A DNA stretch of 63,354 bases, the filler included, from Reclinomonas americana ATCC 50394 (lineage: Eukaryota), in NCBI GenBank assembly GCA_048213135.1. It is 13 parts of 13 records of this genome, joined end to end, with 100 filler letters (N's around TTAATTAATTAA, not from the genome) between each part and the next. Parts side by side here need not be neighbours in the genome. Positions count along the whole stretch, not along the records: positions 28,569 to 41,868 come from AFZH01023952.1; 12 more parts are not named here. One strand, given 5' to 3'. Below are positions 1 through 63,354 of this stretch, one piece after another. A model generated the notes under the pieces. It did not search any database, was not told the DNA's origin, and saw nothing but the letters and a program-made list of their open reading frames with translations. Numbering within the stretch: the stretch's first letter is position 1; each line of letters starts with the position of its first letter. The position numbers and the translations under genes are program-made.

Positions 1-50
1 CTCACTCCTTCTCTCTCTCTATGTGTGTGTGTGTGCGTGTGCGTGCGTAG

Positions 51-1614
51 CTCACGTTGACCGCCTGGGTTCCGGTTCTGAATCGCTTTGATGACATTTT
101 GGGAGTGGCGGCGAGCGAGGTCGATCGACTCAGCCTCGACCCGTCGCTCTCGTCGGCGTCCTCTGCCTCCGAGTCGTCGGCTGTGCCGGCACCCATTTCC
201 GCGACGGCGCCGAGCGAGCGGCTTTTGTGCGCGGTCCTGTCGTTCACGGAGCGCATGATTCACTTGGGCAGTCAAGTGCGCACGTACTCGTCCAGTGAGC
301 ATGTGTTGCGGCTGACGCAGCATCCGTCGCCGCGTGTGACACTGCTGGCATTGCGCACGCTCCTGGTGCGGTTGAAGCGGCGGAAGCATCTGGCCAAGAT
401 GCCCGACGGATTCCACGAGGGTCTGCTGACGGCGTTCACCACGGGATGGGGCACGGAAGAAATGCCGCCGTCCATGTATGACTGTCTCACAGCATCGTCG
501 CCGTCGCCTGCGACTGCTGCTGCTGCTTCTGCGGGCTCATCGTCGTTGTCGAACGCCGGTGGATTCCGGTTCGAGTTCACGTTGCCCGACGAGGCCGACA
601 CGCTGCATGAGTTTGTGGTGGCCGACGTTGGCGAGGAGATGCGCCGTCGTTCATGTGAACATCTGCACGAGTTGTTCCACGCGCTAGTGCGCGAACACCG
701 AGTGCCACGCGATCTGTGGCAAGTCTTGTGGTGCGACGTGCGTCGTGCATACTCGTTCCAGCAAGTTCCGACCGATCGCCCAGTGTGGGCCGAAGTGCGA
801 CTTGTCGCGCTCTTGCTTCGTTGCGTGCCACCCTCTCCCTCTCCCCTGTCTCATGTGCACGACATGGGCTGATGCGTTTGGTTTTTCTTCTTCCAGAACT
901 GACCATGCACGGAGCCTATGAGTTCCCGAGCGTGACGCAAGCCGAGGTGCAGGAGCTGTTGCGAGCGGCCAAGGACGAGGAAAATGTGTCGGCGACGGCA
1001 CGCACACTCGCTCTCGGTTGCCTGTCGCAATTGCTCACGTCGGGCGCCCTGCAAGGCATGGGCAACGACGACCGCTTCATGATTGACTTGTTTGGCGCCA
1101 ACAACTATCACGGCATGCTGCCGACGTTGATTCGCTCGCTCATTGAGCGCATGAGAGGTGTGCCGCCGACATTGTTGCTTGTTGTTGTGTGTGTGTGGTG
1201 GTGATTGTTTCATCTCATGCCTGTGCTGCAGATGATCCCACATCTCCGCTGTACACGCCGTACTTTGTCGAGTTGTTCTCCGTCGTGCAAGCCATTATCA
1301 ATTTGACCGGTGTCGACATGAGTGCCAGTGGAATTGTGCCGGCGGCACTGTCGTTGGTCCGCGTTCAGCATCACTCCCTCTACCGCCTGACTTCGGCGTG
1401 TTTGGTGCTGCTGGAGACCATTCCCACCATGTCGCAACTCGGTGCGCAAACCGTGCGTTCCCTCGGCGGCCTCGAGGTTCTCTTTGATCGACTGGCCGCC
1501 GAGGTGGACTCGTGGCTGCGCGAGTGCAATGCCGCTGCCGGCTCGAGCCGCGTTCCAGGTGAGTTGCAAGCGGAACCCGCGTGTCCACATCGTCGCTCCT
1601 CACACTCCGCCACC

Positions 1615-1653
<39 letters not shown>

Positions 1654-4429
1654 GTGCCACCTCTGCGCGGAGGATTCATGGCCGACTTGTTCATGGCTAT
1701 TGCACCGCACGTGACACCCGAGGGCAGCTTGCGAGTGAGCGATTTTGCCGAGACCTCGTACCCGCGCTCGATTCGCCTGGTGCTGGCCAATGCCACTCTG
1801 TTTGGTGAACTGTACGGGCACGCGGCCATGGCGCTGGCCAATCTCATCAACATGGAGGGCAACGGGACCTACCTCACCTCGTTGATTGGTGAGGGCGAAG
1901 GCGAGTCGGCATTCTTGCGCGAGGTGCTCACGCCACTGCGCGAGTCGCCGGTGCCGTGGAAACCATTTGCCATTACATCACTTCCGTCGCTGTTGGAGGC
2001 GCTGTGTCTGTCGGAGCGTGTGTCGTCGCAGTTGGTCGACCTTGCGCCACTGCGCCGCTCGCTCGATGCGCTGATGGATCCCGCGTTTGCTCAAGATGTT
2101 GCGTCTTTCTCTCTTTCGTTCCTCTCTTGCCCTCTGAGCCAACGTGGAGATTCATTGCTTTCTGTTTGACACAGGTGATGGATGACCAGATTCCTGCCGC
2201 TGTTGGTGGCGGATTGGAGGAGCTGTTGCGCCATCACGCCGACATTATTCCCAGCTCAGCAGTGGCCTTGCAGGAGACTGTGGCGCGCATCATGGCGGAG
2301 CACAAGGAACGTGTCGAGTCTGGCCGCGTAGCACTGTACGGCATGTCACCGGAGGACGACGACAGTGACACGTTTGGCAAGCGCACACGCATGGTGTTCA
2401 AGGTGCTGGAGCGCATTTTCCGTGTTCCGCCGTTTGTGACGGCCTTCAAGGAGTTGCCGAATGCTGTAAACCAGCTCACCGAGCTTCTGTGCATGAGGTG
2501 AGAGTCGTCGACAGCATGCACTGTCTGACTTGACTTTGTCTTGCTGTCCTGCTGACTGACTCGTGCTTGCGCCTCCCAGTGAGATGCCTGATCGACAGTC
2601 CCAGTTTTTCCGCGCCATTGCCGGCATGCAGGATGTGGTCGACATGATTATGATGGCTTGTGCCGAACGAGGTGAGTGGTGTGGAGGAGAGAGAGACATA
2701 TTGCAGTGGATTGACTCTTGTTTTTCTCATGCACACAACCAGCCTTGACCCACATCAATGTGCTGTTGGACGAGCGGCATGTGGCTCTTCTCGAATCCGA
2801 CAGCCAACTCAACGGTCGGTGACCCTCTCGCATGTATACATTCTGATCACGCCGTCGTCGCACTCAACCAGTCCTGCTTGCGTGTTTTTTTTGTTCTCTT
2901 CGGCAGACGAGGTGATGGATGCGCTGGTATCGGTCACCCGTGTGTTGGGCATTTTGCAGAGTGGTGCCAAGCGCAGCAATATTCACGTGTCGCTGGCCGG
3001 TCTGGCGGAAGATCACACCGACAACCCGCTGCTGGTGACCATTCGTCGCGGCATGCAGCTGTTCCGGTACGGCATCTGATCCACTCCTCGCTGGGGAGTC
3101 ACTCACTCACCGTTGTCCTTCTCTTTTCCCCTTTATCGCCGTGCAGTCACGTCGGCAGCCACTGGTTGCGCCGCGAGCGCCTGATTCGCATCCGTCAGTT
3201 GCGCTTCGCCAAGGCCCATCCGGACGTCAAGCTGACTCTCACCGACGGACACTACCGCGTTGATCCGACGCTGGAGGGCGATGCTCGCGCCAAGGACAAG
3301 GCGCAGCTGGAGCTGGTGCGCAAGTTCCGCCAGTCCTGCAGTGCCACCGTGGCGTACTTTGCGCGCCTAGTGTGGACACCGCAGAACCGATCAGTTGCGA
3401 TGCCGTGCCTCTGTCTCCTTTTTTTTTGGGTATCCTTCCCTTCTCATCGCTTTTTTTGGTCACAGTACGGAGCCAATCGACAACCGCCTCCGGCCATGGC
3501 AGTGGCCTCGGCTATTGTGGATGGACTGCAGTCGTTGCTGGAGCCCATGTGTTGCGTCGCCCGAGCCATGCATGATTTACATTGCTGGGGGGGATCATGT
3601 GGCTGAGCTTCCGCATTGTTGTTGTTTGCCCGTGTAGCCACCGCGGATCGAGAGCACTTTTTCGAGTACAGTCTCTTTGCTGTCACGCAGCTGTTTGTGA
3701 CGCTGTTTGACGATGCGCGCAAGGCGACCCAGACGGCACTGGTGCATTCGTTTGTGCAAAAGGACGGAATGCCGGTGATTGGGCGTCTGTTGGGCGACTG
3801 TCTCTCGCTGGCGTTGGAGGATTCGTCGTCGGCCTCCACGACAACATCCACGTCGTCGTCCGCGCCACAGCTGTATCCCCTGTTTGACGACGCGCAGGCG
3901 TTGAAGCTGTGGTTTGATGAGCTGGTGGCCACCTTGTCGACCAATGCCCGTTGCGTCGGCGAATATTTTTTTGCTTGTCAGTCTTGGATGTGTGTCGCTC
4001 ACTCTACGCATTATGCAGCGTCCTGCTTCCCGCTGACGGTGGGCGAGTCGTGCACGGTGGCAACGGTGGGTTCGCTGTTTGAGTTTTTGCGGCGGCTGGC
4101 CACCGAATCGACGTTTGCTCGTGATCCGGCGCTGGGCATGATTTTCCGCAACCGCGAGCCTGTCGGCCGCGAGTTCCTTGCCAGACTACCCGCCGATGTG
4201 GCCACGAACATTGTGACATGCTGGAAGCAGCCGCGGCTGGCTTCGCTTCCGGCCGCCGCTCTCGTTCCACTGGTTGGCGCGGTCGGGTGCGTTGCGCAGT
4301 CGAGCGCCGCTCAGCCGTCTGGTTCGTCGTCCGCCGCTGGCTCGTCAGCGGCTACAGCATCGCGAGCAGCCGGGCGACCTCGTGCTGACAGCCGTGAGGG
4401 GCCAGGGTTGGCGGCGCGGTGGCGTGAAG
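51..4429 (+). CDS. HUWE1/UPL1/Tom1-type E3 ubiquitin ligase, N-terminal armadillo-like region (multi-exon, partial)
   Basis: The exon after acceptor gcgtag(50) encodes 'WVPVLNRFDDIL', typical of the DUF908 N-terminus of HUWE1/Tom1. Many GT-AG introns follow, and the next two contigs carry UBM and HECT regions in order. Confidence 0.65.
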
Positions 4430-4529
4430 NNNNNNNNNNNNNNNNNNNNNNNNNNNNNNNNNNNNNNNNNNNNTTAATTAATTAANNNNNNNNNNNNNNN
4501 NNNNNNNNNNNNNNNNNNNNNNNNNNNNN
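4430..4529. other. Artificial contig spacer N44-TTAATTAATTAA-N44; identical spacers at 5829-5928, 9603-9702, 11055-11154, 27233-27332, 28469-28568, 41869-41968, 44510-44609, 48908-49007, 53648-53747, 55463-55562, 58893-58992
   Basis: Exactly 100 nt each; the central 12-mer gives stop codons in all six frames. Confidence 0.98.
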
Positions 4530-5828
4530 CCGGCTGTGCTTTCCGGCCTGAGCCGTCGTGCACAGGAGGAAATGTCGGGATCGTTGACGCTGGCATTGGA
4601 GGCGGAACGAGAGGAGCGGATTGCGCACGAGGCTGAGCAGCAGCGTCGCCAACAGGCTGAAGCAGAGGCACGCGCCGCCGCTGAGGCCGAAGCGGCTGCT
4701 GCAGCGGCAGCTGCTGCTGCGGTGGCGGCCGCTGCTGCTGCTCCTCCGGCAGAGGAAGCACCTGCCGCCGAGGTTCCCGCAGCGGAAGGCGCACCTGTTC
4801 CTGTTGCTGCTGCTGCTGCTGGAGAGGTTCCCGCGGCGGAAGGCGCGCCTGCTCCTGCTGCTGCTGCTGCTGCTGCTCCTGTCGAGGCAGCTCCGGCTGC
4901 GGAGGGAGCGCCAGCTGGTGGTGCCGAGGGTGAACCGGAGGCAGAGCCGGCTGTTGCTGCGGCCGCTGCTGCCGCTGCTGCGGCGGCTGCGGTTCCCGAC
5001 ATTGATCCGGCGGTACTTGCGGAGCTGCCGGACGAGTTCCGTGTGCAGGTCTTGGCCGAGGCGGAGGCGGCTGCGGCTGCGGCAGCAGCAGCTGGTGGAG
5101 TGGGTGGTGGTGCTGCTGCGGCTGCCGCAGACGAGGGTCTGCTGGACGGCCTGGACCCTGAGTTCCTTGCCGAGCTGCCGCCGGAGATTCGCGAGGAACT
5201 GCTGGCCGACGCTCGTCGCCAGCAGCAGGCGGCGGCAGCAGCGGCTCGTGGTAACGCCGCAGCGGCAGCCGACGAAGAAAATCCAGCGCTGGTCATTGCC
5301 AATCTGCCGCCCGAGTTGCGCGAGGAGGTGCTGCTGACGTGCGATGACGAAACACTGGCATCGCTCCCGCCGGGTCTGCGTGCGGAGGCCGAAGCTATTC
5401 GAGCGCGCAATGCCGAGCGATTTGCTTTCGGCCACCCCGGTCACGGCATGGGTGGACGACGCGTGGTGGCGCAGTTTGGTGACGGTGTGCTCGAGGAGGT
5501 GCCTATCCACGGTGTGTACGGTGCTGGCGGCTGGAGAATGGGAGTGGGTTCGGTGAGTGGTGCAGAGACGCGCATTTGTGCGACAGATGATGACTGACGA
5601 TGATGAGGGTTCACAGTATGCAGCGGCGCCGGCAAAGAAGGCTCGCTCAATGGCACTTGGCGTCGACGAGGATCACCCAGTGTGCTCGGAGATCACCTCC
5701 CGCCACATGTCGCTTCTCTGCAAGTTCATGTACTTTACCAGTGCAAGCCGAGGTTTGTCGCTCGCTCAGTCTGTTTGGTGCAGTGCAATCGTGTGTTTGC
5801 TCATGTGCTCTGGCAACATCGCAGGTGA
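4530..5828 (+). CDS. HUWE1/UPL1-type ligase, central region with three ubiquitin-binding (UBM) motifs (partial)
   Basis: IDPAVLAELPDEFRVQVL, LDPEFLAELPPEIREELL and IANLPPELREEVLL...LASLPPGLRAEA, preceded by an Ala/Glu/Pro-rich linker. Confidence 0.85.
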
Positions 5829-5928
5829 NNNNNNNNNNNNNNNNNNNNNNNNNNNNNNNNNNNNNNNNNNNNTTAATTAATTAANNNNNNNNNNNNNNNN
5901 NNNNNNNNNNNNNNNNNNNNNNNNNNNN

Positions 5929-7150
5929 TGCGCCGGCGGCGGATGCGGGCGCATCGGGGTCGGGTGCTGCTGCCGAGGAGGGCGATGCATCGGGTGACGA
6001 CGATCAGATTGTGCAGGCTGAGTTGTCGGAGGCGGAGCGACAGTCGGTGATTGCCGAGGCCATCCATCGTTATGTGGATCCGACACAAGCATCTGTCAAG
6101 CTGCACGGTTCGTCTCGTGCGGTGTGGACTTTGCACCACAGCAACAGCAGTGTTTTTCACCCGTTATGTGTGTGTTCGTCTGCTCGCAGGTGTTGTGCAG
6201 CTGCTGACGCGCGACGAGAGCGCCGAGGGACCGACCGTCAATGCCGCCTTCTCTCTCCTGTACATTCTGGCACAGTCCGATGATCTGCGCGAGATTGTGT
6301 TGGAGGAGCTGCGGTACTTGACGCTGGAGCAGGGTGCGCGTGTGGAGGCCGAGTTGCGTGAACTCGGCGCACGCATCATGGAGGAGACGCGAGAGCGTGA
6401 GGCCTCGAAGATGATGATGGATGTGGATGGCGCGGCCGCGGCTGCATCAGTAGCAGCGGCAGCCGGAGGCAGCCGTGCCGCCGTGGCAGTGGTGAGCGTG
6501 CCATTGATGCCGATTTGCCGAGATCCTCTTTGTGTGTGTGTATGCTCACTGTTTGCATGCGTAGATGCCGAACCGTCGTGCTGCGGAGTCTGTGCGGTTG
6601 CGGAACATTCTGGAGGCTGAGTTCGCTGCGGAGGGTTCGGATCGTGAGTACCTCATGGGTATGGTACGGGACCAACTCGCACCGCCGGACTTTATTCGTC
6701 GCGAATTGTCGGAGGATGGGGTACGCTCTCGTATACTGCGTGTCTTTTGCGAGTATTTTGATTTCTGTACTTATGCGCACATTGCAGCCAATGGAGGACA
6801 TTGCCATGGACGTTGAGGAGAATCGTTTCGGTGAGTAGATTTCGTGCATCATCACGAGTCAATGGCAGCTCGCAAAACTCACACTCGCCTGCCGCACAGG
6901 TGTTGTGGCTGGGCGACGACCACACAGTGCCGCAGCGGGGTCGGCCGGATCGGCTGCAAAGCAAGTCAAGACGGCGTCGTCAACACTCAAGGTTTTTGTC
7001 TCTTTTTTTGTTGTTGGTATGGCAGCTCGCCGGCTCACGTGAGTGTGTGTGTTGGATGCATGTAGTTCTTGCGTGTCCTGCGCAGTGTGGTGTACCTGCT
7101 GTGCGGCGAAGAGCAGCCGTGGCGCCAGTCGACGTTGCGTCTTCTGCGTC

Positions 7151-7181
<31 letters not shown>

Positions 7182-9468
7182 TTCCACGTTTGTTGTGTCT
7201 CATGCGCTCGCGCATCAGGGATTCGGTCAAGGAGGACGACCTGAACAAGGTGATGCCGTCGGCAGTCGCACCGCCCACTCCATTCCTCGCGGGTGGTGAC
7301 GCGGCGAATCCGTTTGTGGAGAAGACGCCGTCGGTGTCGGCACGGCAGCGTTGCGTCTCTGCGCTTGATATGTGTGTGTGCGTGTGCGCGCGCTTGCAAA
7401 GCTGCTGACGTGTGAATGTGTCCGTCAGAGCGTGACATGCGCATCGCCGAGGGCTTGGAGCGAATCCAAGTTGACTTTGTGTGGGACGCGCTGGAGAGGT
7501 GTTTGACGCTGTTGGATCCGCAGACGGAGGACGCCACGTGGAATGCGATGAGCACGATCGTGCCGGTAATTGAGGCATTCGTGGTGTACCACGCTGTCGG
7601 CGACTTCACGCTCGGTGCGCGCACACCCATGCCGGTGGTGCAGTCGCAGCAGTCTGCTGCCGCCATGTTTGGCTTCCCAGCGGCTTCGCCGCTGGTTCGA
7701 TCACAGTCGCTGGGCCTCGGCTCGGGTGACCGTGTGGTGTCGAGTCTGGTGGTCTTCTTGGAGCGCCATCAGAAGACTGTGAACGCCATGATCAAGCGCA
7801 ACCCGGCGCTGCTCAGCACGTCGCTGTCGTGCCTGCTCAAGATGCCGCGGTATCTCAGCTTCGACAACAAGCAAGCCTACTTCCGTGACGGCATTCACAA
7901 GCTGGTGGGAGTTCCTTTCTCTCTTTTTTTGTCTCACGTCATCGTCTCACTTGGTTTGCGTGCCCACAGCAACGGAGCGGCTACGGTGGCGTGCAAATCA
8001 TGGTGCGACGCGCGCACATTTTCGAGGACTCGTTCATGCAGTTGAGGCGGCGCTCGAAGGAGGAGTTGCGCGGTGGCATCCATGTGCAATTTGAGGGCGA
8101 GCCCGGCATCGACGCTGGTGGTACGTGTGCACCCTCTGCCAGGGATTAAAAAAGGGGAAAGAACTTGACGCCTCGTTTGATGTCACAGGTCTCACTCGCG
8201 AGTGGTTCGAGTGCCTGGCGCGCGAAATGTTCAACCCGATGTACGCACTGTTCATTATGTCACAAGGCGACAACACGTACCAGCCGAATCCAATGTCGCG
8301 CGTCAACATTGAGCATTTGGATTACTTCAAGTTCATCGGTCGCACAATTGGCATGGCCCTGGTGTGTTACCGCCCTTGCGTCACGTGTGACAGGCGTCGA
8401 CTCACATGACTTCCTCGCAGCTGTCCGGCCACCACATGGACGCCCACTTTACTCGATCACTGTACAAGGTTTGTGTGCACGCATCATCGACCCGTGCTGA
8501 GGTGCGGTGGTGCTGATGTTTTTTGGCGTCGCGTGCAGCACTTGTTGGGCATTCCGATCACCTTCCACGACCTCGAGTCCATTGATCCGGACCTGTACAA
8601 GAGCATCAAGTGGATTCTGCAAAACGACTCATCCACTCTCGGCCTCACCTTCCAGCTGCAGCACGAGGAGTTTGGCGAGACGCACTTGGTCGACTTGAAG
8701 CCTGGCGGTGAGCACATTCCACTGACGGATGAAAACAAGGCCGAGTACGTGCAGCTCTTCTGCGAAGTCAAGATGACCACTGTTGCGTGGTCGCATTCTT
8801 GGATCCCGCGTACGTGCCGCTCATCCCTTGTCTGCTGCACAGGGCATCAAGTCGCAGCTGAAGAACCTGATGCAGGGTCTGTATGAGGTTGTCCCTCGGC
8901 AGTACCTGTCCATCTTCACCGAGCAAGAGTTGGAGCTGCTCATTAGCGGTGTGCCCGAGATTGATGTCGATGACTGGCAGTTGCGTAGACTTGGCTCTCT
9001 CTCTCTCTCTCTCACTCCACCACTCCGACTCACAACTCTGCTTGCAGGAGGAATTCCATCTACACGGGTTACACGGCAGGCTCGCCGCAAGTGGAGTGGT
9101 TCTGGCGTGCCGTGCGCGAGTTCTCACAAGAGGAGCGCGCGCTGCTGCTGCAGTTCATCACTGGCACCTCCAAGGTCCCGCTGCAAGGATTCTCGCACCT
9201 GCAGGGCATGCACGGCAACATTCAGCCGTTCGGCATTACTCGCGTGGGCGGCAGCCAGGAGCGCCTGCCCTCGGCCCACACGTGGTACGTTCGAGTCTTC
9301 TCTGCCTCTTGTTTCCTCGCTGTTGTTCGTTCCAGCTGACGTGTGATGTGCGTGTGCGGCTGCAGCTTCAATCAGCTCGACTTGCCCGAGTACGACTCGT
9401 ATGAGCAGCTGAAGGAGCGAATCATTGTGGCGTGCAAGTTTGGCAGCGAAGGCTTTGGCTTTGCATAG
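5929..9468 (+). CDS. HUWE1/UPL1-type ligase, C-terminal HECT domain (multi-exon)
   Basis: Spliced motifs [53 protein letters not shown] and [16 protein letters not shown]. The catalytic Cys codon is split by the intron starting at 9285. Ends [12 protein letters not shown] at 9468. Confidence 0.93.
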
Positions 9469-9702
9469 TCGGCGCAACAGATGGAGAGCGGTTGTGTGTA
9501 TGAAGAGAAAAAATCCTGTTTGGCAAGCAACATCCAATTTTTTGCAGTTGTGTTTCATGTACAGCAGACAACAAGAACGAAGAGAGAGACAAGACGAGAG
9601 GCNNNNNNNNNNNNNNNNNNNNNNNNNNNNNNNNNNNNNNNNNNNNTTAATTAATTAANNNNNNNNNNNNNNNNNNNNNNNNNNNNNNNNNNNNNNNNNN
9701 NN

Positions 9703-11054
<1,352 letters not shown>

Positions 11055-11367
11055 NNNNNNNNNNNNNNNNNNNNNNNNNNNNNNNNNNNNNNNNNNNNTT
11101 AATTAATTAANNNNNNNNNNNNNNNNNNNNNNNNNNNNNNNNNNNNNNNNNNNNGCGCCAATTGCTGTCGTTGGCATACCTCCAGCAATTGGACATTCGA
11201 TGTCACCATTAGGAGGTTTGCGCCATCCGACTGCGCGTCCCGCTCGCCTCGCCGGAAGCGAACTGAAGCTCCCAGCGCTTCGGGGCCGGAGCCCCGCGCC
11301 AGCTTGTATGGCGAGCAAGTCATCCCGCGAAGGCGTGATTGTGAACTGAGGAGTCAGGCGGCGTCAC

Positions 11368-14300
11368 CTAGCGGGCCGACAGGCGACGTCTCAGTTCGAG
11401 TTGACGCGGATCCAGCGCCGTCTCGGCCTGGTCCGCCAGACGGGCAAGGGCCAGTTCGGCGCCATAGGGCCAATCGCGCGCTGCCTCTCCCAGCACGGTA
11501 TAGAGCAGGGTCAGCACCTCGACGGGGTGCAGTGCTGGCAAGTCGGTGTCGCCGTGGGTGAGGCCCAGCAGGGTCGAGCCCTCGCCCGTGAGCTGCCCCA
11601 GGTGCGGTGTGACGGCCGCCACCATGCGCGGAAAGTCGTCTTTGGCCGAGATCGCCAAATCCATGAGCCGCTCGGTGGTCCGCGACGTCCGGACCCCCAT
11701 CTGGCGGGGCCAGGTTGTCTCCAGAAGCTCAATCGCCTGGTTACGCCAATCAAGACTGCCGCTGGTCCGCCAGCGCCCGAGGGGCCACAGGACCTGGGAA
11801 CGGAACCGATCGCCCCCCGACAGCAAAGCGTGACGCATCTGCTCGTCGGTGATGTAGCGGCCGCCCTCGGCACGCCGGCTTCCCCACCCGGAGAGAAGAA
11901 CCGCCGCCAAGTTCGACGCGTAGTCGTCCTTGAGGTCTTTGGAGCCGACCAAGGCCAGCATCGCCGGAGCCAACTCCGTGAACAGTTCAGGACTCCTGAG
12001 CTGCCCGCTCGACAGCACTCCAGTCCAGAAGGCCGCGCGATCATCGTCGTCCTGGCTTTGCTGCAAGGACAGCAAGCGCCGGCGGGTCCAGGCGCTGTCG
12101 TGGTAGTAGAAGAAGCCCAGACCCGAGCGCAGCAGCGCGACGGCCGCATAGCGCGCCGCATCGCCCGGAACCGTGAAGAGCTGATCCAGGGTCGCCAGCC
12201 AATCGGGGGTGAACCCGGGACCTGGATCGCGTTCACGATCGGTCCGGTCCATCATCGCTTCCACCAAGGCGCCGCTGGGGGCGTTGACCGCATAAAGCAG
12301 CCAGTCGCGATCCTGGCCGAGAATGGCCGATCGGCCTGTCTCGGGATGTTCGGTCATGGCTTGAAGCATGGCCGGCCACAGCGCCGACAGACCAGGTCCG
12401 AACGGCCCGCCCCCCTTGGCGGCTTGGGCAAACCACCGCGAGACGGTGAGCAGGATAGACCCAAGGCTGGCCGACGGCAGCTGGGCCAGCCTCCGGGCGA
12501 TCTGCGCGGACAAGCGAGACCCGTCATCTTTTCGCGCCTCGCGTTCGAGGAACGTTTCCCAGTCGTGGGCCGGAAACTCTCCGGCTCGCCCTGCCAGAAC
12601 CAAAGCCCGCAAGAACTTGACCGGCTTGTCCTTGGCCAGCCCCTCAAGCGGGCGACGCACGATAAAGGCGGCAAAATCCCGCTGGCCGGCGATATTTCTG
12701 GCTGCCTGCAGGACCTCGCGCGGCGCCAGCCCCTTGATGTCGCTGGCGTCTGCATCGGTTTGCACCCAGCCGCTGGAGCTTTCCATGGAGGCGGCCGCGC
12801 CTCCGGCGCCCTCATCTCGCCAATCGGGCGCGATCGTCATCAGGCGCGCCTTCTCGGCGGGCCAATCGATCGTCAGAACACAGCCCTCGTTGACCAGCCA
12901 CTGCAGGCGTTGGATGCTCCACCAAGCACGCCCTGTCTTGGCCGATTCCGCATCCTCATTCTTCCAAGGCTCGCGGCCCGTCAGGATTCGCTGCTCCAGC
13001 GCGGCTTGATCCTGGGGTGAGAAGGCGTTCCAGCGCGCCTTGATCGACAACATCAGATCGCGCTGGTGGTAGTTGTCCCAGAAGGGCTTTTGGCCGATGG
13101 CCAGCAGGGTCGCTGCCGCCTCGGGGGGCGACTGCAAGTCGTCCTCGCCCGCCGCCCATAGCCTAAGACGGCTGGCCACCTCCCCCTCGTCCTGCCAAGC
13201 CGACAGTTCCGTCCGCGCCTGATCCAAGTCCAGCACGCGCAGGCGCTGGAAGAGGTCGACATAGTGGAAGAACGGGCGCGCCAGGCCGTCGCTCCGGGAG
13301 AAGTCGTCCTCATCCTGTCTTGGTTCGGACCTGATCGGGGGCAGACCGGTGTAGGATCGCTCTCCAATCTCAGCGCTATAGATCAGCGCGAGGGTCAGGG
13401 CGCGGCGAAGCGCGGCCAGGACCTGGGGCAGGACCTCGTTGCTGGGCGTCACATCCGGCCGGGGCGCTGGATAGTCGAGCTTCATCCGCACGATCGATCG
13501 CGGTTGGTCAGCGTCGGCCGGGCTTGGCGGCCCGCCCCTTGGGCGCGACGCCTTGATCCTTGGCGTCAGCGCCTCGCCGTAGTCGCGGGCCATGGCGCTG
13601 GTCCAGCCGCCACGCTTGGCCGCGCGGCCAAGCTCCAGAAGGTTGACGTCATTGCCGCCCCAGCTTCGCACCAAGAGCCGCCAGGCCGCCTCAGTGGAGG
13701 TCGGCGCCCCCTCAGCGCGGCCCAGCCGATCCAAGACGGACGAGACGATGTCGGGATGTAGACCGCCCTGCCCGGCGGCCCACCAGGCGGCGATGGGCTG
13801 GTTGGCCACCGCGGCGATCCACTCGCCAAGCGCCGAAAGCCTTCGCACCAGTCGCGGCGAGCGCCCCGAGTGGCGCCCGCGCAGGGCTCCGACTTCGTGA
13901 TCCCCGAGTTCGCTGCGATCATGGCGTGAAATCGCAAGACCATCCCAGGCGTCGGCGGGGATTTCATTGCGGTAGCGGCTCGACTCTATCGGCAGCGGCG
14001 GCGGGTCATCATCGAGCCCGTAGCGCTCGAAGGGCTTGAACTGCCAATCCTCATCGTCGCGCGCATAGCGAATGGTCGGATCAAGGACCGCCAACCATTC
14101 AGCCGGCGGCCCGGCCTTGGCGAAGTGAGCCGCGCCTTGAGGCGTCGAGACGATGTGAGCGACTTGGCCGCGCTCAAAGGCCGCCATCGCACCCGGCCCG
14201 TCCATGGCCTTGGCCAACACCCTCGCCTGCCAGGCGGCCGGGTCGCGGGCGCGATCGGCCCACCCTTCCAGCGTGGACCACAAAGCGGAGAAGTTGTCGG

Positions 14301-15123
14301 CCGGATCGAAGGGAATGGCCTGCACGCCCTTGGCCCGCCACAGCGCCTTGGCCTCGTCGGGCGCGCCGGGCTGGAAGGCGTAGAGCCCGCGCGGCGCGGC
14401 GCGATGGTCATTGAGTGCTTCGAGCAGATATTGCACCGGCGGGTCGTCGGCGGTGTAGCCCACGAAGACCAACTGGTACTGGTCCAGCAGCCCGCGGATG
14501 AAGCGCGTCGCCCAGCCTTCGGCGAGATAGGCGCGTCCGAAATCGGCGCTCGAGAGCACGAAGGCGTAATCGTCAGCGGCGCTGTAGTCGGCGTTGACGC
14601 GCCCATGCAAGTGGGTGATTCCGGTGATGTCCCTGGGTCGACGCGGATCGGGTAGATAGGGCGGCGCGTGGAGCTTTAGATCCGGATCGCAAGCCCCAAA
14701 CAACAGGTCGAAATTGGTGGTGACCAGACGCACCGCGCCATCTGGCCCCTTCGCCAGATCCAGCATCACCCGGTGGGCCGAAAGATCAGCGCCCTCGGGC
14801 GGGGCCAGGGCTCTGGCGACCGCCTCGCGGATGTCGGCGACGTCGAATTCTCTCTCCAGGAGAGCAAAGACGCGATCGGCGGCCAGGAGGCCGCCAACGC
14901 CGGCGATTGGCGCCATGGCCTTGGCCTGCGCCAACAGCTGTCGGGCTGGGCTTTCGGCCACGACGCCCAGTCGCTCGACCACGGCATTGGCCAGCCCGAA
15001 AAAGTCGGCCAGACCCGCGCGGGCACGCGAGACGCCGGCCCCGCAGAAGAAAATGACCTGTCCCTCGTCGCGGGCGACGAGCAGGTCATGGGGAAGGTCG
15101 GGGCCATCGGCTACGAAGCGCAT
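11368..15123 (-). CDS. dsr1: Defence-associated sirtuin (SIR2-like NADase domain + long C-terminal region), Dsr1-like, 1251 aa
   Basis: N-terminal MRF..GP..P..LL.ARDEG.VIFFCGAGVS; SIR2 motifs LVTTNFD, HLHG and LVFVGYTADDP. The size and architecture resemble Dsr1, and it sits next to nuclease/helicase genes. Confidence 0.8.
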   Translation of the reverse strand: MRFVADGPDLPHDLLVARDEGQVIFFCGAGVSRARAGLADFFGLANAVVERLGVVAESPARQLLAQAKAMAPIAGVGGLLAADRVFALLEREFDVADIREAVARALAPPEGADLSAHRVMLDLAKGPDGAVRLVTTNFDLLFGACDPDLKLHAPPYLPDPRRPRDITGITHLHGRVNADYSAADDYAFVLSSADFGRAYLAEGWATRFIRGLLDQYQLVFVGYTADDPPVQYLLEALNDHRAAPRGLYAFQPGAPDEAKALWRAKGVQAIPFDPADNFSALWSTLEGWADRARDPAAWQARVLAKAMDGPGAMAAFERGQVAHIVSTPQGAAHFAKAGPPAEWLAVLDPTIRYARDDEDWQFKPFERYGLDDDPPPLPIESSRYRNEIPADAWDGLAISRHDRSELGDHEVGALRGRHSGRSPRLVRRLSALGEWIAAVANQPIAAWWAAGQGGLHPDIVSSVLDRLGRAEGAPTSTEAAWRLLVRSWGGNDVNLLELGRAAKRGGWTSAMARDYGEALTPRIKASRPRGGPPSPADADQPRSIVRMKLDYPAPRPDVTPSNEVLPQVLAALRRALTLALIYSAEIGERSYTGLPPIRSEPRQDEDDFSRSDGLARPFFHYVDLFQRLRVLDLDQARTELSAWQDEGEVASRLRLWAAGEDDLQSPPEAAATLLAIGQKPFWDNYHQRDLMLSIKARWNAFSPQDQAALEQRILTGREPWKNEDAESAKTGRAWWSIQRLQWLVNEGCVLTIDWPAEKARLMTIAPDWRDEGAGGAAASMESSSGWVQTDADASDIKGLAPREVLQAARNIAGQRDFAAFIVRRPLEGLAKDKPVKFLRALVLAGRAGEFPAHDWETFLEREARKDDGSRLSAQIARRLAQLPSASLGSILLTVSRWFAQAAKGGGPFGPGLSALWPAMLQAMTEHPETGRSAILGQDRDWLLYAVNAPSGALVEAMMDRTDRERDPGPGFTPDWLATLDQLFTVPGDAARYAAVALLRSGLGFFYYHDSAWTRRRLLSLQQSQDDDDRAAFWTGVLSSGQLRSPELFTELAPAMLALVGSKDLKDDYASNLAAVLLSGWGSRRAEGGRYITDEQMRHALLSGGDRFRSQVLWPLGRWRTSGSLDWRNQAIELLETTWPRQMGVRTSRTTERLMDLAISAKDDFPRMVAAVTPHLGQLTGEGSTLLGLTHGDTDLPALHPVEVLTLLYTVLGEAARDWPYGAELALARLADQAETALDPRQLELRRRLSAR

Positions 15124-15186
15124 CGCATGCGATCATGCTGCGCACGCTCCCCTGGCTCAAGGTGAAGCTGATGCTATCTTGACCTT

Positions 15187-16545
15187 ATGGATCACTTCCG
15201 TATCCGCCCGATCGCCGAGAGCGACCTCGACACCGTCGTTCTGGAAGCTGGTGGGCGGCGGGCTCATCCCGACCACGACCGCCGCGATCTGCGCGGCGCC
15301 GATTTTGTCCTAGGCGATCTGGTCATCGAGCTGAAGGCGCTGGACGAGGACGGCTTCGACAAGCCAGCCCGTCAGCAAAAACTCGCCACGCTCTTCCGGG
15401 GGCGCGATCCAGAGCGCCCCGTCGTCGTCGTTGACCGAAAGCGCCTGTCCGAAGACGACCAGCGCACCTACGACCGGATTGTCGAGGGCCCGGTCAAGAA
15501 CGCGATCAAGTCGGCAAAAGGCCAGTTGGAGCAGTCGCGCACCGAATTTCCAGATACCAAGCTGTCGGTCGTCCTGCTTCTCAACAACGGCTACACCGCG
15601 CTCGACCACGACGCGCTGCTGGAGCTTGCCGAGCGACGCGCCCGCAATGACAGCAGCGACATCGACGGCGTCATCGTCGCGGGCTGCTACTTCTACAGCG
15701 ACACCTTCGACAGCTTTTTCACTTGGCCGATCGACTACATTTCGGTTCGCGGTGCCCCAGAGCCCCCGGAATTCGAGGCGCTTCGACAAGCTTGGCACAG
15801 GCTGGCCAACAGCGCGATGACGGCGCTGATGCAGAGCGGGCATGGCCCGGACGCGATCAAGGGTCCCGTCGTGGACATGCAGTTCGACGTCGACGGGGTG
15901 ACCTATGTGAAGCCCGCGCCACCGATGGGTCGCAAGTCGGACTTCTTCGTCAACGGACGACCGCGCAAGGACAGCTCGGGCTTGAAACACTGCCCGCCTG
16001 TCGCGCTCACGCACCCTGGCCTTTCGCTCGCCGAATGGACCCGTCTGCGAAATGTGCTGAGCGGTGATCCGGGGCTTGGCGAAACCTATGAGGATTGGCT
16101 GCGGCAGAAGGCCAAGGGTGTCGAACATGGGACACCCTTGGCCCCCTTTATTCCGGTTGCGGTTACTGCCGCACCCTTCAAGATCTGGTTGGCGACAGAG
16201 CGCCAGCCGGCCACCTTCGGCGCCCTGCTGAACTATGCCAACGGGCTATTCGATACGCGCCTGCGCGTGCTCCTGGCCGGCGCCCGCGAGCGCACCACCA
16301 AGACCCTTTTGCCGCCGCGCTACGTGCTGGCGGTTACCCAGGAGATTGGTCAGGACCGAGCCAACGATGTCTCCGACATCGCGATCGTCCACGAGCTTCT
16401 AAACGGCGAGACCAAGATCTATCCGGTTCTTGAGAACGTCCGGATGTTCCACGAATATGCCCTCACTCTGGCTTGCGCCCATGCCTTGGCCAACGATCTG
16501 GAAACGGTGCTATGGCAGAAGAACCGCACCTACGGGTGGTCCTGA
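15187..16545 (+). CDS. Hypothetical protein, 452 aa, with N-terminal PD-(D/E)XK-like motif
   Basis: Long ORF with GC-rich third positions; 'GADFVLGDLVIELKAL' resembles a restriction-endonuclease-fold active site. Divergent from the SIR2 gene. Confidence 0.7.
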   Translation: MDHFRIRPIAESDLDTVVLEAGGRRAHPDHDRRDLRGADFVLGDLVIELKALDEDGFDKPARQQKLATLFRGRDPERPVVVVDRKRLSEDDQRTYDRIVEGPVKNAIKSAKGQLEQSRTEFPDTKLSVVLLLNNGYTALDHDALLELAERRARNDSSDIDGVIVAGCYFYSDTFDSFFTWPIDYISVRGAPEPPEFEALRQAWHRLANSAMTALMQSGHGPDAIKGPVVDMQFDVDGVTYVKPAPPMGRKSDFFVNGRPRKDSSGLKHCPPVALTHPGLSLAEWTRLRNVLSGDPGLGETYEDWLRQKAKGVEHGTPLAPFIPVAVTAAPFKIWLATERQPATFGALLNYANGLFDTRLRVLLAGARERTTKTLLPPRYVLAVTQEIGQDRANDVSDIAIVHELLNGETKIYPVLENVRMFHEYALTLACAHALANDLETVLWQKNRTYGWS

Positions 16546-16560
16546 CACGTCACCGCCAAG

Positions 16561-17853
16561 CTAGGGGCGCGTGGACGCGCTGGCTTTGCGATCGGGATTG
16601 CTCCGATGGATCTTCACGATCCGAAACGGGAAGCCCAGGTGCTCATCGTTGTCGGCGATCCAGCGCTTTTGCTCTTCGCTGAGGGAGTCCTTGGAGGACT
16701 TGACCTCCGCAAGGAACAATGCCCCGTCCTCGCCTCCAAGCACCAGAAGGTCAGGCCACCCCAAGTGGCGGCCCCAGTAGTCACCGATGAGGTATTGCAG
16801 GATCTTGACGATCGCGGCGGGCGACAGCCGCTCGATCAGCATCCGCCCACGGTCGAAATCCACGTCCTTATGGACCCAAAGATATTGCCGCAGCTCGTAG
16901 CTGACGCCCCGGAAGTAGTCGTAGGTCCATAAGAGCGTGAAGCGATCGTCTGGCAGCTCAGCGAAGAAACGCTTGAGTTTGGCGGCGCGGCGGTCGGCGT
17001 AGGTTGGCTTTCCGAAGTCCTCCGGGAGGCTGGCCCATATCTGCCGGCACGGTCGTCCGGCCTCATAGTCGTCGCGATTGCCAAAGCCGCAGAAGCGGAC
17101 CTGATCATCGAGCGTATCGCAGATGACCAGCGCCATCATCACCGCGAAAAGCGACATGAACGGCACGCTCTCTAGCGGGATCGCTTCCAGGCCCTGCGCG
17201 CGATAGTGCTCTATCGCGAAAGCTTCGGGCGAGATCACTTCGTCGCCGACCTGGATGATCGCGCCCTTGCGCCCCTTCGGCGCGTATTCTGCGGTGAGGT
17301 TCTCGATCTCGACCTTGTAGCGGGTTAGCACCTCCTGGTCGGAGACCTCGGTGTAGACGTACTTGGGTGAGGCCTCATGCAGGGCCTTGATCTCTGCCAG
17401 CACGGCCGCCGCGATCTCCGCCTGGGCCAGGACTTTTGCGTCTTCGTCCGCATCGGGATGCGCGACTTCCCAGTCGTCGAAGCGCCGCATCTCCTCGAAG
17501 AACAGCTCGCGCCAGTAGTAGCGCTTGATCTTGGACGTCGCGCCCATAGACGGCGCCCTAGGCGTCGGCTGGGCTGGAAGGCCTCTGCATTCGGGGCAGA
17601 TCGCAGGTTGGAACCCCAGGGTCACGGGAATCCGCTGCTGCGACTCCAGGACCGTTCCCTCTCGAAGTTGATGCGCCAGAAACCGCCTGCCAAACGCCTC
17701 GTCGCAGGCGCACATCATCAGCGCGTCACATGAGCCGCAGGCGTACTTTCGGATCAGCTCGTAGGGGTTGATGCAGACGGCGTCAGCATGGTTGCAATTG
17801 CTGGTCTTGATGATTTGCGCGTGGTCGCCGGCGGGACGTTTCGGAAGCGCCAT
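16561..17853 (-). CDS. VRR-NUC (FAN1-like) nuclease with N-terminal Cys-rich putative Zn-binding region, ~430 aa
   Basis: C-terminal GWPDLLV...LAEVKSSKDSLSEEQKRW is the VRR-NUC motif; the N-terminus has CNH, CGSC, MCAC and CPEC. The ATG at 17853 lies 1 nt past the helicase stop and is preferred over the 17958 start in the ORF track. Confidence 0.82.
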   Translation of the reverse strand: MALPKRPAGDHAQIIKTSNCNHADAVCINPYELIRKYACGSCDALMMCACDEAFGRRFLAHQLREGTVLESQQRIPVTLGFQPAICPECRGLPAQPTPRAPSMGATSKIKRYYWRELFFEEMRRFDDWEVAHPDADEDAKVLAQAEIAAAVLAEIKALHEASPKYVYTEVSDQEVLTRYKVEIENLTAEYAPKGRKGAIIQVGDEVISPEAFAIEHYRAQGLEAIPLESVPFMSLFAVMMALVICDTLDDQVRFCGFGNRDDYEAGRPCRQIWASLPEDFGKPTYADRRAAKLKRFFAELPDDRFTLLWTYDYFRGVSYELRQYLWVHKDVDFDRGRMLIERLSPAAIVKILQYLIGDYWGRHLGWPDLLVLGGEDGALFLAEVKSSKDSLSEEQKRWIADNDEHLGFPFRIVKIHRSNPDRKASASTRP

Positions 17854-17854
17854 C

Positions 17855-19714
17855 TCAAGCCACACCCAAGGCCGCGCCGATGTCCTGCATCCCGGCCGCC
17901 TCAACCATGTCCCACAGCGCAGCGACATTGCCACGCGCCGAGTTGGTCGAGGTGACAAACAGCCGCTCGCGGGCGCGCGAGACGGCCACGAAGAAGAGGA
18001 GCGCCTCCTCTTTAAGGTCGGGCGAGCTGAAGAAGCCGTCGTTCTGCAGATGCAGGAAGAAGACGGTGTCGGCCTCGAGACCCTTGCTCTTGTGCACAGT
18101 CATCAGGCGGACCTGGTCGCGCCCCCGGAACTGGGCGACGGCCGCCGTCCACGTCGCGGCGCTGTTCAGGCATTCCTGAAGGAAGGCCGCAGTAGCGGCC
18201 TTGACCGTCTCCAACCACTCGGGATTTTCGTAGTCGGGCGACAACTGCGGTAGCAGCCTGTCCCCAACGGTCTTGAGAATATCGTCCATCAGGAAATGGG
18301 CGTCGATCTCGCTGGTCGCGGAGGCTGCAGCCTTGCGGGCTACCGCGACAGCCTCGCCGATCAGCTTCTCAACGCGCGCTTCGGAGGCGGGCCGGTCGTC
18401 CTGGTTCCCCAGCACCGGGCCAACCATGTTGCGAACGCGATGGAACGGTGCGTCGGTCCGGTCGTCGATCGCCATCTGGATAACGCCGATCACCAGGTCG
18501 ACCAGGGGCTCGGTCATCAGATCCTGAATGGCGACGCCATCGACGTTGCGCGCTTCGTTGCGCAACACCAGGCCTTGGCGCGTAAAGGCGTCCGTCAGAT
18601 CGGTCTCGATGTCGCCGGCGTTCTGACGGACGAGAAGCAGGTAGTCCTGAGCTTTGGCGCCCTTCTCCTGGATTTCCCGTGCGATCAAGCCCGCCAGCCC
18701 GGCGGCTTCGGCTTCAATGCCCGGGAACAGAATGTAGCCGTCCGTCGGCTGGGGAAGATCGTCAACGATCCGGCCAGCGACGACCGGGATGGCGTCCGGC
18801 TCGATGGACCGGGCCATGGTGTTGACGATCTCGACAATCCGAGGATTGGACCGAAAATTCGAGGTGAGCGGGATCAGATCCGCTCGGAAGTCGTCGCGGA
18901 AGTCCGTGAACACCGAGGCGCGGGCACCGGCGAAGGTCATGATCCGCTGCTTGCTGTCGCCGACTGCGGTGACGATCGCTGGCGATCTCTGAAAGGCGAC
19001 CTTCAGCAGAGCATACTGGAGGTGGGTGGTGTCCTGGAACTCGTCGAGAAAGATGTGGGAATAGGTCGCCCGCAGCGCCGCGGCGATCTGTGGGTTGTGG
19101 GCCAAGATCGTCATGGCCAAAGTGCTGATCATGCCGAAGGTCAGCCGAACCGGCTTTCTAGCGCCTAACTCAGCCCACCATGCCAAGCCCGGTTTGTTCG
19201 TGAGCAGATCCTCGTCAAATGTCCGGGGCAAAGGGCCCGGCGAGGCCGTCAGCGTCGCGTGCCCCTGCTCCAGCTGGCGGCCGTTGACGCCGTAACCCGA
19301 GCGGTCGGCGAAATCGCGCCACTCTCTGGGCTTGAAGAAGCCAATGCTGTAATCGCGCGGGACGCGGCACCACTCGGGCAACGCCGAGCCAAACCGGTCG
19401 AGGATGCTCTTGGCGAAGGCGTCGAAGGTGTAGCTTTCCAGCCGCCTGGAGAGCTCTTCGCCCACGCGGACGGCCACCCGCTCGCGTAGATTTCTCGCCG
19501 CGTCACGCTTGAAGCTGATGGCCAGGATTCGACGCGGCGCCGGGCATGTGTCGGTCTGAAGCAGATAGGACGCGCGCTGAGCCAAAAGTTCGGTCTTGCC
19601 CGCGCCGGGCCCTGCGATGATGACCGCATTGGTAGCGCTCTGGACAGCCTCCCGCGTCGGCGCGTCGAGCACGACATGGCTCGGCGGGGCCCAATGTTCG
19701 GGCGCCAAGCGCAT
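17855..19714 (-). CDS. UvrD/Rep-like SF1 helicase (GajB-like), 619 aa
   Basis: AGPGAGKT, LDEFQDT, GDSKQRI, TSNFRS, TVHKSKGLE, FVAVSRAR; start overlaps the upstream OLD stop (TGATG). Confidence 0.92.
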   Translation of the reverse strand: MRLAPEHWAPPSHVVLDAPTREAVQSATNAVIIAGPGAGKTELLAQRASYLLQTDTCPAPRRILAISFKRDAARNLRERVAVRVGEELSRRLESYTFDAFAKSILDRFGSALPEWCRVPRDYSIGFFKPREWRDFADRSGYGVNGRQLEQGHATLTASPGPLPRTFDEDLLTNKPGLAWWAELGARKPVRLTFGMISTLAMTILAHNPQIAAALRATYSHIFLDEFQDTTHLQYALLKVAFQRSPAIVTAVGDSKQRIMTFAGARASVFTDFRDDFRADLIPLTSNFRSNPRIVEIVNTMARSIEPDAIPVVAGRIVDDLPQPTDGYILFPGIEAEAAGLAGLIAREIQEKGAKAQDYLLLVRQNAGDIETDLTDAFTRQGLVLRNEARNVDGVAIQDLMTEPLVDLVIGVIQMAIDDRTDAPFHRVRNMVGPVLGNQDDRPASEARVEKLIGEAVAVARKAAASATSEIDAHFLMDDILKTVGDRLLPQLSPDYENPEWLETVKAATAAFLQECLNSAATWTAAVAQFRGRDQVRLMTVHKSKGLEADTVFFLHLQNDGFFSSPDLKEEALLFFVAVSRARERLFVTSTNSARGNVAALWDMVEAAGMQDIGAALGVA

Positions 19715-21789
19715 CAGAGGTCCCCCACGTCGAGACCCAGCAGGGCTCGGCAGCGATCGAACAGGGCCTTGAGGGGCTCGGGACAGCGGGCCTTGATCGC
19801 TTCGACCTCCAGCTCGGCCAAGGCCTCAACGTGGGCGACGGGCTTGCTGCCCTTCTTGAAGAGCGCGTCGTACTGGGCCAGGTGCAAGGCGGTCGGTGCA
19901 GTCAGCGCATCGAACATCTCCAACCCCTTCCCTTTTCCAAAAACCGACTCCTCATAGCCGTCGGTCGAGATCGGGGCGGCGACGCCGGCGACGGCGCCAT
20001 AGGCGGCCGGGAAAGCCTGGAGCATCATCATGTCGAGATCGACGTCGCGGGAATAGAACACATCCCGTGTCCTGAGCCATTCGATCCAAGCCGCGATGTA
20101 AGCGCCATCCAAGGTGTCCCAATCGGCGGCCTTGGTCGGTCGCGGCAGCAACGGGATTTTGACGCCAATCACCTCAAGCTGGTCGACGGCGTACTTCAGG
20201 CGGCGCGGCCCGCCGCCGCTGCGGCCCAGGTCGTAGTCGAGCAGCGTGACGTAGGGAATTTGAAGCCCATCGAGCAGACGCCAGAAGTGATTGACGTGCC
20301 GCCCGCCCAGCGGGACGAACGCCACGAAGGCCGGATCCAGTTCGAGGTCGGCGTGAAGGGCTCGCGCCACGCGCGGCAGGACCATTTCTTCGGACCGCCC
20401 TTCCCCCAGAATGACCAGACGCGAGAAGTAGAGTTCGGGGTGGCTGATGACCGCTTCCTGGACGAACTTATGGGCGTCGCTGGCGATGGGCGGCAGCTTG
20501 ATTGGATTGACCTTGGAGGTCAGCGTCGCGGCGTTATGGCGGATGTGGCGCACCTGCTGGGGGGCCACGCGGCGCAGGGCGCTGGCCGAATGGGTGGTCA
20601 AGAGACCCATCACCGCCGGGCTGCGGGCCTGCTCGGTCATCAGACCGACCATCCGCGACAGGTAGAACGGCGCCAGGTGGTTCTCTGGCTCTTCTAGCGC
20701 CAGCACAGTCAGCCAAGGCCGCACGGCCTCGACCTCGCGGAAGCCGTCCGGCTTGGCCTTGGCCAGTTCGGCGTCGAGCTTGAAGAGCGTGACCACCAGA
20801 GCCAGGTAGAAGAGCGAGGCCTGGCCTTCGCTCAGTTCATGGACGGAGCGATGGCGGCCGCCAGGCCCCGGGCCCAAGGTCAGGGAAAGATCGCGCAGCG
20901 CCCGCTGTATCTCCCGGGCCAGGACGGTCAGCCGCGGCGCGCGCAGATGCGGCCCGTCGAACAGCAGACCCCAGTTGACCGCGAGTTCCGACGTGACACG
21001 GCTGATGGCCGGCATGTCGTCGAACAGCTGCTGCATGCCGTCCCACTGCTTAGCCATGGGCTCGCGGCCACCGCTCCAGTCGCCGAACTTCTCCAGCCAG
21101 ACCAGAAGCTCACGCAGCGCCTGGCGCAGTATCGCGTCGCCGTCTCGGGTGGCCGGCAGATAGCGGACCTGGAAGCGTCGACGATCATTGGCCGAGAACG
21201 CCAGCTTGGCGACATCGCGCTCGCCGAAGGGCACGTCGCCCATCGACGTCACCCAGAACATCTCGGTCTGGATGTCGTCGTCGTCGACGCCATAGGTCCA
21301 GGTCGCCTCCAGACGGATGCGCGCCTTCAGGGCGTCCCCGGGGCCGGCCGCCGACATCGCCCGGAAGATCTCGGCCACCGCGCCCATCCGATCGAGGACC
21401 GGATCGTCCAGTTCGGGGAAGGCCAGGACCACTTCGATCAGGACCTGCCGGCTGGAGACCAGCACCGTCGGATCAGGCTCGACGGGATCAGCCGCGCTCG
21501 CTGCCCCGGCCTCGCTCAGGATGTCGCGCAGGCCGCTGACCGCAGGCGGCGGCGCAACGACCTCCCGAGTGGCCCCGGGCTCTTCGTCTCGGCCGAAATG
21601 AACGTCTTCACGGACCAGGCGCCGGTCCTCGGCGCGGGTTCCGAACAGCTTCTGAAGCGCGCCGATGATCGCGGTTTTGCCCGCGCCATTGGCCCCGACG
21701 ATCGCGGTCAGGGTCTCGTCGAACTCGATCTTCGCGCCCTGGTCGCCGAAGCAGCGGAAATTCCGCAGGTAGAGGCTTTCTATGAACAT
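19714..21789 (-). CDS. OLD-family ABC-ATPase/TOPRIM nuclease (GajA-like), 691 aa
   Basis: Walker A GANGAGKT, signature LSEGQ, Walker B LALEEPENHL, H-loop TTHS, TOPRIM LGEGRSE and LLDYD. Confidence 0.92.
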   Translation of the reverse strand: MFIESLYLRNFRCFGDQGAKIEFDETLTAIVGANGAGKTAIIGALQKLFGTRAEDRRLVREDVHFGRDEEPGATREVVAPPPAVSGLRDILSEAGAASAADPVEPDPTVLVSSRQVLIEVVLAFPELDDPVLDRMGAVAEIFRAMSAAGPGDALKARIRLEATWTYGVDDDDIQTEMFWVTSMGDVPFGERDVAKLAFSANDRRRFQVRYLPATRDGDAILRQALRELLVWLEKFGDWSGGREPMAKQWDGMQQLFDDMPAISRVTSELAVNWGLLFDGPHLRAPRLTVLAREIQRALRDLSLTLGPGPGGRHRSVHELSEGQASLFYLALVVTLFKLDAELAKAKPDGFREVEAVRPWLTVLALEEPENHLAPFYLSRMVGLMTEQARSPAVMGLLTTHSASALRRVAPQQVRHIRHNAATLTSKVNPIKLPPIASDAHKFVQEAVISHPELYFSRLVILGEGRSEEMVLPRVARALHADLELDPAFVAFVPLGGRHVNHFWRLLDGLQIPYVTLLDYDLGRSGGGPRRLKYAVDQLEVIGVKIPLLPRPTKAADWDTLDGAYIAAWIEWLRTRDVFYSRDVDLDMMMLQAFPAAYGAVAGVAAPISTDGYEESVFGKGKGLEMFDALTAPTALHLAQYDALFKKGSKPVAHVEALAELEVEAIKARCPEPLKALFDRCRALLGLDVGDL

Positions 21790-22063
21790 CGTCGAGCCTT
21801 TTGCGCTCTCCGGATGCGCCCATAGCTCCGGGGCAGACCAACCCTTAGGCGATCAAGCTTAACCTCGCAACGCAAACAGGTGCGCCGTCTCCTCGCGATC
21901 CTTGAGGTTCTCGAGCCCCGAAGCTGGGTCGAAGCCGGCGCGAAGTGCGCCAGGGGGCAGCGCCCCCAAGCCCGCACACAGCAGCGCGCCCACATAGAAT
22001 GAAGTTTGAACGAGGGGCGCACAGCAGGCGCGCGAGGCGCCAGTCCATCTGTTGGCGCACGCA

Positions 22064-22954
22064 TCAGCAGCGCTCGGAGAACCGGTCGTAAGCGTCGATC
22101 TTGCGGGCGAGCAGATCAACGTCGCCGCCGTAGATTTCGCGGCGCAGGAACAACAGCTCCGCGTCCTTGTCGGCCTCGGCGACATCGACGTACCAGCAGC
22201 GCGGCGGGACGACATCGTCGCCGCCCCAGCGATAGCCGCGCGCCTTGAGCTTATCCTTCATGGCGAACGGCGAGTTCTCCGCCCAGATCCGCCAACTGGC
22301 GGTACGGGCGCTTTCCAGCAGCCGCACCAGGCCTCGCGCGCCGCTCCTGGGCAACGGCAGGGCCAGCAACTCGATGGCCGCCAGACAATCGCTGGTCGCC
22401 CGGTGGCGGTCGTAGAAGAAGCCGGCCCCTGTCGCCAGATAGGCCAGCTTGGCGCCCTCGTGCCCCTCGCCCTTCCAGTCGATCTGGCTCATCGAACAGG
22501 CCCAGGGCTTGGTGCGAAAGACCGGACTGAACTGCTCGAGGAAGCGACGGTCGAACGCGGCGTTGTGGGCGATGACCAAGGCGGCGGGCGCGGCGAAACT
22601 AGCCACCGCGTCGGCGTCGATGACCTGCCCCTCGACCATGGCGTCGTCGATTCCCGTCAGTTCGGTGATTTCCAGCGGGATCGGATCGGTGGGCTGGCGG
22701 TAGCCGTGGAAGGGCTCCAGCACCTCGTAAACGACGCCATCCAGGCCATAGCGGAACGGGATCATGGCCAGTTCGATGATCTCGTCGCGCTTGGGATCAA
22801 GGCCGGTGGTCTCGACGTCCACGAAGAGACCGATCCGGGTCTTCTCGCCGTCCGGCGGCGAGATCTTGGGGCGGGTGCCGAGTTTGCGCAGCACCCGATA
22901 TTCGCCGCTTGCCTCCAGGGCGGCGGCCATCGCCGGTAGGTCGAGCGAGGCCAT
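22064..22954 (-). CDS. DEDDh 3'-5' exonuclease (DnaQ/Pol III epsilon-like), 296 aa
   Basis: ExoI DVETTG, ExoII HNAAFD, ExoIII HRATSD. Confidence 0.9.
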   Translation of the reverse strand: MASLDLPAMAAALEASGEYRVLRKLGTRPKISPPDGEKTRIGLFVDVETTGLDPKRDEIIELAMIPFRYGLDGVVYEVLEPFHGYRQPTDPIPLEITELTGIDDAMVEGQVIDADAVASFAAPAALVIAHNAAFDRRFLEQFSPVFRTKPWACSMSQIDWKGEGHEGAKLAYLATGAGFFYDRHRATSDCLAAIELLALPLPRSGARGLVRLLESARTASWRIWAENSPFAMKDKLKARGYRWGGDDVVPPRCWYVDVAEADKDAELLFLRREIYGGDVDLLARKIDAYDRFSERC

Positions 22955-23117
22955 GGCCGCCTAGCCGGCCTTGGCGAGCAGCTGCCGCGCCGTCTGCGTC
23001 ACGGCGATGTCCGGTAAGGCGAAATTGGTCATCTGGCCCTCACTTGCAGGGTCAGCCTGACACGCGCCTCCGTCAATTGCGGTCGCCCCGCCTGGACGGT
23101 GCGCCCACCTGCGGGCG

Positions 23118-25103
23118 TCAAAGCCACACCTCCCCCGTGGACGAGACGCGGGCCACGGCCCATTGCCTGGCGATCATGGCGTCGACGTCTTGGTCCGAGA
23201 AGTCCGCGGCGTCCATGGCCATGCAAAGAAGATGACTCGGCCGCGTCATGGCGACGTAGTGTTGTTTCAGACTATCGCGGATCGTCGCCGAAGTCTGCTC
23301 ATCTCCATGTCGCGCGCCCAAAAGCCAAGGCTTCAGTCGCGCGAGGTTGTTCCCCCGATAGAAGGTCTCCAACACCAACGTGGCGGTATGGGTCTCGCCC
23401 TTGGCGGCATGGATAGAACCGACATCGATCTCGAGCTTTCCGGCCGCATGGGCGTAGCTGAAAGTATTGGAGGCAGGCGTTTCATCTTGCTGGGAGCCCA
23501 AAGGGGTCCAGTCGAGAAAGGCACCGACATCCCCCGGCTCACATCCAGCTATCGCAGCAGCCACGCGCGTCCAACGCGGCACCCATTTCTCGGCCCACTC
23601 TTGTTCGTCGGCAGGCAGACGCCCTCGCGCCACCAGTTCGACAAGGCCAAGATAGATCCGCCGGGCTGTATCATCGTCGCCAAGCGCATCCAGGACCTCA
23701 AGATGTCTTCGCTCACGCCGTGAGACCTTGGCGTTGGGGTCTGCCAGACGCGCTAGATGCAACACGGCTCCGGCGATCTGATCGACCGTCTGACGAACGT
23801 CACCATGCTTGGACCTCGCCGTGGCCAAGGCCTGGACAAAGCGCGTGGGCCGGGGGTCCAGGCCGGATCGCTCATGGTCGTAACCGGGGCAGTAATCGCC
23901 AACCACAAGATGGTCCGATCCGTCGACGCGAGGCTTGTGGACGTGGCCGATCGCCGTGAACCGACCGTCCTTGAGCATGCCCGCCGGGACATGGGCGAGG
24001 ATTCGTCGCGCGAACGTCGGCAGGACTTGCGCTACCGCGGCGCGTTCGAACAGAAAGATCGCGTGGCCTGGCGTCGGTGAGGCCTGCCGCATCCCCACCA
24101 ATCCGGCCGGCTTCGGCGCCACTGGATCGGCCAGCGCCGCAATGGCCGAGCAGAACCGATGACTATTCGCGATCGGCCAAGCGCAGCCGTCACGTGGAAA
24201 AGCATCGGTGGACGCGACGGCATCGCTGGCGTCGGCATGGCCGAAGATGGCCTGGTTCATGTCGCCGAACCGCTGCCTTACCGCGCTGCCCTCCCCCGCG
24301 GTGAAAAGGCGATGGAGAATCCGAGCCTGAGGCTCGGTCGTGTCTTGAACCTCGTCGATGAAGACGATCGGAAAACGCCGGCGGATATCCCCCACGAGAC
24401 TCGGCGAGCGCGCCAGCAGGCTCTCGGCCCAGAGGAAAATCTCGTCGTAGCGGAGATAGCCTTCCGCCATTGAATCCACGAACGCCGACCGGAGCGCGTG
24501 ATAGGCTTCGCCGTCCTTTCGCAGGTTCCCTCTGCCCCATTTGACGTCCCCAAGATCGCCATCGGCATCCAGCACCTGGAGCTTTCCAAGCTCGACCCCG
24601 GCTGTGGCCATGCCGGACCTTGTCTTGAAAGGCAGCTTGGCCGTCCTGACCCGATTGGCGAACGCATCGTCGATGAACCGCGGTACGATGCCTTGGGATC
24701 GAAGCGCGGGTCCTGCCACGAACTGGTTCACGAACCCGTGGATCGTGCCGACGAAATGCGGATAGGCCAGCAGACGATGCCCGCCAGCGGCTGGTGCCAG
24801 CCTCGTCTCGATCTCATGTCGCGCGACATTGGTATGGGAAATGACGCAGATGCCCTGACCTCGCCCCTGCCAGTCGCGAAGCATCAAGGCGAGTTTGGCG
24901 ACAAGCAGGGTGGTCTTCCCGCTTCCCGGACAGGCGGCGACATCGAGATCCCCGAGATGCGCCAGAACACCTCTGCGCGCATCGGCGCCGTCCTCGCCGA
25001 GGAACGCGTTGTCCGGCAGGCCAAGTTGTTGCGCCGCCCACCTAAAATCGTCGTCACCATACTGGATGGTGTCCCAGCCAGCCCTGCGCGGCGCCAAGCT
25101 CAT
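23118..25103 (-). CDS. UvrD/Rep-like SF1 helicase (GajB-like), 661 aa
   Basis: ACPGSGKTT, FIDEVQDT, GDMNQAIF, NSHRF, SIHAAKGETH, YVAMTRP; 4-nt ATGA overlap with the upstream OLD gene. Confidence 0.92.
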   Translation of the reverse strand: MSLAPRRAGWDTIQYGDDDFRWAAQQLGLPDNAFLGEDGADARRGVLAHLGDLDVAACPGSGKTTLLVAKLALMLRDWQGRGQGICVISHTNVARHEIETRLAPAAGGHRLLAYPHFVGTIHGFVNQFVAGPALRSQGIVPRFIDDAFANRVRTAKLPFKTRSGMATAGVELGKLQVLDADGDLGDVKWGRGNLRKDGEAYHALRSAFVDSMAEGYLRYDEIFLWAESLLARSPSLVGDIRRRFPIVFIDEVQDTTEPQARILHRLFTAGEGSAVRQRFGDMNQAIFGHADASDAVASTDAFPRDGCAWPIANSHRFCSAIAALADPVAPKPAGLVGMRQASPTPGHAIFLFERAAVAQVLPTFARRILAHVPAGMLKDGRFTAIGHVHKPRVDGSDHLVVGDYCPGYDHERSGLDPRPTRFVQALATARSKHGDVRQTVDQIAGAVLHLARLADPNAKVSRRERRHLEVLDALGDDDTARRIYLGLVELVARGRLPADEQEWAEKWVPRWTRVAAAIAGCEPGDVGAFLDWTPLGSQQDETPASNTFSYAHAAGKLEIDVGSIHAAKGETHTATLVLETFYRGNNLARLKPWLLGARHGDEQTSATIRDSLKQHYVAMTRPSHLLCMAMDAADFSDQDVDAMIARQWAVARVSSTGEVWL

Positions 25104-27046
25104 GACGCCGCCGGCGTGACATGACGAAGGGCCGAGACGAGGTAGCCCGGCAACCGCGCCAGCAGATCAGTCTTGGAAAAGGCGCCGCGAACGACCTTGT
25201 GTTCGAGGATTCCGGCCAGGTATTGGGCCGCTATGGCCTTCGACGCCCCTTGATCGAACAAGAGGTAGATACGGGTCGCCCGTTCGTCGGCTGGCAGCCC
25301 GGCCAAGGTCGCGCGATAAAGCTCAATGGCGGCGCGTAGCGTGGCCCGGGTGGATACCTGCGTTCCATCCGCCAGCGCCAAGCTTGCGGCGAGATAGACT
25401 TCTTCGGCCAAGCCATGGAAAGCCAGATCGTACTCGAAGGTCCATTCGTCAGCTACGAAGGTCTCGACCGATTGGCCCGAGGCGCGCGCGACAATCCGTG
25501 CGCGCTGCTGCGAGAGTTGCTCGCCTGGGAAGTCCGACTTCATGCGCCAGCGGCGCCTGTTTCTCGCCGGCGCGACACCCTGATCATCAAGAAGCCCACG
25601 CAGCTCGGGTGCGCAATCGGGCATGACGTCGAAATCGGTAATGCAGGCCACCGGCGTGCCGATCACGCCGGTGGCCGGATCGGCACGCTGGAATATTCGG
25701 GCGTAGCGCCCAAGACCTACCCCGCCCACGTTGACGATCGAAACGCCATGCTCGGTCAGGTCCAGGCCTACCAGCCGCGCGATCGTCGGGATGACGATAG
25801 CCTCGGCGTCGCCCTCGACGATCAGCACGCCGCGAGCGAAGAAGAGATTGGCCTTCGTGACGTCGAGGAAGCGTTGAAGAAATGCGTAGTCCCTGCGATC
25901 GAGGCGGGTGTGTCGCGGGCCCAAGGGAAAGGCCTTTCCGCCGCGCAGCAACACCAGCCGACTAAGATCGATGGCCGAGGCCAGGTTGGGACTGTGTGTC
26001 GTCAGCACGACCTGCAGCGGAACCTCGTCGGCCTGGGCCTCACGGCTTTGACGCGCGAGGAACTGGATCAGCCGCAGCTGTCGCTGAGGGTGGAGATGCG
26101 CCTCGGGCTCCTCGATGAGAAGAAACGGAAACCCTTCCCCCTCGTAGCGTAGCAGCAGGAGTTCTGTGGCTATGAACAGCAGGTTGTTCGAGCCCAGCCC
26201 TCTGGCCGGCGGCGGTTCCAGACGCCCTTCGTCTCGAAGATTGAGCTCCAATTTCTCCAGCAGTTGCCGCAAGCGGACGGCATTCTCCGCCGCTGCGCCG
26301 CCGACATCGATCTCGCCCCGCAGCCGATCACCAACAAAAGACAGCGCCTCAAGGTAGTCGGTGTTCAGGCGATCGCGCGCCTGACGCACGCCCTGGTGCT
26401 GACGAAGCAGATGGTTGGCGTAGTCGCCGATCCCCAGGACGCTGAGATTGGCCGGCTCCAGATCGTCGTCGTCGGCAAACCCCACCCCATGATCGGCGAC
26501 CTCCCGCGTATGTTGCAGGATCTGGGAAAGCCGCGAGCCTCGCCCTGCCGACAACGCCTGCTCGGCGTCGCGAAGAGGCCGAAGATAAGTTGCGCATAGG
26601 GCCTGACGCGCCTCGAATTCGAGCGGCGGCCCCTCCCCATCCGCGCCGGATCGGATTTCGGTCTGAATGAACCGGCGCGCGCCGCGTGACGTCGGCCACG
26701 CTCGCCAGGTCAAGCTGAGACTGGCGCGTCCATCGTCGTCATAGGTAAGGTGCTCTAGGAAGGAAGAGCGGTCAGCCGCGCTCAGATCGTCGAAGCGAAC
26801 GCGAATTCTCGCGTCCGTGGCGGCCGCTGCAGCACCAGGCGGCTGATGAAAATCACTGTCCGAGACACGGAGCGTTTCGAGGCCCCGCACACCCAGGACC
26901 AGCCGAAGCCCATCGACTATCGCCGTCTTGCCAGCGTCGTTTTCACCGACAATCGCGGTCAGCCCCGTTTCGAGCGGCAGATCGAGGGCTTGGCCCCCAG
27001 CCCCGAACGCTCGGAAGTTCTCGATCCTCAGCGATGAAAGCCGCAA
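25100..27046 (-). CDS. OLD-family ABC-ATPase/TOPRIM nuclease (GajA-like), 648 aa, TTG start
   Basis: IENFR, Walker A GENDAGKT, GLGSNNL, LLIEEPEAHLHP, TTHSP, TOPRIM VEGDAE and TDFD. Confidence 0.92.
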   Translation of the reverse strand: MRLSSLRIENFRAFGAGGQALDLPLETGLTAIVGENDAGKTAIVDGLRLVLGVRGLETLRVSDSDFHQPPGAAAAATDARIRVRFDDLSAADRSSFLEHLTYDDDGRASLSLTWRAWPTSRGARRFIQTEIRSGADGEGPPLEFEARQALCATYLRPLRDAEQALSAGRGSRLSQILQHTREVADHGVGFADDDDLEPANLSVLGIGDYANHLLRQHQGVRQARDRLNTDYLEALSFVGDRLRGEIDVGGAAAENAVRLRQLLEKLELNLRDEGRLEPPPARGLGSNNLLFIATELLLLRYEGEGFPFLLIEEPEAHLHPQRQLRLIQFLARQSREAQADEVPLQVVLTTHSPNLASAIDLSRLVLLRGGKAFPLGPRHTRLDRRDYAFLQRFLDVTKANLFFARGVLIVEGDAEAIVIPTIARLVGLDLTEHGVSIVNVGGVGLGRYARIFQRADPATGVIGTPVACITDFDVMPDCAPELRGLLDDQGVAPARNRRRWRMKSDFPGEQLSQQRARIVARASGQSVETFVADEWTFEYDLAFHGLAEEVYLAASLALADGTQVSTRATLRAAIELYRATLAGLPADERATRIYLLFDQGASKAIAAQYLAGILEHKVVRGAFSKTDLLARLPGYLVSALRHVTPAAS

Positions 27047-27423
27047 ATCTCGCCCCGTCTCGCGGCGATTCTACGGGTCGCCGTCCGGTAGCAAGGCTAT
27101 CCCGGACTCGTTTTCCATGCACGTCCGTCTTTTTAAGAAGTCCCCAAGACGAGGCTGGACCCAAACCGACGCAACCGACATCAGCAAAGAGTCAGGTCCG
27201 TTGGTCCTCGAGCCCGCCCCCTGGCCGCCCGCNNNNNNNNNNNNNNNNNNNNNNNNNNNNNNNNNNNNNNNNNNNNTTAATTAATTAANNNNNNNNNNNN
27301 NNNNNNNNNNNNNNNNNNNNNNNNNNNNNNNNCGTCTACGTCAAGGCTTGAGCCCGCTGCGGCGGTTCGGCTGATGGACAGGGGCCCGGCACGTCGCTAT
27401 CGACGGCGCCGGGGAGCCTGTTC

Positions 27424-27813
27424 TTGAGCGCAGCCAAGTCCATCAGAGCGAGATCCTGGGTCGCGATCATCGCGGCCTATGTGCTCGTGCTGCAGGGGCT
27501 GTTCGGCGCGGTCGTGTCCGGACAGAGCCTTGCACCGGCGCTGCTCGACCGCGCTACGCATCTCACTCTGTGCGCGCCTGGCTCTGAGAGCGTCCCGCTG
27601 CCGGGCGAGGAGCCTGCCCCGCATCTGCCGGCCTGCTGCCTGCTCGGCTGCGCCTGGATCGGCGCGGCCTATGCGCCGCCCGACCGGCCTGCGCTCCTCG
27701 AAGACGCCGAGCCCGGCGTCACGATCGTTGGCTTCGACGACCTGACCAAGCGGCCGCTACCGGGACAGGAACGGCTTGCCGCCCGCCCGAGAGGGCCTCC
27801 CGTCCAGACCTGA
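27424..27813 (+). CDS. DUF2946-like small membrane protein with Cys motif and C-terminal RGPP
   Basis: N-terminal hydrophobic helix (WVAIIAAYVLVLQGL), LC, CCLLGC and terminal ARPRGPP; lies upstream of a PepSY-TM gene. Confidence 0.75.
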   Translation: MSAAKSIRARSWVAIIAAYVLVLQGLFGAVVSGQSLAPALLDRATHLTLCAPGSESVPLPGEEPAPHLPACCLLGCAWIGAAYAPPDRPALLEDAEPGVTIVGFDDLTKRPLPGQERLAARPRGPPVQT

Positions 27814-27820
27814 CGCCGCT

Positions 27821-27839
27821 GCGGCCTCCGGGCCGCTTT
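27821..27839 (+). promoter_or_regulatory. GC hairpin just after the DUF2946 stop codon
   Basis: GCGGCC-TCCG-GGCCGC followed by TTT; only a short U tail, so a terminator role is uncertain. Confidence 0.3.
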
Positions 27840-27914
27840 CCGTGCAATGACCGAATGTCCCGCCAGCCAGTGCGCCAGCGGCATTTCGGCAGGTCCATAT
27901 CGGGAAATCCAAAC

Positions 27915-28468
27915 ATGACCGCTCACGCGGATATAAGCACGCGCGCCGACGCCGGCCGCGCCTTTGCTTTGTCGTCAGAATTCAAGGCCTTCATCGCAAG
28001 GCTGCACTTCTATGCCGGGCTGTTTGTCGGCCCGTTCATCCTGATCGCGGCGCTGACCGGCACGCTCTATGTGCTGACGCCCCAGATCGAGGGCCTGATC
28101 TATCGCGAGCAATTGACGGCAACGACGACGGGCGAGCCCGCCTCGCTCGCCGCCCAGGTCGAGGCCGCGCGCAAGCACATCGGCGAGGGGCCGCGCTTCT
28201 TTGCCATCCGCCCCGCACCAGCCGCGGACCGGACCACGCGCGTGATGTTCGCGCAGCCTGGCTTGGGGGATTCCGAGAGCCGGGCGATCTTCGTCGATCC
28301 GGTCTCGCTGGCAATCAAGGGCGACCTCATCGTCTACGGCACCAGCGGCATCCTGCCGTTCCGGACGCAGCTCGACTATCTCCACCGCAACCTGCTGCTC
28401 GGTGAGTTCGGCCGCAACTACAGCGAGCTGGCAGCGTCCTGGCTCTGGGCGGTGGTGCTCGGCGGCGT
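27915..28468 (+). CDS. PepSY-associated TM helix domain protein (3' truncated)
   Basis: RLHFYAGLFVGPFILIAALTGTLY, IFVDP, LHRNLLLGEFGR..ELAASW. Confidence 0.88.
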
Positions 28469-29023
28469 NNNNNNNNNNNNNNNNNNNNNNNNNNNNNNNN
28501 NNNNNNNNNNNNTTAATTAATTAANNNNNNNNNNNNNNNNNNNNNNNNNNNNNNNNNNNNNNNNNNNNGTCATGATCGTCGTCGCTGACGTAGCCGGAGC
28601 TTGACTTGGAGCCCATGATGATGATGTGTTGTTGTGGTTGTTGTAAAAGTTAAGAAAGTATAGTGTTGGGGGGAAGTTGTGTGCTCTCTGCACGTTCTGC
28701 TAAATGCTGACTGACGAAGCAACACGCGTGGACGGCACATATAAATAGAGGCAGGAATGTGCGAAAATAACTCTGAGCGATTCGGCCATGAAAGTGACAA
28801 CTATTATCGCCCAACCACCTCTCACAAGCCACGGCAGTTGTGTGCGACATCTATTCCCGTGTGTACACGAGTCTTCACTAGCGACAGTCAACAACAACAA
28901 CAACAACAACAACAATGGCCTCCTTTAAAGCAAAAGAAAAATCAATAGAAACACTGACAAACAGGCACGAAACTGACATACAGTGTGCATGCATGCAAGA
29001 GATAGACAGAGAAAGGAAGAGGG

Positions 29024-30002
29024 TCAGTGATGCTCACGGACATTGGTCTCGCCCTGCAACGCCTGCAGTGCCGCCTCCAATGCCGCATTCGCATCCTCAG
29101 TCACCATGTGACTGACACCGAGTGCCCTCTCGGCCTGCTCTGCAGCCACTCGCAAATGCCGCACCGCCTCGGCTGCAGCAGACACCGTGAGACCAACGCG
29201 AGAAAAAAAACGAAACGACGAGGTGCACCCCCCACACGCACAATTCTTGCCCGAGAGGCACAGCATCTGGCCGAGTTCTATCTTCACACGCAGCGTCTTC
29301 TCCGACGTGTCTCCCTCGCGCTTCCTCGACGCCTCCAGCGCCCTGCACGACGAAACCACGATAAGAACTCCGTCACACCTGCGCCGCGCAACGCGGATCG
29401 TGCCCGCACCTCGCCATCATCTCCTCGGCCTGATCAAACAAAAACTGCGCGGCAAACGCTCGCCCCAGCTCCAACACTGTCGATCGTCAGTTGCGCGTGG
29501 TACGTACGATGTTGCGAAAAAACACGACGTACAGACGCACCAGTGGCGATGACTTTCGGATCGTTGGCATTCAACACCGACTCACGCGTGACGAGACACT
29601 CGCGCAGCTTGTGCTCCGCCTCCTCCGCGTGCCCTGTAGCGCACCACGATCGATCCATTCAATGACATACGTAACAGAAACGCATCATATCATGACAATC
29701 GATCCACCACACCTGCTCTCCGCAACGCCACGCCCAGATCATGCAACGCCTGCAGCGTCTCCTCGTGATACCCTCCATGCACCTTTGTTCTCACCTCCAC
29801 AGTCTCCCGCCTGCATTCATTCACGTCACGCACGTGTTTGGCAGACAGCGATTGACGACAACACAAAGAAGACGCAACGCCATTCTGACTTCCTCTTCCA
29901 GTCGCGCCTACGTACGTCACACACAAGAGAGACAGAGAGAGAGCTCAAACACGAGCGCGCGAAATGTGTCATTCACATAGTGGCGATCGCAACCTTTTCC
30001 AT
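29024..30002 (-). CDS. Small TPR protein (kinesin-light-chain-type TPR repeats), multi-exon
   Basis: Spliced segments VRTKVHGGYHEETLQALHDLGVALRRAG, AEEAEHKLRECLVTRESVLNANDP and AERALGVSHMVT; ATG 30002 is followed by a donor at 29993. Confidence 0.7.
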
Positions 30003-30215
30003 GGCAAACGCATCGTCGGTGCGTGAGTACTTTCGACTGTGTGCACACCCCATTCGCTTACAAACGCGTACACACACGCACACGAGAAAACGATGACGAT
30101 TCGATCACTCTGATGCAATCAATCGATCACTCGTTCCTTCGCCTTCTCCCAACGCGCACTTCCACTTCCTTCCTCTTCACTCCACCAGTCACTGCCCACC
30201 AGTCACACACAAAAC

Positions 30216-31742
30216 ATGGCGATCCGTTGCGCTGCTGCTCTCTCCCACTCGTCACTCACTGTCTCACTCTGTCTCACTGTTCACTCTCACACAGGTGCAC
30301 AGTTTGAAAACAGCAGCGAGATTGGCGTCTTCTCCAAGCTCACCAATGCCTACTGCCTCGGTACTGTCTCAGCAAGAGAGGGCGAGAGAAAGTGTGTGTG
30401 TGCACATGAGCGGCACATCACGCTCACTCTTCTCCTCTTTGTGTTTGTGTGTGTGCAGTCGGACTGACGAGCTCGGCCAACTTTTACTCCATCTTCGAGG
30501 CGGAGCTGGCGGAACACATTCCCGTGGTCTACGCCACCATTCACGGAACAAAGATCATTGGTCGTCTGTGTGTGGGTGCGTTCTCTCTCCCCCCCCCCCA
30601 CTCAACCCTCTCTCCATCCCTCCACTCTCTCCGCACACATACACAACCTCTTGCATCTCCACTCCAGCGACTGACATTGCAATGTCCGTGGTGGTGTTAT
30701 TTTTGGCTCTCTCTCTCTCTCTCTGCAGGAAACAAGCATGGTTTGGTGGTGCCGAGCACGACCACCGATCAGGAGCTGCTGCATTTGCGTAACTCGCTGC
30801 CGGACTCGGTCGTTGTGCAGCGAGTCGAGGATCGATTGTCGGCACTGGGAAACTGCGTGGCGGCCAATGATCATGTGGCCCTGATTCACCACGAGCTCGA
30901 TCGGGTGTGTGTTTGGGAATGCCGATGTGCAGTTCAGCAGCTCCAGAGAGATGTGGCGATGCAGCTTCATCGTTCACTGCATGTTCCTGTCTCCGTTACC
31001 TCACATTCATTGTTCTCCTCCTTCACCGTCTCATTCTTCTTCTTGCTTCTGCTGCTTCTTCTTCCTCTCCTCCTTCTTCTTCTCTTTCCTCCTCCTTCTT
31101 CTTCTCTTTCCTCTTCTTCCTCTCCTTCCTCTCCTTCTCCTGCTTCTTCTCCACTCTGCCATCATCCTCCCTCTCTCATTTTCCTCTTCCACCATCACAT
31201 CCTCCTCCTTCTCCTTTTCCTCCTCCTCCTCCTTCGCCTCCCTCCCTCCCCTTCCTTCTCCCCCTTCTCCTCCCACTCACTCCCTCCTCCACCACCCTGC
31301 AGGAAACCGAGGAAATCATCGCCGACACACTGCGTGTGGAGACCTTCCGCCGTGACATTGCCGGCAACGCGCTGGTGGGATCCTACTGCGCATTCACCAA
31401 CAATGGCGGCATGGTGCACCCGAAGACACCGGTGGCCGAGCAGGACGAGTTGAGCCAGATGCTGCAGGTGCCGCTGGTGGCCGGCACGGTCAACCGAGGT
31501 AGCGATGTGCTCGGTGCCGGCATGGTGGTCAATGGTTTGGTGGCTTGCTATCTTCGCTTCACCACTTTGGTCTTCACTCACTCACATCAACGCACACGAC
31601 GGCAGACTGGTGCGCCTTCTGTGGTGTGGACACGACATCGACGGAGATTTCGGTGATTGAGAGCATCTTCAAGCTGCGCGACGCCAAGCCGCAGGCGATT
31701 GCGACGAGAATGCGCGACGCCCTCATTGACACGCTGACGTAA
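30216..31742 (+). CDS. EIF6: Eukaryotic translation initiation factor 6, multi-exon
   Basis: Spliced [82 protein letters not shown]. Confidence 0.97.
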
Positions 31743-31876
31743 TGAGGTTGGACACGCGCGGTCTGCGACAACGCATAGTAATGTTTGTTAGATGGGGCGC
31801 TGCGATTGTGCGGTGTTTGTATTGCGCAGTTAATGTGTTGAATGACGAATGGGGGCGGTGGGAAGGGGGTGGTCCA

Positions 31877-33319
31877 TTAGAGCGACGCCGACGGTAGTTC
31901 GCTGGGATGGCCGTCGTTGACGGCGACCCAGCCGTCGCCGGTAAAGGTGACCTCGTCGACCAGCAGCTGGCGCGGGTGGCCGCCGCCCATTTGGTTTTGG
32001 CGCCTGCGCACGTGATCAGTGGTGGTGAGCGTGGACGAGGTGTCAGGGGGATAGGGGGAGGCGCGCACCAGGCGTGATAGATCATGAAGTAGTCGCCGTC
32101 CTTTTGCACCACACTGCAGTGGCCGGGTCCCTGGAACAGGCCCATCATTGGCTGTGTGCGCGTCGACAGAATGGGATCGCCGCGTTTTACGTAGGGGCCC
32201 GTGACGGCTGACTGTGCTGTCAGCAAAGACGACACCGCAACGGGGCAGAGGAGGGGGGTGGACGCAACAAGAGGCACGAGCGACACCGACGGCGTATGAC
32301 ATGTCGGCGTATCCCGAGCCGCTGTAGAACAAGTAGCTGTGTGCGTGCGTATGCAAGCGTCAGCGACGGAATGCAGTGGACGGGGGGAAAGAGCACGACC
32401 GCTCGCAACTAGTAGCTGCCATGCGGCACAATCCATGGTCCCTCGACGACTCCGTGCTCCCACGACAGATCACTCTGCATCACACCGCAGAGTAAGAAGA
32501 GGAACAGCAATTCTCCTTTGCCTCGAGCTCTTTTGCCGCACCTGAATGAGCGGCTTCATCTGCGTGCCTGCGACAAAGGAGAGACCATTGGCCACCAGCG
32601 GCTGGATGTAGATGACCGAGGGCTTCTGCGGCCGTGCGCCGTTGCCGTCGGACTTGAAGATGAGGTAGTTCTGACCCTTGTCTTGAATGAACGAGGCGTC
32701 GATGAAGCTGCGCGCATCACCTGGTCAACCTTCCGCATGGAGGAGACAACCCGAGGAGGCACTACGACGCAACCCCATGGTCGTGTTGTGGATCAGCGGA
32801 TGGCCAATGTCCACGTACGGTCCCAGGGGCGACAAGCTGTTGGATCGCGCTGTACCGACACACAGCACACCGTCCTGCTTGTTGCGCGCGGTAAAGTACA
32901 CCACGTACTGGCCCGGCGACGGCGAGTGGATCTCCGGAGCCCAAAAGTCGCCACTGGCCCACGCCGGCAACTGCACGGGACCGTCGACACTGGGGAACAC
33001 GAATCCCTTGTGCTCCCAGTGCACGAGATCGGTGGAGACCAAGATCGGGAAAATGTCGGGACCGGCGCCCGAGAGGTTGCTGGTGGTCACGGCGTAGAAC
33101 ACACCGTTGACGTTGATCACCCCGGGGTCGGGACTGTTCTCGATAAACACCTGCGCATGAAGGAGAGAGTGTGTGTGAGTGTGTGAGTCTGTTGTCAACG
33201 CGTGCATGTGCATTGTTGTGACAACGCACGGGGTTGGTGAAGACGCCATGTGCAACGAGTGGCAGTGTGCACATGCAGAGTGTGATGGCGGCCACCACAA
33301 GCAGGCCACGCGAGTTCAT
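31877..33319 (-). CDS. Secreted glycoside hydrolase family 43 (five-bladed beta-propeller), multi-exon
   Basis: Signal peptide, FTNP|VF..SPDP (general base), STDLVHW, WAPEI, FIDA (pKa modulator), VVEGPWI (general acid), YLFYSG, GPGHCSV, IYHAW. Confidence 0.88.
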
Positions 33320-33401
33320 TGCACTCTCTCTTGATTCAAAAAAATAGCGAACTGAACACAATCGATGATGGACTGACGCGATGAATTCATCATTGTTGGT
33401 C

Positions 33402-35135
33402 TCACAAAAACAATCTGAGCGCTGACAAGAAAGAGGAGTGATGTGAGGCACTAAAGCACCACACAGCAGCCGCCCTTGGACTCTTCTGGCCCTGGCGACG
33501 GTGCACTGTCGGCTTGTGCGGACCGCAGAGCAGCTGTTGTTGTTGGAGGAGTGAGCAACTGTCATGCACAACTGTGGCATTCATGGCGACGCAACTTGTG
33601 CTCGGTGGTGTCATGGGCTCGGTGTGTGTTACGGGGACAGTCAGTGTGCTGGGTGAGAGAGGCATGGAGACGGGTCGGGCGCTCGCTGTGGAGCTTGGTC
33701 GACTGTCGGAGCCAGCCGCCGATGATTCTGGGTGCATGGAAAATAATCAGACAACATGCAGACACATCATGAACACACACGCACTTGCGCACACCTCCAG
33801 GATATGAAAGTCGTGAAGGTTCTCGTGGATCTTGCCGTTGTCGCACATTGGCCTCGAATTGTGCTGCCGGGGTGAGAGGTGAGCAACAGAGATGCATTCG
33901 CAATGGCGTGTAAAGGAGTCACACACACCCTGTGCTTCCCGCAGCACGGCTGCCTCGTCCACGGGTCTCTTGAACGTCTGTTCCTCTTCCGGAGTCAACC
34001 CTGCAAACAGCCGGTGCCGGTGAGCGATGCCGTCAACGGGGAGGTGTTGAGTGGGAGAGACAGACCTTCGCTGAGATACCGACTGATGATGGCCTTGATG
34101 GGGCGATCCTTTGGACACAAATCTAGTACACTGGAGAGCTCCGCCGTCGCCATTGCTCCATGTGCGATCAGCATGCCCACAATCTACACGCGGATCGTCC
34201 GTCAGTCAACAACAATCTCAATGACAGACGCGCACGAAACGCAACATTCGGATGCCCCCATCGCACGGCCTTGTACAGTGGCGATCGTTTTTGGCGATCG
34301 GGAAACGCAACCTGCCACCACACAACAACATTCACCATCACCACCAAATCACGCCCTCCGCCACACTCTGGCGACCACGCAACATCCGCGCCATGCTCAA
34401 TCAGCAGCTTGACAGTCGACTCACGCCCCTCCGTCACCGCCAAGTGCAACGGCGACAGCTGATTGCTGTTCTTGGTCGCCAGATTCACCTAACGCACAGA
34501 CGACGACCACGTATAAGCAGTCGTCCACTCGCTGCACTCAACAGTACACTGCCACTGCGCAACATCAACTCCATGCTTGAGCAACTCCAACAGCACTCCA
34601 TTCGTTCCACTATTCGCTGCATGATGCACCGCTGGTACACAAGGAGGAGAACGTTAGAGGAAGTCCATGACACGTACAGAGGAAGAGAGAGAGAGCAGAG
34701 CGAACCAGCCCATCCGCTCTTATCAAACGCGCTGACCTGTGGCCATGAATGAGTGTGAGGACAGAGACAGAGAGAGGGAGAGTGGAGTGGAGCGCAACAT
34801 TGATGCCACGCTGTAACAACAACTGCGTGCTCACAACGTCGCCGGTCTGCGCGGCCAAGTGCAACGCATTGCGCTTGCTCTGCTCATCGACCACATCCAC
34901 ATCTCCCGCTTGCGCCGACTCCAGCAGCGTCCGCACGTCCCCGTTGCGTCCCATGAACACCGCCTGCAACAGCGTCGGCCTTCGCGAGTGCCGCGGATCA
35001 CTGCCAGGAACGGCCGCTGAAGAGAGAGAAGAGAGAGAGAGATCGCGCCATGTCAGTCGCACACACACACACGTGCGCTTGCAGGCATTGTGCTCTCTCT
35101 TGCTCTCTGTGTGTGCGTGTTTATGCCTCACCCAT
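33402..35135 (-). CDS. Ankyrin-repeat protein, multi-exon (3' end uncertain)
   Basis: NALHLAAQTG, PLHHAANSG, SPLHLAVTEGRESTVKLLIEHGAD, SPLYKAVRWGH; putative ATG-G|GTGAGG at 35135. Confidence 0.75.
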
Positions 35136-35234
35136 GTTCTGTCTTGCTGCTTTGCGTACGTGTGTGCGTGAGTTGCGAAATGCTCGCGAGTGTGACTGTC
35201 ACAGTCATTGTCGGAGATCATCGCGCGCGCCATC

Positions 35235-37019
35235 ATGATTCACATGCAGACGTTTCTGCTGTGTTTCCTCTGCTTAGGGTACCTGTGTGCACGCGCCGCA
35301 CTCGCGCTCTTGCCTTGTCCTCACACACTCTCGCAGGATTTCCGGCTCATTGTTCATCCTTGTCAGCTATGTGGCAATGCACTGCTGTCTGCGGATACCC
35401 AAGCGCAAGGCCTCTGTGTCGCCTGTGGTGTTCTCATTAGCCATGTGCGACTTTCTCTCCGCAGTCAAGTTCGTGCTGTTGTGCTGCTGCTGCTGAAAGG
35501 CGCCTTTTGAGCGTGATCATCATGTGTGTGTCTATTAGTTGGATTCTGCAGGCGAGCTTCCGGGAGAGTTGTGTTGAGTTTGGATACGCGTCGGTGTTCT
35601 TCTCGATGAGTTCGTTCTTCTGGAGCTTGTCGGTGGCCATTGCGATTTACCGCGCAGTGGTGCTGCGCTCGGTGATCTCCGGCGCCTGGCTCATCTACTA
35701 TCATGTGATGAGCTGGGGAGTGCCGGGTGTGTTCATGGTGTCGCTCATTGGGACGCGGAGAATCGAGCACAGCACGGAGGGTGAGCAGTCACAGTCGCCG
35801 CTGTTGTCTATTCTGTCGCTCACGCGTGCGAGCAGGCTGCTGGTTCCCGACCAACGACATCGGGCAGCTGGCGTACTGGGTTGCGTTCACTCTCCTACCC
35901 GCACAGACTCGTGCGCAGTGTCTCACATGTAGCGCAGATTTTGCCGCTGGTGGGCGCGTGGGTCGCTGCGCTGGCGTTCTACTCGCTGACACTGGCGTTT
36001 GTGCGGCGCACATCGCTGCGACGCTCTGTGCGCTCCATCAACGTCCGCCTGTTGCTCTACGCGCTGGTGTTCTTGCCAACGGTGCTGCCTCTCTCCACTT
36101 GCCGTCGGTCGTCCTTGTTGTCTCACACGCGCGCGTGACCTGACAGACACTCCCCGATATCACCGTGTCCACGCTCGCCGTGTTTGATGTGTACGCACCA
36201 CGGTGGGTACGCGACGTGACAGTGTGTCTGGTGGCCTCGCGCGGGTTTGTTGCCTTCTCCCACATGCGTGTCTTGTGTGTGCGCAAAGTATTCTCACGCT
36301 CTCGATTCGCAGCTTCTTCAACGGTGTCGTGTTTGCCTTCAACGTGGACTCGGAGGGACGCATCAGTGCGTCTCCGTTCTCTTCGCGTTCAATCCACTCG
36401 TCCTCACTCTCCTGTCTTGTGTGCAGTGCGCAGCGTTCGTCGGTTCTTCGCCTGCTGGTGCTTGCGGAGAGAAAAGTACAAGCTGTACGGTGGACGAAGC
36501 GCCGGTTGTTGCGCGATTCTGTGCACCGAGCCGTCTGAATTCGGCGGTGCTGTGCCACTGATCGCGGAGAAGCCGCACGGTAACCACCCTCCGGGAACCC
36601 CGGTGTCCTCGCTGTCGCCGGCCCAGTCGGCCACGGCGTCGGGACGCCAGATTCCGTCGGTGCCTCCGCGATCGGTGCTCAGTGGTGGTGGCCAGTACGA
36701 CGCACTGCCGCCACCTGCGTCGCCGCGCTTTGTTTCCTCGTGGGAGAGCCAGCATCACCTGTCACGGTCGCATTCGGTGGCGTCGAACAGTCCGGGTCAT
36801 CGTGGCAGCATTGTCGGCACCGTCATTCGCATGCCGTCGCAGTTTGCGCCCACGCCCACCACTCGAGCCTCTGTCATCAACGTCGGCGGCGTCAGTGCCG
36901 CCTCCTCCAGTGTTGTGACGCCCTCTTCGTCTTTCGGCGGTGCCCACGCGGCACTCGAGGAGCGGAGACCACTCGCAGAGGATGACGAGGAGACAGGGAC
37001 CAGTGTGCATAGCACGTAG
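35235..37019 (+). CDS. 7-TM G-protein-coupled receptor, cAMP-receptor/GCR1-like, multi-exon
   Basis: Seven hydrophobic segments with GSLFIL, LAMCDFL, SFFWS..AIAIY, YYHVMSWG, GCW, RLLLY..VF and GFFNGVVF; Ser/Pro-rich tail. Confidence 0.8.
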
Positions 37020-37089
37020 CAGCTTTTTTGTGTTGAATGTATCATAATGGATTGTCTTGCCACCGTCCCACCGCAGCACACGCACAACC

Positions 37090-39020
37090 ATGTCGAGCGA
37101 GACAACAAGGACTGACGGCGGTGGTGCATCCTCCTCCTCCGCTGCATCACTCCGACTCGAGACACTCGCCGTCTCTTCGCGACACTGTCACGCTCCGGCA
37201 CACTCCGCTGCGCTGGAGGAGCTGGAGACAGCACCACCGAGACCACTCACCACACCCATCTACACGAGCTCCACGTGCGTGCAGCCACGCACAGGTGGTG
37301 GGGACCGATCGCGACTGACATGCATTCCCGCAGCTATCTGTTGGATGACAGCCACCACGCAACACTGGTGCAGAACGATGCGGCTGCTGGCACAGGCTCC
37401 AGCCCGTACTTTTACAGCCGTTGGGTGCGTCTGTGGTGGGGGGAGGATTGGAGAAATCCGTGTGTGTCTCATCAGCCCTCTACTCCGCAGGGAAATCCGA
37501 CGGCCGAGTCGGTGGCGAATCAGGTCTGCAGGCTGCGGCACTCACTCTCTGTTGCAGTGCGGTCGCTGATGTTTTATGCGTGTATGCCTCTGCCAAGATT
37601 GCCACGTTGGAGGGTGCATACGGCACTCATGTGACGGCCAGTGGCATGGCCGCCGTCAGCTCCGTACTGTTGACTGTTGAGTTGTCGTTGGTCTTGTGAA
37701 CCAAGTAACACGATCTCGAGCTGACAATGTCTGTGACGATCCAGTTTCTGAAGAGTGGCGACCATGCCATTGTCAGCTCTGCAGTTACGTGGCTGTGCCG
37801 TTTCCACGACGTTGCTGTGGCGTGATCGCTGACATGCATGGGTGCAGGTGTACAGCGCCACGCATGAGTTGTTCCGCGTGGTGCTGCCGGAGCACGGTGT
37901 GGAGACCACGTTTGTGGAGCAGACATCCGTGCAGAACTTTGTGGACGCCATGCGGCCCAACACGAGACTGGTGTACGGCGAGACGCCCGCCAATCCGACG
38001 ATGTCGATTCTGGTCTGCCGTACGCAGGAGAAAAATGTCGCAGTGCCGGGGGCTGATTTTCGTGTGCATCTCGCAGGATTTGAAGGCATTTGGTGCCCTG
38101 CAGGGTGTCGATGGAGGTAATTCGTGGTGTGTTCCTTGCCTTCCTGAATCACGTACTCACTCTCATCCTCGATCTCTGCAGCACCTCTCGTCAAGGTGGT
38201 CGATTCGACACAGGCGTCGCCTGTCAACCAACGACCACTGTTGCACGGCGTGGACGTGTCGGTGCACAGTGCCACCAAGTTGCGCTCGCCCCGCCGGCGA
38301 ATGACCATGTGCAGACATGCTGATGGTTCAGTGCTGCTTGCAGATACCTCGGCGGTCACTCGGACTTGCTCGGCGGCTGCATCTCCTGTCGAACCGAAGA
38401 GCAGTATCTCCGCCTCCGCAAGTCCATGCGCCTCTTTGGTGGCGTCTTGTCGCCATTTGATTGCTTCCTCTTGCGTTAAGTCGACCACCGCTTTGCTCGT
38501 CTCGTGCGACTCACGGATTACCACCGGCACAGAACGTGGTCTAAAGACGCTGCCGCTGCGCATCCACAAGCACAACGAGAACGCCATGCATCTGGCCCGC
38601 TTCCTGGCCGCCCATCCGAAAGTGGTGGTGGTGCACTACCCCGGCCTGGAGACGCATCCGCAACACGCAGTAGCAGCGGCGCAGATGGACGGTTCGACGT
38701 CGCCCCCCAACCTCCACTGTCAGTGAGTTGCTGAGTTGTGTGTGTCTGCAGGATTCGGCGGCATGGTGGCATTCGAGGTAGCGAATGGCTTCGAGGGTGG
38801 AAAGCACGTGCTCGAGAACGTGCGCGTCATACAACTGGCCGTCTCTCTCGGTGGCACCGAGTCCCTTATTCAACATCCGGCATCGATGACACACGGCAGT
38901 GTGCCACCGGCGGCGCGTGCTGCGGCGGGGATCACCGACGGACTCCTGCGCTTCTCTGTGGGTCTTGAGCATGTTGACGACCTGCAGGCTGACTTGGAGC
39001 AGGCGCTGGCGTCGGTGTGA
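37090..39020 (+). CDS. PLP-dependent Cys/Met metabolism enzyme (cystathionine/methionine gamma-lyase family), multi-exon
   Basis: YSRWGNPT, ASGMAA, ETPANPT, VDST, HSATKYLGGHSD (PLP lysine), [37 protein letters not shown]. Confidence 0.95.
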
Positions 39021-39071
39021 GTGGCCAAAAGAGACGACGAGAAGAGGTGGCGGCGGCAAAAAAAAGAGAGT

Positions 39072-39158
39072 GAAGAAGCCGACGGTCGGCCACTCGCTTC
39101 GTCCTGATCCTCAACGCAGCCGCAAAGACGAGGGCGGCCAACTCAGGCGGGCTTCTTC
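39072..39158 (-). ncRNA. Putative small hairpin ncRNA, divergent paralogue of the array unit
   Basis: Same terminal stem (GAAGAAGCC...GGCUUCUUC) as the array with a different interior; CTCAAG at -30, ACCCACAA at -63..-70 and a T8 run downstream. Confidence 0.55.
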
Positions 39159-39386
39159 GGTGGTGAATAGGGACGGCAGCTGCAGATCTTGAGTTGCGTG
39201 TGGCAGAACAAGAAGCGAGATTGTGGGTTCGTTGTCGAAACTGGAATAATTCCTTTGTTCGAGAATGTTGCACCTCAGTGTGGGTCTGTTCCAGCAGCAG
39301 TTGTCACCAATCCCGATAGTGGTAAGCACACATGCTGTACTCGAGTGACAAAAGAGAGAGGGAGGGAGGAAGCAAAAAAGAAAAGC

Positions 39387-41860
39387 GAAGAAGCCGCCGG
39401 TCTGCCTCACGAACTCGCCACTGACACCGAAATGCAGTGGACGAGACTCGGAAGAACAGACACAGATAGACTTCTTCGATCTGGAGATGGTGTCAAGCGT
39501 GCCATACTTGAGTATTGCACAGTTAGTTCGGTGAGTGAACTTGTGGGTGAGGAGGGAGACTGCATGCTCAATGAGAGAGAGATTCTTGTTTCGGTATTTC
39601 ATCTGCTCACATCAGCAACACAGTGTGGATCAGTCCAGCAGCAGTAGTCACCGGTCCAGATGGTAGTGCTCGTGCTGCACTTGAGAGACAAAAGAAAGAG
39701 AGAGGGAGAGAGGAAGCAAAAAAGAAAAGTGAAGAAGCCGCCGGTCTGCCTCACGAACTCGCCACTGACACCGAAATGCAGTGGACGAAACTCGGAAGAA
39801 CAGACACAGACAGACTTCTTCGATCTGGAGATGATGCTGAGCATGCTGTACTTGAGTGCAGCACAGATCCTGGTGAGTGAGCTTGTGGGTGAGGAGGGAG
39901 ACTGCATGCTCAGAGAGAGAGATTCTTGTTCGGTATTTCATTGTCTTCACACTGGCAACGTTAACACAGTGTGGATCAGTCCAGCAACAGTTGTCACCGA
40001 TCCAGATGGTGGTAAGCACACATGCTGTACCTGAGTGGCAAAAGGAAGAGAGAGGGAGAGCAAAAAAGAAGCGAAGAAGCCGCCGGTCAGCCTCACGAAC
40101 CCGCCGCTGACACCGAAATGCAGTGGACGAAACTCGGAAGGACAGACACAGACAGACTTCTTCGACCTGGAGGTGGTGTCGAGCATGCTGTACTTGAGTA
40201 CAGCACAATGGTCCTTCCGAGTGAGCTTGTGGGTGAGGAGAGAGACTGCATGTTCAGAGAGAGAGAGATTCTTGTTCGGTATTTCATTTTGTTCACATCA
40301 GCAACACAGTGCGGAACAGTCCAGCAGCAGTTGTCACCGATCCACATGATGGCGCACATGCTGCACTCGAGCAGCAAAAGGAAAGAGAGAGAAAAACAAA
40401 AAAGAAAAGCGAAGAAGCCGCCGGCCTGCCTCACGAACCCGCCACTGACACCGAAATGCAGTGGACGAGACTCGGAAGAACAGACACAGACGGACTTCTT
40501 CGACCTGGAGGTGGTGTCGAGCGTGCCATACTTGAGTACAGCACAATGGTCCTTCCGAGTGAGCTTGTGGGTGAGGAGAGAGACTGCATGCTCACACAGA
40601 GAGAGAGATTCTTGTTTCGGTATTTCATTTGTTCACATTGGCAACACAGTGTGGATCAGTCCAGCAGCAGTTACCGTCAATCCAGTTGATGGTTCACATG
40701 CTGTACTTGAGTGACAAAAGTAAGAGAGAAAGAGGGAGATGAAGGAAAAAAGGATGAAGAAGCCGCCGGCCTGCCTCACGAGCTCGCCACTGACACCGAA
40801 ATGCAGTGGACGAGACTCGGAAGAACAGACACAGACGGACTTCTTCGATGTGGAGATGGTGTCGAGCATGCTGCACTTGAGCACGGTATAGTGATCCTGG
40901 TGAGTGAGCTTGTGGGTGAGGAGGGAGACTGCATGCTCACACAGAGAGAGAGAGATTCTTGTTTCGGTATTTCATTTGTTCACACTGGCAACACAGTGTG
41001 CAACAGTCCAGCAGCAGTTGTCTCCAATCCTAACGGTGGCAAGCGATGCTCGAGCGACAAAAGGAAGAGAGAGGGGGAGCAAAAAAGAAGTGAAGAAGCC
41101 GCCGGTCTGCCTCACGAACTCGCCACTGACACCGAAATGCAATGGACGAAACTCGGAAGAACAGACACAGACGAACTTCTTCGGCCTGGAGATGGTGTCG
41201 AGCATGCCATACTTGAGCGTACTATAATGATCCTGGAGGGTGAGCTTGTGGGTGAGAGGGAGACTGCATGCTCAAAGAGAGAGAGATTCTTGTTTCGGTA
41301 TTTCGTTTGTTCACACTGGCAACGCAGTGTGGATCTCTCCAGCAGCAGTTGTCTTCAATCCAGATGGTGGTAGCACACATGCTGTACCTGAGTGGCAAAA
41401 GGAAGAGAGAGGGAGAGAGAGGAGCAAAAAAGCGAAGAAGCCGCCGGCCTGTCTCACGAACTCGCCACTGACACCGAAATGCAGTGGACGAGACTCGAAA
41501 GAACAGACACAGACAGACTTCTTCGATGTGGAGACTGTATCGAGCATGCTATACTTGGGTGCAGCACGGCGGGCTCGGTGGTTGAGCTTGTGGGTGAGGA
41601 GAGAGACTGCATGCTCAGAGAGAGAGAGAGATTCTTGTTTTGGTATTTCATTTGTTCACACTGGCAACACAGTGTGAATCAGTCCAGCAGCAGTTGTCAC
41701 CGATCCAGATAGTGGTGCACATGCTGCACTCGAGCAGCAAAAAGAAATAGAAAGAAAGCAAAAAAAAGTGAAGAAGCCGCCGGCCAGCCTCACGAACTCG
41801 CCACTGACACCGAAATGCAGTGGACGAGACTCGGAAGAACAGACACAGACGGACTTCTTC
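39387..41860 (-). ncRNA. Cluster of eight putative 91-nt hairpin ncRNA genes (39387-39477, 39731-39821, 40073-40163, 40411-40501, 40756-40846, 41092-41182, 41434-41524, 41770-41860)
   Basis: The 91-nt core has no indels and folds into a long bulged hairpin with G-U pairs on the minus strand. It has fixed-distance upstream motifs and an adjacent T-run, while the flanks tolerate indels. Confidence 0.6.
39541..39548 (-). promoter_or_regulatory. ACCCACAA upstream element (DUSE/USE-like); also at 39221, 39883, 40227, 40565, 40910, 41246, 41588 (GCCCACAA at 42024)
   Basis: Lies 62-71 nt upstream of each hairpin 5' end, including the divergent copy. Matches the WCCCAYAA element known ~63 nt upstream of Dictyostelium small RNA genes. 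Confidence 0.6.
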
Positions 41861-42280
41861 GATCTGGANNNNNNNNNNNNNNNNNNNNNNNNNNNNNNNN
41901 NNNNNNNNNNNNTTAATTAATTAANNNNNNNNNNNNNNNNNNNNNNNNNNNNNNNNNNNNNNNNNNNNGACGGTATCGAGCATGCTGTGCTTGAGCACAG
42001 CACGGTGATCGTGGTGCGTGTGCTTGTGGGCGAGGAGAGAGACTGCATGCTCACAGAGAGAGAGAGAGATTCTTGTTTCGGTATTTCATATGGTCGCATT
42101 GGCAGCACAGTGTGGAGCAGTCCAGCAACACGGGTTGTCTCCACTGATGGTGGCACACATGCCTACTTATATATAACAAATGAAGGAGCGAGCGCGCGCG
42201 AGAGAGAGCAGGAAGTGACCATGACGCGCACCGTTGGCGTCCTCACGTCCTCTCGCTTGCAAACTGTTGCGTAAAATCTG

Positions 42281-43562
42281 ATGGGAGTGTCGTCATCGTA
42301 CCCTCGGCGCCCTCGAGGAGTGACTGCAGTCCTTGCGTATGAGTTCGGGGCGATCAAGGCACACTTGGAGGCGCAGCGCGTTGTGCAGATTGCGCTCTCC
42401 CCTCAGCAAACAGTTGCGTGTGTTCTCGCGATCGCTGTTTGTTTTTGCCAGTGTTGCACGTGAACATATGCAAGCACGCGCTCACCACTTGACGTACACG
42501 CCTTTCGTGCAGGACGAGGAGTCGCTGTACCTCTTCAAAGGAGGTTTTGAGCTTCACGCACGAGTGCCAGTTGAGTTCCTCGGCGCTATCTTCGACTTGC
42601 ATGTGAACGGCAACTTGCGGTGGTCCAGTCGCAGTGGCGTGTACAGGGGCTGCGGAATCTTTGAGATAGGACTGCTCCCTGTGACGTCTGGCAACGGAAC
42701 CGTCACCATTGGATCCCGTCAGATCATCATGCGACTTGGTGACGGACCGTCGGCCCTGCGATATGCCGTACGTTTCGCGAATCTCTCAAGGTTGTGGTGG
42801 CCTTGTCTCCCGAGCGCTGTGCTTGCGTCTTCCAGTGCATTTGACCCACTTGGATAGGTGCCAAGCGTCCGTGGACGAGAGCCCTTCGCGATCGACTCCA
42901 CCGACGTCTGATCGCGTTGCAGTTGTTGACGGTGCAAATGGGTCAGTTTCTTTGACCACCTCTCACCTTCGCTGTCACTCACTGCCTGTTTGTTTTCAGT
43001 GCGGATTCTTCACCAGCGGCTGCTGAGCTCACATCCTATGTTATGTTAAGCGCACAGAGTGATTTCGCTGAGTGCGGGCGAGAGTTTCACCGCACCGCGG
43101 CCGCCGGTGCAGTTCAGATCTGTTCAGACAAATGCAAATCTCCTCCGCAAACATGGGAGGACTGGCCTGGGATTGGCACCAATTGCAAGACTCAACGTTA
43201 ATCCCTATTCTTGTATGGCTGTCTCCTTCAGTTTGCTGACCCGCTGCGGTCCGCGGCATGCACGCGCAGTGCAAAATCTGAGGATCCGGATGAATTCAAG
43301 GCAGCGGGCACGTCCTGCTGAACCAGAAGACATACAACCCGCGGACCTGATTAGTTTGGTGCTCGTCTTGCTTGTTGCCTCATCGCACCATGCTCTCACA
43401 CGCAGCCCGGCAGCATTGTTCGAAGAAACCGGCTACAACGTCAGCGAATTCGCGGAACTTCTCCGCCGAGAAAACGTGACGTACTGGAGCATGGTGGCCA
43501 ATCAGGTGATGGCGTGGACGCTGGTCGACTACCAGGCGTCGTCCTTCGTGGAACCGATGTGA
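42281..43562 (+). CDS. Possible multi-exon hypothetical protein
   Basis: ATG 42281, a GTTGCG donor at 42413 joining in phase to a long ORF after gtgcag(42512), and further ORF pieces to 43562; no recognisable motif. Confidence 0.3.
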
Positions 43563-43626
43563 AGAAACTGACTGTAAACGAGTCCTGTTGTCCGACGCAT
43601 CACAAGTCACACACTTCGTTTTTGAG

Positions 43627-44280
43627 ATGGCATTCCGGTTGAAGAAGAAGGTCGAGACCGACGCAGCTGCAGCTGCCGCCGCTGCATCAGCACCCGAAGC
43701 ATCTGGCTCAGGCGCCAGTGGATCAGGCGCCTCGGCGATGGACGAGGACCCGGGCATGAGCGCCTTCACCACCAATGCCCACGCAGCGCCCAGCAGCCGC
43801 CCACGAGTCTCACCGGCAGAACTCAGGCTCACCAAGGGTGCGTGCGGCATTCCACTCTATCACATGCACACACACAGAGAAGAGAGTGAGAGTGTACACA
43901 GTGGACAACAGCGCACACTGAGAGTGGCGTGTGCGTGAGTGTGCTACTATGATGCACCACTGTCGCCTATCACATGCATGCTGTTGACAGTCAGATTATG
44001 ATGACGACTTGATTATTTCTGGTCACACACGCACTCATTGTGTATCTTTCTGTGTGGTGACTGTGTGCAGACTTGAAGGACATTGAGCCGAGTCCCGAGT
44101 ATGAGCTGGACTTCCCCGACCCCAACGACACGCTGCACTTCCGCATCACATTCAAGCCAGTGGATGGCGACTACACTCGCGGCTCGTTCCTCTTTGAGTG
44201 TGAGATCCCGCGTGATTACCCACACTCGCCGCCGAAGCTGCTGTGCAAGACACCAATCTACCATCCCAACATTGATCTCG
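43627..44280 (+). CDS. UBC12: NEDD8-conjugating E2 enzyme Ubc12-like (first two exons; truncated by gap)
   Basis: MAFRLKKK N-terminal extension, AELRLTKD, FPDPNDTLHF, YPHSPPK, IYHPNIDL. Confidence 0.8.
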
Positions 44281-44609
44281 GTGGGTGCCGCCGTGTTGTT
44301 CTTGTCTGAGCTCTTGTGTTGCAGCAGTGGTGGGGGGTTCTGTCATGCTCTCTCTTCTCTTGCGCACTCTACTTGCTGTGTGCGTCCCCTTATCTGTCTC
44401 TGTTGTGTGCATGCATTCACTTTCCTCTGCAATTGTGTGCATTTCAGTCTCACCTTCCAACGTTTCATCACGCGTCTCTCATCTCCTTCTCTCCCTCTCC
44501 CTCTCTCTCNNNNNNNNNNNNNNNNNNNNNNNNNNNNNNNNNNNNNNNNNNNNTTAATTAATTAANNNNNNNNNNNNNNNNNNNNNNNNNNNNNNNNNNN
44601 NNNNNNNNN

Positions 44610-46328
44610 TGGCGTGGACGACGATGATGACGACGATGATGAAGAGGAGGAAGAGGAGGCGGCGAAGAAGAAGAAGCCTGCTGTGGGGGTGGCAAGCGGA
44701 AGTGCGTCGCGACTCCGTGCTGGCCATGATGGTGAGGACGATGATGATGATGATGACGACGATGATGATGGGTTTGGGGAGGACGATGACGAAGACGATG
44801 GGGAGGAGGAGGAGGCATCGGCCTCGGTCGCAGCAGCACCGAGTGCTGGTGGCAAGGCCGCGGCGGTGTTTGTCGACCGAGGTGACGACGATCCGCGAGC
44901 TGACCAGGCGGCGGCTCGTATTTTGGCGGCCAGTCGCGCGGCACCGACGCCGGGTGTGGTTGGCGATCGTGATGCTCCCGACGACCCGTGCCATGTGTAC
45001 GATCCGATCCAGCTGTTGACCAAGCTGAAGCGACTGACGCCGCAATTGAGTTGAGTGCGATGAGGAGAGAGGAGGGGAGGGGAAGGGGGGGCGAAGTGAG
45101 AAGAGAGGACGAGGGAAGAAGGCTTGATACTGTTCTGCGTATCGTTCCCATTCCGTCTTCCCTTTCCTTCTTACCCTACCGTCTTCGCCTTCTGTCTTCC
45201 TCCCTCTTCGTCTCCCCTTCGCCTTTCTCCACTTCCCCATTCCTCCCTGCCTTCCCTCTTCGCCTTTACCTTCTGTCTTCTCCTCTCTGTCTTCTCCTCT
45301 CTGTCTTCCCCCTTCGTCTTCCCCCTTCGTCTCCCCCCTCCGCCTTCCCCCTCCGTCTTCCCCCTTCCGTCTTCCCCCTTCTGTCTCCCTTCTCCCTTCC
45401 CTCCGTCTCCCCCTCCGTCTCCCCCTCCGTCTCCCCCTCCGTCTCCCCCTTCCGTCTTCCCCTTCCGTCTTCCGCCTTCCCCCTCCGTCCTCCCCTCCCG
45501 TCTTCCCCTGTCTTCTCCTTCTCCCTCTTCCCCCTTCTCCCCCTTCCTCCTTCCCTCTGTTTCCCCCTTTCTGTCTCCTCTTCTGTCTTCCCCTCACCTC
45601 CCTCCCTTCCCTTCCCTCACCATGCAGACCCCGACGGCCCCGACCTCATCGGCCTGGTCGGCTACCCCAATGTCGGCAAGAGCTCCACCATCAACGCCAT
45701 TATCGGCGCCAAGAAGGTGGCCGTGTCGTCGACCCCCGGCAAGACGAAACACTTCCAGACCGTGGTGGTCGACTCCACCACGGTGCTGTGCGATTGCCCC
45801 GGTCTCGTGTTCCCCACCATTATGAACACGCGTGCCGATCTCGTGTGCAACGGCATTCTGCCGATCGACAAGATCCGTGAGCCAGTGCAGCCGGTGGCGT
45901 TGGTGTGTCGGCTGATCCCGCGAGTGGTGCTGGATGAGGTGCGTTCGTATTGGATGTCGTCCTCCCCCTGCATTGTTTTCCTGACGTGGTGCTGTGTAGG
46001 TGTACGGCATTGGTGGCATGCCCGACCCTGTCGAATACAGCAACCCTGACGCGGAGCACTACGGTGCACGAGTGCTGCTCAACAAGCATGCGCGTGCTCG
46101 TGGTTACATGAAGGGTCACGGCATGCCCGATGAATCGCGCTCCGCTCGCATCATTCTCAAGGATTTCATGAATGTTGCGTTGGCTTGCTCCGAGAAGGAA
46201 AAAACTTGCTATGTGCTGCTTTCCACTCACTTTTGTGCGCGCAGGGCAAGCTGCTGTTTGTAAACAGACCGCCGCCACCCGCAAGAGCCCATGTTGCGAG
46301 CAGTGTTGCCGCACCACCAAGACAATAA
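44610..46328 (+). CDS. LSG1: Large-subunit GTPase Lsg1-like (circularly permuted GTPase), 3' part, multi-exon
   Basis: IGLVGYPNVGKSSTINA, VSSTPGKTKHFQT, LCDCPGLVFP, NGILPID, ARGYM..G.PDESRSARIILKDFMNGKLL. Confidence 0.9.
45150..45615. repeat. Intronic pyrimidine-rich low-complexity repeat (CCGTCTCCCCCT-like)
   Basis: Lies inside intron 45050-45627. Confidence 0.8.
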
Positions 46329-46706
46329 ACAACTCCACTGTTGTATGAGCTTGACATGGCCTGTTTTACTTTTGCAATGTGTGCCTTCGTTCATTTGCCA
46401 AACGAAAACGGCTTGCGCGGGATGCGCTCGAGCGGCAAGGGATGTGCGGAAAATCGTGACTTGCCTGCACATACATGCTTGGTCAGCGTGAATGAATGAC
46501 GAACGCGAAACGACAAAACGATCCTCACCACTTCAGCAACTGAGAGATCATCAACACCAAGACACTGGCTGCGCGTCAATGATGAAGTTTCTCTCTCCCT
46601 CCTTCTCCCGCTTGCTTCACCTCCGAAAAAACGTAATGTAAACAAGGTCTACAGTACACACTCACCTCAATCACCCGCACGCGCGCGACAACGCGCACTC
46701 ACAGCC

Positions 46707-48752
46707 ATGGACGACGACGAGGCTCTGCGCGAGCTCATGGAAGGTACACACCACCTCACACACTCCACACACACAACACACAAAGTCCGACAGAGAGATG
46801 GCCATGTTCCCTCTCAAAACTCACACGCACTCTCTTCTCTCTCTCTCCTCACAGTCACCCGCGACGATGACGACAGTCAACGAGCAGGAGGAGGTGGCGG
46901 GGGCGGTTTTGACGACGACGAGCTCGCGGAACTTGAACACATGCTGGCCGCGCGTGGACGCGACGAGGACAATGCAATGCCCGCGCGCGCTGAGCCAGTC
47001 TCCTACGCCGCCGCCTCGCCCGCACGCCCGCTCTCCCAAATCGAGAGTGATGCAGCACGACTGATGCAGCAGCAACAGCAGCAGCAGCAGGTGAATCCAT
47101 TGTCTGCGGTCGCCGCGAGAATGACAGTGAGACCTCCGCTTCCGGCCTATGATGCAGCAGTTGCTGCTCCTGTTGCTGCTGCTGGGAGACCTCCGCTTCC
47201 GGCGTATGATGCAGCTGTCTCGTCCCCGCCTGCTGGGAGACCCCCGTTGCCAGCCTATGAAGCAGTTGTCGCCTCTGTGAGACCGCCGCTGCCGGCATAT
47301 GATGCAGCTGTTGTCGCGTCTCCACCATCGCAAGCTGCTGCTGGGAGACCGCCATTGCCGGCGTATGATGCAGCAGTCTCGTCTTCATCGCCGTCTGCTG
47401 CTGGGAGACCGCCATTGCCGGCGTATGATGCCGCAGTTGTCTCGTCGCCTTCGAAGCGACCGCCGCCGCCTGGGTACGGCGATGCGTTGCGTGCGCCGAC
47501 AGTGGCGGTGCCGCCACCGAGGCCTGCTGCGTCGAAGAGCGATGAGGCGCTGCTGGAGGAGATGCTGGCGGGCGATGATGATGAGTATGGGTTGAGTGGG
47601 TTGGCTGATGAGCCGCCGGTGCGGCCGTCGATTCCCGTGTCGGTGCGTGAGCAGACTTGTCTCTCTTTCACTCTGCCGACTTGCCGTTTGAATTCCGCGC
47701 GTGTGTGTGCAGGAGGAGGAGAAGCGGCGAGTGTTGGAGGCTGAGCGGTTACAGCGGCAGCGAGAGGAGCAGGAGTTGGAGCGCGTGCTGGCGGCGCTGC
47801 AGGCCGAGGTCGGTGGTCCGGGTGTCTCGCGTCGCAGCTCGGCGGCTGCCGGTGACGACGATGGCGATGAGCTGGCGGTGGACGAGTTGGAGCAGTTCTT
47901 GAATGAGGTGGAGAGTGAGCGATCGGGTCGTGGCGGCGGCGGGGGCAGCGGAGGCAGCAGGTCATCGGCTGCACCGTCTCGATCCCGTCAACATCAGCAG
48001 CAGCAGCAGCAGTCGCCTCCGCCAGAGATTCAGTCGCTGACGGAGCTGATTGATGCCGACAGCAATAACCGGAGTCGAGCGAGGGAGGCGCGACGTGTAA
48101 TGGCCACGGTCCCGGTGGCGCTCATGGATACGGAGCACATGGCAGTCGTGCTGGAACAGGTGATGCAAGATGGCGGCGATGAGGATCTGCAATCGCCAAT
48201 GCGTGTGGTGCGTATTCCCTTCTCTCTCTCCATTGCTCGTTTTCGTGGTAGCTTAAAACCGCGGTGGAGCAGGACGAGGAGGCTCTGCTGGAGCAGTTGC
48301 TGCGCCAGTCGGATTCGCCACAGCTGCCTGGCATGGAACCGGTGTTCACGACGCTTCCTCGTGGCGACGACGATGGGTCGTCGTCTGCCGCGGCCTCCGC
48401 CGACTCGGAGTGGGATCCGAAGCAGCCTCCGCTGGCGGTGGTGCGCCAGCTCGATCGCATGTCGTCGGAGCTGCGCCAGCCGGCCAACATCAAGAAGCGA
48501 GGCATGCCCACGTGTCTGTCGGTTCGCGTAACATGACGTGCCTTGTGTTCGCGCTACTAGGCACCTTCTCACCATTTTCCCCGTTGCGATATGCAGGTCG
48601 GCTCGGAGTTGCTGGTGGTGGGCACGACGTACGGCTTGGTGTTGGTGTTCAGCGTGAAGCAGCGACTCGAGGCCATTCTCAACGCCAGCAATGCTGGCGA
48701 CAATCGCGTGCACAGTGCTGTCACCGCCGTTGACATTAATGAGACTGATGAG
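46707..48752 (+). CDS. VPS8: Vps8-like CORVET subunit, N-terminal low-complexity region and start of WD40 propeller
   Basis: GMPTCLS|VGSELLVVGTTYGLVLVF..KQRLEAIL...VTAVDIN; collinear with Vps8 motifs in the next contig. Confidence 0.65.
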
Positions 48753-48765
48753 GTGCGTTTACGGG

Positions 48766-48902
<137 letters not shown>

Positions 48903-49012
48903 GTGTGNNNNNNNNNNNNNNNNNNNNNNNNNNNNNNNNNNNNNNNNNNNNTTAATTAATTAANNNNNNNNNNNNNNNNNNNNNNNNNNNNNNNNNNNNN
49001 NNNNNNNAGTAG

Positions 49013-49090
<78 letters not shown>

Positions 49091-49203
49091 GCGGAGATTC
49101 CGCACCTTCGCGATTCACATCTGGGCGAGTATTCGATCCCTGAGACGGAGAATACGCATGAGAGTGTCTTGGCTCACTTTCGTCGCACTTTCCCTTCCTG
49201 CAG

Positions 49204-52200
49204 GACTACATGACTCCACTTCGCCACCTCATGCACCACCTGGCTGCTCGCGTGCCGCCGATGACCTGTGTGTCGACCCAAATGCGCAACGTACGTGGCT
49301 CGCCCGTCGGAGTACGAGGTGTCGTCACTGACTTTAAATGCCACTGCACAGGAACTGGCGCGAGCGGGTGGATGGAGCATCTGCGAGGTGTTGCTGCGCT
49401 ACGTTGAGTGCCTGTACGAGGGCGAGTGGTTCTCCCTGCGGGCCTCGTCGTTGCCCTCGAGTGGATCGATGGCCGGCACCCGTCGCCGTGTGATGCCCGA
49501 CGCTGTGGCGCGCGAGGCATTCCAGCAGTGCACCTGGTACCTCTTTGCGCAGTCGTCGCGCGGTACTGATCAAGTACTCCCTGGTTGCGTTGTGCTGGTA
49601 AAATGAGCGACGAATTGCGCGCGTAGACTGACAAACTGTGTGTGTGGGTGTATGTGCAGGCTACGAGGATGTGCCCTACCCGCGTGTGCACTTGCTGGCG
49701 TTTTGCGATGTCGGCCGCTTGCTGGCCACCGTGCGCTGTGCCGCGAGAGCCGGTGTGTGGACGGCGTTGCAGACGGAGCATCCGCTGACCACGGCAGCGC
49801 CGTCGGAGGCCAAGTCGATGCCGCGTGTGGCTCAGCTGCTGGCCTGTCTGCTCACGTCGGTGCGTTGTGTTCGTGAGATCGCTGTGTTTGACACAGTGCA
49901 CTGACGTAGGGAAACACCCAATGGATGCGCAGATGCCACGGTCGGATTTGGAAGGCCTGCTGCCAGGCTCGGCGGTGCCGGAGCAAGGCACTCCGTCGGC
50001 CGTGTTTGCCAGTTGCGTGGAGCCTACGGCTCGTCGTGCCGCCTCCACTCGCTCACTCTCGTCCTCGCAGAGCGCCTCCAACGAACGCCGAGCATCCTCA
50101 AGATTCGCGATCCCACCAGCCCCGAGAGCGCCCTGCCGCGTCGCGCGTCGCTCAATCGGGTGCGCTTCAGTGCCGAGTCGGACATTGGCGTCTTCAGCAA
50201 GTACGACGAGCCGACGAAAATCAGCTCCCCTCGCTCACCTTCGTCGAGTTCTCCGGCGTCGGTGCGGTCGCCACTGCCCACGGCACTCGCCGATCTTCCG
50301 TCTCTTACGGATTTGCTGGCGCATGTGGCCGAGGTATATATTTGGGGAACGAAAGATGGAAGAGGAAGGAGGGTGAGTTGCTGACATTGCGTCAAACCCA
50401 CCCAGCTTGTGCTCCCGTCCGACATTGGGGAAGCGGAGCCCATGTCGCCCAACCTGGCGGCGACGATGCGTGCCCTGTCGCGCGAGAAGCGAGCCGATGT
50501 TGTTGGTTTCTACGAGCAGCTGTTGGTGTTTGTGTCGGATGGGTTGCATCTGCCGGCGCGCTCGCAAGTGATGTTTGGATTTGTCATTGTGGTGAGTGTG
50601 GGGTGGGGGTGGGAATAGGAGATAGGACAGTGAAGCAAAGTCAGCAGATGAAGCGGGTAGGGAGAGAGAGAGGAATGAGTGACCTGTGGAGCGACAACGA
50701 AGAACAATCGTGAGACGGGAAGCGGAAGCAGGGGTGGGAAGGGAGAACGAAGTTTGGTAGAATATTAAGGGCTGATAGAGTGCGATGACGTAGGCAGTAA
50801 GGTGAAATGAGTGAAGTGAAGCGAGGACAATGAGAGTAGTGAGGAGAGCGGACAAGTATTTGAGTTTCAACGAGTGAAGATTGTGTGGCGAAGGGGGCGA
50901 TAACAAGGACAATCAAGTGCGAGAGAGGCGAAATAGCGACGGAGAACATTTTGAACACAAGGGAAAAGTAAGATAGATAATGAGTGAATCGGCTCAAGTA
51001 GTGCGTGAACATAAGAGTGAGGGGAGGACAGAGAGATGTGGTACTGAAACGGGGGACAATGGAAAAAGGGAAGCAGGAAGACAACATGGTGAACTAAAGG
51101 GACTAGGCACAAGACATGGGCAAAAGTCAGCGAGTGACACGATAGTGGATACCAATCGACTGTGTGCCGCGAGTTGTTGCTGGTTGTTTCCTTTACTCAC
51201 CATTTATATTTCTTCCCCTCTCCCCGTGCAGGCCACTGAGAGCGGCGTGGATGCCGCGACGGCGGAGGACGCAGTTGTGGGCGTGTTGGAGAGATGTTTC
51301 CGCGAACGCTGGCCTCATGAGCGCCTGCTGAATATGTTTGAATCCTGCGGGTAGTTGCGTTGCTGTGACATTTTGCATCCACATCTCATGTCATCATCTC
51401 ACCCTCATCTTCTCAAAAAAATATCTCGCAGCCACGCAGCCTGCGTCCGCCTGCACGTGATTCTCGGCAACTACACTCGCATGATTCAGTCGTATGTTCG
51501 CGACGAGAGACATCCGAACGAGGTGTTTGAGGTGCTGCGCTCGGTGCCAGATTTGACCAACTTGCCGCAGTCCGTCCGCGAGCGTATTCGCGATGCGGTG
51601 ACGCAATGCTTGCCGGCTCTGGTGTGTTGTCGGGCAGAGAACTCATGTAGCCACACAGCTACCACCCTCACCCCTACTTTTTGCTGCGGCGCAGGTCCAA
51701 CTGAATGCCGAAAAGTCGGCCAGTCTCGCCATTTCGGTGATTGGATCGGACTACACTCGCGTGATCCGAGCCCTCGGCGACGACGCCGAACTGCAGTTCA
51801 AGTACTTGCGCGGATTGTTGGTGAGCGCGGAGAGCGCCAAGAAGCAAGCCAAAGTTGCGTTGTCGGACAACCGTATTGCTGCGTGCGTGTGCAAAATCTC
51901 ACCCTCCGGAGAGCAGCTCACCGGCCAAACGCACAACCTCACCATTCCGTCGGAGGTGCACGAGCAGTACGTCGAGTTGCTGTGCCGCTTCGAGCCCGAC
52001 AAGGTGTATGCGTTTTTGGTCAGCCACGAGGAGCATCTGCGGCTGGAGCGCTGCCTCGATCTGTTTGCTCGGTACGAGCTGGATCGTGCGCGGGCGTACG
52101 TGTTGGAGAGGACAGGCGACGTGCAAGCGGCTCTGTCTCTCTTGCTGCAGGTGAGTGCTGTGTTTACGACGCATTCTACGTGGGGCAGATGACCGGATTG

Positions 52201-53070
52201 ATGATGACCCCTGCGCAGAGTGTGCGACGGGTGTACATCTCGTTTGTGGAAGAGTGCTCGCATGTGCCGCCGACAGAGGTGGTGGAGGCGCCAAGCAGGC
52301 GTCTGAGTGTGGCACGCACGCCACCTGCGTCGCCAGCACCCTCGGCATTCACCGCGCCGCAACCATCTTCGTCGTCACCCCCGTCGCCGTCAACAGCCAC
52401 TGCCGAAGACGAGAAGCATCCGGGACGGCGACGTGCGCGATCCGTCACCTCTCGCCTCTCTTCGTTGGATGCGCCGCGAGACGAGTTTGTGCGTGCCGTG
52501 GATTTGTGTGTGGGCTTGTGTCAGGTGTGGCGATGGGTGAAGCTTGAGTAAGAAGACCATCGGTTTTTTTGCTCACCCTGGTCGCAGCGCGCACCCGAGG
52601 CGCTGTCAACGGAGGAGGTTCAAGCATTGTGGTGGATGGTGCTTGACGAGTTTGTGGAACCGCTGCGCAAGTTCCGCGAGGACCAAATGTATTGGCAGGC
52701 GGGAGTTGCGGGCATGAAGGCGGAGGTGGAGGAGAAGGTGTGACATGGAAGAGTGCTCTTTCCCTACAGTGATTGTCTCTCATGTCGTGCTACCTTTTTC
52801 GCCACCACATAGCTGGCCAAGTTGCATGCGCTGAGCGAGGAGACAAAGCAGCGCAAGGCACGTTTCGAGTCGGAGCTGAAACGCGATCCGCAAAACACGC
52901 AGGCGCGTGAAAAGTGGATTGGAGTTGCGTGGAGATTGTTGTTTTCGTATGCGTCAGACGCGCGCTCTCTCTCACACACACACGTGATGCAGATTGCCAA
53001 GATCCTGAAGGTGATTCAGGATAACGTGCAGTCGGCGAATGCGGAGTTGGAGGAGTTGCAGCAGAGAAGA
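49204..53070 (+). CDS. VPS8: Vps8-like protein, central/alpha-solenoid region (multi-exon, partial)
   Basis: DYMTPL, LLRYVECL, YPRVHLL, EQYVELLCRFEPDKVYAFL...RLERCL...AYVLERTGDVQAAL, LCVGLCQR....EEVQALWWMVLD. Confidence 0.8.
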
Positions 53071-53273
53071 CCACCGGAGTATCCGTTGCATGGTGAGCAA
53101 GCTGGAATAAGGGGTGGACAGGAAGAGGGAATTGAGGGGAAGGGAGAGGGAGGAGAGAGAGAGAGAGAGTCAAGGGAGTGAAGAGAAATAAGCAGCGAGC
53201 AAGGGAGAGAGGGCAGGGGTGAGCGAGAGAAAAGTGAGGAAACATAGCTAGTGAACGCTTGGCGGAGTGAAAT

Positions 53274-53322
<49 letters not shown>

Positions 53323-53954
53323 GAATGAGCGGTATAGAGAGTGAAGGAGTGAACAAGGGAGAAAAGAAATTGACATATGGAGAGGTTGCAGTTGGAAGAA
53401 ATGCAGAGTATGATGAATGAGTGACGAGAGAGTGGCTATCAGTGTAAGCTGCGAACGTGGCAGGTAGAATGTGACTTGGATGCAGAGAATGAAGAACGGG
53501 TAAGGGAGGAAGGTGACAGATAGAGATTGCAGCTGAAGACAACGCAGTGTAGTTTGACTGAGTGACGAAGGGTGGCTATTTGTGTGAGCTGAGAACGTGG
53601 CAGGTTACTGTCGCGAAAAGGAAAAGAAAGAACGAGCAAAAAGTAGTNNNNNNNNNNNNNNNNNNNNNNNNNNNNNNNNNNNNNNNNNNNNTTAATTAAT
53701 TAANNNNNNNNNNNNNNNNNNNNNNNNNNNNNNNNNNNNNNNNNNNNGGCTGTGTGTGGTTTACCGCACAACAGTGTATGTATGGTTGACAGGCAACAAG
53801 GTATAAGACAGGATGTTATGAAGTGAGATTGGGTTGCACACCTCGCACAATCACACTAGAGAGGTGTCACGGAATGAGTTTAGTCTCTCGTATTCCTGAG
53901 AGTGAGAGGCTTTGTTTTCGTCTTGTCTTCTGTCTGACACGCACATGTCCACGC

Positions 53955-54199
53955 AGTACGCCGCGATTCGCGACACGCTGCAGGAGCAGAACGAGACGCT
54001 GATGGACACGCATGTGACGGGATTGCGTACGGCGGCGGCCTCCGACTCGGCCGCTCGTCTGCAGCTGGCGCCTGCCAAGTTGCCGCCACGCGCGCCCTCC
54101 GAGAAGGGCGGCTCCTCATCTTCTGCCACTTCCGCGTCGAGTCGACCGCGACGGGGCGGGATTGCTGGCAACCATTTGCGTGACTTGCTAGAGTATTAA
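53955..54199 (+). CDS. Probable last exon of the Vps8-like gene
   Basis: Open exon after acgcag containing RLQLAP and ending RDLLEY-stop; follows the Vps8 contig. Confidence 0.4.
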
Positions 54200-55045
54200 G
54201 TGTGCGATGGGAGTGAACGTGTGCGATGATGTGTATGCCGCAGTCTGAAGAAGCGAGAAGGTGGCAAGAGTGGAAACAGTGGATTTTCTGACGGTGGTTT
54301 CAGTTGAGGAAGACGATGATTGTCAATGACGAAGCTGTGTTGATGTTGGAAGTGGCGACATGTGACAGGAAACGATGGAACCTCTTCTCAAATCACGCCA
54401 AGGCGTCTCGCTGCTACTGCGATGACCGCCATGCGCTGATGTGTTCAACAGACGTGGCCAACCGAGCATGTCTTCTTGCTCTGCAACAAGAGACGCGGGT
54501 CATGCAGCTCAGTTGGTGCTCGAGCTGGAGTTGCTTCCGTTTCCAAGCCACTCTCTTCCGACGGGAAACGATGGGTGCAATGCCAGATGGTGATTCCCAG
54601 TGGTGTCCAGTCGGACTCATCACGAATGTGAGTCGACGCACCGTGCGAGAGGATAGGAGGAGGCTCACACACTGCGCGGAGACATATGAATCGCCCGACC
54701 AGCCAGTCAAGTGTCTCGCTGCTTCTGCAACAAGGCGACGACCAGCATGCAGCCGCCGAACATGTGCCACTAATGAGATTCGATGGGCGGCAACGGGTGC
54801 CATCAGATGCCTCACTGCTTCCAAGAGCATACAAACGCGATGACAGTCATGACGTCGCGTGCTTCTGCAACTTCACACGGAGAGCTCGAAGCAATCGCGT
54901 TGTCAACAGTGAGCTTCCCCACTCGTATGAGTTGTGTCACCACTACAGTGGCCAGCAGTGGGCTTTCTTGTACGAGTTGTCTCATGCCAAAGACTTCGAC
55001 TTGTCCTTCTCTCTTCCAGTCTCTTCGTTCTTCCTCCTCTCCTCA

Positions 55046-55334
55046 ATGGGCATTCATCGCACTGGTGAATTCCGCGCACTGTGTCGCGGTCTCGGCGCTG
55101 TTGTCGACGCACCTTCCTCCTCTTCCTCTTCTTCTTCATTAACAGCATCGCCTGATGCTGAGTGGCTGAGTGGAGGCGCAGCAACAGGAGGAGGAGGCGA
55201 GGGAGCAGAGACAGTGCCCAAGTCAAGCGCGTTCTTTGCAAAGGCCACGAGGAAGATGGTGAGAGAGAGAGAGAGACAAAGAGAGACAAGAGAGGGAAGA
55301 GTTGAGATATCACGGTGACACGTGTGTGTGAGTG

Positions 55335-55433
<99 letters not shown>

Positions 55434-57784
55434 TGTGTGGTAGGTAGGTAGGTAGGTAGGTANNNNNNNNNNNNNNNNNNNNNNNNNNNNNNNNNNNNNN
55501 NNNNNNTTAATTAATTAANNNNNNNNNNNNNNNNNNNNNNNNNNNNNNNNNNNNNNNNNNNNAAGAAAGAGAAAGAAAGGGAGCCTAAAGGACAAGAGAG
55601 AAGAAAAGAGACGGAGACCAAGGAGGGAGAGAGAGTAAGCATGGAACCATAACGTGAGAAAGAATGAGAGAAGTGAGGAGACTGAACGACAAGTGAGATC
55701 TCTCTCTTTCCCTCTCTCTCTCTCTCTCCACCATTTCTCACCCTTTGTTCCTCGTGACACAGAGGAAGAGAGCGCAGACTTGGGTGCCGCAGAGCGGGAA
55801 CACCGACAAACGGTGCTATTCCTGCTGCTGGATCAGTTGCACGTGCTGGCCATGCGACACGAGGAGATGCGCGAGTGGAGGGCGCGAGTGTTGAAGCAGC
55901 GCCACTGGAATGCGTTTGAGCAGCAGCAGAAGCGGAGATCGGTCGCGGCGGCGGTCGCGGGCAAGAAGGGACCGACTTCGACGACTGCTGCTGCTTCGGG
56001 GGCGACCGCGGCGGCGCCGAGGGGACCGATTCTGATCAAGTCGGTGCAGCATGAGGTGACGAGCAGGGAGGTGGAGGAGATGGCGCCGGCGCGTGGTGGG
56101 TCGCGCTCGCAGATGATGATGTTGGAGGACGAGAACCAGCAGCTGCACCATGAGCTCGACTGCTTGCAGGATCAAGTCAGGTGTGTGTGCCCTCCCTCGT
56201 ACTTCTCTCACTCTATGCGGCAGCTCACACGCTTGCGCAGGGAAGCGAATCGGAAGATGCAAGAGTTGCACTCGATGTCCACCTTCCTCAGCGCCAAGGT
56301 CGCCGAGCAGGCCGACCTGATTGATGAGATTCATGCCAACGCCATGCACAGCACGGCGAATGTGGATCAGGTGAGGGGCGAGGGAGAGAGGGGGAAGGGA
56401 GGGAGGGATGGGAGAAAGGGAAAGAGGAAGTGGGCGGCTGCAGTGGGGAGGGAGCGAGTGGTAGCGAGTGGGGGAGGGAGCGAGTGGTAGCGAGTGGGGG
56501 AGGGAGCGAGTGGTAGCGAGTGGGGGAGGGAGCGAGTGACAGCGAGGGGAAAGAACGAGTGACAGCGAGGGGAAAGAACGAGTGACAGCGAGTGGGGGGA
56601 ACGAGTGACAGCGAGTGGGGAACGAGTGACAGCGAGTGGGGAACGAGTGACAGCGAGTGGGGAACGAGTGACAGCGAGTGGGGGAACGAGTGACAGCGAG
56701 TGGGGGAACGAGTGACAGCGAGTGGGGGAACGAGTGACAGCGAGTGGGGGAACGAGTGACAGCGAGTGGGGGAACGAGTGACAGCGAGTGGGGGAACGAG
56801 TGACAGCGAGTGAGAGGGGAGCGAGTGGGAGCGAGTGGCAGCGAGTGACAGCGAGTGGGGGAGCGAGTGGCAGCGTGAGGGGGAGCGAGTGACAGCGAGT
56901 GTGGAACGAGTGGCAGCGAGTGGGGGAGCGAGTGGCAGCGAGTGGGGGAACGAGTGGCAGCGAGTGGGGGAGCGAGTGGCAGCGAGTGGGGGAACGAGTG
57001 GCAGCGAGTGGGGGGAGCGAGTGGCAGCGAGTGAGGGGGAGCGAGTGGCAGTAAGTGGGGAACGAGTGACAGCGAGTGGGGAATGAGTGCCAGCGAGTGT
57101 GGGGGAGCGAGTGACAGCGAGTGGGGTAGGAGCGAGTAACAGCGAGTAGGAGGAGCGAGTAACAGCGAGTAGGAGGAGCGAGTGGCAGCGAGTTGGGGGG
57201 TGAGTGGCAGCGAGTGAGGGGGGAGCGAGTGGCAGCGAGTGAGGGGGAGCGAGTGGTAGCGAGTGGGGGAGGGAGCGAGTGGTAGCGAGTGGGGGAGGGA
57301 GCGAGTGGTAGCGAGTGGGGGAGGGGCGAGTGACAGCGAGTGGGGGAACGAGTGACAGCGAGTGGGGGAACGAGTGACAGCGAGTGGGGGAACGAGTGAC
57401 AGCGAGTGTGGAACGAGTGGCAGCGAGTGGGGGAGCGAGTGGCAGCGAGTGGGGGAGCGAGTGGCAGCGAGTGGGGGAGCGAGTGGCAGCGTGTGGGGAA
57501 CGAGTGACAGCGTGTGGGGAACGAGTGACAGCGAGTGGGGAGGGAGCGATTGGGGGAGGGGCGAGTGACAGCGAGTGGGGGAGCGAGTGGCAGCGTGTGG
57601 GGAGGAGCGAGTGGCATCGCTTCGCCTGCCGTCCTTCAATGAATTCCTGCTCACACTCCATGCCGTACAGGTGAACAAGGAGCTGCAAAAAGTGATTGAG
57701 CGAAACGCCGACTTCCGCATCCTCGTGCTGGTGTTCCTTGCCGTTGCCAGCTTCGGGCTGCTGTTCCTGGACTGGTATGGATGA
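55046..57784 (+). CDS. STX18: Syntaxin-18/Ufe1/SYP81-like Qa-SNARE (multi-exon, spans a gap)
   Basis: N-terminal HRTGEFR, EHRQTVLFLL..QL, LEDENQQL, SNARE segment with KVAEQADLID.I, C-terminal TM FRILVLVFLAVASFGLLFLDWYG. Confidence 0.88.
56452..57616. repeat. G-rich minisatellite (~22-nt unit CGAGTGACAGCGAGTGGGGGAA) in the last syntaxin intron (56371-57670)
   Basis: About 50 degenerate tandem copies, each built from two CGAGTG half-units. Confidence 0.92.
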
Positions 57785-57973
57785 TTGTCGTGATGAGACA
57801 CATAAGTGTACGGATCGGCGAGAGCATGCACCATCATCTCTCCGGTAATTAGTCTCCGCATGAATGCAAGCGTGAATGATTCACCAACATTCAATGAACC
57901 AAGCTCGACGGCAAAAAACACACTACACAAAACACAAGAGAGATGAATGAATTCAAGCAAGGGTCGCCGTCCA

Positions 57974-58218
57974 TTAGCGATTCTCCAACTCGGCGGCCTC
58001 GCGTGCCCGTTTGCGATGCATGAACATCGCAATGATGGCCGGGAAGAAGAGCACAACGTAAATGGCGACAGCAATCTGTACGTGCGTGAGGCGAGTGAGA
58101 CAAAGGGCGGTGCGAGTGGGGTGAATACACTGCGAGTGACGCACAAACATGGACTTGACAGGCTTGTCAAAGTCAGTCACGTCGTGCTCCTTCAGCGAGT
58201 GGCGCAGAGTGGGGTTGC
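57974..58218 (-). CDS. 3' exons of an unidentified protein with C-terminal TM helix
   Basis: cacag|...DFDKPVKSMF|gtgcgt...tacag|IAVAIYVVLFFPAIIAMFMHRKR...stop. Confidence 0.35.
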
Positions 58219-58992
58219 TGTGAGGCGAGATCATGAGTGAGGTGGATGGAGAGAGGGAGGGAGGGGCGAGAGGGGAGGTGGAGAAAAGGGGGATTCCACA
58301 TAAGAGAAGGGGAAGAAACAGGATGTGACACAGACAGTTCTCACTGCGATGTAGCAAATGACTGGGGAAAGAGTGGCAGAATGCGCATGTGGTTAAGAGA
58401 ACGAGAAATGAAGATTGTGCACGCAAGGTCAGACCTGCTTGTCTCCCAGTGAGAAAGAGTGCACGACAGAGAAGCAGGAAGTTACACGAACGACGAGGGC
58501 ATGGTTGGTGCACCCTTCTCAAGAGCGCTCCAAGCAGACATAGTCAGTCTCTCTGATTGCGTGCGAATGAGAGACACCCATAGCATCACACACGCGCCTG
58601 CCTCTCAGAGCGTCTTGAGCGAGAGCGCGTGCGAGTACATGGGTGTGCTGAGAGAGACAGAGCACACGCGTTCAAGCAGATAGCGTGTGAGAGAGTGTGA
58701 GAGCGCAGAAGCTCATCATGAGACTGCAGAGAGAAGAGAGAAAGAGAGAGAGGCTCCATCACACATGCTTCTCAAATGCGCTTTCAAGAGATTGTGAGTA
58801 TATTTGCCTGCCAGTCTGTGTGTGCAAGAGAGAGAGAGAGAGAGAGAGAGAGGAGGGAGGGAGGAGAGAGAGAGAGAGAGAGAGAGAGACGANNNNNNNN
58901 NNNNNNNNNNNNNNNNNNNNNNNNNNNNNNNNNNNNTTAATTAATTAANNNNNNNNNNNNNNNNNNNNNNNNNNNNNNNNNNNNNNNNNNNN

Positions 58993-61900
58993 GTGCGGGT
59001 GCAGGGTGAGTGCTCTGGCGTACGACTGTGTGCTACGTGGTGCGTGCGACACGAACCCTGTCACTGGCTCCGAGTGGCCTCGATAGGCGCGCACGCAGTC
59101 GGCGGTGCTGAGGTCGAACTCGCGGATCACGGTGTCCCAGCACGCGGTCACCACGTGCTCCTCGTGACCGGCTGCCGAGCGGAACCGGACTGCCGTCACC
59201 CATCCATCGTGCTCCTCGAGAACGTGCGTGCACACGGGGAGCTCGGTGCGGCCGTCGGGGGAGTAGGCGCTCGTGAATTCGTATACGCGCGCCGTCGCAT
59301 CCCACGAACCGCTGGCCAGTCGTTTGCCGTCGGCAGAGAACGCCACACTGCAGCACACACACATGTCACGACGGCGGTGATTGGGAAGAAGATGACAGGC
59401 AACCAAAAAAGAAAAAACACGCAGACGCACCTCGTCACCATATCCTCGTGCTCCGCAATCAGATGCAGGCAGTCACCAGTGGCGGCATTCCACACGCGCA
59501 CCGTCTTGTCGACGCTGCCCGAGGCAATGAGCTTGCCGTCGCACGAGAACACGCCACACATGACGAGTTCCTGGTGGCCGCTAAACACGCGCACCACCGA
59601 CGCCGATGAGCCAGTGTCGAGGCTCCACAAACGGAGAGTACGATCCTCCGACGCCGTCAGCACCGTGCGCGTGTCGGTCGGTGAGAAGGCCACCGACGTC
59701 ACGGGTTCGGAGTGTGCGCCTTGCAGCACGTGCGTGCAGGTCGACGAAATCACATCCCACACACGCGCCGTGGTGTCGACACTGCCCGACACCACGTGCA
59801 CCGAGTCGCCGCAAAACGCCACACTCGTCAGCTTGTCGGTGTGCCCAAACAGAGTCGTCACGCAGGCGCCACTAGATGCATCCCACACTCGCACCGATGC
59901 GTCCTGGCCAGCCGATGCCACCAGCAAGCCGTCGACAGAACACGCAACCGACACCACATGCGCTGTGTGGTGATCCGTTGCCTTGAGCGACTGATGACCG
60001 GCCGAGTCCCACACACGAACGCGCTGCCGAGGAAGGGGAGGGGTAAGTGAGTGCACTGCAAAGGAAAGAGGGACGCGAGCGCCCTGCTTCACCTGATCGT
60101 AGCCACCCGAGGCCAGCAACCGACCATCGGCGTCCCACGACACACTGGTCACCATGCCTCGATGCCCCAGCAGCAGGTGCGTGCACGCGCCACTGGCCAC
60201 ATCGAACACGCGCACCGTATTGTCCTCGGCCCCGCTGGCAAATCTGTGGGGCGTGTCAACACACACACACATGTGTGTGCGACGTGGTGTGGGTACATAC
60301 ATACGTACCGTCGACCATCTGGCGAAATCACCACGGCATTCACCAAGCCGGAGTGCACACCGGCGACAGTGCGCACGCACGCACCCGTATCCACATCCCA
60401 AATGCGAAGTGTGCGATCCCACGATCCACTGATACACAGCACCTGGCCACCGGCCGCCACCTGGCACGCCACACTCGATACTTCGCGCTGTTGCGTGCAA
60501 TCTCCACAATTAGCACAACAAAGAGAGGGAGAGGCGTTCGCTAAAAATCGCTCACCGTATGCCCCGTCAAGCTGTGCAACAGTGTGCCGTCAGAGACGCG
60601 CCACACGCCCACCGTGCGATCGTGACTCGCGGAACAGAGGCGCGTGTCGTCAGGCGAGAAGGCCAGTGACGCCACCCGACCAGTGTGCTGTCGCAGTGTT
60701 CGCACGCACTGCCACGAGGTGGTGCTCCACAGTCGAATCTGCGCGGCATTGTGTGGTGGGATATCTCTGACCAGTACATGGCACGCAGAGAGCACGGTGA
60801 TTACGAACGGTCTTGTCATCGGCACCAGTGGCCACTTGACCGGCCTTGCTCGCAAAACACACGGCACACACGGCGGCAGTGTGCCCCTCAAGAGTGGCCA
60901 GCACTACGCACGCAGACACAACGATGAACATCTACTGCTGCCTCTTCGCTCTTTTCGTGTGCGTGTGTGCAGGGCAACCGCACCTCGCTGATCCTCCATG
61001 TTGACGACCTTGGCGGTCTTGTCGGACGACGCCGTGCCGAGCCAGCACCCATCAGGCGACAAATCTATCCCACTGACAGATCCACTGTGCAGCGAAAATG
61101 TGCGCGACGAGCGACCCGTGTCCAACATGTACATGTTCACCCGACCGTCCCACGTGCCCACCAGCACCGCCTGCCCATTGTGGGCCATTTTCACCGCGTC
61201 AACATTTGAGTTCCCCGAGATCCACGGAAAGTGTTCACCCAACAACACATTGTCCATTTGTGCGTTGTCCAGAATGGCGCCACGCAGCCACGCACCATCC
61301 AGCGAGACATTGCGCAAATCAGCCCCTCGAAGCACACACGAGTCCATCATGGCGTGCGACAACACAGCTCCCGGAATACGAATACCATGCAGATCCAGCT
61401 TGGCAAACGACATGTGTGCCAAATTCAACACAGAGATGGCGTTCGCCGCAGCCACGGCCAGCGTCGGCCGTGAGCGACTTTCGCACACGAGAGCAAGAAA
61501 GCGATCCCGCACGTCCTTTCGGCTGCGAGCGTGTTCAGCCATGAAGAGAATGACGGCCAGCTGCATCGGGAGGGTGAGCACGGGGTGCGAGTGGGACGAC
61601 AACGTGTGGGCGGCAATGAACCTCGTGCACCAGCAGGCGCTGGTTGACTACGTGGTTCTCGACGTGATCGAGCGATTGCGTGATGGCATCCACGGCAGCC
61701 TGCGCAGCAAAGTACTCGAGGATCGAGTTGTGTACAAAACGCACACAACCGGCTCCCACACGCTGCACCATGCACTGGGAGACCGCAGGGGGAAAGAGGT
61801 AGAGAGCGGCTGTTCGTCAGTACAAACAAGAGTGGAGGAATATCGCCTGGATAACATACCGCAGTGCGCAGGTATCGCTGCCGTTCGTTCTTGCGCTCGG

Positions 61901-63354
61901 GAAACACTCGCCGCCACAGCTCGCCCTGCTCCTCCTTGTTGAGAATGACAAGTCGGTGGTGGAACATGTGACTCGCCAGCCGATATCCGAAATCACGCAT
62001 GGCACGCACAGCATCGGCCTCGTCAACAAACATGCCCTATAATGCGCGAGTCAGACCGCCGATGTACGCAAAAGTGCATCCACACGAACACACATAATGA
62101 GAAGCCAACACACCGCGGGCGCATTGGTTGCCGCACGAGCAAACCACCATTCGACAAAGTGATGATACAACTCGCCGCGAAACACTGGCTTTCGCCGAGC
62201 TCCATCACCAGTCGCCGACGTCAACTTGGTGATGACTCGCACCGCCATGGTAAGCATCAGTGGTAGTCGCACAAGCCGCTCGAGACCCAAGACCGACTGG
62301 ATCGCCGAGTCGTACCGCGTCCAGTCGCTCCACTCAGAGTCCCCAGTCGCAACAAATCTGAAGCCAAGAGAAAATAAGCGCAATATTATTGCAGAAAAAC
62401 AAATCACGCTGCCGTGGACGAACTGTTGCAAGTACTGCTGGATGTCGTTGTGTTGGAAGGGACGAAGCGCGCACTGATCCAACTCGTGCACACCGATGCG
62501 ATGCTTGGAGCCGGTGGGCGACACGGCGATGGTGGGGTCATTGGGAGCAATGGGCTCGAACACCTGGGCAGCGCGCGGCCCGACGACGTGATGCAAGAAC
62601 TCGGTTTGGCACGACACAATCAGCTTGAGCGAAGTCCACTCGTGCAACTCATTGGTCTGGTAAATGTTGCGCAGGTCGGTCGACACAATCTCGTCGTACC
62701 CGTCCAGTACGAGAAGCAGTGGTGGCGATCGTCGCTGCTGCAGCTGACGAACCTGCAAGTGTCACACAAGTGAGGCACTGGTGTCGCACGAAAGAAACGT
62801 CAAGAGTGTGTGTGTGTGTGTGTGTGCAATCGTACCTGCTGCGCCGAAAAGCCCTCTTTGCACAGCAGATAGTCCACCACGCGATGATAGGGATTGCGAA
62901 TGGTGTTGAGGTTGGCCATAATGTACACAGGAAGGTCATCCTTCCAGCGCCACTGCTGCCAGGCGAGCGCAGTGGCTCGTCGCAGGAACTTGCTCTTGCC
63001 AGCTCCGGAGCCGCCACTCACAAGGAGCACCTGCACCCAGCGTCATCGACCATGTGAAAGAGGTGCACGTCACTCCGCCAATCATGTTACCTTTCGCTTG
63101 CGGTTTTCTTTATCTACAAAGGACTGCAGCACGTCCGTGGCAGCCTCGTCATGCTGGTCGTTGGGATGGCGTCCGGCGCGAGGCGCAATAAAAATGTTGA
63201 GACCATGCGTCTCTCCCTCCAAAAAGCGCATCCACCGATGCCGCAACCGCAAGAACAGCATGCACATGACGCGATCCCGCTGAGGCTGCACACACAAGGA
63301 GGGTCAGCACGTGACAACGGCAATGTGCATGGCAGACAGGCGCTGCACAAACCG
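58993..63354 (-). CDS. NACHT (STAND) NTPase - pentapeptide repeat - WD40 repeat protein (multi-exon, both ends incomplete)
   Basis: Walker A GGSGAGKS, Walker B LLLVLDGYDEI, KLIVSC, PLML, FVHNSILEYFAA, then AAANAISVL + LDLHGIRIPGA..LRGADLRNVSL pentapeptides, then more than 10 GH...WD repeats. Confidence 0.9.

Follow-up and report, generated by a model that had tools for sequence, protein, structure and literature searches.

A canonical Gabija pair packed against a probably independent FAN1-like nuclease gene in a defence island

Results and discussion

Three adjacent genes in the window (the whole stretch of DNA analysed here, 63,354 nucleotides) had been proposed in an initial annotation to form an undescribed three-component Gabija-like system. 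We conclude instead, with a probability of roughly 0.7, that the locus is a defence island in which a canonical Gabija pair is packed against an independent FAN1-like nuclease that is no Gabija component. The three genes are:

19714-21789, minus strand: GajA-type gene, first of Gabija pair 2; 691 aa, class 2 OLD protein with an ABC-type ATPase and a TOPRIM nuclease
17855-19714, minus strand: GajB-type gene, UvrD-like SF1 helicase; 619 aa, its start sharing one base with the GajA stop
16561-17853, minus strand: short FAN1-type nuclease gene; 430 aa from the ATG at 17853, Pfam VRR_NUC

Genes 1 and 2 as a Gabija pair

The OLD and UvrD identities given to the first two genes by the initial annotation are right, with profile and domain searches in agreement. 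The 691-aa protein carries the Pfam domains AAA_15, AAA_21 and OLD-like_TOPRIM and matches the PADLOC GajA model PDLC00090 (E 1.1e-185), while the 619-aa protein carries UvrD-helicase, UvrD_C and AAA_19, matches the GajB model PDLC00103 (E 1.9e-179) and has PcrA and UvrD as its best solved relatives. Residues 448-541 of the GajA TOPRIM resemble the C-terminal region of the Xanthomonas class 2 OLD protein (6njv, E 7e-6). The overlap reported between the OLD stop and the helicase start (TGATG, 19714) is also present: in the junction 'ctcTGATGcgc' (19716-19712) a single A is common to both codons. On sequence grounds, the first two genes make up a canonical two-gene Gabija system, and nothing marks the pair as a new Gabija type.

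Position and spacing of the nuclease gene

All three ORFs lie on the minus strand and, as annotated, the VRR-NUC ATG at 17853 begins 1 nt past the helicase stop: in the junction 'gctTGAgATGgcg' the stop lies at 17855 and the ATG at 17853, with 1 base between them. An alternative TTG start at 17958 would add 35 residues, and because this extension is not conserved in homologues the ATG at 17853 is the likely start. Judging from the 1-nt gap, the nuclease gene and gajB are probably on one transcript and, since a separate promoter would not fit into the gap, the nuclease probably relies on Gabija transcription in this lineage. Such reliance is compatible with a local functional tie. Tight spacing is common among co-directional bacterial genes, and therefore it speaks for probable co-transcription but not for a functional tie.

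The locus could be a lineage-specific three-component variant of Gabija, in which the nuclease would have been recruited to GajA/GajB nicks or unwound flaps and would convert them into gaps or breaks. We consider this improbable, despite several features of the locus that agree with it. The nuclease start follows the gajB stop without space for a separate promoter, and GC3 is similar in the three genes (0.80 in the nuclease gene, 0.82 in gajB, 0.84 in gajA), so that composition gives no mark of separate acquisition. The three-gene arrangement is moreover stable in contigs of four metagenome runs from four different studies and is kept in three records (L001, L071 and L078). According to PMC9635880, FAN1 enzymes combine 5' flap cutting with 5'-3' exonuclease activity, and flap cutting together with GajA nicking is chemistry that would fit such a variant. 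Against it, the nuclease gene is equally tight behind unrelated genes in 26 of 62 others among the loci listed, which means that tight coupling is not specific to Gabija; the comparison of homologous loci points the same way.

Does the nuclease travel with Gabija?

The locus scans were based on peptide patterns and list no more than 80 loci each, a limited sample, and their counts apply among the loci listed. By tblastn, none of the 69 other nuclease loci listed has a GajA or GajB match (with 2 kb or more of sequence upstream in 57 of them), and no UvrD or OLD-TOPRIM domain was found in the 125 genes flanking nuclease homologues among the loci listed. Seen from the helicase, a GajA relative lies upstream in 74 of the 79 other GajB-relative metagenome loci listed, whereas the nuclease is present in 0/79 (55 with at least 1300 nt of downstream sequence) and in 0/6 further GajB-relative loci from 401 genomes of the same class. 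Downstream of the GajB relatives lie diverse genes or genes on the other strand, and in the nearest Gabija relative (L079; GajB 61 % and GajA 72 % identical) a DUF2971 gene occupies the downstream slot.

Elsewhere the trio occurs, among the loci listed, only in the three records named above, which are 99-100 % identical to the window and therefore count as one lineage and one event. A neighbourhood check of the homologues had been set beforehand, and it found unrelated neighbours in place of recurrent co-occurrence with OLD and UvrD genes. These comparisons go against the proposal of an undescribed three-component Gabija-like system.

Nuclease domain and N-terminal domain of the third protein

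Three features are distinguished within the third gene:

16600-17319, minus strand: FAN1-type nuclease domain, residues 179-418; VRR-NUC core with helical insert
16699-16752, minus strand: catalytic PD...EVK motif (D368, E383, K385), aligning to the FAN1 'PDL...VEVKGPNDRLSHKQ' segment
17587-17796, minus strand: Cys/His-rich N-terminal domain, residues 20-89; conserved Cys/His, fold unmatched

The assignment of a FAN1-type VRR-NUC domain is supported. Pfam VRR_NUC is found at residues 334-413 (E 4e-10), and the AF2 model of the 430-aa nuclease (pLDDT 86.4) returns FAN1 for all of its top 23 Foldseek matches (E 2e-11). In VIA, model residues 179-418 superpose on human FAN1 775-1009 with Z 19.9 and an rmsd of 2.7 over 214 residues; the Z value is 17.4 for PaFAN1 and only 7.2 for the minimal VRR-NUC protein 4qbn. 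A profile of the nuclease family matches FAN1 sequences (E 1.2e-12) with the catalytic motif aligned, and all of the 20 family members aligned (20 of 20) keep D368, E383 and K385. By analogy with FAN1 and PaFAN1, we infer that the third protein would be a metal-dependent, structure-specific DNA nuclease for nicks, 5' flaps or branched DNA.

The N-terminal region is linked to the nuclease domain by a helical hairpin (residues ~100-178). The CNH, CGSC, MCAC and CPEC motifs noted in it by the initial annotation are all present, but the count of about nine Cys is to be corrected to 8 Cys and 2 conserved His. Across 41 sequences nine positions (C20, H22, C39, C42, C48, C50, H61, C86, C89) never vary, and conservation of C27 is 90 % or more; a domain with this pattern probably binds metal. 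Its model (pLDDT 81.8) has no fold match: with the N-terminal 105 residues the best Foldseek E value is 2.4, and 0 of 48161 chains reach Z>=2 in VIA.

Since its closest solved relatives, FAN1 and PaFAN1, are repair nucleases, the third gene may encode a DNA-repair flap or crosslink nuclease without a defence role, standing beside Gabija by chance. We regard this as unlikely. SAP and most of the FAN1 TPR region find no alignment in the third protein, which has no SAP or TPR Pfam match and only 178 residues before its nuclease domain, too few for the full FAN1 architecture, with the caveat that unaligned does not mean proven absent. There is also no SOS-box signal in the window: allowing at most 1 mismatch, GTTC-N7-GTTC occurs 41 times where 51.7 occurrences are expected, and the vicinity of the operon has no exact match.

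Spread and surroundings of the nuclease family

The nuclease belongs to a large family with members of about 400 aa; of the 8000 candidates scored, 838 clusters match at E<=1e-3. The family has no name, and the third protein matches 0 PADLOC-DB v2.0.0 families at E<=1e-3 and no NCBIfam model. The record titles of homologues span many bacterial phyla and include two archaeal MAGs. Within the same bacterial family the nuclease is found in only 2 of 201 genomes (one belongs to the same lineage, the other is a fragment that contains stop codons), and within the same genus in 1 of 19. Judged by these sequence comparisons it is an accessory gene, and its distribution is very patchy for the repair enzyme just considered. 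That alternative is favoured by the chromosomal character of the family, with no tblastn match in the 72,556 plasmid or 50,697 phage records searched, and by homologues that adjoin RecQ, DnaE-like polymerase or FolD genes; it is opposed by the lack of conserved synteny and by the many neighbours that are mobile or defence genes.

Clustering of neighbours across the 70 nuclease loci listed gave no family common to more than 6 loci, and the largest directly adjacent group among them is HipA-like, at 5 sphingomonad loci. At E<=1e-12, PADLOC matches 14 of the 125 directly flanking genes (14 of 68 loci, among the loci listed), including ThsB, Avs3a, AbiEii and MkoC, while Pfam finds integrases, transposases, HipA, DUF4238, NACHT, Mrr and Abi_C among the flanking genes. 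Of the genes of these loci that lie 5 kb or more from the nuclease, 8 of 97 match, including RT-Toprim, PifA and LmuC, so the rate among immediate neighbours is no higher than at that distance. Some of the neighbour matches are generic (RecQ, ThiF, kinases). Among the loci listed, the neighbours of the nuclease show no relation to each other, and defence and mobile genes are frequent among them.

The same flanking genes bear on a further possibility, that the third gene encodes a VRR-Nuc toxin like TseV and Plu1493, an effector directed against other bacteria and accompanied by an immunity gene. Type VI secretion (T6SS) effectors are described as using VRR-Nuc domains to cut branched DNA (PMC9635880), and an N-terminal domain without fold match could be a delivery module. 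We nonetheless find this explanation hardly credible. Among the loci listed there is no conserved downstream gene as immunity candidate, and 0 of 125 flanking genes has a T6SS, PAAR, VgrG, LXG or CdiB domain; in the window the next gene is convergent. By fold, the nuclease domain itself belongs with FAN1 (Z 19.9) rather than with the minimal VRR-NUC proteins.

Rest of the defence island

The genes around the trio are:

23118-27046, minus strand: second, divergent Gabija pair (GajA1 25100-27046, GajB1 23118-25103)
22064-22954, minus strand: DEDDh 3'-5' exonuclease of the PRK09182 family, between the two Gabija pairs; 296 aa, Pfam RNase_T
15187-16545, plus strand: convergent 452-aa gene, its stop 15 nt from that of the nuclease gene
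11368-15123, minus strand: Dsr1-like SIR2 protein gene; 1251 aa, Pfam SIR2_2

The second pair matches the PADLOC models PDLC00099 (GajA, E 1e-191) and PDLC00147 (GajB, E 5e-163), and the two Gabija pairs are only 24-28 % identical in cross-hits. The exonuclease is assigned by NCBIfam NF006615 (413.9 bits against a cut-off of 207) and the Dsr1-like protein by PADLOC Dsr1 (E 6.7e-76 over its first ~350 residues). The convergent 452-aa gene has no Pfam, PADLOC or NCBIfam match.

A model of the locus and its implications

With an independent nuclease as the preferred reading, the island would consist of separate modules packed head to tail. The Gabija pair presumably acts as described in 10.1101/2023.05.02.539174 and PMC10822852, where GajA and GajB form a complex, GajA introduces nicks into DNA, and GajB hydrolyses nucleotides and is the sensor of DNA ends. 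The nuclease gene would have landed 1 nt behind gajB in this lineage, where it is probably read from the same transcript, and its product, with an intact D-E-K site, would cut nicks, 5' flaps or branched DNA. In view of surroundings that lie on the chromosome, move horizontally and in many cases are mobile or rich in defence genes, the most likely function seems to be an autonomous one directed at phages or other mobile DNA. What counts against a defence role is that the third protein has no PADLOC match, that tblastn finds the family in none of the plasmid or phage records searched, and that PADLOC matches are no more frequent next to the gene than 5 kb or more away.

A broader and more tentative hypothesis is that the short Cys-rich FAN1-type nucleases are an undescribed family acting against phages or mobile DNA, a portable single-gene module that often sits promoterless behind unrelated defence or toxin genes. 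The partner would be Gabija here and, elsewhere, AbiEii, a NACHT protein, a Schlafen-like protein, DinG-exonuclease or HipA. The substrate of such a nuclease would be phage DNA with nicks, flaps or branches, the Cys/His domain would bind DNA or serve as a sensor, and at the present locus the enzyme would add to damage started by GajA nicks. We think this possible, although the odds are against it.

Had the trio proved to be a conserved system, Gabija would have gained a new type whose second effector is a flap nuclease of eukaryote-like kind; the locus comparisons speak against this and so spare a bench test resting on a false premise. The locus is a worked example of how coupling-like spacing in defence islands does not imply a shared system. 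It also draws attention to the short FAN1-type nucleases, a large family without a name whose conserved Cys/His domain has no fold match. The family is a reasonable and cheap candidate for single-gene defence screening and bears on the use of FAN1-type nuclease domains outside crosslink repair.

Comparison with known systems

Gabija consists of GajA and GajB, a class 2 OLD nuclease and a UvrD-like helicase, as in Bacillus cereus VD045. The pair described here shares with it end-to-end matches to the GajA and GajB models, the domain sets, the order gajA then gajB and the overlapping stop and start, and differs in being very divergent from the solved Bacillus proteins. For GajA, the only PDB sequences found by phmmer are SMC and a fragment of a Xanthomonas class 2 OLD protein. 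The PADLOC match is split in two, a sign that about 40 residues may be inserted behind the Walker A region.

Type II Gabija, as presented in PMC13069673, combines GajB with a MazF-like GajC that replaces GajA, in a pairing that recurs in many genomes and was tested. By that account a GajB with a different nuclease is a precedent for module exchange around GajB. The present locus differs from the system so described in that GajA is present and the extra nuclease is not recurrent with Gabija among the loci listed.

With TseV-type effectors and the stand-alone VRR-Nuc protein (4qbn), the nuclease has in common the PD-(D/E)xK VRR-Nuc core and, by analogy with the enzymes described in PMC9635880, an expected preference for structure over sequence. 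The family here lacks an immunity or secretion context among the loci listed, and its fold is much closer to FAN1 than to the minimal VRR-Nuc protein.

The likeness to FAN1 and PaFAN1 lies in the FAN1-specific helical elaboration (Z 19.9 and 17.4, respectively) and in the alignment of the catalytic D/E/K residues and of the 'EVKxxxDxLSxxQxxW' segment. In length, PaFAN1 has 559 aa against about 400-430 aa for the nuclease here. Only the helical hairpin overlaps the end of the FAN1 TPR region, and the alignments reach FAN1 655/700-775 at most. What further sets the short nuclease apart from FAN1 is its conserved Cys/His N-terminus, its patchy spread and its variable contexts.

Organization of the locus

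The window joins separate pieces by linkers of N44, 12 bases and N44 (24 runs of N between 4430 and 58992). Both Gabija pairs and the VRR-NUC nuclease gene lie within one piece (11155-27232), and its genes are as follows.

Genes of the piece spanning 11155-27232
25100-27046, minus strand: GajA1, open reading frame with Pfam and PADLOC (defence-system model) matches; first in transcription order
23118-25103, minus strand: GajB1, open reading frame with Pfam and PADLOC matches
22064-22954, minus strand: DEDDh 3'-5' exonuclease (NF006615/PRK09182 family) separating the two Gabija pairs
19714-21789, minus strand: GajA2, open reading frame with Pfam and PADLOC matches
17855-19714, minus strand: GajB2, open reading frame with Pfam and PADLOC matches
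16561-17853, minus strand: VRR-NUC protein (the nuclease), open reading frame with Pfam match; last in transcription order
15187-16545, plus strand: convergent gene for a 452-aa protein, no match in Pfam, PADLOC or NCBIfam
11368-15123, minus strand: Dsr1-like SIR2 gene, Pfam and PADLOC matches

The initial annotation took the last three minus-strand genes before the convergent gene for an OLD nuclease, a UvrD helicase and a Cys-rich VRR-NUC nuclease forming a candidate undescribed three-component system. The first two identities are borne out by matches of GajA2 to the PADLOC GajA model PDLC00090 (E 1e-185) and of GajB2 to the GajB model PDLC00103 (E 2e-179), and by the ATPase, OLD-TOPRIM and UvrD domains that Pfam finds in this pair, as expected for Gabija. 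The TOPRIM region of GajA2 also aligns with a solved class 2 OLD fragment from Xanthomonas. These two genes are an ordinary, already known Gabija pair.

The junctions are as described, with the GajA2 stop and the GajB2 start overlapping as TGATG and the ATG of the third gene standing 1 nt past the GajB2 stop (TGA-g-ATG). A promoter and terminator scan of 15000-27232 gave one promoter-like and nine terminator-like sites, not above shuffled sequences, and by GC3 the nuclease gene cannot be told apart from Gabija pair 2. Transcription of the nuclease gene probably continues from that of the Gabija genes.

GajA1 and GajB1 form a second complete Gabija pair (23118-27046, minus strand) in tandem, upstream of pair 2. 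The two pairs share only 24-28 % identity in cross-hits, and GC3 is lower in pair 1 (0.72 vs 0.82-0.84 in pair 2). With two divergent Gabija systems on one island, a complementary phage range is possibly worth examining.

By eye, the N-terminus of the 452-aa protein has a D...ELK pattern recalling PD-(D/E)xK nucleases. A homologue 53 % identical to it (locus L004, 16111-17223) lies about 7 kb from that locus's own nuclease homologue.

The third gene product resembles a short FAN1

An AlphaFold2 model of the nuclease built with 20 family members reached a pLDDT of 86.4 and a pTM of 0.76, and all 23 Foldseek matches at E ≤ 1e-3 were human FAN1 or Pseudomonas PaFAN1. Structure alignment with VIA placed model residues 179-418 onto FAN1 775-1009 (Z 19.9, rmsd 2.7, 214 residues), and the Z score was 17.4 for PaFAN1 vs only 7.2 for a minimal VRR-NUC protein. 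The family profile likewise matches FAN1 sequences (E 1.2e-12), aligning 'GWPDLL...VEVKSSxDxLSxxQxxW' to the FAN1 catalytic segment, so that the FAN1-type VRR-NUC domain ascribed to the third protein is supported. Residues D368, E383 and K385 are invariant in the family alignment and, going by the profile alignment and the text of PMC9635880, would correspond to D507, E522 and K524 of PaFAN1.

Only 178 residues precede the nuclease domain, and they consist of a Cys/His-rich module (about residues 20-89) and a helical hairpin. The N-terminus is indeed Cys-rich, with 8 Cys and 2 conserved His in place of the roughly nine Cys first counted; nine Cys/His ligand candidates are invariant across 41 sequences. 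Modelled alone, the module is confident (pLDDT 81.8). Against solved folds, the best Foldseek E was 2.4, the weak resemblances being to zinc modules such as those of Kti11 and Kaiso, and the VIA-wide comparison returned none of 48161 chains at Z ≥ 2. Judged from its model, the protein is a short FAN1-type nuclease that differs from FAN1 in apparently having no SAP domain, little of the TPR region, and a new N-terminal domain instead. This domain probably binds metal, and we infer DNA binding and a substrate preference for the nuclease.

Among the 8000 candidates scored, homologues at E ≤ 1e-3 fall into at least 838 clusters. Nearly all of the best 120 measure 371-448 aa, and those with a name carry just 'VRR-NUC domain-containing protein' or 'hypothetical'; an ESM Atlas search likewise gave only unnamed VRR-NUC clusters. 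The public gene call for the nuclease itself, P0002, is only 328 aa long (76 % of the query covered, 100 % identity) and drops about 100 residues including the conserved Cys/His-rich domain, probably through mis-annotation of the start codon. At L036 (7362-9221) a homologue's open reading frame runs to 619 aa, possibly with an N-terminal extension, and a Ser/Thr kinase gene lies upstream.

The nuclease does not travel with Gabija

To ask whether the nuclease travels with Gabija, a forward scan of one genome per species yielded 70 nuclease loci, one of them (L001) from the window's own lineage. GajA or GajB was found at none of the 69 others (tblastn with the proteins of both pairs, E ≤ 1e-5), giving a count of zero for OLD plus UvrD directly upstream of VRR-NUC homologues; at least 2 kb of upstream DNA was present at 57 of these loci and at least 4 kb at 54. 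Pfam found no UvrD or OLD-TOPRIM domain in 125 genes flanking the homologues. Clustering of all 1003 open reading frames gave no neighbour family common to more than 6 of the 70 loci, and the largest directly adjacent group was a HipA-like kinase at five sphingomonad loci.

The reverse scan agrees. The nuclease was found at none of the 79 other GajB2-relative loci listed, 55 of which have at least 1300 nt downstream, and at none of six further ones from 401 genomes of the same class. A GajA2 relative stood directly upstream at 74 of the same 79 metagenome loci, which indicates that the search is able to recover a true partnership. Downstream of the GajB relatives are opposite-strand, distant or unrelated genes (HNH, integrase, HsdS, SbcD, HD, DUF2971); at the closest Gabija relative, L079 (GajB 61 % and GajA 72 % identical), a DUF2971 gene takes that position. 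The GajA homologue at L079 (2690-4995) is apparently split into open reading frames of 444 and 316 aa, possibly by a frameshift or an assembly error.

Nuclease homologues thus occur mostly alone or beside unrelated genes, and the proposal of a three-component Gabija system does not survive these counts. Nor is the tight gajB/nuclease junction special, since at 26 of 62 other loci the nuclease stands tightly behind a co-directional unrelated gene. With the own locus included, the upstream gene is on the same strand at 46 of 63 loci and tightly spaced at 27, which as a signal is not clearly above ordinary operon frequencies.

Elsewhere the trio is confined to L001, L071 and L078, records that match the window at 99-100 % identity, and to contigs of four metagenome runs (X1, X3, X5 and X10; region 15000-22300), which show few differences and bridge the gajB/nuclease junction. 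All of these occurrences count as a single event in a single lineage. Three joints, seen in X3 alone, were considered as deletion variants, and given their 21-letter sides and very different depths were read as other organisms or repeats. That the nuclease is a functional add-on to Gabija peculiar to this lineage is, in our estimate, improbable. The three genes were correctly described but form no new system; they are a known Gabija pair followed by a member of an unstudied FAN1-type family.

The DEDDh exonuclease and the edges of the island

The DEDDh exonuclease upstream of gajA was considered as an alternative third component and rejected: none of 22 other DEDDh loci has GajA or GajB within 1.5 kb, and the exonuclease occurs at only one of the 79 other GajB-relative loci listed. 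L079 does share it, upstream of its GajA gene (1214-2089, 62 % identity). The exonuclease is also represented at L178. In the nearest genome, G001, one contig has a second copy (75 % identity) at a distance of about 19 kb. At L046 (5184-7976) a fusion of a DinG-type helicase with a DEDDh exonuclease stops 19 nt short of the nuclease homologue.

Between the window and G001 (L184) the match, at 99.1 %, covers only 14918-27232. Identity ceases about 69 codons into the Dsr1-like gene, where G001 has other genes; the island therefore differs at its Dsr1-like edge between near-identical lineages. The match to metagenome locus L078 also begins at 14918, where the available sequence of L078 itself ends. 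About 9-12 kb beyond GajA1, on contig C29 of G001, are TnsA-like and Mu/TnsB-like transposase genes (L183, 9323-12348), and a Tn7-like element may carry the defence island as cargo.

Distribution and likely role of the nuclease

Among 201 genomes of the bacterial family to which the window belongs, two carry the nuclease, one of the same lineage and one with an N-terminal fragment containing stop codons, and within the genus it is found in 1 of 19 genomes. By record titles, the nuclease family spans many bacterial phyla and two archaeal MAGs. Such a patchy yet wide spread is typical of accessory genes that move horizontally and not of core repair enzymes. By tblastn the nuclease was found in none of 50,697 phage records and none of 72,556 plasmid records.

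FAN1 homology and a chromosomal location would suit a DNA-repair enzyme, a reading that we consider unlikely in view of the patchy distribution, the variable gene context and the lack of a visible SOS box. For the box we used the motif GTTC-N7-GTTC, which matches 41 times in the window against 51.7 expected, with no exact match near the operon.

The neighbours of the nuclease include, by Pfam, integrases, transposases, a relaxase, HipA, HigB, AbiEii, Abi_C, Mrr, DUF4238, Schlafen-like and NACHT proteins, as well as plain metabolic genes. At E ≤ 1e-12, PADLOC models match 14 of 125 adjacent genes (among them ThsB, Avs3a, AbiEii, MkoC and a DinG-exonuclease) and 8 of 97 genes at least 5 kb away (among them RT-Toprim, PifA and LmuC). 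With no gradient between adjacent and distant genes, a defence enrichment centred on the nuclease was rejected, and our claim is limited to many nuclease loci being in defence-rich regions. No immunity or secretion context was found around the homologues, which makes a secreted toxin highly improbable.

Taken together, these results favour, with a probability of about 0.7, a Gabija pair that works as published and an independent nuclease module. According to published Gabija work, GajA would nick DNA and GajB would sense ends and hydrolyse nucleotides, the two forming a hetero-oligomer. The nuclease gene, probably transcribed by read-through from Gabija, would encode a structure-specific nuclease, most likely with an autonomous role against phage or other mobile DNA.

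Comparison with known systems

In the literature searched, which took in passages of PMC13069673 and PMC9635880, we met neither a Gabija system that has a VRR-NUC or FAN1-like third gene nor a defence role described for this nuclease family. A non-canonical Gabija is known: according to the text of PMC13069673, type II Gabija recurs in many genomes and consists of GajB with a MazF-like GajC, which replaces GajA.

What the first reader, a model, noticed from the sequence alone, without database searches (positions are those of the whole stretch)
39058..39228. Divergent paralogue reveals the functional core of the hairpin-RNA genes
Seen: just outside the tandem array, an 87-nt element keeps 5' GAAGAAGYCYGYCUGWGU and 3' GACCGKCGGCUUCUUC, plus CUCGUC and CUGCRUU...UCAG. 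The rest of the interior differs but still pairs (GUUGGCC/GGCCGAC, UCGUC/GACGA). The flanks are unrelated to the array except CTCAAG exactly 29 nt upstream, ACCCACAA at -63..-70 and a T8 run downstream. Inference: selection has preserved precisely the promoter boxes, their spacing, the bulged basal stem (a likely protein-binding or processing determinant) and the terminator. This argues for a real RNA gene family with a variable upper stem, not a satellite.
Basis: partly seen in the sequence, partly recalled or inferred. Interest (0 to 1): 0.8.

Follow-up and report, generated by a model that had tools for sequence, protein, structure and literature searches.

The report
Orphan hairpin RNA gene family
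A protist carries dozens of copies, in three diverged versions, of a gene for a roughly 97-base hairpin RNA of no catalogued family; it uses the same promoter as the cell's own splicing RNAs and keeps only the base of its stem unchanged, as Y and vault RNAs do, but nobody has yet shown that it is made or what binds it.

Summary
Observation confirmed. The 87-nt element (39072-39158, minus strand) is the end unit of the cluster. Its boxes and basal stem match the array; the spacers are at shuffle-level identity. ACCCACAA is this genome's snRNA promoter element: it or a close variant lies upstream of U6, U4, U2 and SRP RNA. A third diverged type heads a second array and carries one compensatory pair change. 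In total there are 44+2+2 copies at two loci, each in two haplotypes. No Rfam family matches. Best reading: a Pol III RNA of about 97 nt whose bulged basal stem binds a protein (gene 0.9). The likeliest partner is one of two TROVE (Ro/TEP1-type) proteins (0.4, inferred). Membership tests for Y, vault and Class I RNA fail. A second, unrelated cluster of such genes exists. Expression is untested. The scan noted the neighbouring array before on this window; no look-alike was found on other DNA.

The parts
39221..39228 (-). Upstream sequence element (USE/PSE/DUSE-type) ACCCACAA at -70..-63
   Evidence: The same or a near-identical 8-mer lies upstream of U6 (3 of 3 loci), U4 (2 of 2), SRP (1 of 1) and U2 (2 of 3; one a CC variant, the third masked by N).
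39188..39193 (-). Second box CTCAAG at -35..-30, probably the TATA-equivalent that selects Pol III (inferred)
   Evidence: Identical in sequence and position to the array copies. U6 has CACAAG or CATATG and SRP has TGTAAG at about this place; U2 and U4 have C-rich runs.
39072..39158 (-). Divergent member (type 2): 87-nt panhandle, predicted +1 G at 39158
   Evidence: Model R1 scores it 78 bits, but it is in the training set. Identical in the other haplotype, C8575.
39140..39158 (-). 5' strand of the conserved basal stem: 7 bp, one bulged base, then pairs interrupted by bulged U14 and W16
   Evidence: 15/19 identical to type 1 and 14/19 to type 3; pair counts.
39072..39087 (-). 3' strand of the conserved basal stem
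   Evidence: 15/16 identical to type 1 and 12/16 to type 3.
39121..39132 (-). Interior 12-mer perfectly complementary to the 3' part of this genome's U6 snRNA (possibly chance)
   Evidence: 2 of 100 U6 shuffles as good; 1 of 9 RNAs tested.
39058..39065 (-). T8 run, Pol III-type terminator
39387..41860 (-). Tandem array of 8 type-1 copies (91 nt, period about 342 bp): 39387-39477, 39731-39821, 40073-40163, 40411-40501, 40756-40846, 41092-41182, 41434-41524, 41770-41860. Seven have both boxes; the eighth runs into an assembly gap that may hide more copies.
38751..39020 (+). Last exon of a Cys/Met-metabolism PLP enzyme gene, convergent with the RNA gene; its stop codon lies 37 bases from the T-run
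   Evidence: PF01053, E 1.6e-30.

Best explanation
The element is one of three sequence types of a multicopy non-coding RNA gene family. SNAPc binds the upstream element; Pol III starts at a G about 70 nt downstream and stops at the T-run, giving an RNA of about 97 nt (types 1 and 3: about 99 and 108). Its ends pair into a basal stem of about 16 bp with single-base bulges on the 5' strand and a U tail. That stem is what selection keeps, so it is the likely binding site of a dedicated protein, while the upper stem is free to vary. The likeliest partner is one of the genome's two TROVE-domain proteins, which would make this a Y/vault-like RNP acting in RNA quality control or protein sequestration. 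Shown: shared promoter element, terminator, conservation pattern, three types, TROVE genes present. Inferred: Pol III specificity, transcription, protein binding and the partner's identity. Odds: real RNA gene family about 0.9; basal stem as protein site about 0.75; TROVE partner about 0.4.
For: The promoter element is shared with U6, U4, U2 and SRP of the same genome, and SNAPC3 is present. Boxes and stem are kept while spacers are at chance level in all three pairwise type comparisons. On 14 aligned sequences 97.3% of cells are paired, 8 of 16 pairs vary on one side without breaking, and one pair changes on both sides; slid controls pair 29-62%. Between haplotypes the RNA differs at 0 of 87 (type 2) and 1 of 97 (type 3) positions while flanking contigs are 94-96.5% identical. 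Two eukaryotic TROVE genes are present, each in two haplotypes. By eye they end after a vWA-like stretch, with no NACHT or WD40 frame seen (output partly cut, E 0.003). TROVE proteins are the known binders of bulged terminal helices in Y and vault RNAs (PMC7916137, PMC9326685, PMC4726728; passages).
Against: No match to Rfam Y_RNA or Vault, in the genome (only 48-50 candidates scored each) or on the element at E up to 10. The vertebrate Ro site needs a bulged C plus a 3-nt bulge on the opposite strand: here the bulge after the 7-bp helix is C, U or A by type, and no opposite bulge exists. No internal box B (at least 3 mismatches). No major vault protein domain rang (uninformative controls). 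Family B, with its open central loop, is by shape at least as good a TROVE partner, so the TROVE proteins may be taken by it. The type-1 interior is a tight rod, unlike the open loops of Y and vault RNAs. The compensatory change is a single event, and 14 of 500 shuffles reach the score. There is no expression evidence.
Confidence: 0.4

Rival explanations
1. A real Pol III RNA family whose basal stem binds some other protein (RRM, dsRNA-binding or lineage-specific): a functional analogue of Dictyostelium Class I RNAs, with no link to TROVE proteins.
For: The same gene-level evidence. Class I genes likewise use DUSE about 60 nt upstream, form clusters, keep a terminal stem with a variable interior, and bind an RRM protein (PMC7919456, sections 8, 14 and passages). 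All specific Y and vault tests failed.
Against: No candidate protein was identified. The Class I hallmarks (6-bp stem, unpaired 11-nt motif, CUGU end, about 60 nt, 32-41% GC) are absent.
Confidence: 0.35
2. A satellite or SINE-like selfish repeat that captured a Pol III promoter; the divergent copy is an array-edge unit that escaped homogenisation and is decaying.
For: Both divergent types sit at array ends. There are 44 near-identical tandem copies. The type-2 interior folds only moderately (z -2.3).
Against: Decay would be even, but boxes (14/14) and stem (30/35) are kept while spacers are random. Copies occur at only two loci, not dispersed. There is a compensatory change and the RNA is nearly invariant between haplotypes.
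Confidence: 0.08
3. Pol III-made hairpin precursor cut by a Dicer-like enzyme into small RNAs of about 21 nt from the basal stem.
For: The conserved part is about 19 nt per arm, and type 1 is a long, stable hairpin (z -5 to -7.5).
Against: No Piwi domain and no eukaryotic RNase III domain rang; the only RNase III hit is on a bacterial contig. These are weak negatives in an intron-rich genome. Positions 2-8 differ among the three types and vary by pair-preserving change.
Confidence: 0.07
4. An antisense regulator or chaperone of U6 snRNA, pairing with its 3' region.
For: Type 2 has 12 nt of perfect complementarity to U6 (2 of 100 shuffles as good; cofold gain -4.6 kcal/mol), and type 1 shares 7 nt of the same stretch.
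Against: Types 1 and 3 bind U6 no better than shuffles (p 0.38, 0.57, 0.67; cofold gain 0). This was 1 of 9 RNAs tested, the stretch is paired in the hairpin, and a normal U4 exists.
Confidence: 0.06

Closest known systems
Y RNAs (Rfam RF00019) and nematode stem-bulge RNAs
   Same: About 100 nt, Pol III, clustered paralogues, 5' and 3' ends paired into a conserved stem with a variable interior, U tail; a 7-bp helix followed by a single bulged base (PMC4726728, passages).
   Different: The bulged base is not a fixed C; there is no 3-nt opposite bulge, no GUG-CAC upper stem and no UUAUC loop motif. The interior is largely paired. No Rfam match. About 10-18 copies per array. The local TROVE proteins look TEP1/p80-type rather than Ro60-type (a recalled resemblance, not tested by a tree).
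Vault RNAs (RF00006), including T. brucei TBsRNA-10
   Same: Size range 80-140 nt, Pol III, bulged terminal helix, clustered paralogues, TROVE protein present. The trypanosome RNA was recognised by shape and TEP1 binding (PMC9326685, PMC7916137; the primary paper was not held).
   Different: No internal box A/box B; wholly external promoter; no Rfam match; no major vault protein or full-length TEP1 detected (weak negatives).
Dictyostelium Class I RNAs
   Same: DUSE-type upstream element, T-run, multigene clusters, terminal stem, variable interior (PMC7919456).
   Different: Longer (87-97 against 42-65 nt), a 16-bp bulged stem against 6 bp, no unpaired 11-nt motif or CUGU end, GC 50-60%. The paper found the class only in dictyostelids. 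The same upstream element occurs widely in eukaryotes (PMC8287931, Table 1 passage), so sharing it does not imply kinship.
Type-3-promoter snRNA genes (U6, SRP, MRP, plant and ciliate telomerase RNA)
   Same: USE plus a second box, +1 G, T-run (PMC8287931, passages).
   Different: The body matches none of them. U6, U4, U2 and SRP exist separately in this genome. A multicopy rod-like hairpin does not fit telomerase RNA, though the telomere repeat was not determined.

Membership tests
Type-3 (USE/PSE) promoter Pol III gene | USE shared with the genome's snRNA genes at matching distance | tested here: met
   The USE ends at -63 (type 2), -64 (type 1), -65 (type 3), -63/-64 (U6), -61 (U4) and -56 (U2).
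Type-3 (USE/PSE) promoter Pol III gene | Pol III-type second box (TATA or equivalent) | tested here: inconclusive
   A loosely A/T-containing box (CTCAAG, CACAAG, CATATG, TGTAAG) near -35 in these genes, U6 and SRP; C-rich in U2 and U4. Judged by eye on few genes; not a canonical TATA.
Type-3 (USE/PSE) promoter Pol III gene | T-run terminator, none inside the body | tested here: met
   First T4 at nt 94, 96 and 105 in types 2, 1 and 3 (one copy each). A few type-1 variants carry an internal T4.
Type-3 (USE/PSE) promoter Pol III gene | Transcript demonstrated | not testable with these tools
   No reads could be laid on the locus.
Y RNA | Rfam RF00019 match | tested here: not met
Y RNA | 7-bp helix, bulged C, 3-nt bulge on the opposite strand | tested here: not met
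   The 7-bp helix and a single bulge are present, but the bulge is C, U or A by type. An alternative register gives a bulged C10 or U10. No opposite bulge in either.
Y RNA | Upper-stem GUG-CAC and loop UUAUC motifs | tested here: not met
Y RNA | Binds a Ro60/TROVE protein | not testable with these tools
   TROVE genes are present; binding cannot be computed here.
Vault RNA | [quoted passage not shown] | tested here: not met
   Best box A 2-4 mismatches, box B 3-4 mismatches, against recalled consensus boxes.
Vault RNA | Rfam RF00006 match | tested here: not met
Vault RNA | TEP1 and major vault protein in the genome | tested here: inconclusive
   TROVE genes look stand-alone. Three MVP domains did not ring, but the controls were silent too.
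Dictyostelium Class I RNA | DUSE about 60 nt upstream | tested here: met
   USE at -70..-63.
Dictyostelium Class I RNA | 6-bp stem, unpaired 11-nt motif, CUGU end, about 60 nt | tested here: not met
   against PMC7919456 section 8; no Rfam match.
Spliced-leader / Sm-class snRNA | Sm-binding site and conserved leader exon | tested here: not met
   No Sm motif (recalled consensus) in any type; the 5' sequence differs among types.
tRNA-derived SINE | tRNA-like head with internal boxes, dispersed copies | tested here: not met
   ARAGORN found 0 genes; no boxes; copies at two loci only.

The most novel reading that the evidence does not exclude
This protist, possibly a jakobid, runs two independent multigene families of orphan Pol III panhandle RNAs (this one and family B), each recognised through its own basal stem by one of two stand-alone TROVE proteins. 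That would be a Y-like RNP system without vaults or canonical Ro60 in a deep-branching eukaryote. It would bear on what the ancestral TROVE RNP looked like before Y and vault RNAs diverged, and it gives a promoter-first way to find such RNAs in other protists.
Probability: 0.25. Interest if true: 0.85.

Novelty: new variant of a known kind. Interest (0 to 1): 0.62.

Why it matters
Protist non-coding RNAs beyond the housekeeping set are poorly known. Among the papers read, the vault-RNA record outside animals is the trypanosomatid one, and a 2025 survey reports TEP1 and full-length MVP absent from jakobids (PMC12547018, passages). This locus defines, from one genome, a promoter grammar, a 16-bp conserved core and three natural variants: a ready-made mutational series for finding the binding protein. 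At least 48 gene copies in the assembly imply a high-dosage RNA. If TROVE proteins bind it, the Y/vault RNA class extends to a new lineage in a form that Rfam cannot see. If they do not, it is a new protist RNA class parallel to Dictyostelium Class I.

Tried and rejected
Expression: the look-up of sequencing runs listed no RNA holder. This is no evidence either way, and no reads could be laid.

Rfam: 0 hits in the window at gathering score; only chance-level hits at E up to 10 on the array, the element and family B members.

Relatives elsewhere: one metagenome pattern scan gave 24 matches. 0 of 24 had the upstream element, 2 of 24 had a T4, the best model score was 20.6 bits, and they read like coding DNA; all were rejected as chance. 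Viral and prokaryote collections were not scanned.

Further members in this genome: the covariance model was run only on the window and on fetched loci; the genome as a whole was covered by exact patterns only, so more diverged members may be missed. One search listed 100 of 156 matches. Of 17 stretches fetched were not RNA-gene-like and 2 were family B.

3'-UTR element of the neighbouring enzyme gene (for example SECIS): rejected. The minus strand folds better (-38.7 against -32.2 kcal/mol), and orientation to neighbouring genes differs between the two loci.

U4 substitute: rejected, U4 is present. Kinship of family B with this family: not shown (R1 scores it 9-10 bits). A search for longer TEP1-like homologues of the TROVE protein found none, a weak result; the Atlas returned only generic TROVE clusters. 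One search used a structure misregistered by one column; one search is the corrected count. The SRP row picked the wrong motif; one search is used instead.

Literature: ten searches showed no description of this RNA. The library lacks most subscription papers, including the primary trypanosome vault-RNA paper. No supplements were read; the USE table of PMC8287931 and Table S3 of PMC12547018 may bear on lineage and TROVE distribution.

Full report
Setting. The window is eukaryotic (short GT-AG introns) and comes from a 108-Mb assembly of 16,441 contigs. The assembly holds both haplotypes of many loci and also bacterial contigs. One exon of an LSG1 GTPase gene has its best identity, among the 120 hits listed, to the jakobid Seculamonas ecuadoriensis (77% against at most 72% for the rest). 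That is a single-exon hint, not an identification.

The observation. On the minus strand 39072-39158 is an 87-nt panhandle with ACCCACAA at -70..-63, CTCAAG at -35..-30 and T8 six bases past the stem. Eight 91-nt copies follow at a period of about 342 bp, and the element lies 315 bp from the last of them. Against the consensus of 42 array units (3 of 45 dropped: contig edge, N, internal duplication), the boxes match 14/14 and the stem strands 15/19 and 15/16. The upstream 50 nt and both spacers score like shuffles (p 0.35, 0.77, 0.26) and the interior is weakly related (p 0.014). Within the array, mean column identity is 0.96-0.97 in the boxes and 0.94-0.98 in the RNA, against 0.78-0.87 in spacers and flanks. 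This copy folds less strongly than the others (z -2.3 against -7.5 and -3.9).

The promoter is the genome's own snRNA promoter. Rfam searches found U6 (3 loci), U2 (3), U4 (2) and an SRP RNA (1, below the gathering score). NCCCAYAA lies upstream of 3 of 3 U6, 2 of 2 U4, 1 of 1 SRP and 2 of 3 U2 loci (one U2 has a CC variant, one is masked by N). It ends at -63/-64 in U6, as in these genes. Near -35, U6 and SRP carry CACAAG, CATATG or TGTAAG, resembling CTCAAG, while U2 and U4 carry C-rich runs. I read this as the Pol III/Pol II switch, by eye and on few genes. SNAPC3 is present. Elements of this form are the USE of type-3 promoters across many eukaryotes (PMC8287931, passages) and the DUSE of Dictyostelium (PMC7919456, passages and sections 8, 14).

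The family. Patterns and model R1 (built from 14 sequences) give 44 type-1 copies (8 in the window, 36 in fetched contigs), 2 of type 2 and 2 of type 3. They lie at two loci, each in two haplotypes with flanks 94-96.5% identical: the window with C8575/C8576, and C8194 with C8659/C8660. Assembly gaps make these lower bounds. Type 3 (97 nt; C8659:1459-1555, C8194:8883-8979) heads the second array. It has the USE at -72, CAAAAG at -33 and a T-run, and keeps 14-15 of 19 and 12-13 of 16 stem bases with an otherwise unrelated interior. It changes pair 2 from A-U to G-C. Over 14 aligned sequences 97.3% of cells in the 16-bp stem pair, 8 pairs vary on one side without breaking, and 1 pair varies on both; 14 of 500 shuffles reach the score and slid registers pair 29-62%. 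This is one compensatory event, not R-scape-grade covariation. Two registers (bulge at 8 or at 10) fit about equally; the ensembles favour the first in types 1 and 3 and the second in type 2. U14, G15, G17 and U18 never vary.

A second family. The promoter-based patterns also uncovered an unrelated cluster: five diverged paralogues in one haplotype, plus a promoter cut by a contig end, 96-116 nt long (C7341/C7342; allelic C6952-C6954). Each has the same USE and T-run, an 8-bp terminal stem, a 3x4 internal loop, a 10-bp stem with one bulged A, a conserved motif after the stem and a variable loop. Over 7 sequences, 3 of 18 pairs change on both sides and 2 of 500 shuffles reach the score. R1 scores it at 9-10 bits and Rfam has no match. 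From recall its ends resemble vault RNA ends; no tool confirmed this. It shows that this organism keeps clusters of orphan panhandle RNA genes, which weighs against the satellite reading.

Mechanism. The conservation pattern (terminal bulged stem fixed, interior free, U tail) is that of RNAs recognised by a protein at the stem. The known binders of such stems are TROVE proteins: Ro60 for Y RNA and TEP1 for vault RNA (PMC7916137, PMC4726728, PMC9326685; passages). The genome has two eukaryotic TROVE genes, each twice, and a bacterial one. By eye both eukaryotic genes end after a vWA-like stretch (output partly cut, one gene with gaps, E 0.003). The Pfam Ro60 vWA model rang only for the bacterial copy. 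No MVP domain rang (silent controls), in line with a report that jakobids lack TEP1 and full-length MVP (PMC12547018, passages). I put the TROVE partnership at 0.4; it rests on co-occurrence and shape only. Against it: the specific Ro site, the internal vault boxes and both Rfam models are not met, and family B could occupy the proteins. Rivals are an unrelated binding protein (0.35), a selfish repeat (0.08), a Dicer precursor (0.07; no Piwi and no eukaryotic RNase III rang) and a U6 regulator (0.06; 12-nt complementarity in type 2 only).

Novelty. There is no Rfam family, no credible relative among 24 metagenome pattern matches, and no description in ten literature searches of an incomplete library. 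Papers were seen as passages or named sections only: PMC7919456 (passages, sections 8, 14); PMC4726728, PMC9326685, PMC7916137, PMC8287931, PMC7904556, PMC12547018 and PMC7058938 (passages); no supplements. Sequence look-ups found nothing on other DNA. Verdict: a real, selected RNA gene family of a known general kind but of no known family, with expression and partner unproven; interest 0.62.

Noticed in passing
G000:C7341:4901-5356 (L104), C7342:204-891 (L100); allelic C6952-C6954 (L101, L105): Family B: a second cluster of at least five diverged orphan RNA genes (96-116 nt) with the same USE and T-runs, an 8-bp plus 10-bp basal stem with 3 compensatory pairs, a conserved motif after the stem and an open loop. 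No Rfam match. A vault/Y-like candidate in its own right.
   Followed up: partly
G000:C8659:1459-1555 + (L048); C8194:8883-8979 - (L046): Third diverged type of the family, at the head of a second array of 12-17 copies that lies between what look by eye like a SNARE gene and an NDUFA9-like gene (not scanned).
   Followed up: yes
G000:C40:66353-69420 and C3731; C238:about 29400-32228 and C530: Two eukaryotic TROVE genes that appear to end after a vWA-like stretch (Ro-like architecture). A RecG-like helicase frame follows the first, judged by eye.
   Followed up: partly
window 11155-27232 (own contig C8482): Intron-less, GC 62-67% bacterial-type defence island (SIR2-like, VRR-NUC, two OLD/TOPRIM plus UvrD pairs) between scaffold gaps in a eukaryotic scaffold. 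Probably a mis-scaffolded bacterial contig, possibly a transfer.
   Followed up: no
window 39121-39132 (-): 12-nt perfect complementarity of type 2 to the 3' region of U6; not significant in types 1 and 3.
   Followed up: yes
G000:C14:162841-163039 against C409 and C371: Two distinct U2 snRNA types (199 and about 217 nt), one with a CC variant of the USE.
   Followed up: no
L046:8228-8292 and 7444-7541: Array irregularities: a partial internal duplication that has displaced one copy's promoter, and a 98-nt copy with an insertion in the 3' stem.
   Followed up: no
window 56450-57613: About 51 copies of a 22-bp G-rich tandem repeat with strong GC skew.
   Followed up: no
window 45145-45593 and 31034-31290: Long pyrimidine-rich simple repeats, the first just before an LSG1 GTPase exon.
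   Followed up: no

Follow-up and report, generated by a model that had tools for sequence, protein, structure and literature searches.

[quoted passage not shown] The architecture of this predicted RNA would resemble that of Class I RNA, Y RNA and snaR, but the RNA would be a member of none of these families. The analysed window is a stretch of 63,354 nucleotides, filler included, and all positions count along it; the features of the array described below lie on the minus strand. As assembled, the array occupies 39058..41868 and consists of one diverged unit at its edge followed by eight canonical units of ~340 bp, until a scaffold gap cuts it at 41869. Tandem Repeats Finder reported a single array, a 342-bp repeat at 39276-41868 with 7.6 copies, 83% matches and 4% indels. 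At least nine copies (the eight canonical ones and the diverged one) are arranged head to tail, and the unit register continues past the gap into the next contig, from 41969. There, the segment 41969..42170 contains the upstream, putative promoter region belonging to the core that ends at 41860, and the repeat similarity fades out near 42165.

The initial annotation had described indel-free 91-nt cores in ~340-bp units, with a minus strand that folds into one long hairpin carrying single-U bulges, and both descriptions were borne out. The eight canonical cores aligned in 91 columns with no gap, and the core sequence quoted earlier is their consensus, letter for letter. Copies 1 to 6 are located at 39387..39477 (-46.8 kcal/mol, z -6.38; 107.1 bits with the covariance model of the core), 39731..39821 (-44 kcal/mol, z -6.07), 40073..40163 (-37.2 kcal/mol, z -3.08; 100.8 bits), 40411..40501 (-48.5 kcal/mol, z -6.97), 40756..40846 (-51.8 kcal/mol, z -7.52; 110.7 bits) and 41092..41182 (-41.2 kcal/mol, z -5.07). 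Copy 7 lies at 41434..41524, and copy 8, whose upstream region is across the scaffold gap, at 41770..41860. Over all eight canonical copies, the minus strand folded at -37.2 to -51.8 kcal/mol, with z-scores of -3.08 to -7.52, whereas the plus strand was weaker (-25.6 to -39.7 kcal/mol), so that the minus strand folded better in every copy. Both the minimum-free-energy and the centroid structures showed one continuous 38-bp hairpin whose 5' and 3' ends pair with each other and whose interruptions are only 1-2 nt long; about eight single-base bulges or mismatches are present, seven of which are U. The core opens with GAAGAAG and closes with CTTCTTC, the two 7-nt halves of the terminal stem. The pattern GAAGAAG-N65-90-CTTCTTC was observed nine times against 0.00 expected by chance, although these are copies of one repeat and not independent events.

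The variation among the canonical cores was then assigned to the 38 pairs. Twenty-eight pairs are constant, seven vary on one side yet still pair through G-U, and three are broken in some copies, which reproduces exactly the seven preserving and three disrupting substitutions counted previously. Copy 3 is the most mutated and has two broken pairs. No double compensatory change was found among the 38 core pairs of the canonical copies. G-U pairs that form only on the minus strand occur at four fixed and seven polymorphic positions, compared with two positions favouring the plus strand (binomial p 0.022). In addition, neither the apical 16 nt (positions 42-57) nor the terminal 8 bp shows any variation among the canonical copies, and the arms vary at 10 positions, which include 73, 75 and 77.

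Conservation was also compared between the core and the sequence upstream of it. Invariant columns make up 78 of the 91 core columns, with no gap column, vs. 125 of 249 upstream columns, with 29 gap columns (Fisher p 1e-9); the core is under stronger constraint than the spacer. Per-block identity across the units showed that several spacer blocks are conserved to the same degree as the core, indicating that conservation is not specific to the RNA. A conserved upstream block, at about -58..-93 of copy 4 (40559..40594), includes the USE described below and recurs in every unit with a mean pairwise identity of 0.89-0.94. The block GAAATACCGAAACAAGAATCTCTCTC, at about -100..-126 (40601..40626), is fully conserved and is partly kept in the diverged unit; it may represent a distal promoter element. 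RNAalifold analysis of both strands gave no convincing second conserved RNA in the spacer (covariation terms +0.58 and +0.29), and the single-sequence fold z-scores of the spacer ranged from -2.5 to +0.6. The eight canonical copies are recent duplicates. Therefore, the features that they have in common count as roughly one observation, and the case for selection leans largely on the single diverged copy.

Two boxes precede the hairpins, both at the distances reported in the initial annotation. The upstream box ACCCACAA is found ahead of seven of the eight canonical cores, and the eighth core has GCCCACAA beyond the scaffold gap (42024-42031, next contig). It occupies -71..-64 in six units, -69..-62 in one unit and -70..-63 in the diverged copy, and it lies 62-64 nt ahead of the first hairpin base. 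The box of copy 1 lies at 39541..39548, those of the further canonical units at 39883-39890, 40227-40234, 40565-40572, 40910-40917, 41246-41253 and 41588-41595, and that of the diverged copy at 39221..39228. The second box, CTCAAG, stands at -35..-30 in six of the seven cores whose upstream region is inside the contig (39507..39512 in copy 1; 39851-39856, 40193-40198, 40531-40536, 40876-40881 and 41212-41217 in the further units), and the remaining unit, that of copy 7, reads CCCAAG (41554-41559). CTCAAG is also present upstream of the eighth core in the next contig (41990-41995), which brings it to seven of the eight canonical cores, and in the diverged copy (39188-39193). The combination CCCACAA-N24-32-CTCAAG was observed eight times against 0.03 expected by chance, again as copies of one repeat and not as independent events.

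ACCCACAA matches the CCCAYA-type USE/DUSE, an element characteristic of the snRNA-type promoters of plants, algae, stramenopiles and Dictyostelium. The earlier statement on the Dictyostelium DUSE was correct: in Dictyostelium, this element precedes ncRNA genes of either polymerase type, Pol II or Pol III, by about 60 nt (PMC7919456). The motif is nevertheless broader than that statement implied, as published USE sequences of the CCCAYA type also cover green algae, Blastocystis and Plasmodiophora, with the consensus ACCCAYAW in Micromonas, ACCCATAA in Auxenochlorella, AACCCRTAA in Blastocystis and GNCCCAYW in Plasmodiophora (PMC8287931, Table 1). The USE-to-start spacing given for plants is 66-67 for Pol II and 54-55 for Pol III (bioRxiv 10.1101/2022.07.06.498962), and the array, with ~62-64 nt to the predicted +1, comes closer to the former than to the latter. 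An snRNA-type gene is expected to have a USE or PSE at about -55 to -70 and a TATA-like element near -30; the USE-type box lies in the expected place, the conserved -30 element reads CTCAAGTA and not TATA, and no clear TATA was found in the upstream region of the unit. Moreover, the -30 box is part of a semi-palindromic motif that is present twice per unit; the second copy lies downstream of the T-run and thus has no promoter role for that core. Rfam models at the gathering threshold identified no U6, U2 or 7SL gene in the window with which the boxes could be compared.

The expected T-run within a few nucleotides of the core was found in all eight canonical copies and in the ninth. In each of the nine copies a T6-T8 run begins 3-13 nt past the stem, so that the stretch of at least four T on the coding strand directly after the RNA, as expected of a Pol III transcript, is present. 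Copy 1 is followed by T4-C-T6 (39374..39384), a putative Pol III terminator. The runs after the other canonical cores are located at 39718-39728, 40062-40067, 40398-40408, 40746-40751, 41081-41086, 41426-41431 and 41760-41767, and a T8 run follows the diverged copy (39058-39065). The T-run forms the leading edge of a ~45-nt pyrimidine tract, and CT-rich tracts are common in the genome. The orientation of the USE, the T-runs, the fold and the G-U asymmetry all agree and thereby point to the minus strand.

The diverged ninth copy is located at the array edge (39072..39158, 87 nt), outside the range covered by the initial annotation, and it constitutes an independent test of the proposed gene-unit reading. 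It scored 34.6 bits (E 2.7e-6) with the covariance model of the core, compared with 15.8 bits (E 0.17) for the next best match, and this search of the whole window with filters off revealed no copies beyond the nine. Its minus strand folds at -39 kcal/mol (z -2.49), better than its plus strand. The 9-bp terminal stem is as in the canonical copies, and the interior differs but still folds as a hairpin. When 28 positions were predefined from the canonical units, made up of the USE, the -30 box and the two 7-nt stem halves, the diverged copy kept 26-28 of them, vs. 51-57% identity to the canonical units over the remaining 183 aligned positions. The distance of the -30 box is identical and the USE is shifted by 1 nt. 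That both boxes, the terminal stem and a T8 run are retained on a background of ~55% identity argues for selection on a unit of promoter, RNA and terminator. This paralogue further suggests a modular design, in which a constant terminal stem would be combined with a variable body.

Searches for known families and coding sequence explained nothing of the unit, in agreement with the earlier statement that it contains no tRNA, 5S, U-snRNA, SRP, Y, vault or Class I motifs. Rfam (4227 models) matched no family anywhere in the window at the gathering threshold, and at E <=10 over 38800-42400 it returned only a 15.3-bit lncRNA match, which was taken as chance. A tRNA or tRNA-derived element was rejected, since no cloverleaf is present and ARAGORN predicted 0 genes in the window. 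A coding exon was likewise rejected: each frame contains 17-27 stops over the length of the array, none stays open consistently within the spacers, and Pfam gave no match with E <0.05 in the array frames. Elsewhere in the window, an eIF6 exon (best identity 78% among the 120 best matches listed), a PLP enzyme exon (best identity 42%, with matches mostly to bacterial proteins) and a HUWE1-like piece were noted. A 24-nt core pattern had no match in metagenome contigs, prokaryote genome contigs or viral contigs, and the array had no match in the bacterial contaminant genome. The composite pattern of USE, -30 box and GAAGAAG matched 17 metagenome loci; all of them were without the closing CTTCTTC or a comparable hairpin, and all were therefore regarded as chance matches.

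On the reading that we tentatively prefer, each ~340-bp unit would be a self-contained small-RNA gene read from the minus strand. An snRNA-type (SNAPc-dependent) promoter would fire at or just before the G of GAAGAAG, and transcription, most likely by Pol III, would stop in the T-run. The predicted product is an RNA of 94-104 nt that has oligo-U at its 3' end, a 'minihelix' with a protruding 3' end, and ends of this kind are classically bound by La and recognised in exportin-5-type export. All nine copies have the same terminal stem, and the arms tolerate wobble; more speculatively, the RNA could have a function analogous to that of Class I RNA, Y RNA or snaR, and the tandem amplification could be a means to high output. 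The gene-like anatomy on one strand, as first proposed for this locus, held and was strengthened by the ninth copy. Of the roles suggested with it, guide RNAs found no support, and a pre-miRNA is a poor fit to the variation for the reasons that follow.

A natural shRNA or pre-miRNA-like precursor would use the same USE promoter, Pol III and minihelix export, and would then be cut by Dicer into ~21-24-nt RNAs, the route proposed for the USE-driven, interface-induced MIRNA loci of Cuscuta campestris. Tandem hairpin clusters are typical of miRNA families, and the stable hairpin with few asymmetric bulges required of such a precursor is present: the 38-bp stem is very stable, has only single-base bulges and a small loop, and its lower 22 bp, with three asymmetric bulges, are borderline acceptable for a miRNA duplex. 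There is also direct precedent in the hairpin genes with USE and poly-T of Cuscuta campestris (bioRxiv 10.1101/2022.07.06.498962). However, the variation is reversed relative to a miRNA gene, in which the mature arm is conserved beyond the loop; here it is the arms that vary, not the apical loop region or the terminal stem, and the variable positions 73, 75 and 77 fall where the 3p seed would be. Furthermore, the diverged copy has the terminal stem in common with the canonical copies but no arm. Core 20-mers had no near-complementary site (<=3 mismatches) in the eukaryotic part of the window, which is weak evidence because this part comprises only ~45 kb. We consider this explanation unlikely, and a diced precursor is less likely than a stable RNA of the Class I, Y or snaR type. 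A similarly low probability was assigned to an inert or merely structural satellite, that is, a recently amplified 340-bp unit with an imperfect palindrome whose promoter and terminator features arose by chance. The tandem ~340-bp period, the 83% identity of the units and an assembly that is collapsed or broken at the array are all as expected of a satellite, as are the spacer blocks that match the core in conservation, the lack of compensatory double changes among the canonical copies, the position of the T-run inside a low-complexity pyrimidine tract and the lack of relatives in the metagenome, prokaryote and viral contigs searched. Against this, the four islands of 6-8 nt that the diverged copy keeps stand out from its ~55% background, and gene-conversion patches would be neither so short nor so exactly placed. 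Moreover, the G-U asymmetry, the USE orientation and the T-run pick one and the same strand, and the core is free of indels while the spacer is not.

Two further explanations were considered. Hairpins cut from a long Pol II transcript running through the array (polycistronic or intronic, mirtron-like), with boxes that are not promoters, would be in line with the tandem hairpin clusters within long precursors that are known in animals, and each minus-strand hairpin is followed by a pyrimidine tract and then by CAG or AAG, like a 3' splice region. Such a transcript appears very improbable, since every unit, the diverged copy included, has its own USE at a fixed distance, and T6-T8 immediately behind the stem is what Pol III transcription predicts and would serve no purpose in a Pol II precursor; in addition, neither a conserved 5' splice site ahead of the minus-strand hairpin nor an exon-like open frame between the hairpins was found. 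The array could also encode the spliced-leader (SL) RNA of a trans-splicing lineage. SL RNA genes are tandem and ~100 nt in size, their promoters are of the snRNA type and T-runs may mark their ends, and the tandem organisation, the small RNA, the upstream USE and the T-run of the array agree with this. An unpaired GU at core positions 31-32 is followed 13 nt later by AUUUCGG, which resembles an Sm site with one mismatch. An SL RNA is expected to have an invariant leader exon ahead of a GU donor and an Sm site. The stretch where the leader would lie (positions 1-30), however, varies between copies at positions 9, 10, 11, 23 and 27 and has hardly anything in common with the diverged copy; known SL RNAs lack the complete pairing of 5' and 3' ends predicted here, and neither an AG|GUA-type donor nor a match to an Rfam SL family was found. 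An SL RNA is therefore extremely improbable.

Taken in a wider sense, it is reasonably likely that the array would represent a small-RNA family not seen before, with a CCCAYA/SNAPc promoter, probable Pol III transcription, tandem genes, a constant terminal stem of 7-9 bp with oligo-U and an exchangeable body, or else a natural shRNA array, comparable to the trans-species miRNA genes of Cuscuta, in a protist. If the RNA is made, it would be a new abundant small-RNA family with no detectable relatives, from a poorly sampled eukaryote, and another case in which a lineage-specific hairpin RNA has co-opted the very old snRNA promoter of the CCCAYA type. Such co-options so far comprise Class I RNA in dictyostelids, telomerase RNA in plants and ciliates, and trans-species miRNAs in Cuscuta. 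With a modular design of stem and body, further family members could readily be searched for. Should the RNA not be made, the locus would serve as a caution that a satellite can mimic a complete unit of promoter, RNA and terminator.

Among known systems, Dictyostelium Class I RNA was compared first with respect to its 11-nt motif, which is presumably CCUUACAGCAA; this motif had 92 matches in the window at <=3 mismatches, none of them inside a core. The Class I genes carry the identical motif class [AT]CCCA[CT]AA ~60 nt before the start, and, like the units of the array, they have a T-run downstream and exist in many copies; their RNAs begin with a G/AAG-type 5' end, and the two ends pair in a conserved stem below a body open to variation (PMC7919456). 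In contrast to the array RNA, which has 91 nt and is paired almost throughout, Class I RNAs are 42-65 nt long (a few 82-85) with a short stem, and their conserved 11-nt motif is unpaired and adjoins the 5' stem (PMC7919456). Their 3' end is CUGU, that of the array RNA CUUCUUC; their occurrence is reported to be limited to Dictyostelia, and the main text of the source describes no tandem arrangement (PMC7919456).

Y RNA and the nematode stem-bulge RNAs share with the array RNA a length of ~100 nt, a conserved stem that pairs the ends and clustered genes with their own Pol III promoters (PMC4726728). The 3' oligo-U tail predicted for the array RNA would bind La as that of Y RNA does, and both have a 7-bp terminal helix followed by a single bulged pyrimidine (PMC4726728). 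Y RNA differs by a large variable internal loop between its stems, whereas the array RNA is a continuous hairpin (PMC4726728). The Ro60 site is described as a 7-bp helix with a single bulged C, a 3-nt bulge opposite and conserved sequence (PMC4726728); in the array RNA, the 7-bp helix is present, but the bulge is U8 instead of C and the 3-nt bulge opposite is absent. No Y RNA-type family match was obtained in 38800-42400 at E <=10, the Y_RNA model being assumed to be among the 4227 used.

The Cuscuta hairpin genes, which are interpreted as Pol III transcription units, have an snRNA-type USE upstream and T-runs of at least six immediately downstream, as in the array (bioRxiv 10.1101/2022.07.06.498962). 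Their 10-nt plant USE, however, is ~55 nt from the start site, compared with 62-64 nt in the array, and their transcription starts ~40 nt before the Dicer cut, whereas the array start is predicted at the hairpin base (bioRxiv 10.1101/2022.07.06.498962). No tandem arrangement is described in the available text of that source, and mature small RNAs are demonstrated there, whereas the RNA of the array is a predicted one (bioRxiv 10.1101/2022.07.06.498962).

Human snaR is likewise a highly structured Pol III RNA (~117 nt) with tandem-repeat genes, and it is bound through double-stranded-RNA-binding motifs (PMC2094060). We also counted as a likeness that snaR is a young, rapidly evolving family (PMC2094060). 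It is nevertheless hominid-specific, has no sequence relation to the array RNA, and uses an intragenic Alu-derived promoter in 5.3-kb units, whereas the promoter of the array is external and the unit measures 340 bp (PMC2094060). A small-RNA family of the kind proposed here would parallel the Class I, Y or snaR RNAs as an independent case.

Tandem Repeats Finder returned a sole array, at 39276-41868, with a period of 342, 7.6 copies, 83% matches and 4% indels. The eight canonical cores, one per ~340-bp unit on the minus strand (39387..41860), aligned gap-free over 91 nt with the consensus given in the initial annotation, and each minus-strand core folded into one 38-pair hairpin. Seven bases at each end of the core pair to form the terminal stem (GAAGAAG with CUUCUUC), the loop is UUCG, and the stem is interrupted by about eight single-base bulges or mismatches, seven of which are U. 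The flanking signals agreed with the original description. A T6-T8 run followed all cores. Counting from the first hairpin base (the G of GAAGAAG), the -30 box CTCAAG was located at -35..-30 (CCCAAG in one unit), and the upstream sequence element (USE) ACCCACAA at -71..-64 (-69..-62 in one unit), with GCCCACAA in the next contig. These results confirmed the initial observation. Folding energies of the eight cores ranged from -37.2 to -51.8 kcal/mol on the minus strand (z -3.08 to -7.52, dinucleotide shuffles) and from -25.6 to -39.7 kcal/mol on the plus strand (z -2.80 to -6.13), the minus strand being the more stable in all eight. Moreover, pair counting over the 38 pairs reproduced the earlier tally of seven preserved and three disrupted sites: 28 pairs are invariant, seven carry one-sided changes kept via G-U, and three are broken in some copies, with no double compensatory change in the 38 pairs among the eight copies.

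Three lines of evidence exceed what recent duplication alone supplies, namely strand asymmetry, constraint within the unit and a diverged ninth copy. The minus-strand structure holds G-U pairs at four fixed and at seven polymorphic positions, all of which would be A-C mismatches on the plus strand, and only two positions show the opposite (11 vs. 2, binomial p = 0.022). A decaying DNA palindrome should not display such a bias, part of which could stem from mutation that favours one strand. Within the unit, 78 of the 91 core columns are invariant and none contains a gap, compared with 125 invariant and 29 gap columns among the 249 upstream columns (Fisher p = 1e-9). Conservation is not confined to the core, since the USE-containing block (about -58..-93) likewise shows high conservation. 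Furthermore, a 26-nt minus-strand block, GAAATACCGAAACAAGAATCTCTCTC, at about -100..-126 (e.g. 40601-40626) does not differ among the seven complete units, is more conserved than the RNA core and is kept as a recognisable remnant in the diverged unit. This block may be a distal promoter element.

The ninth copy, at 39072-39158 on the minus strand at the downstream array edge and beyond the span covered by the initial annotation, is the most telling of the three lines against a plain repeat with a palindrome. It shares nine bases with the canonical cores at both start and end, its interior is mostly different, and a hairpin fold is still predicted for it (minus strand z -2.49, plus strand z -1.36). 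A covariance model built solely from the eight canonical cores detected it with 34.6 bits (E = 2.7e-6), and the next-best match in the whole window scored 15.8 bits. Its flanks carry CTCAAG exactly at -35..-30, ACCCACAA at -70..-63 and a T8 run 6 nt past the stem. Three elements of the canonical copies, namely the USE, the -30 box and the terminal stem (7 nt on either side), supplied 28 test positions. The ninth copy retained 26-28 of them, the range being over the seven canonical units used for alignment, against just 51-57% of the remaining 183 aligned positions. Because the kept islands span only 6-8 nt, they are too short for gene-conversion patches, and selection on a promoter-RNA-terminator unit is the simplest account. 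When the canonical and ninth-copy stems were compared by eye, without a tool count, they differed by a single double change (U-A to G-C) and by several wobble transitions.

The initial annotation had compared the upstream box with the Dictyostelium element, and ACCCACAA matches that element perfectly; the motif class is, however, far wider than was stated there, with USE consensus sequences of ACCCAYAW in Micromonas, ACCCATAA in Auxenochlorella, AACCCRTAA in Blastocystis, GNCCCAYW in Plasmodiophora and TCCCAWCATC in Galdieria (PMC8287931, Table 1). As the class is widespread and the USE is the SNAPc binding site in type 3 promoters (PMC8287931), the box indicates an snRNA-type promoter and is uninformative on lineage. 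In plants, USE-to-start distances of 54-55 bp specify Pol III and 66-67 bp Pol II (bioRxiv 10.1101/2022.07.06.498962). The array units have 62-64 nt between the USE and the hairpin base, and their -30 element is not a TATA box. A T6-T8 run, which is required by a Pol III gene and not by a Pol II snRNA gene, directly follows the stem in 9/9 copies, with the caveat that it is the leading part of a long pyrimidine tract. Provided that the unit is a gene, there is about an even chance that Pol III would transcribe it. CTCAAG is embedded in the semi-palindromic TGCTGTACTYGAGTRCAGCA, a putative site that may bind a dimeric factor; a second TGCTGTACTYGAGTRCAGCA lies just after the T-run of each unit, and the motif alone is therefore no proof of a promoter. 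Both occurrences (39478-41769), around the -30 box and directly after the T-run, are followed by ACCAYCATCTSSAGATCG-like sequence, and the paired stretches look like an old internal duplication of ~50 nt.

The 63,354 bases of the window comprise 13 short contigs, separated by spacers of the form N44-TTAATTAATTAA-N44. On the plus strand of three consecutive contigs (1-9602), DUF908, DUF913, UBM repeats and HECT pieces occur in order as parts of one HUWE1/Tom1-type E3 ligase gene, showing that the contigs follow the scaffold order and that each spacer represents a gap. The contig at 41969-44509 carries the repeat onward in register, so the spacer at 41869-41968 represents a break within the array, and the copy count refers to the copies as assembled. 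The array-bearing contig (28569-41868, GC 0.564) is eukaryotic nuclear DNA, containing an intron-split eIF6 gene (Pfam PF01912; reading frames) and fragments of a GH43 hydrolase, an ankyrin protein, a cAMP-receptor-like 7TM protein and a Cys/Met PLP enzyme. The eIF6 gene (30100-31740, plus strand) has at least five coding pieces, and one ~380-nt intron is nearly all CT-rich low-complexity sequence. The top identity of an eIF6 exon was only 78% among the 120 best matches listed, suggesting that the lineage of the organism is poorly sampled. The GH43 glycoside hydrolase fragment (32728-33315, minus strand) and the Cys/Met PLP-enzyme exon (38148-38723, plus strand) flank the array region; the top identity of the latter was 42%, and its best matches, mainly bacterial or metagenomic, hint that this gene of the eukaryote descends from a bacterial one.

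Amid the eukaryotic contigs, those at 11155-27232 and 27333-28468 (GC 0.65-0.68) look bacterial. A 12.3-kb stretch (14918-27232) is 99% identical to a bacterial genome, which points to contamination or a mixed assembly and not to a part of the eukaryote; the array had no match in that genome. The bacterial-type contigs also hold a 1251-aa ORF in which a SIR2-like domain is combined with a UvrD-type helicase, an arrangement reminiscent of a defence system. At 58993-62761, the minus strand carries ORFs in which a weak NACHT hit, pentapeptide repeats and numerous WD40 repeats were detected. Weak matches below threshold to the TEP1 beta-propeller suggest that the protein is NLR-like or TEP1-like. 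A 786-aa open frame without a Pfam match at 55819-58176 (minus strand) lies in a stretch where GC skew is very strong (0.43) and AT skew is also present, and is probably repetitive or low-complexity sequence.

An Rfam search gave no match in the whole window at gathering thresholds, and at E <=10 (38800-42400) one chance lncRNA match alone. No tRNA was found. A coding array was also rejected, as every one of the six frames is interrupted by 17-27 stops within the array, indels shift the frames and no frame is open through the spacers of all units; array ORFs gave no Pfam hit with E below 0.05. Class I RNA was rejected because the core is too long and paired throughout, and the 11-nt motif is missing from the cores. 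Y RNA was rejected because the core has neither a large internal loop nor a Ro60-type bulge pair. No relatives were found in the metagenome, prokaryote-genome and viral contig collections. A composite pattern gave 17 metagenome matches, which were judged to be chance, since 0/17 close into a hairpin.

We propose that each unit would be transcribed separately from the minus strand, starting at or beside the G of GAAGAAG and ending within the T-run. The predicted product would be an RNA of 94-104 nt. Its ends would be paired and, together with the 3' oligo-U overhang, would make up a minihelix, the type of end that La binds and that is exported in the manner of Y RNAs and pre-miRNAs. A Y RNA review mentions the exportin-5 minihelix (PMC4726728).

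The choice of function was guided by the pattern of variation. Among the eight copies, core positions 1-8, 42-57 and 78-91 are invariant, mid-arm positions of both arms vary with wobble pairs tolerated, and the diverged paralogue retains only the terminal stem. This pattern reads as the signature of a structural RNA that would be recognised at its ends and perhaps also at its loop, and a stable RNP or a ligand of a dsRNA-binding protein is our tentative preference, at slightly less than an even chance. A natural shRNA precursor would likewise be a hairpin, and is unlikely: a miRNA gene keeps one arm fixed while its loop drifts, a signature that the array lacks. It is similarly doubtful that the array is an inert satellite, a reading that its tandem structure invites and that the three lines of evidence oppose. 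Hairpins lying within a long precursor are improbable, and an SL RNA is very improbable, as the would-be leader differs among copies and is replaced in the ninth copy. The remaining probability falls to something else. The whole case comes from the sequence of one locus.

A lexical search of the open-access literature, which is no proof of absence, found no paper describing this RNA family, its tandem organisation with an external promoter, or its host lineage. Functionally, the nearest systems by analogy are four. Class I RNAs have the promoter box and terminal-stem logic in common with the array RNA; Y RNAs and stem-bulge RNAs resemble the predicted RNA in size, paired ends and oligo-U tail; snaR genes are tandemly repeated Pol III hairpin genes, as the array would be if transcribed by Pol III; and the USE-driven MIRNA loci of Cuscuta have the same hairpin, USE and poly-T layout. 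Since the array RNA lacks at least one defining feature of each of the four, it was assigned to none of them. As a kind, genes for small structured RNAs that have an snRNA-type promoter are already known.
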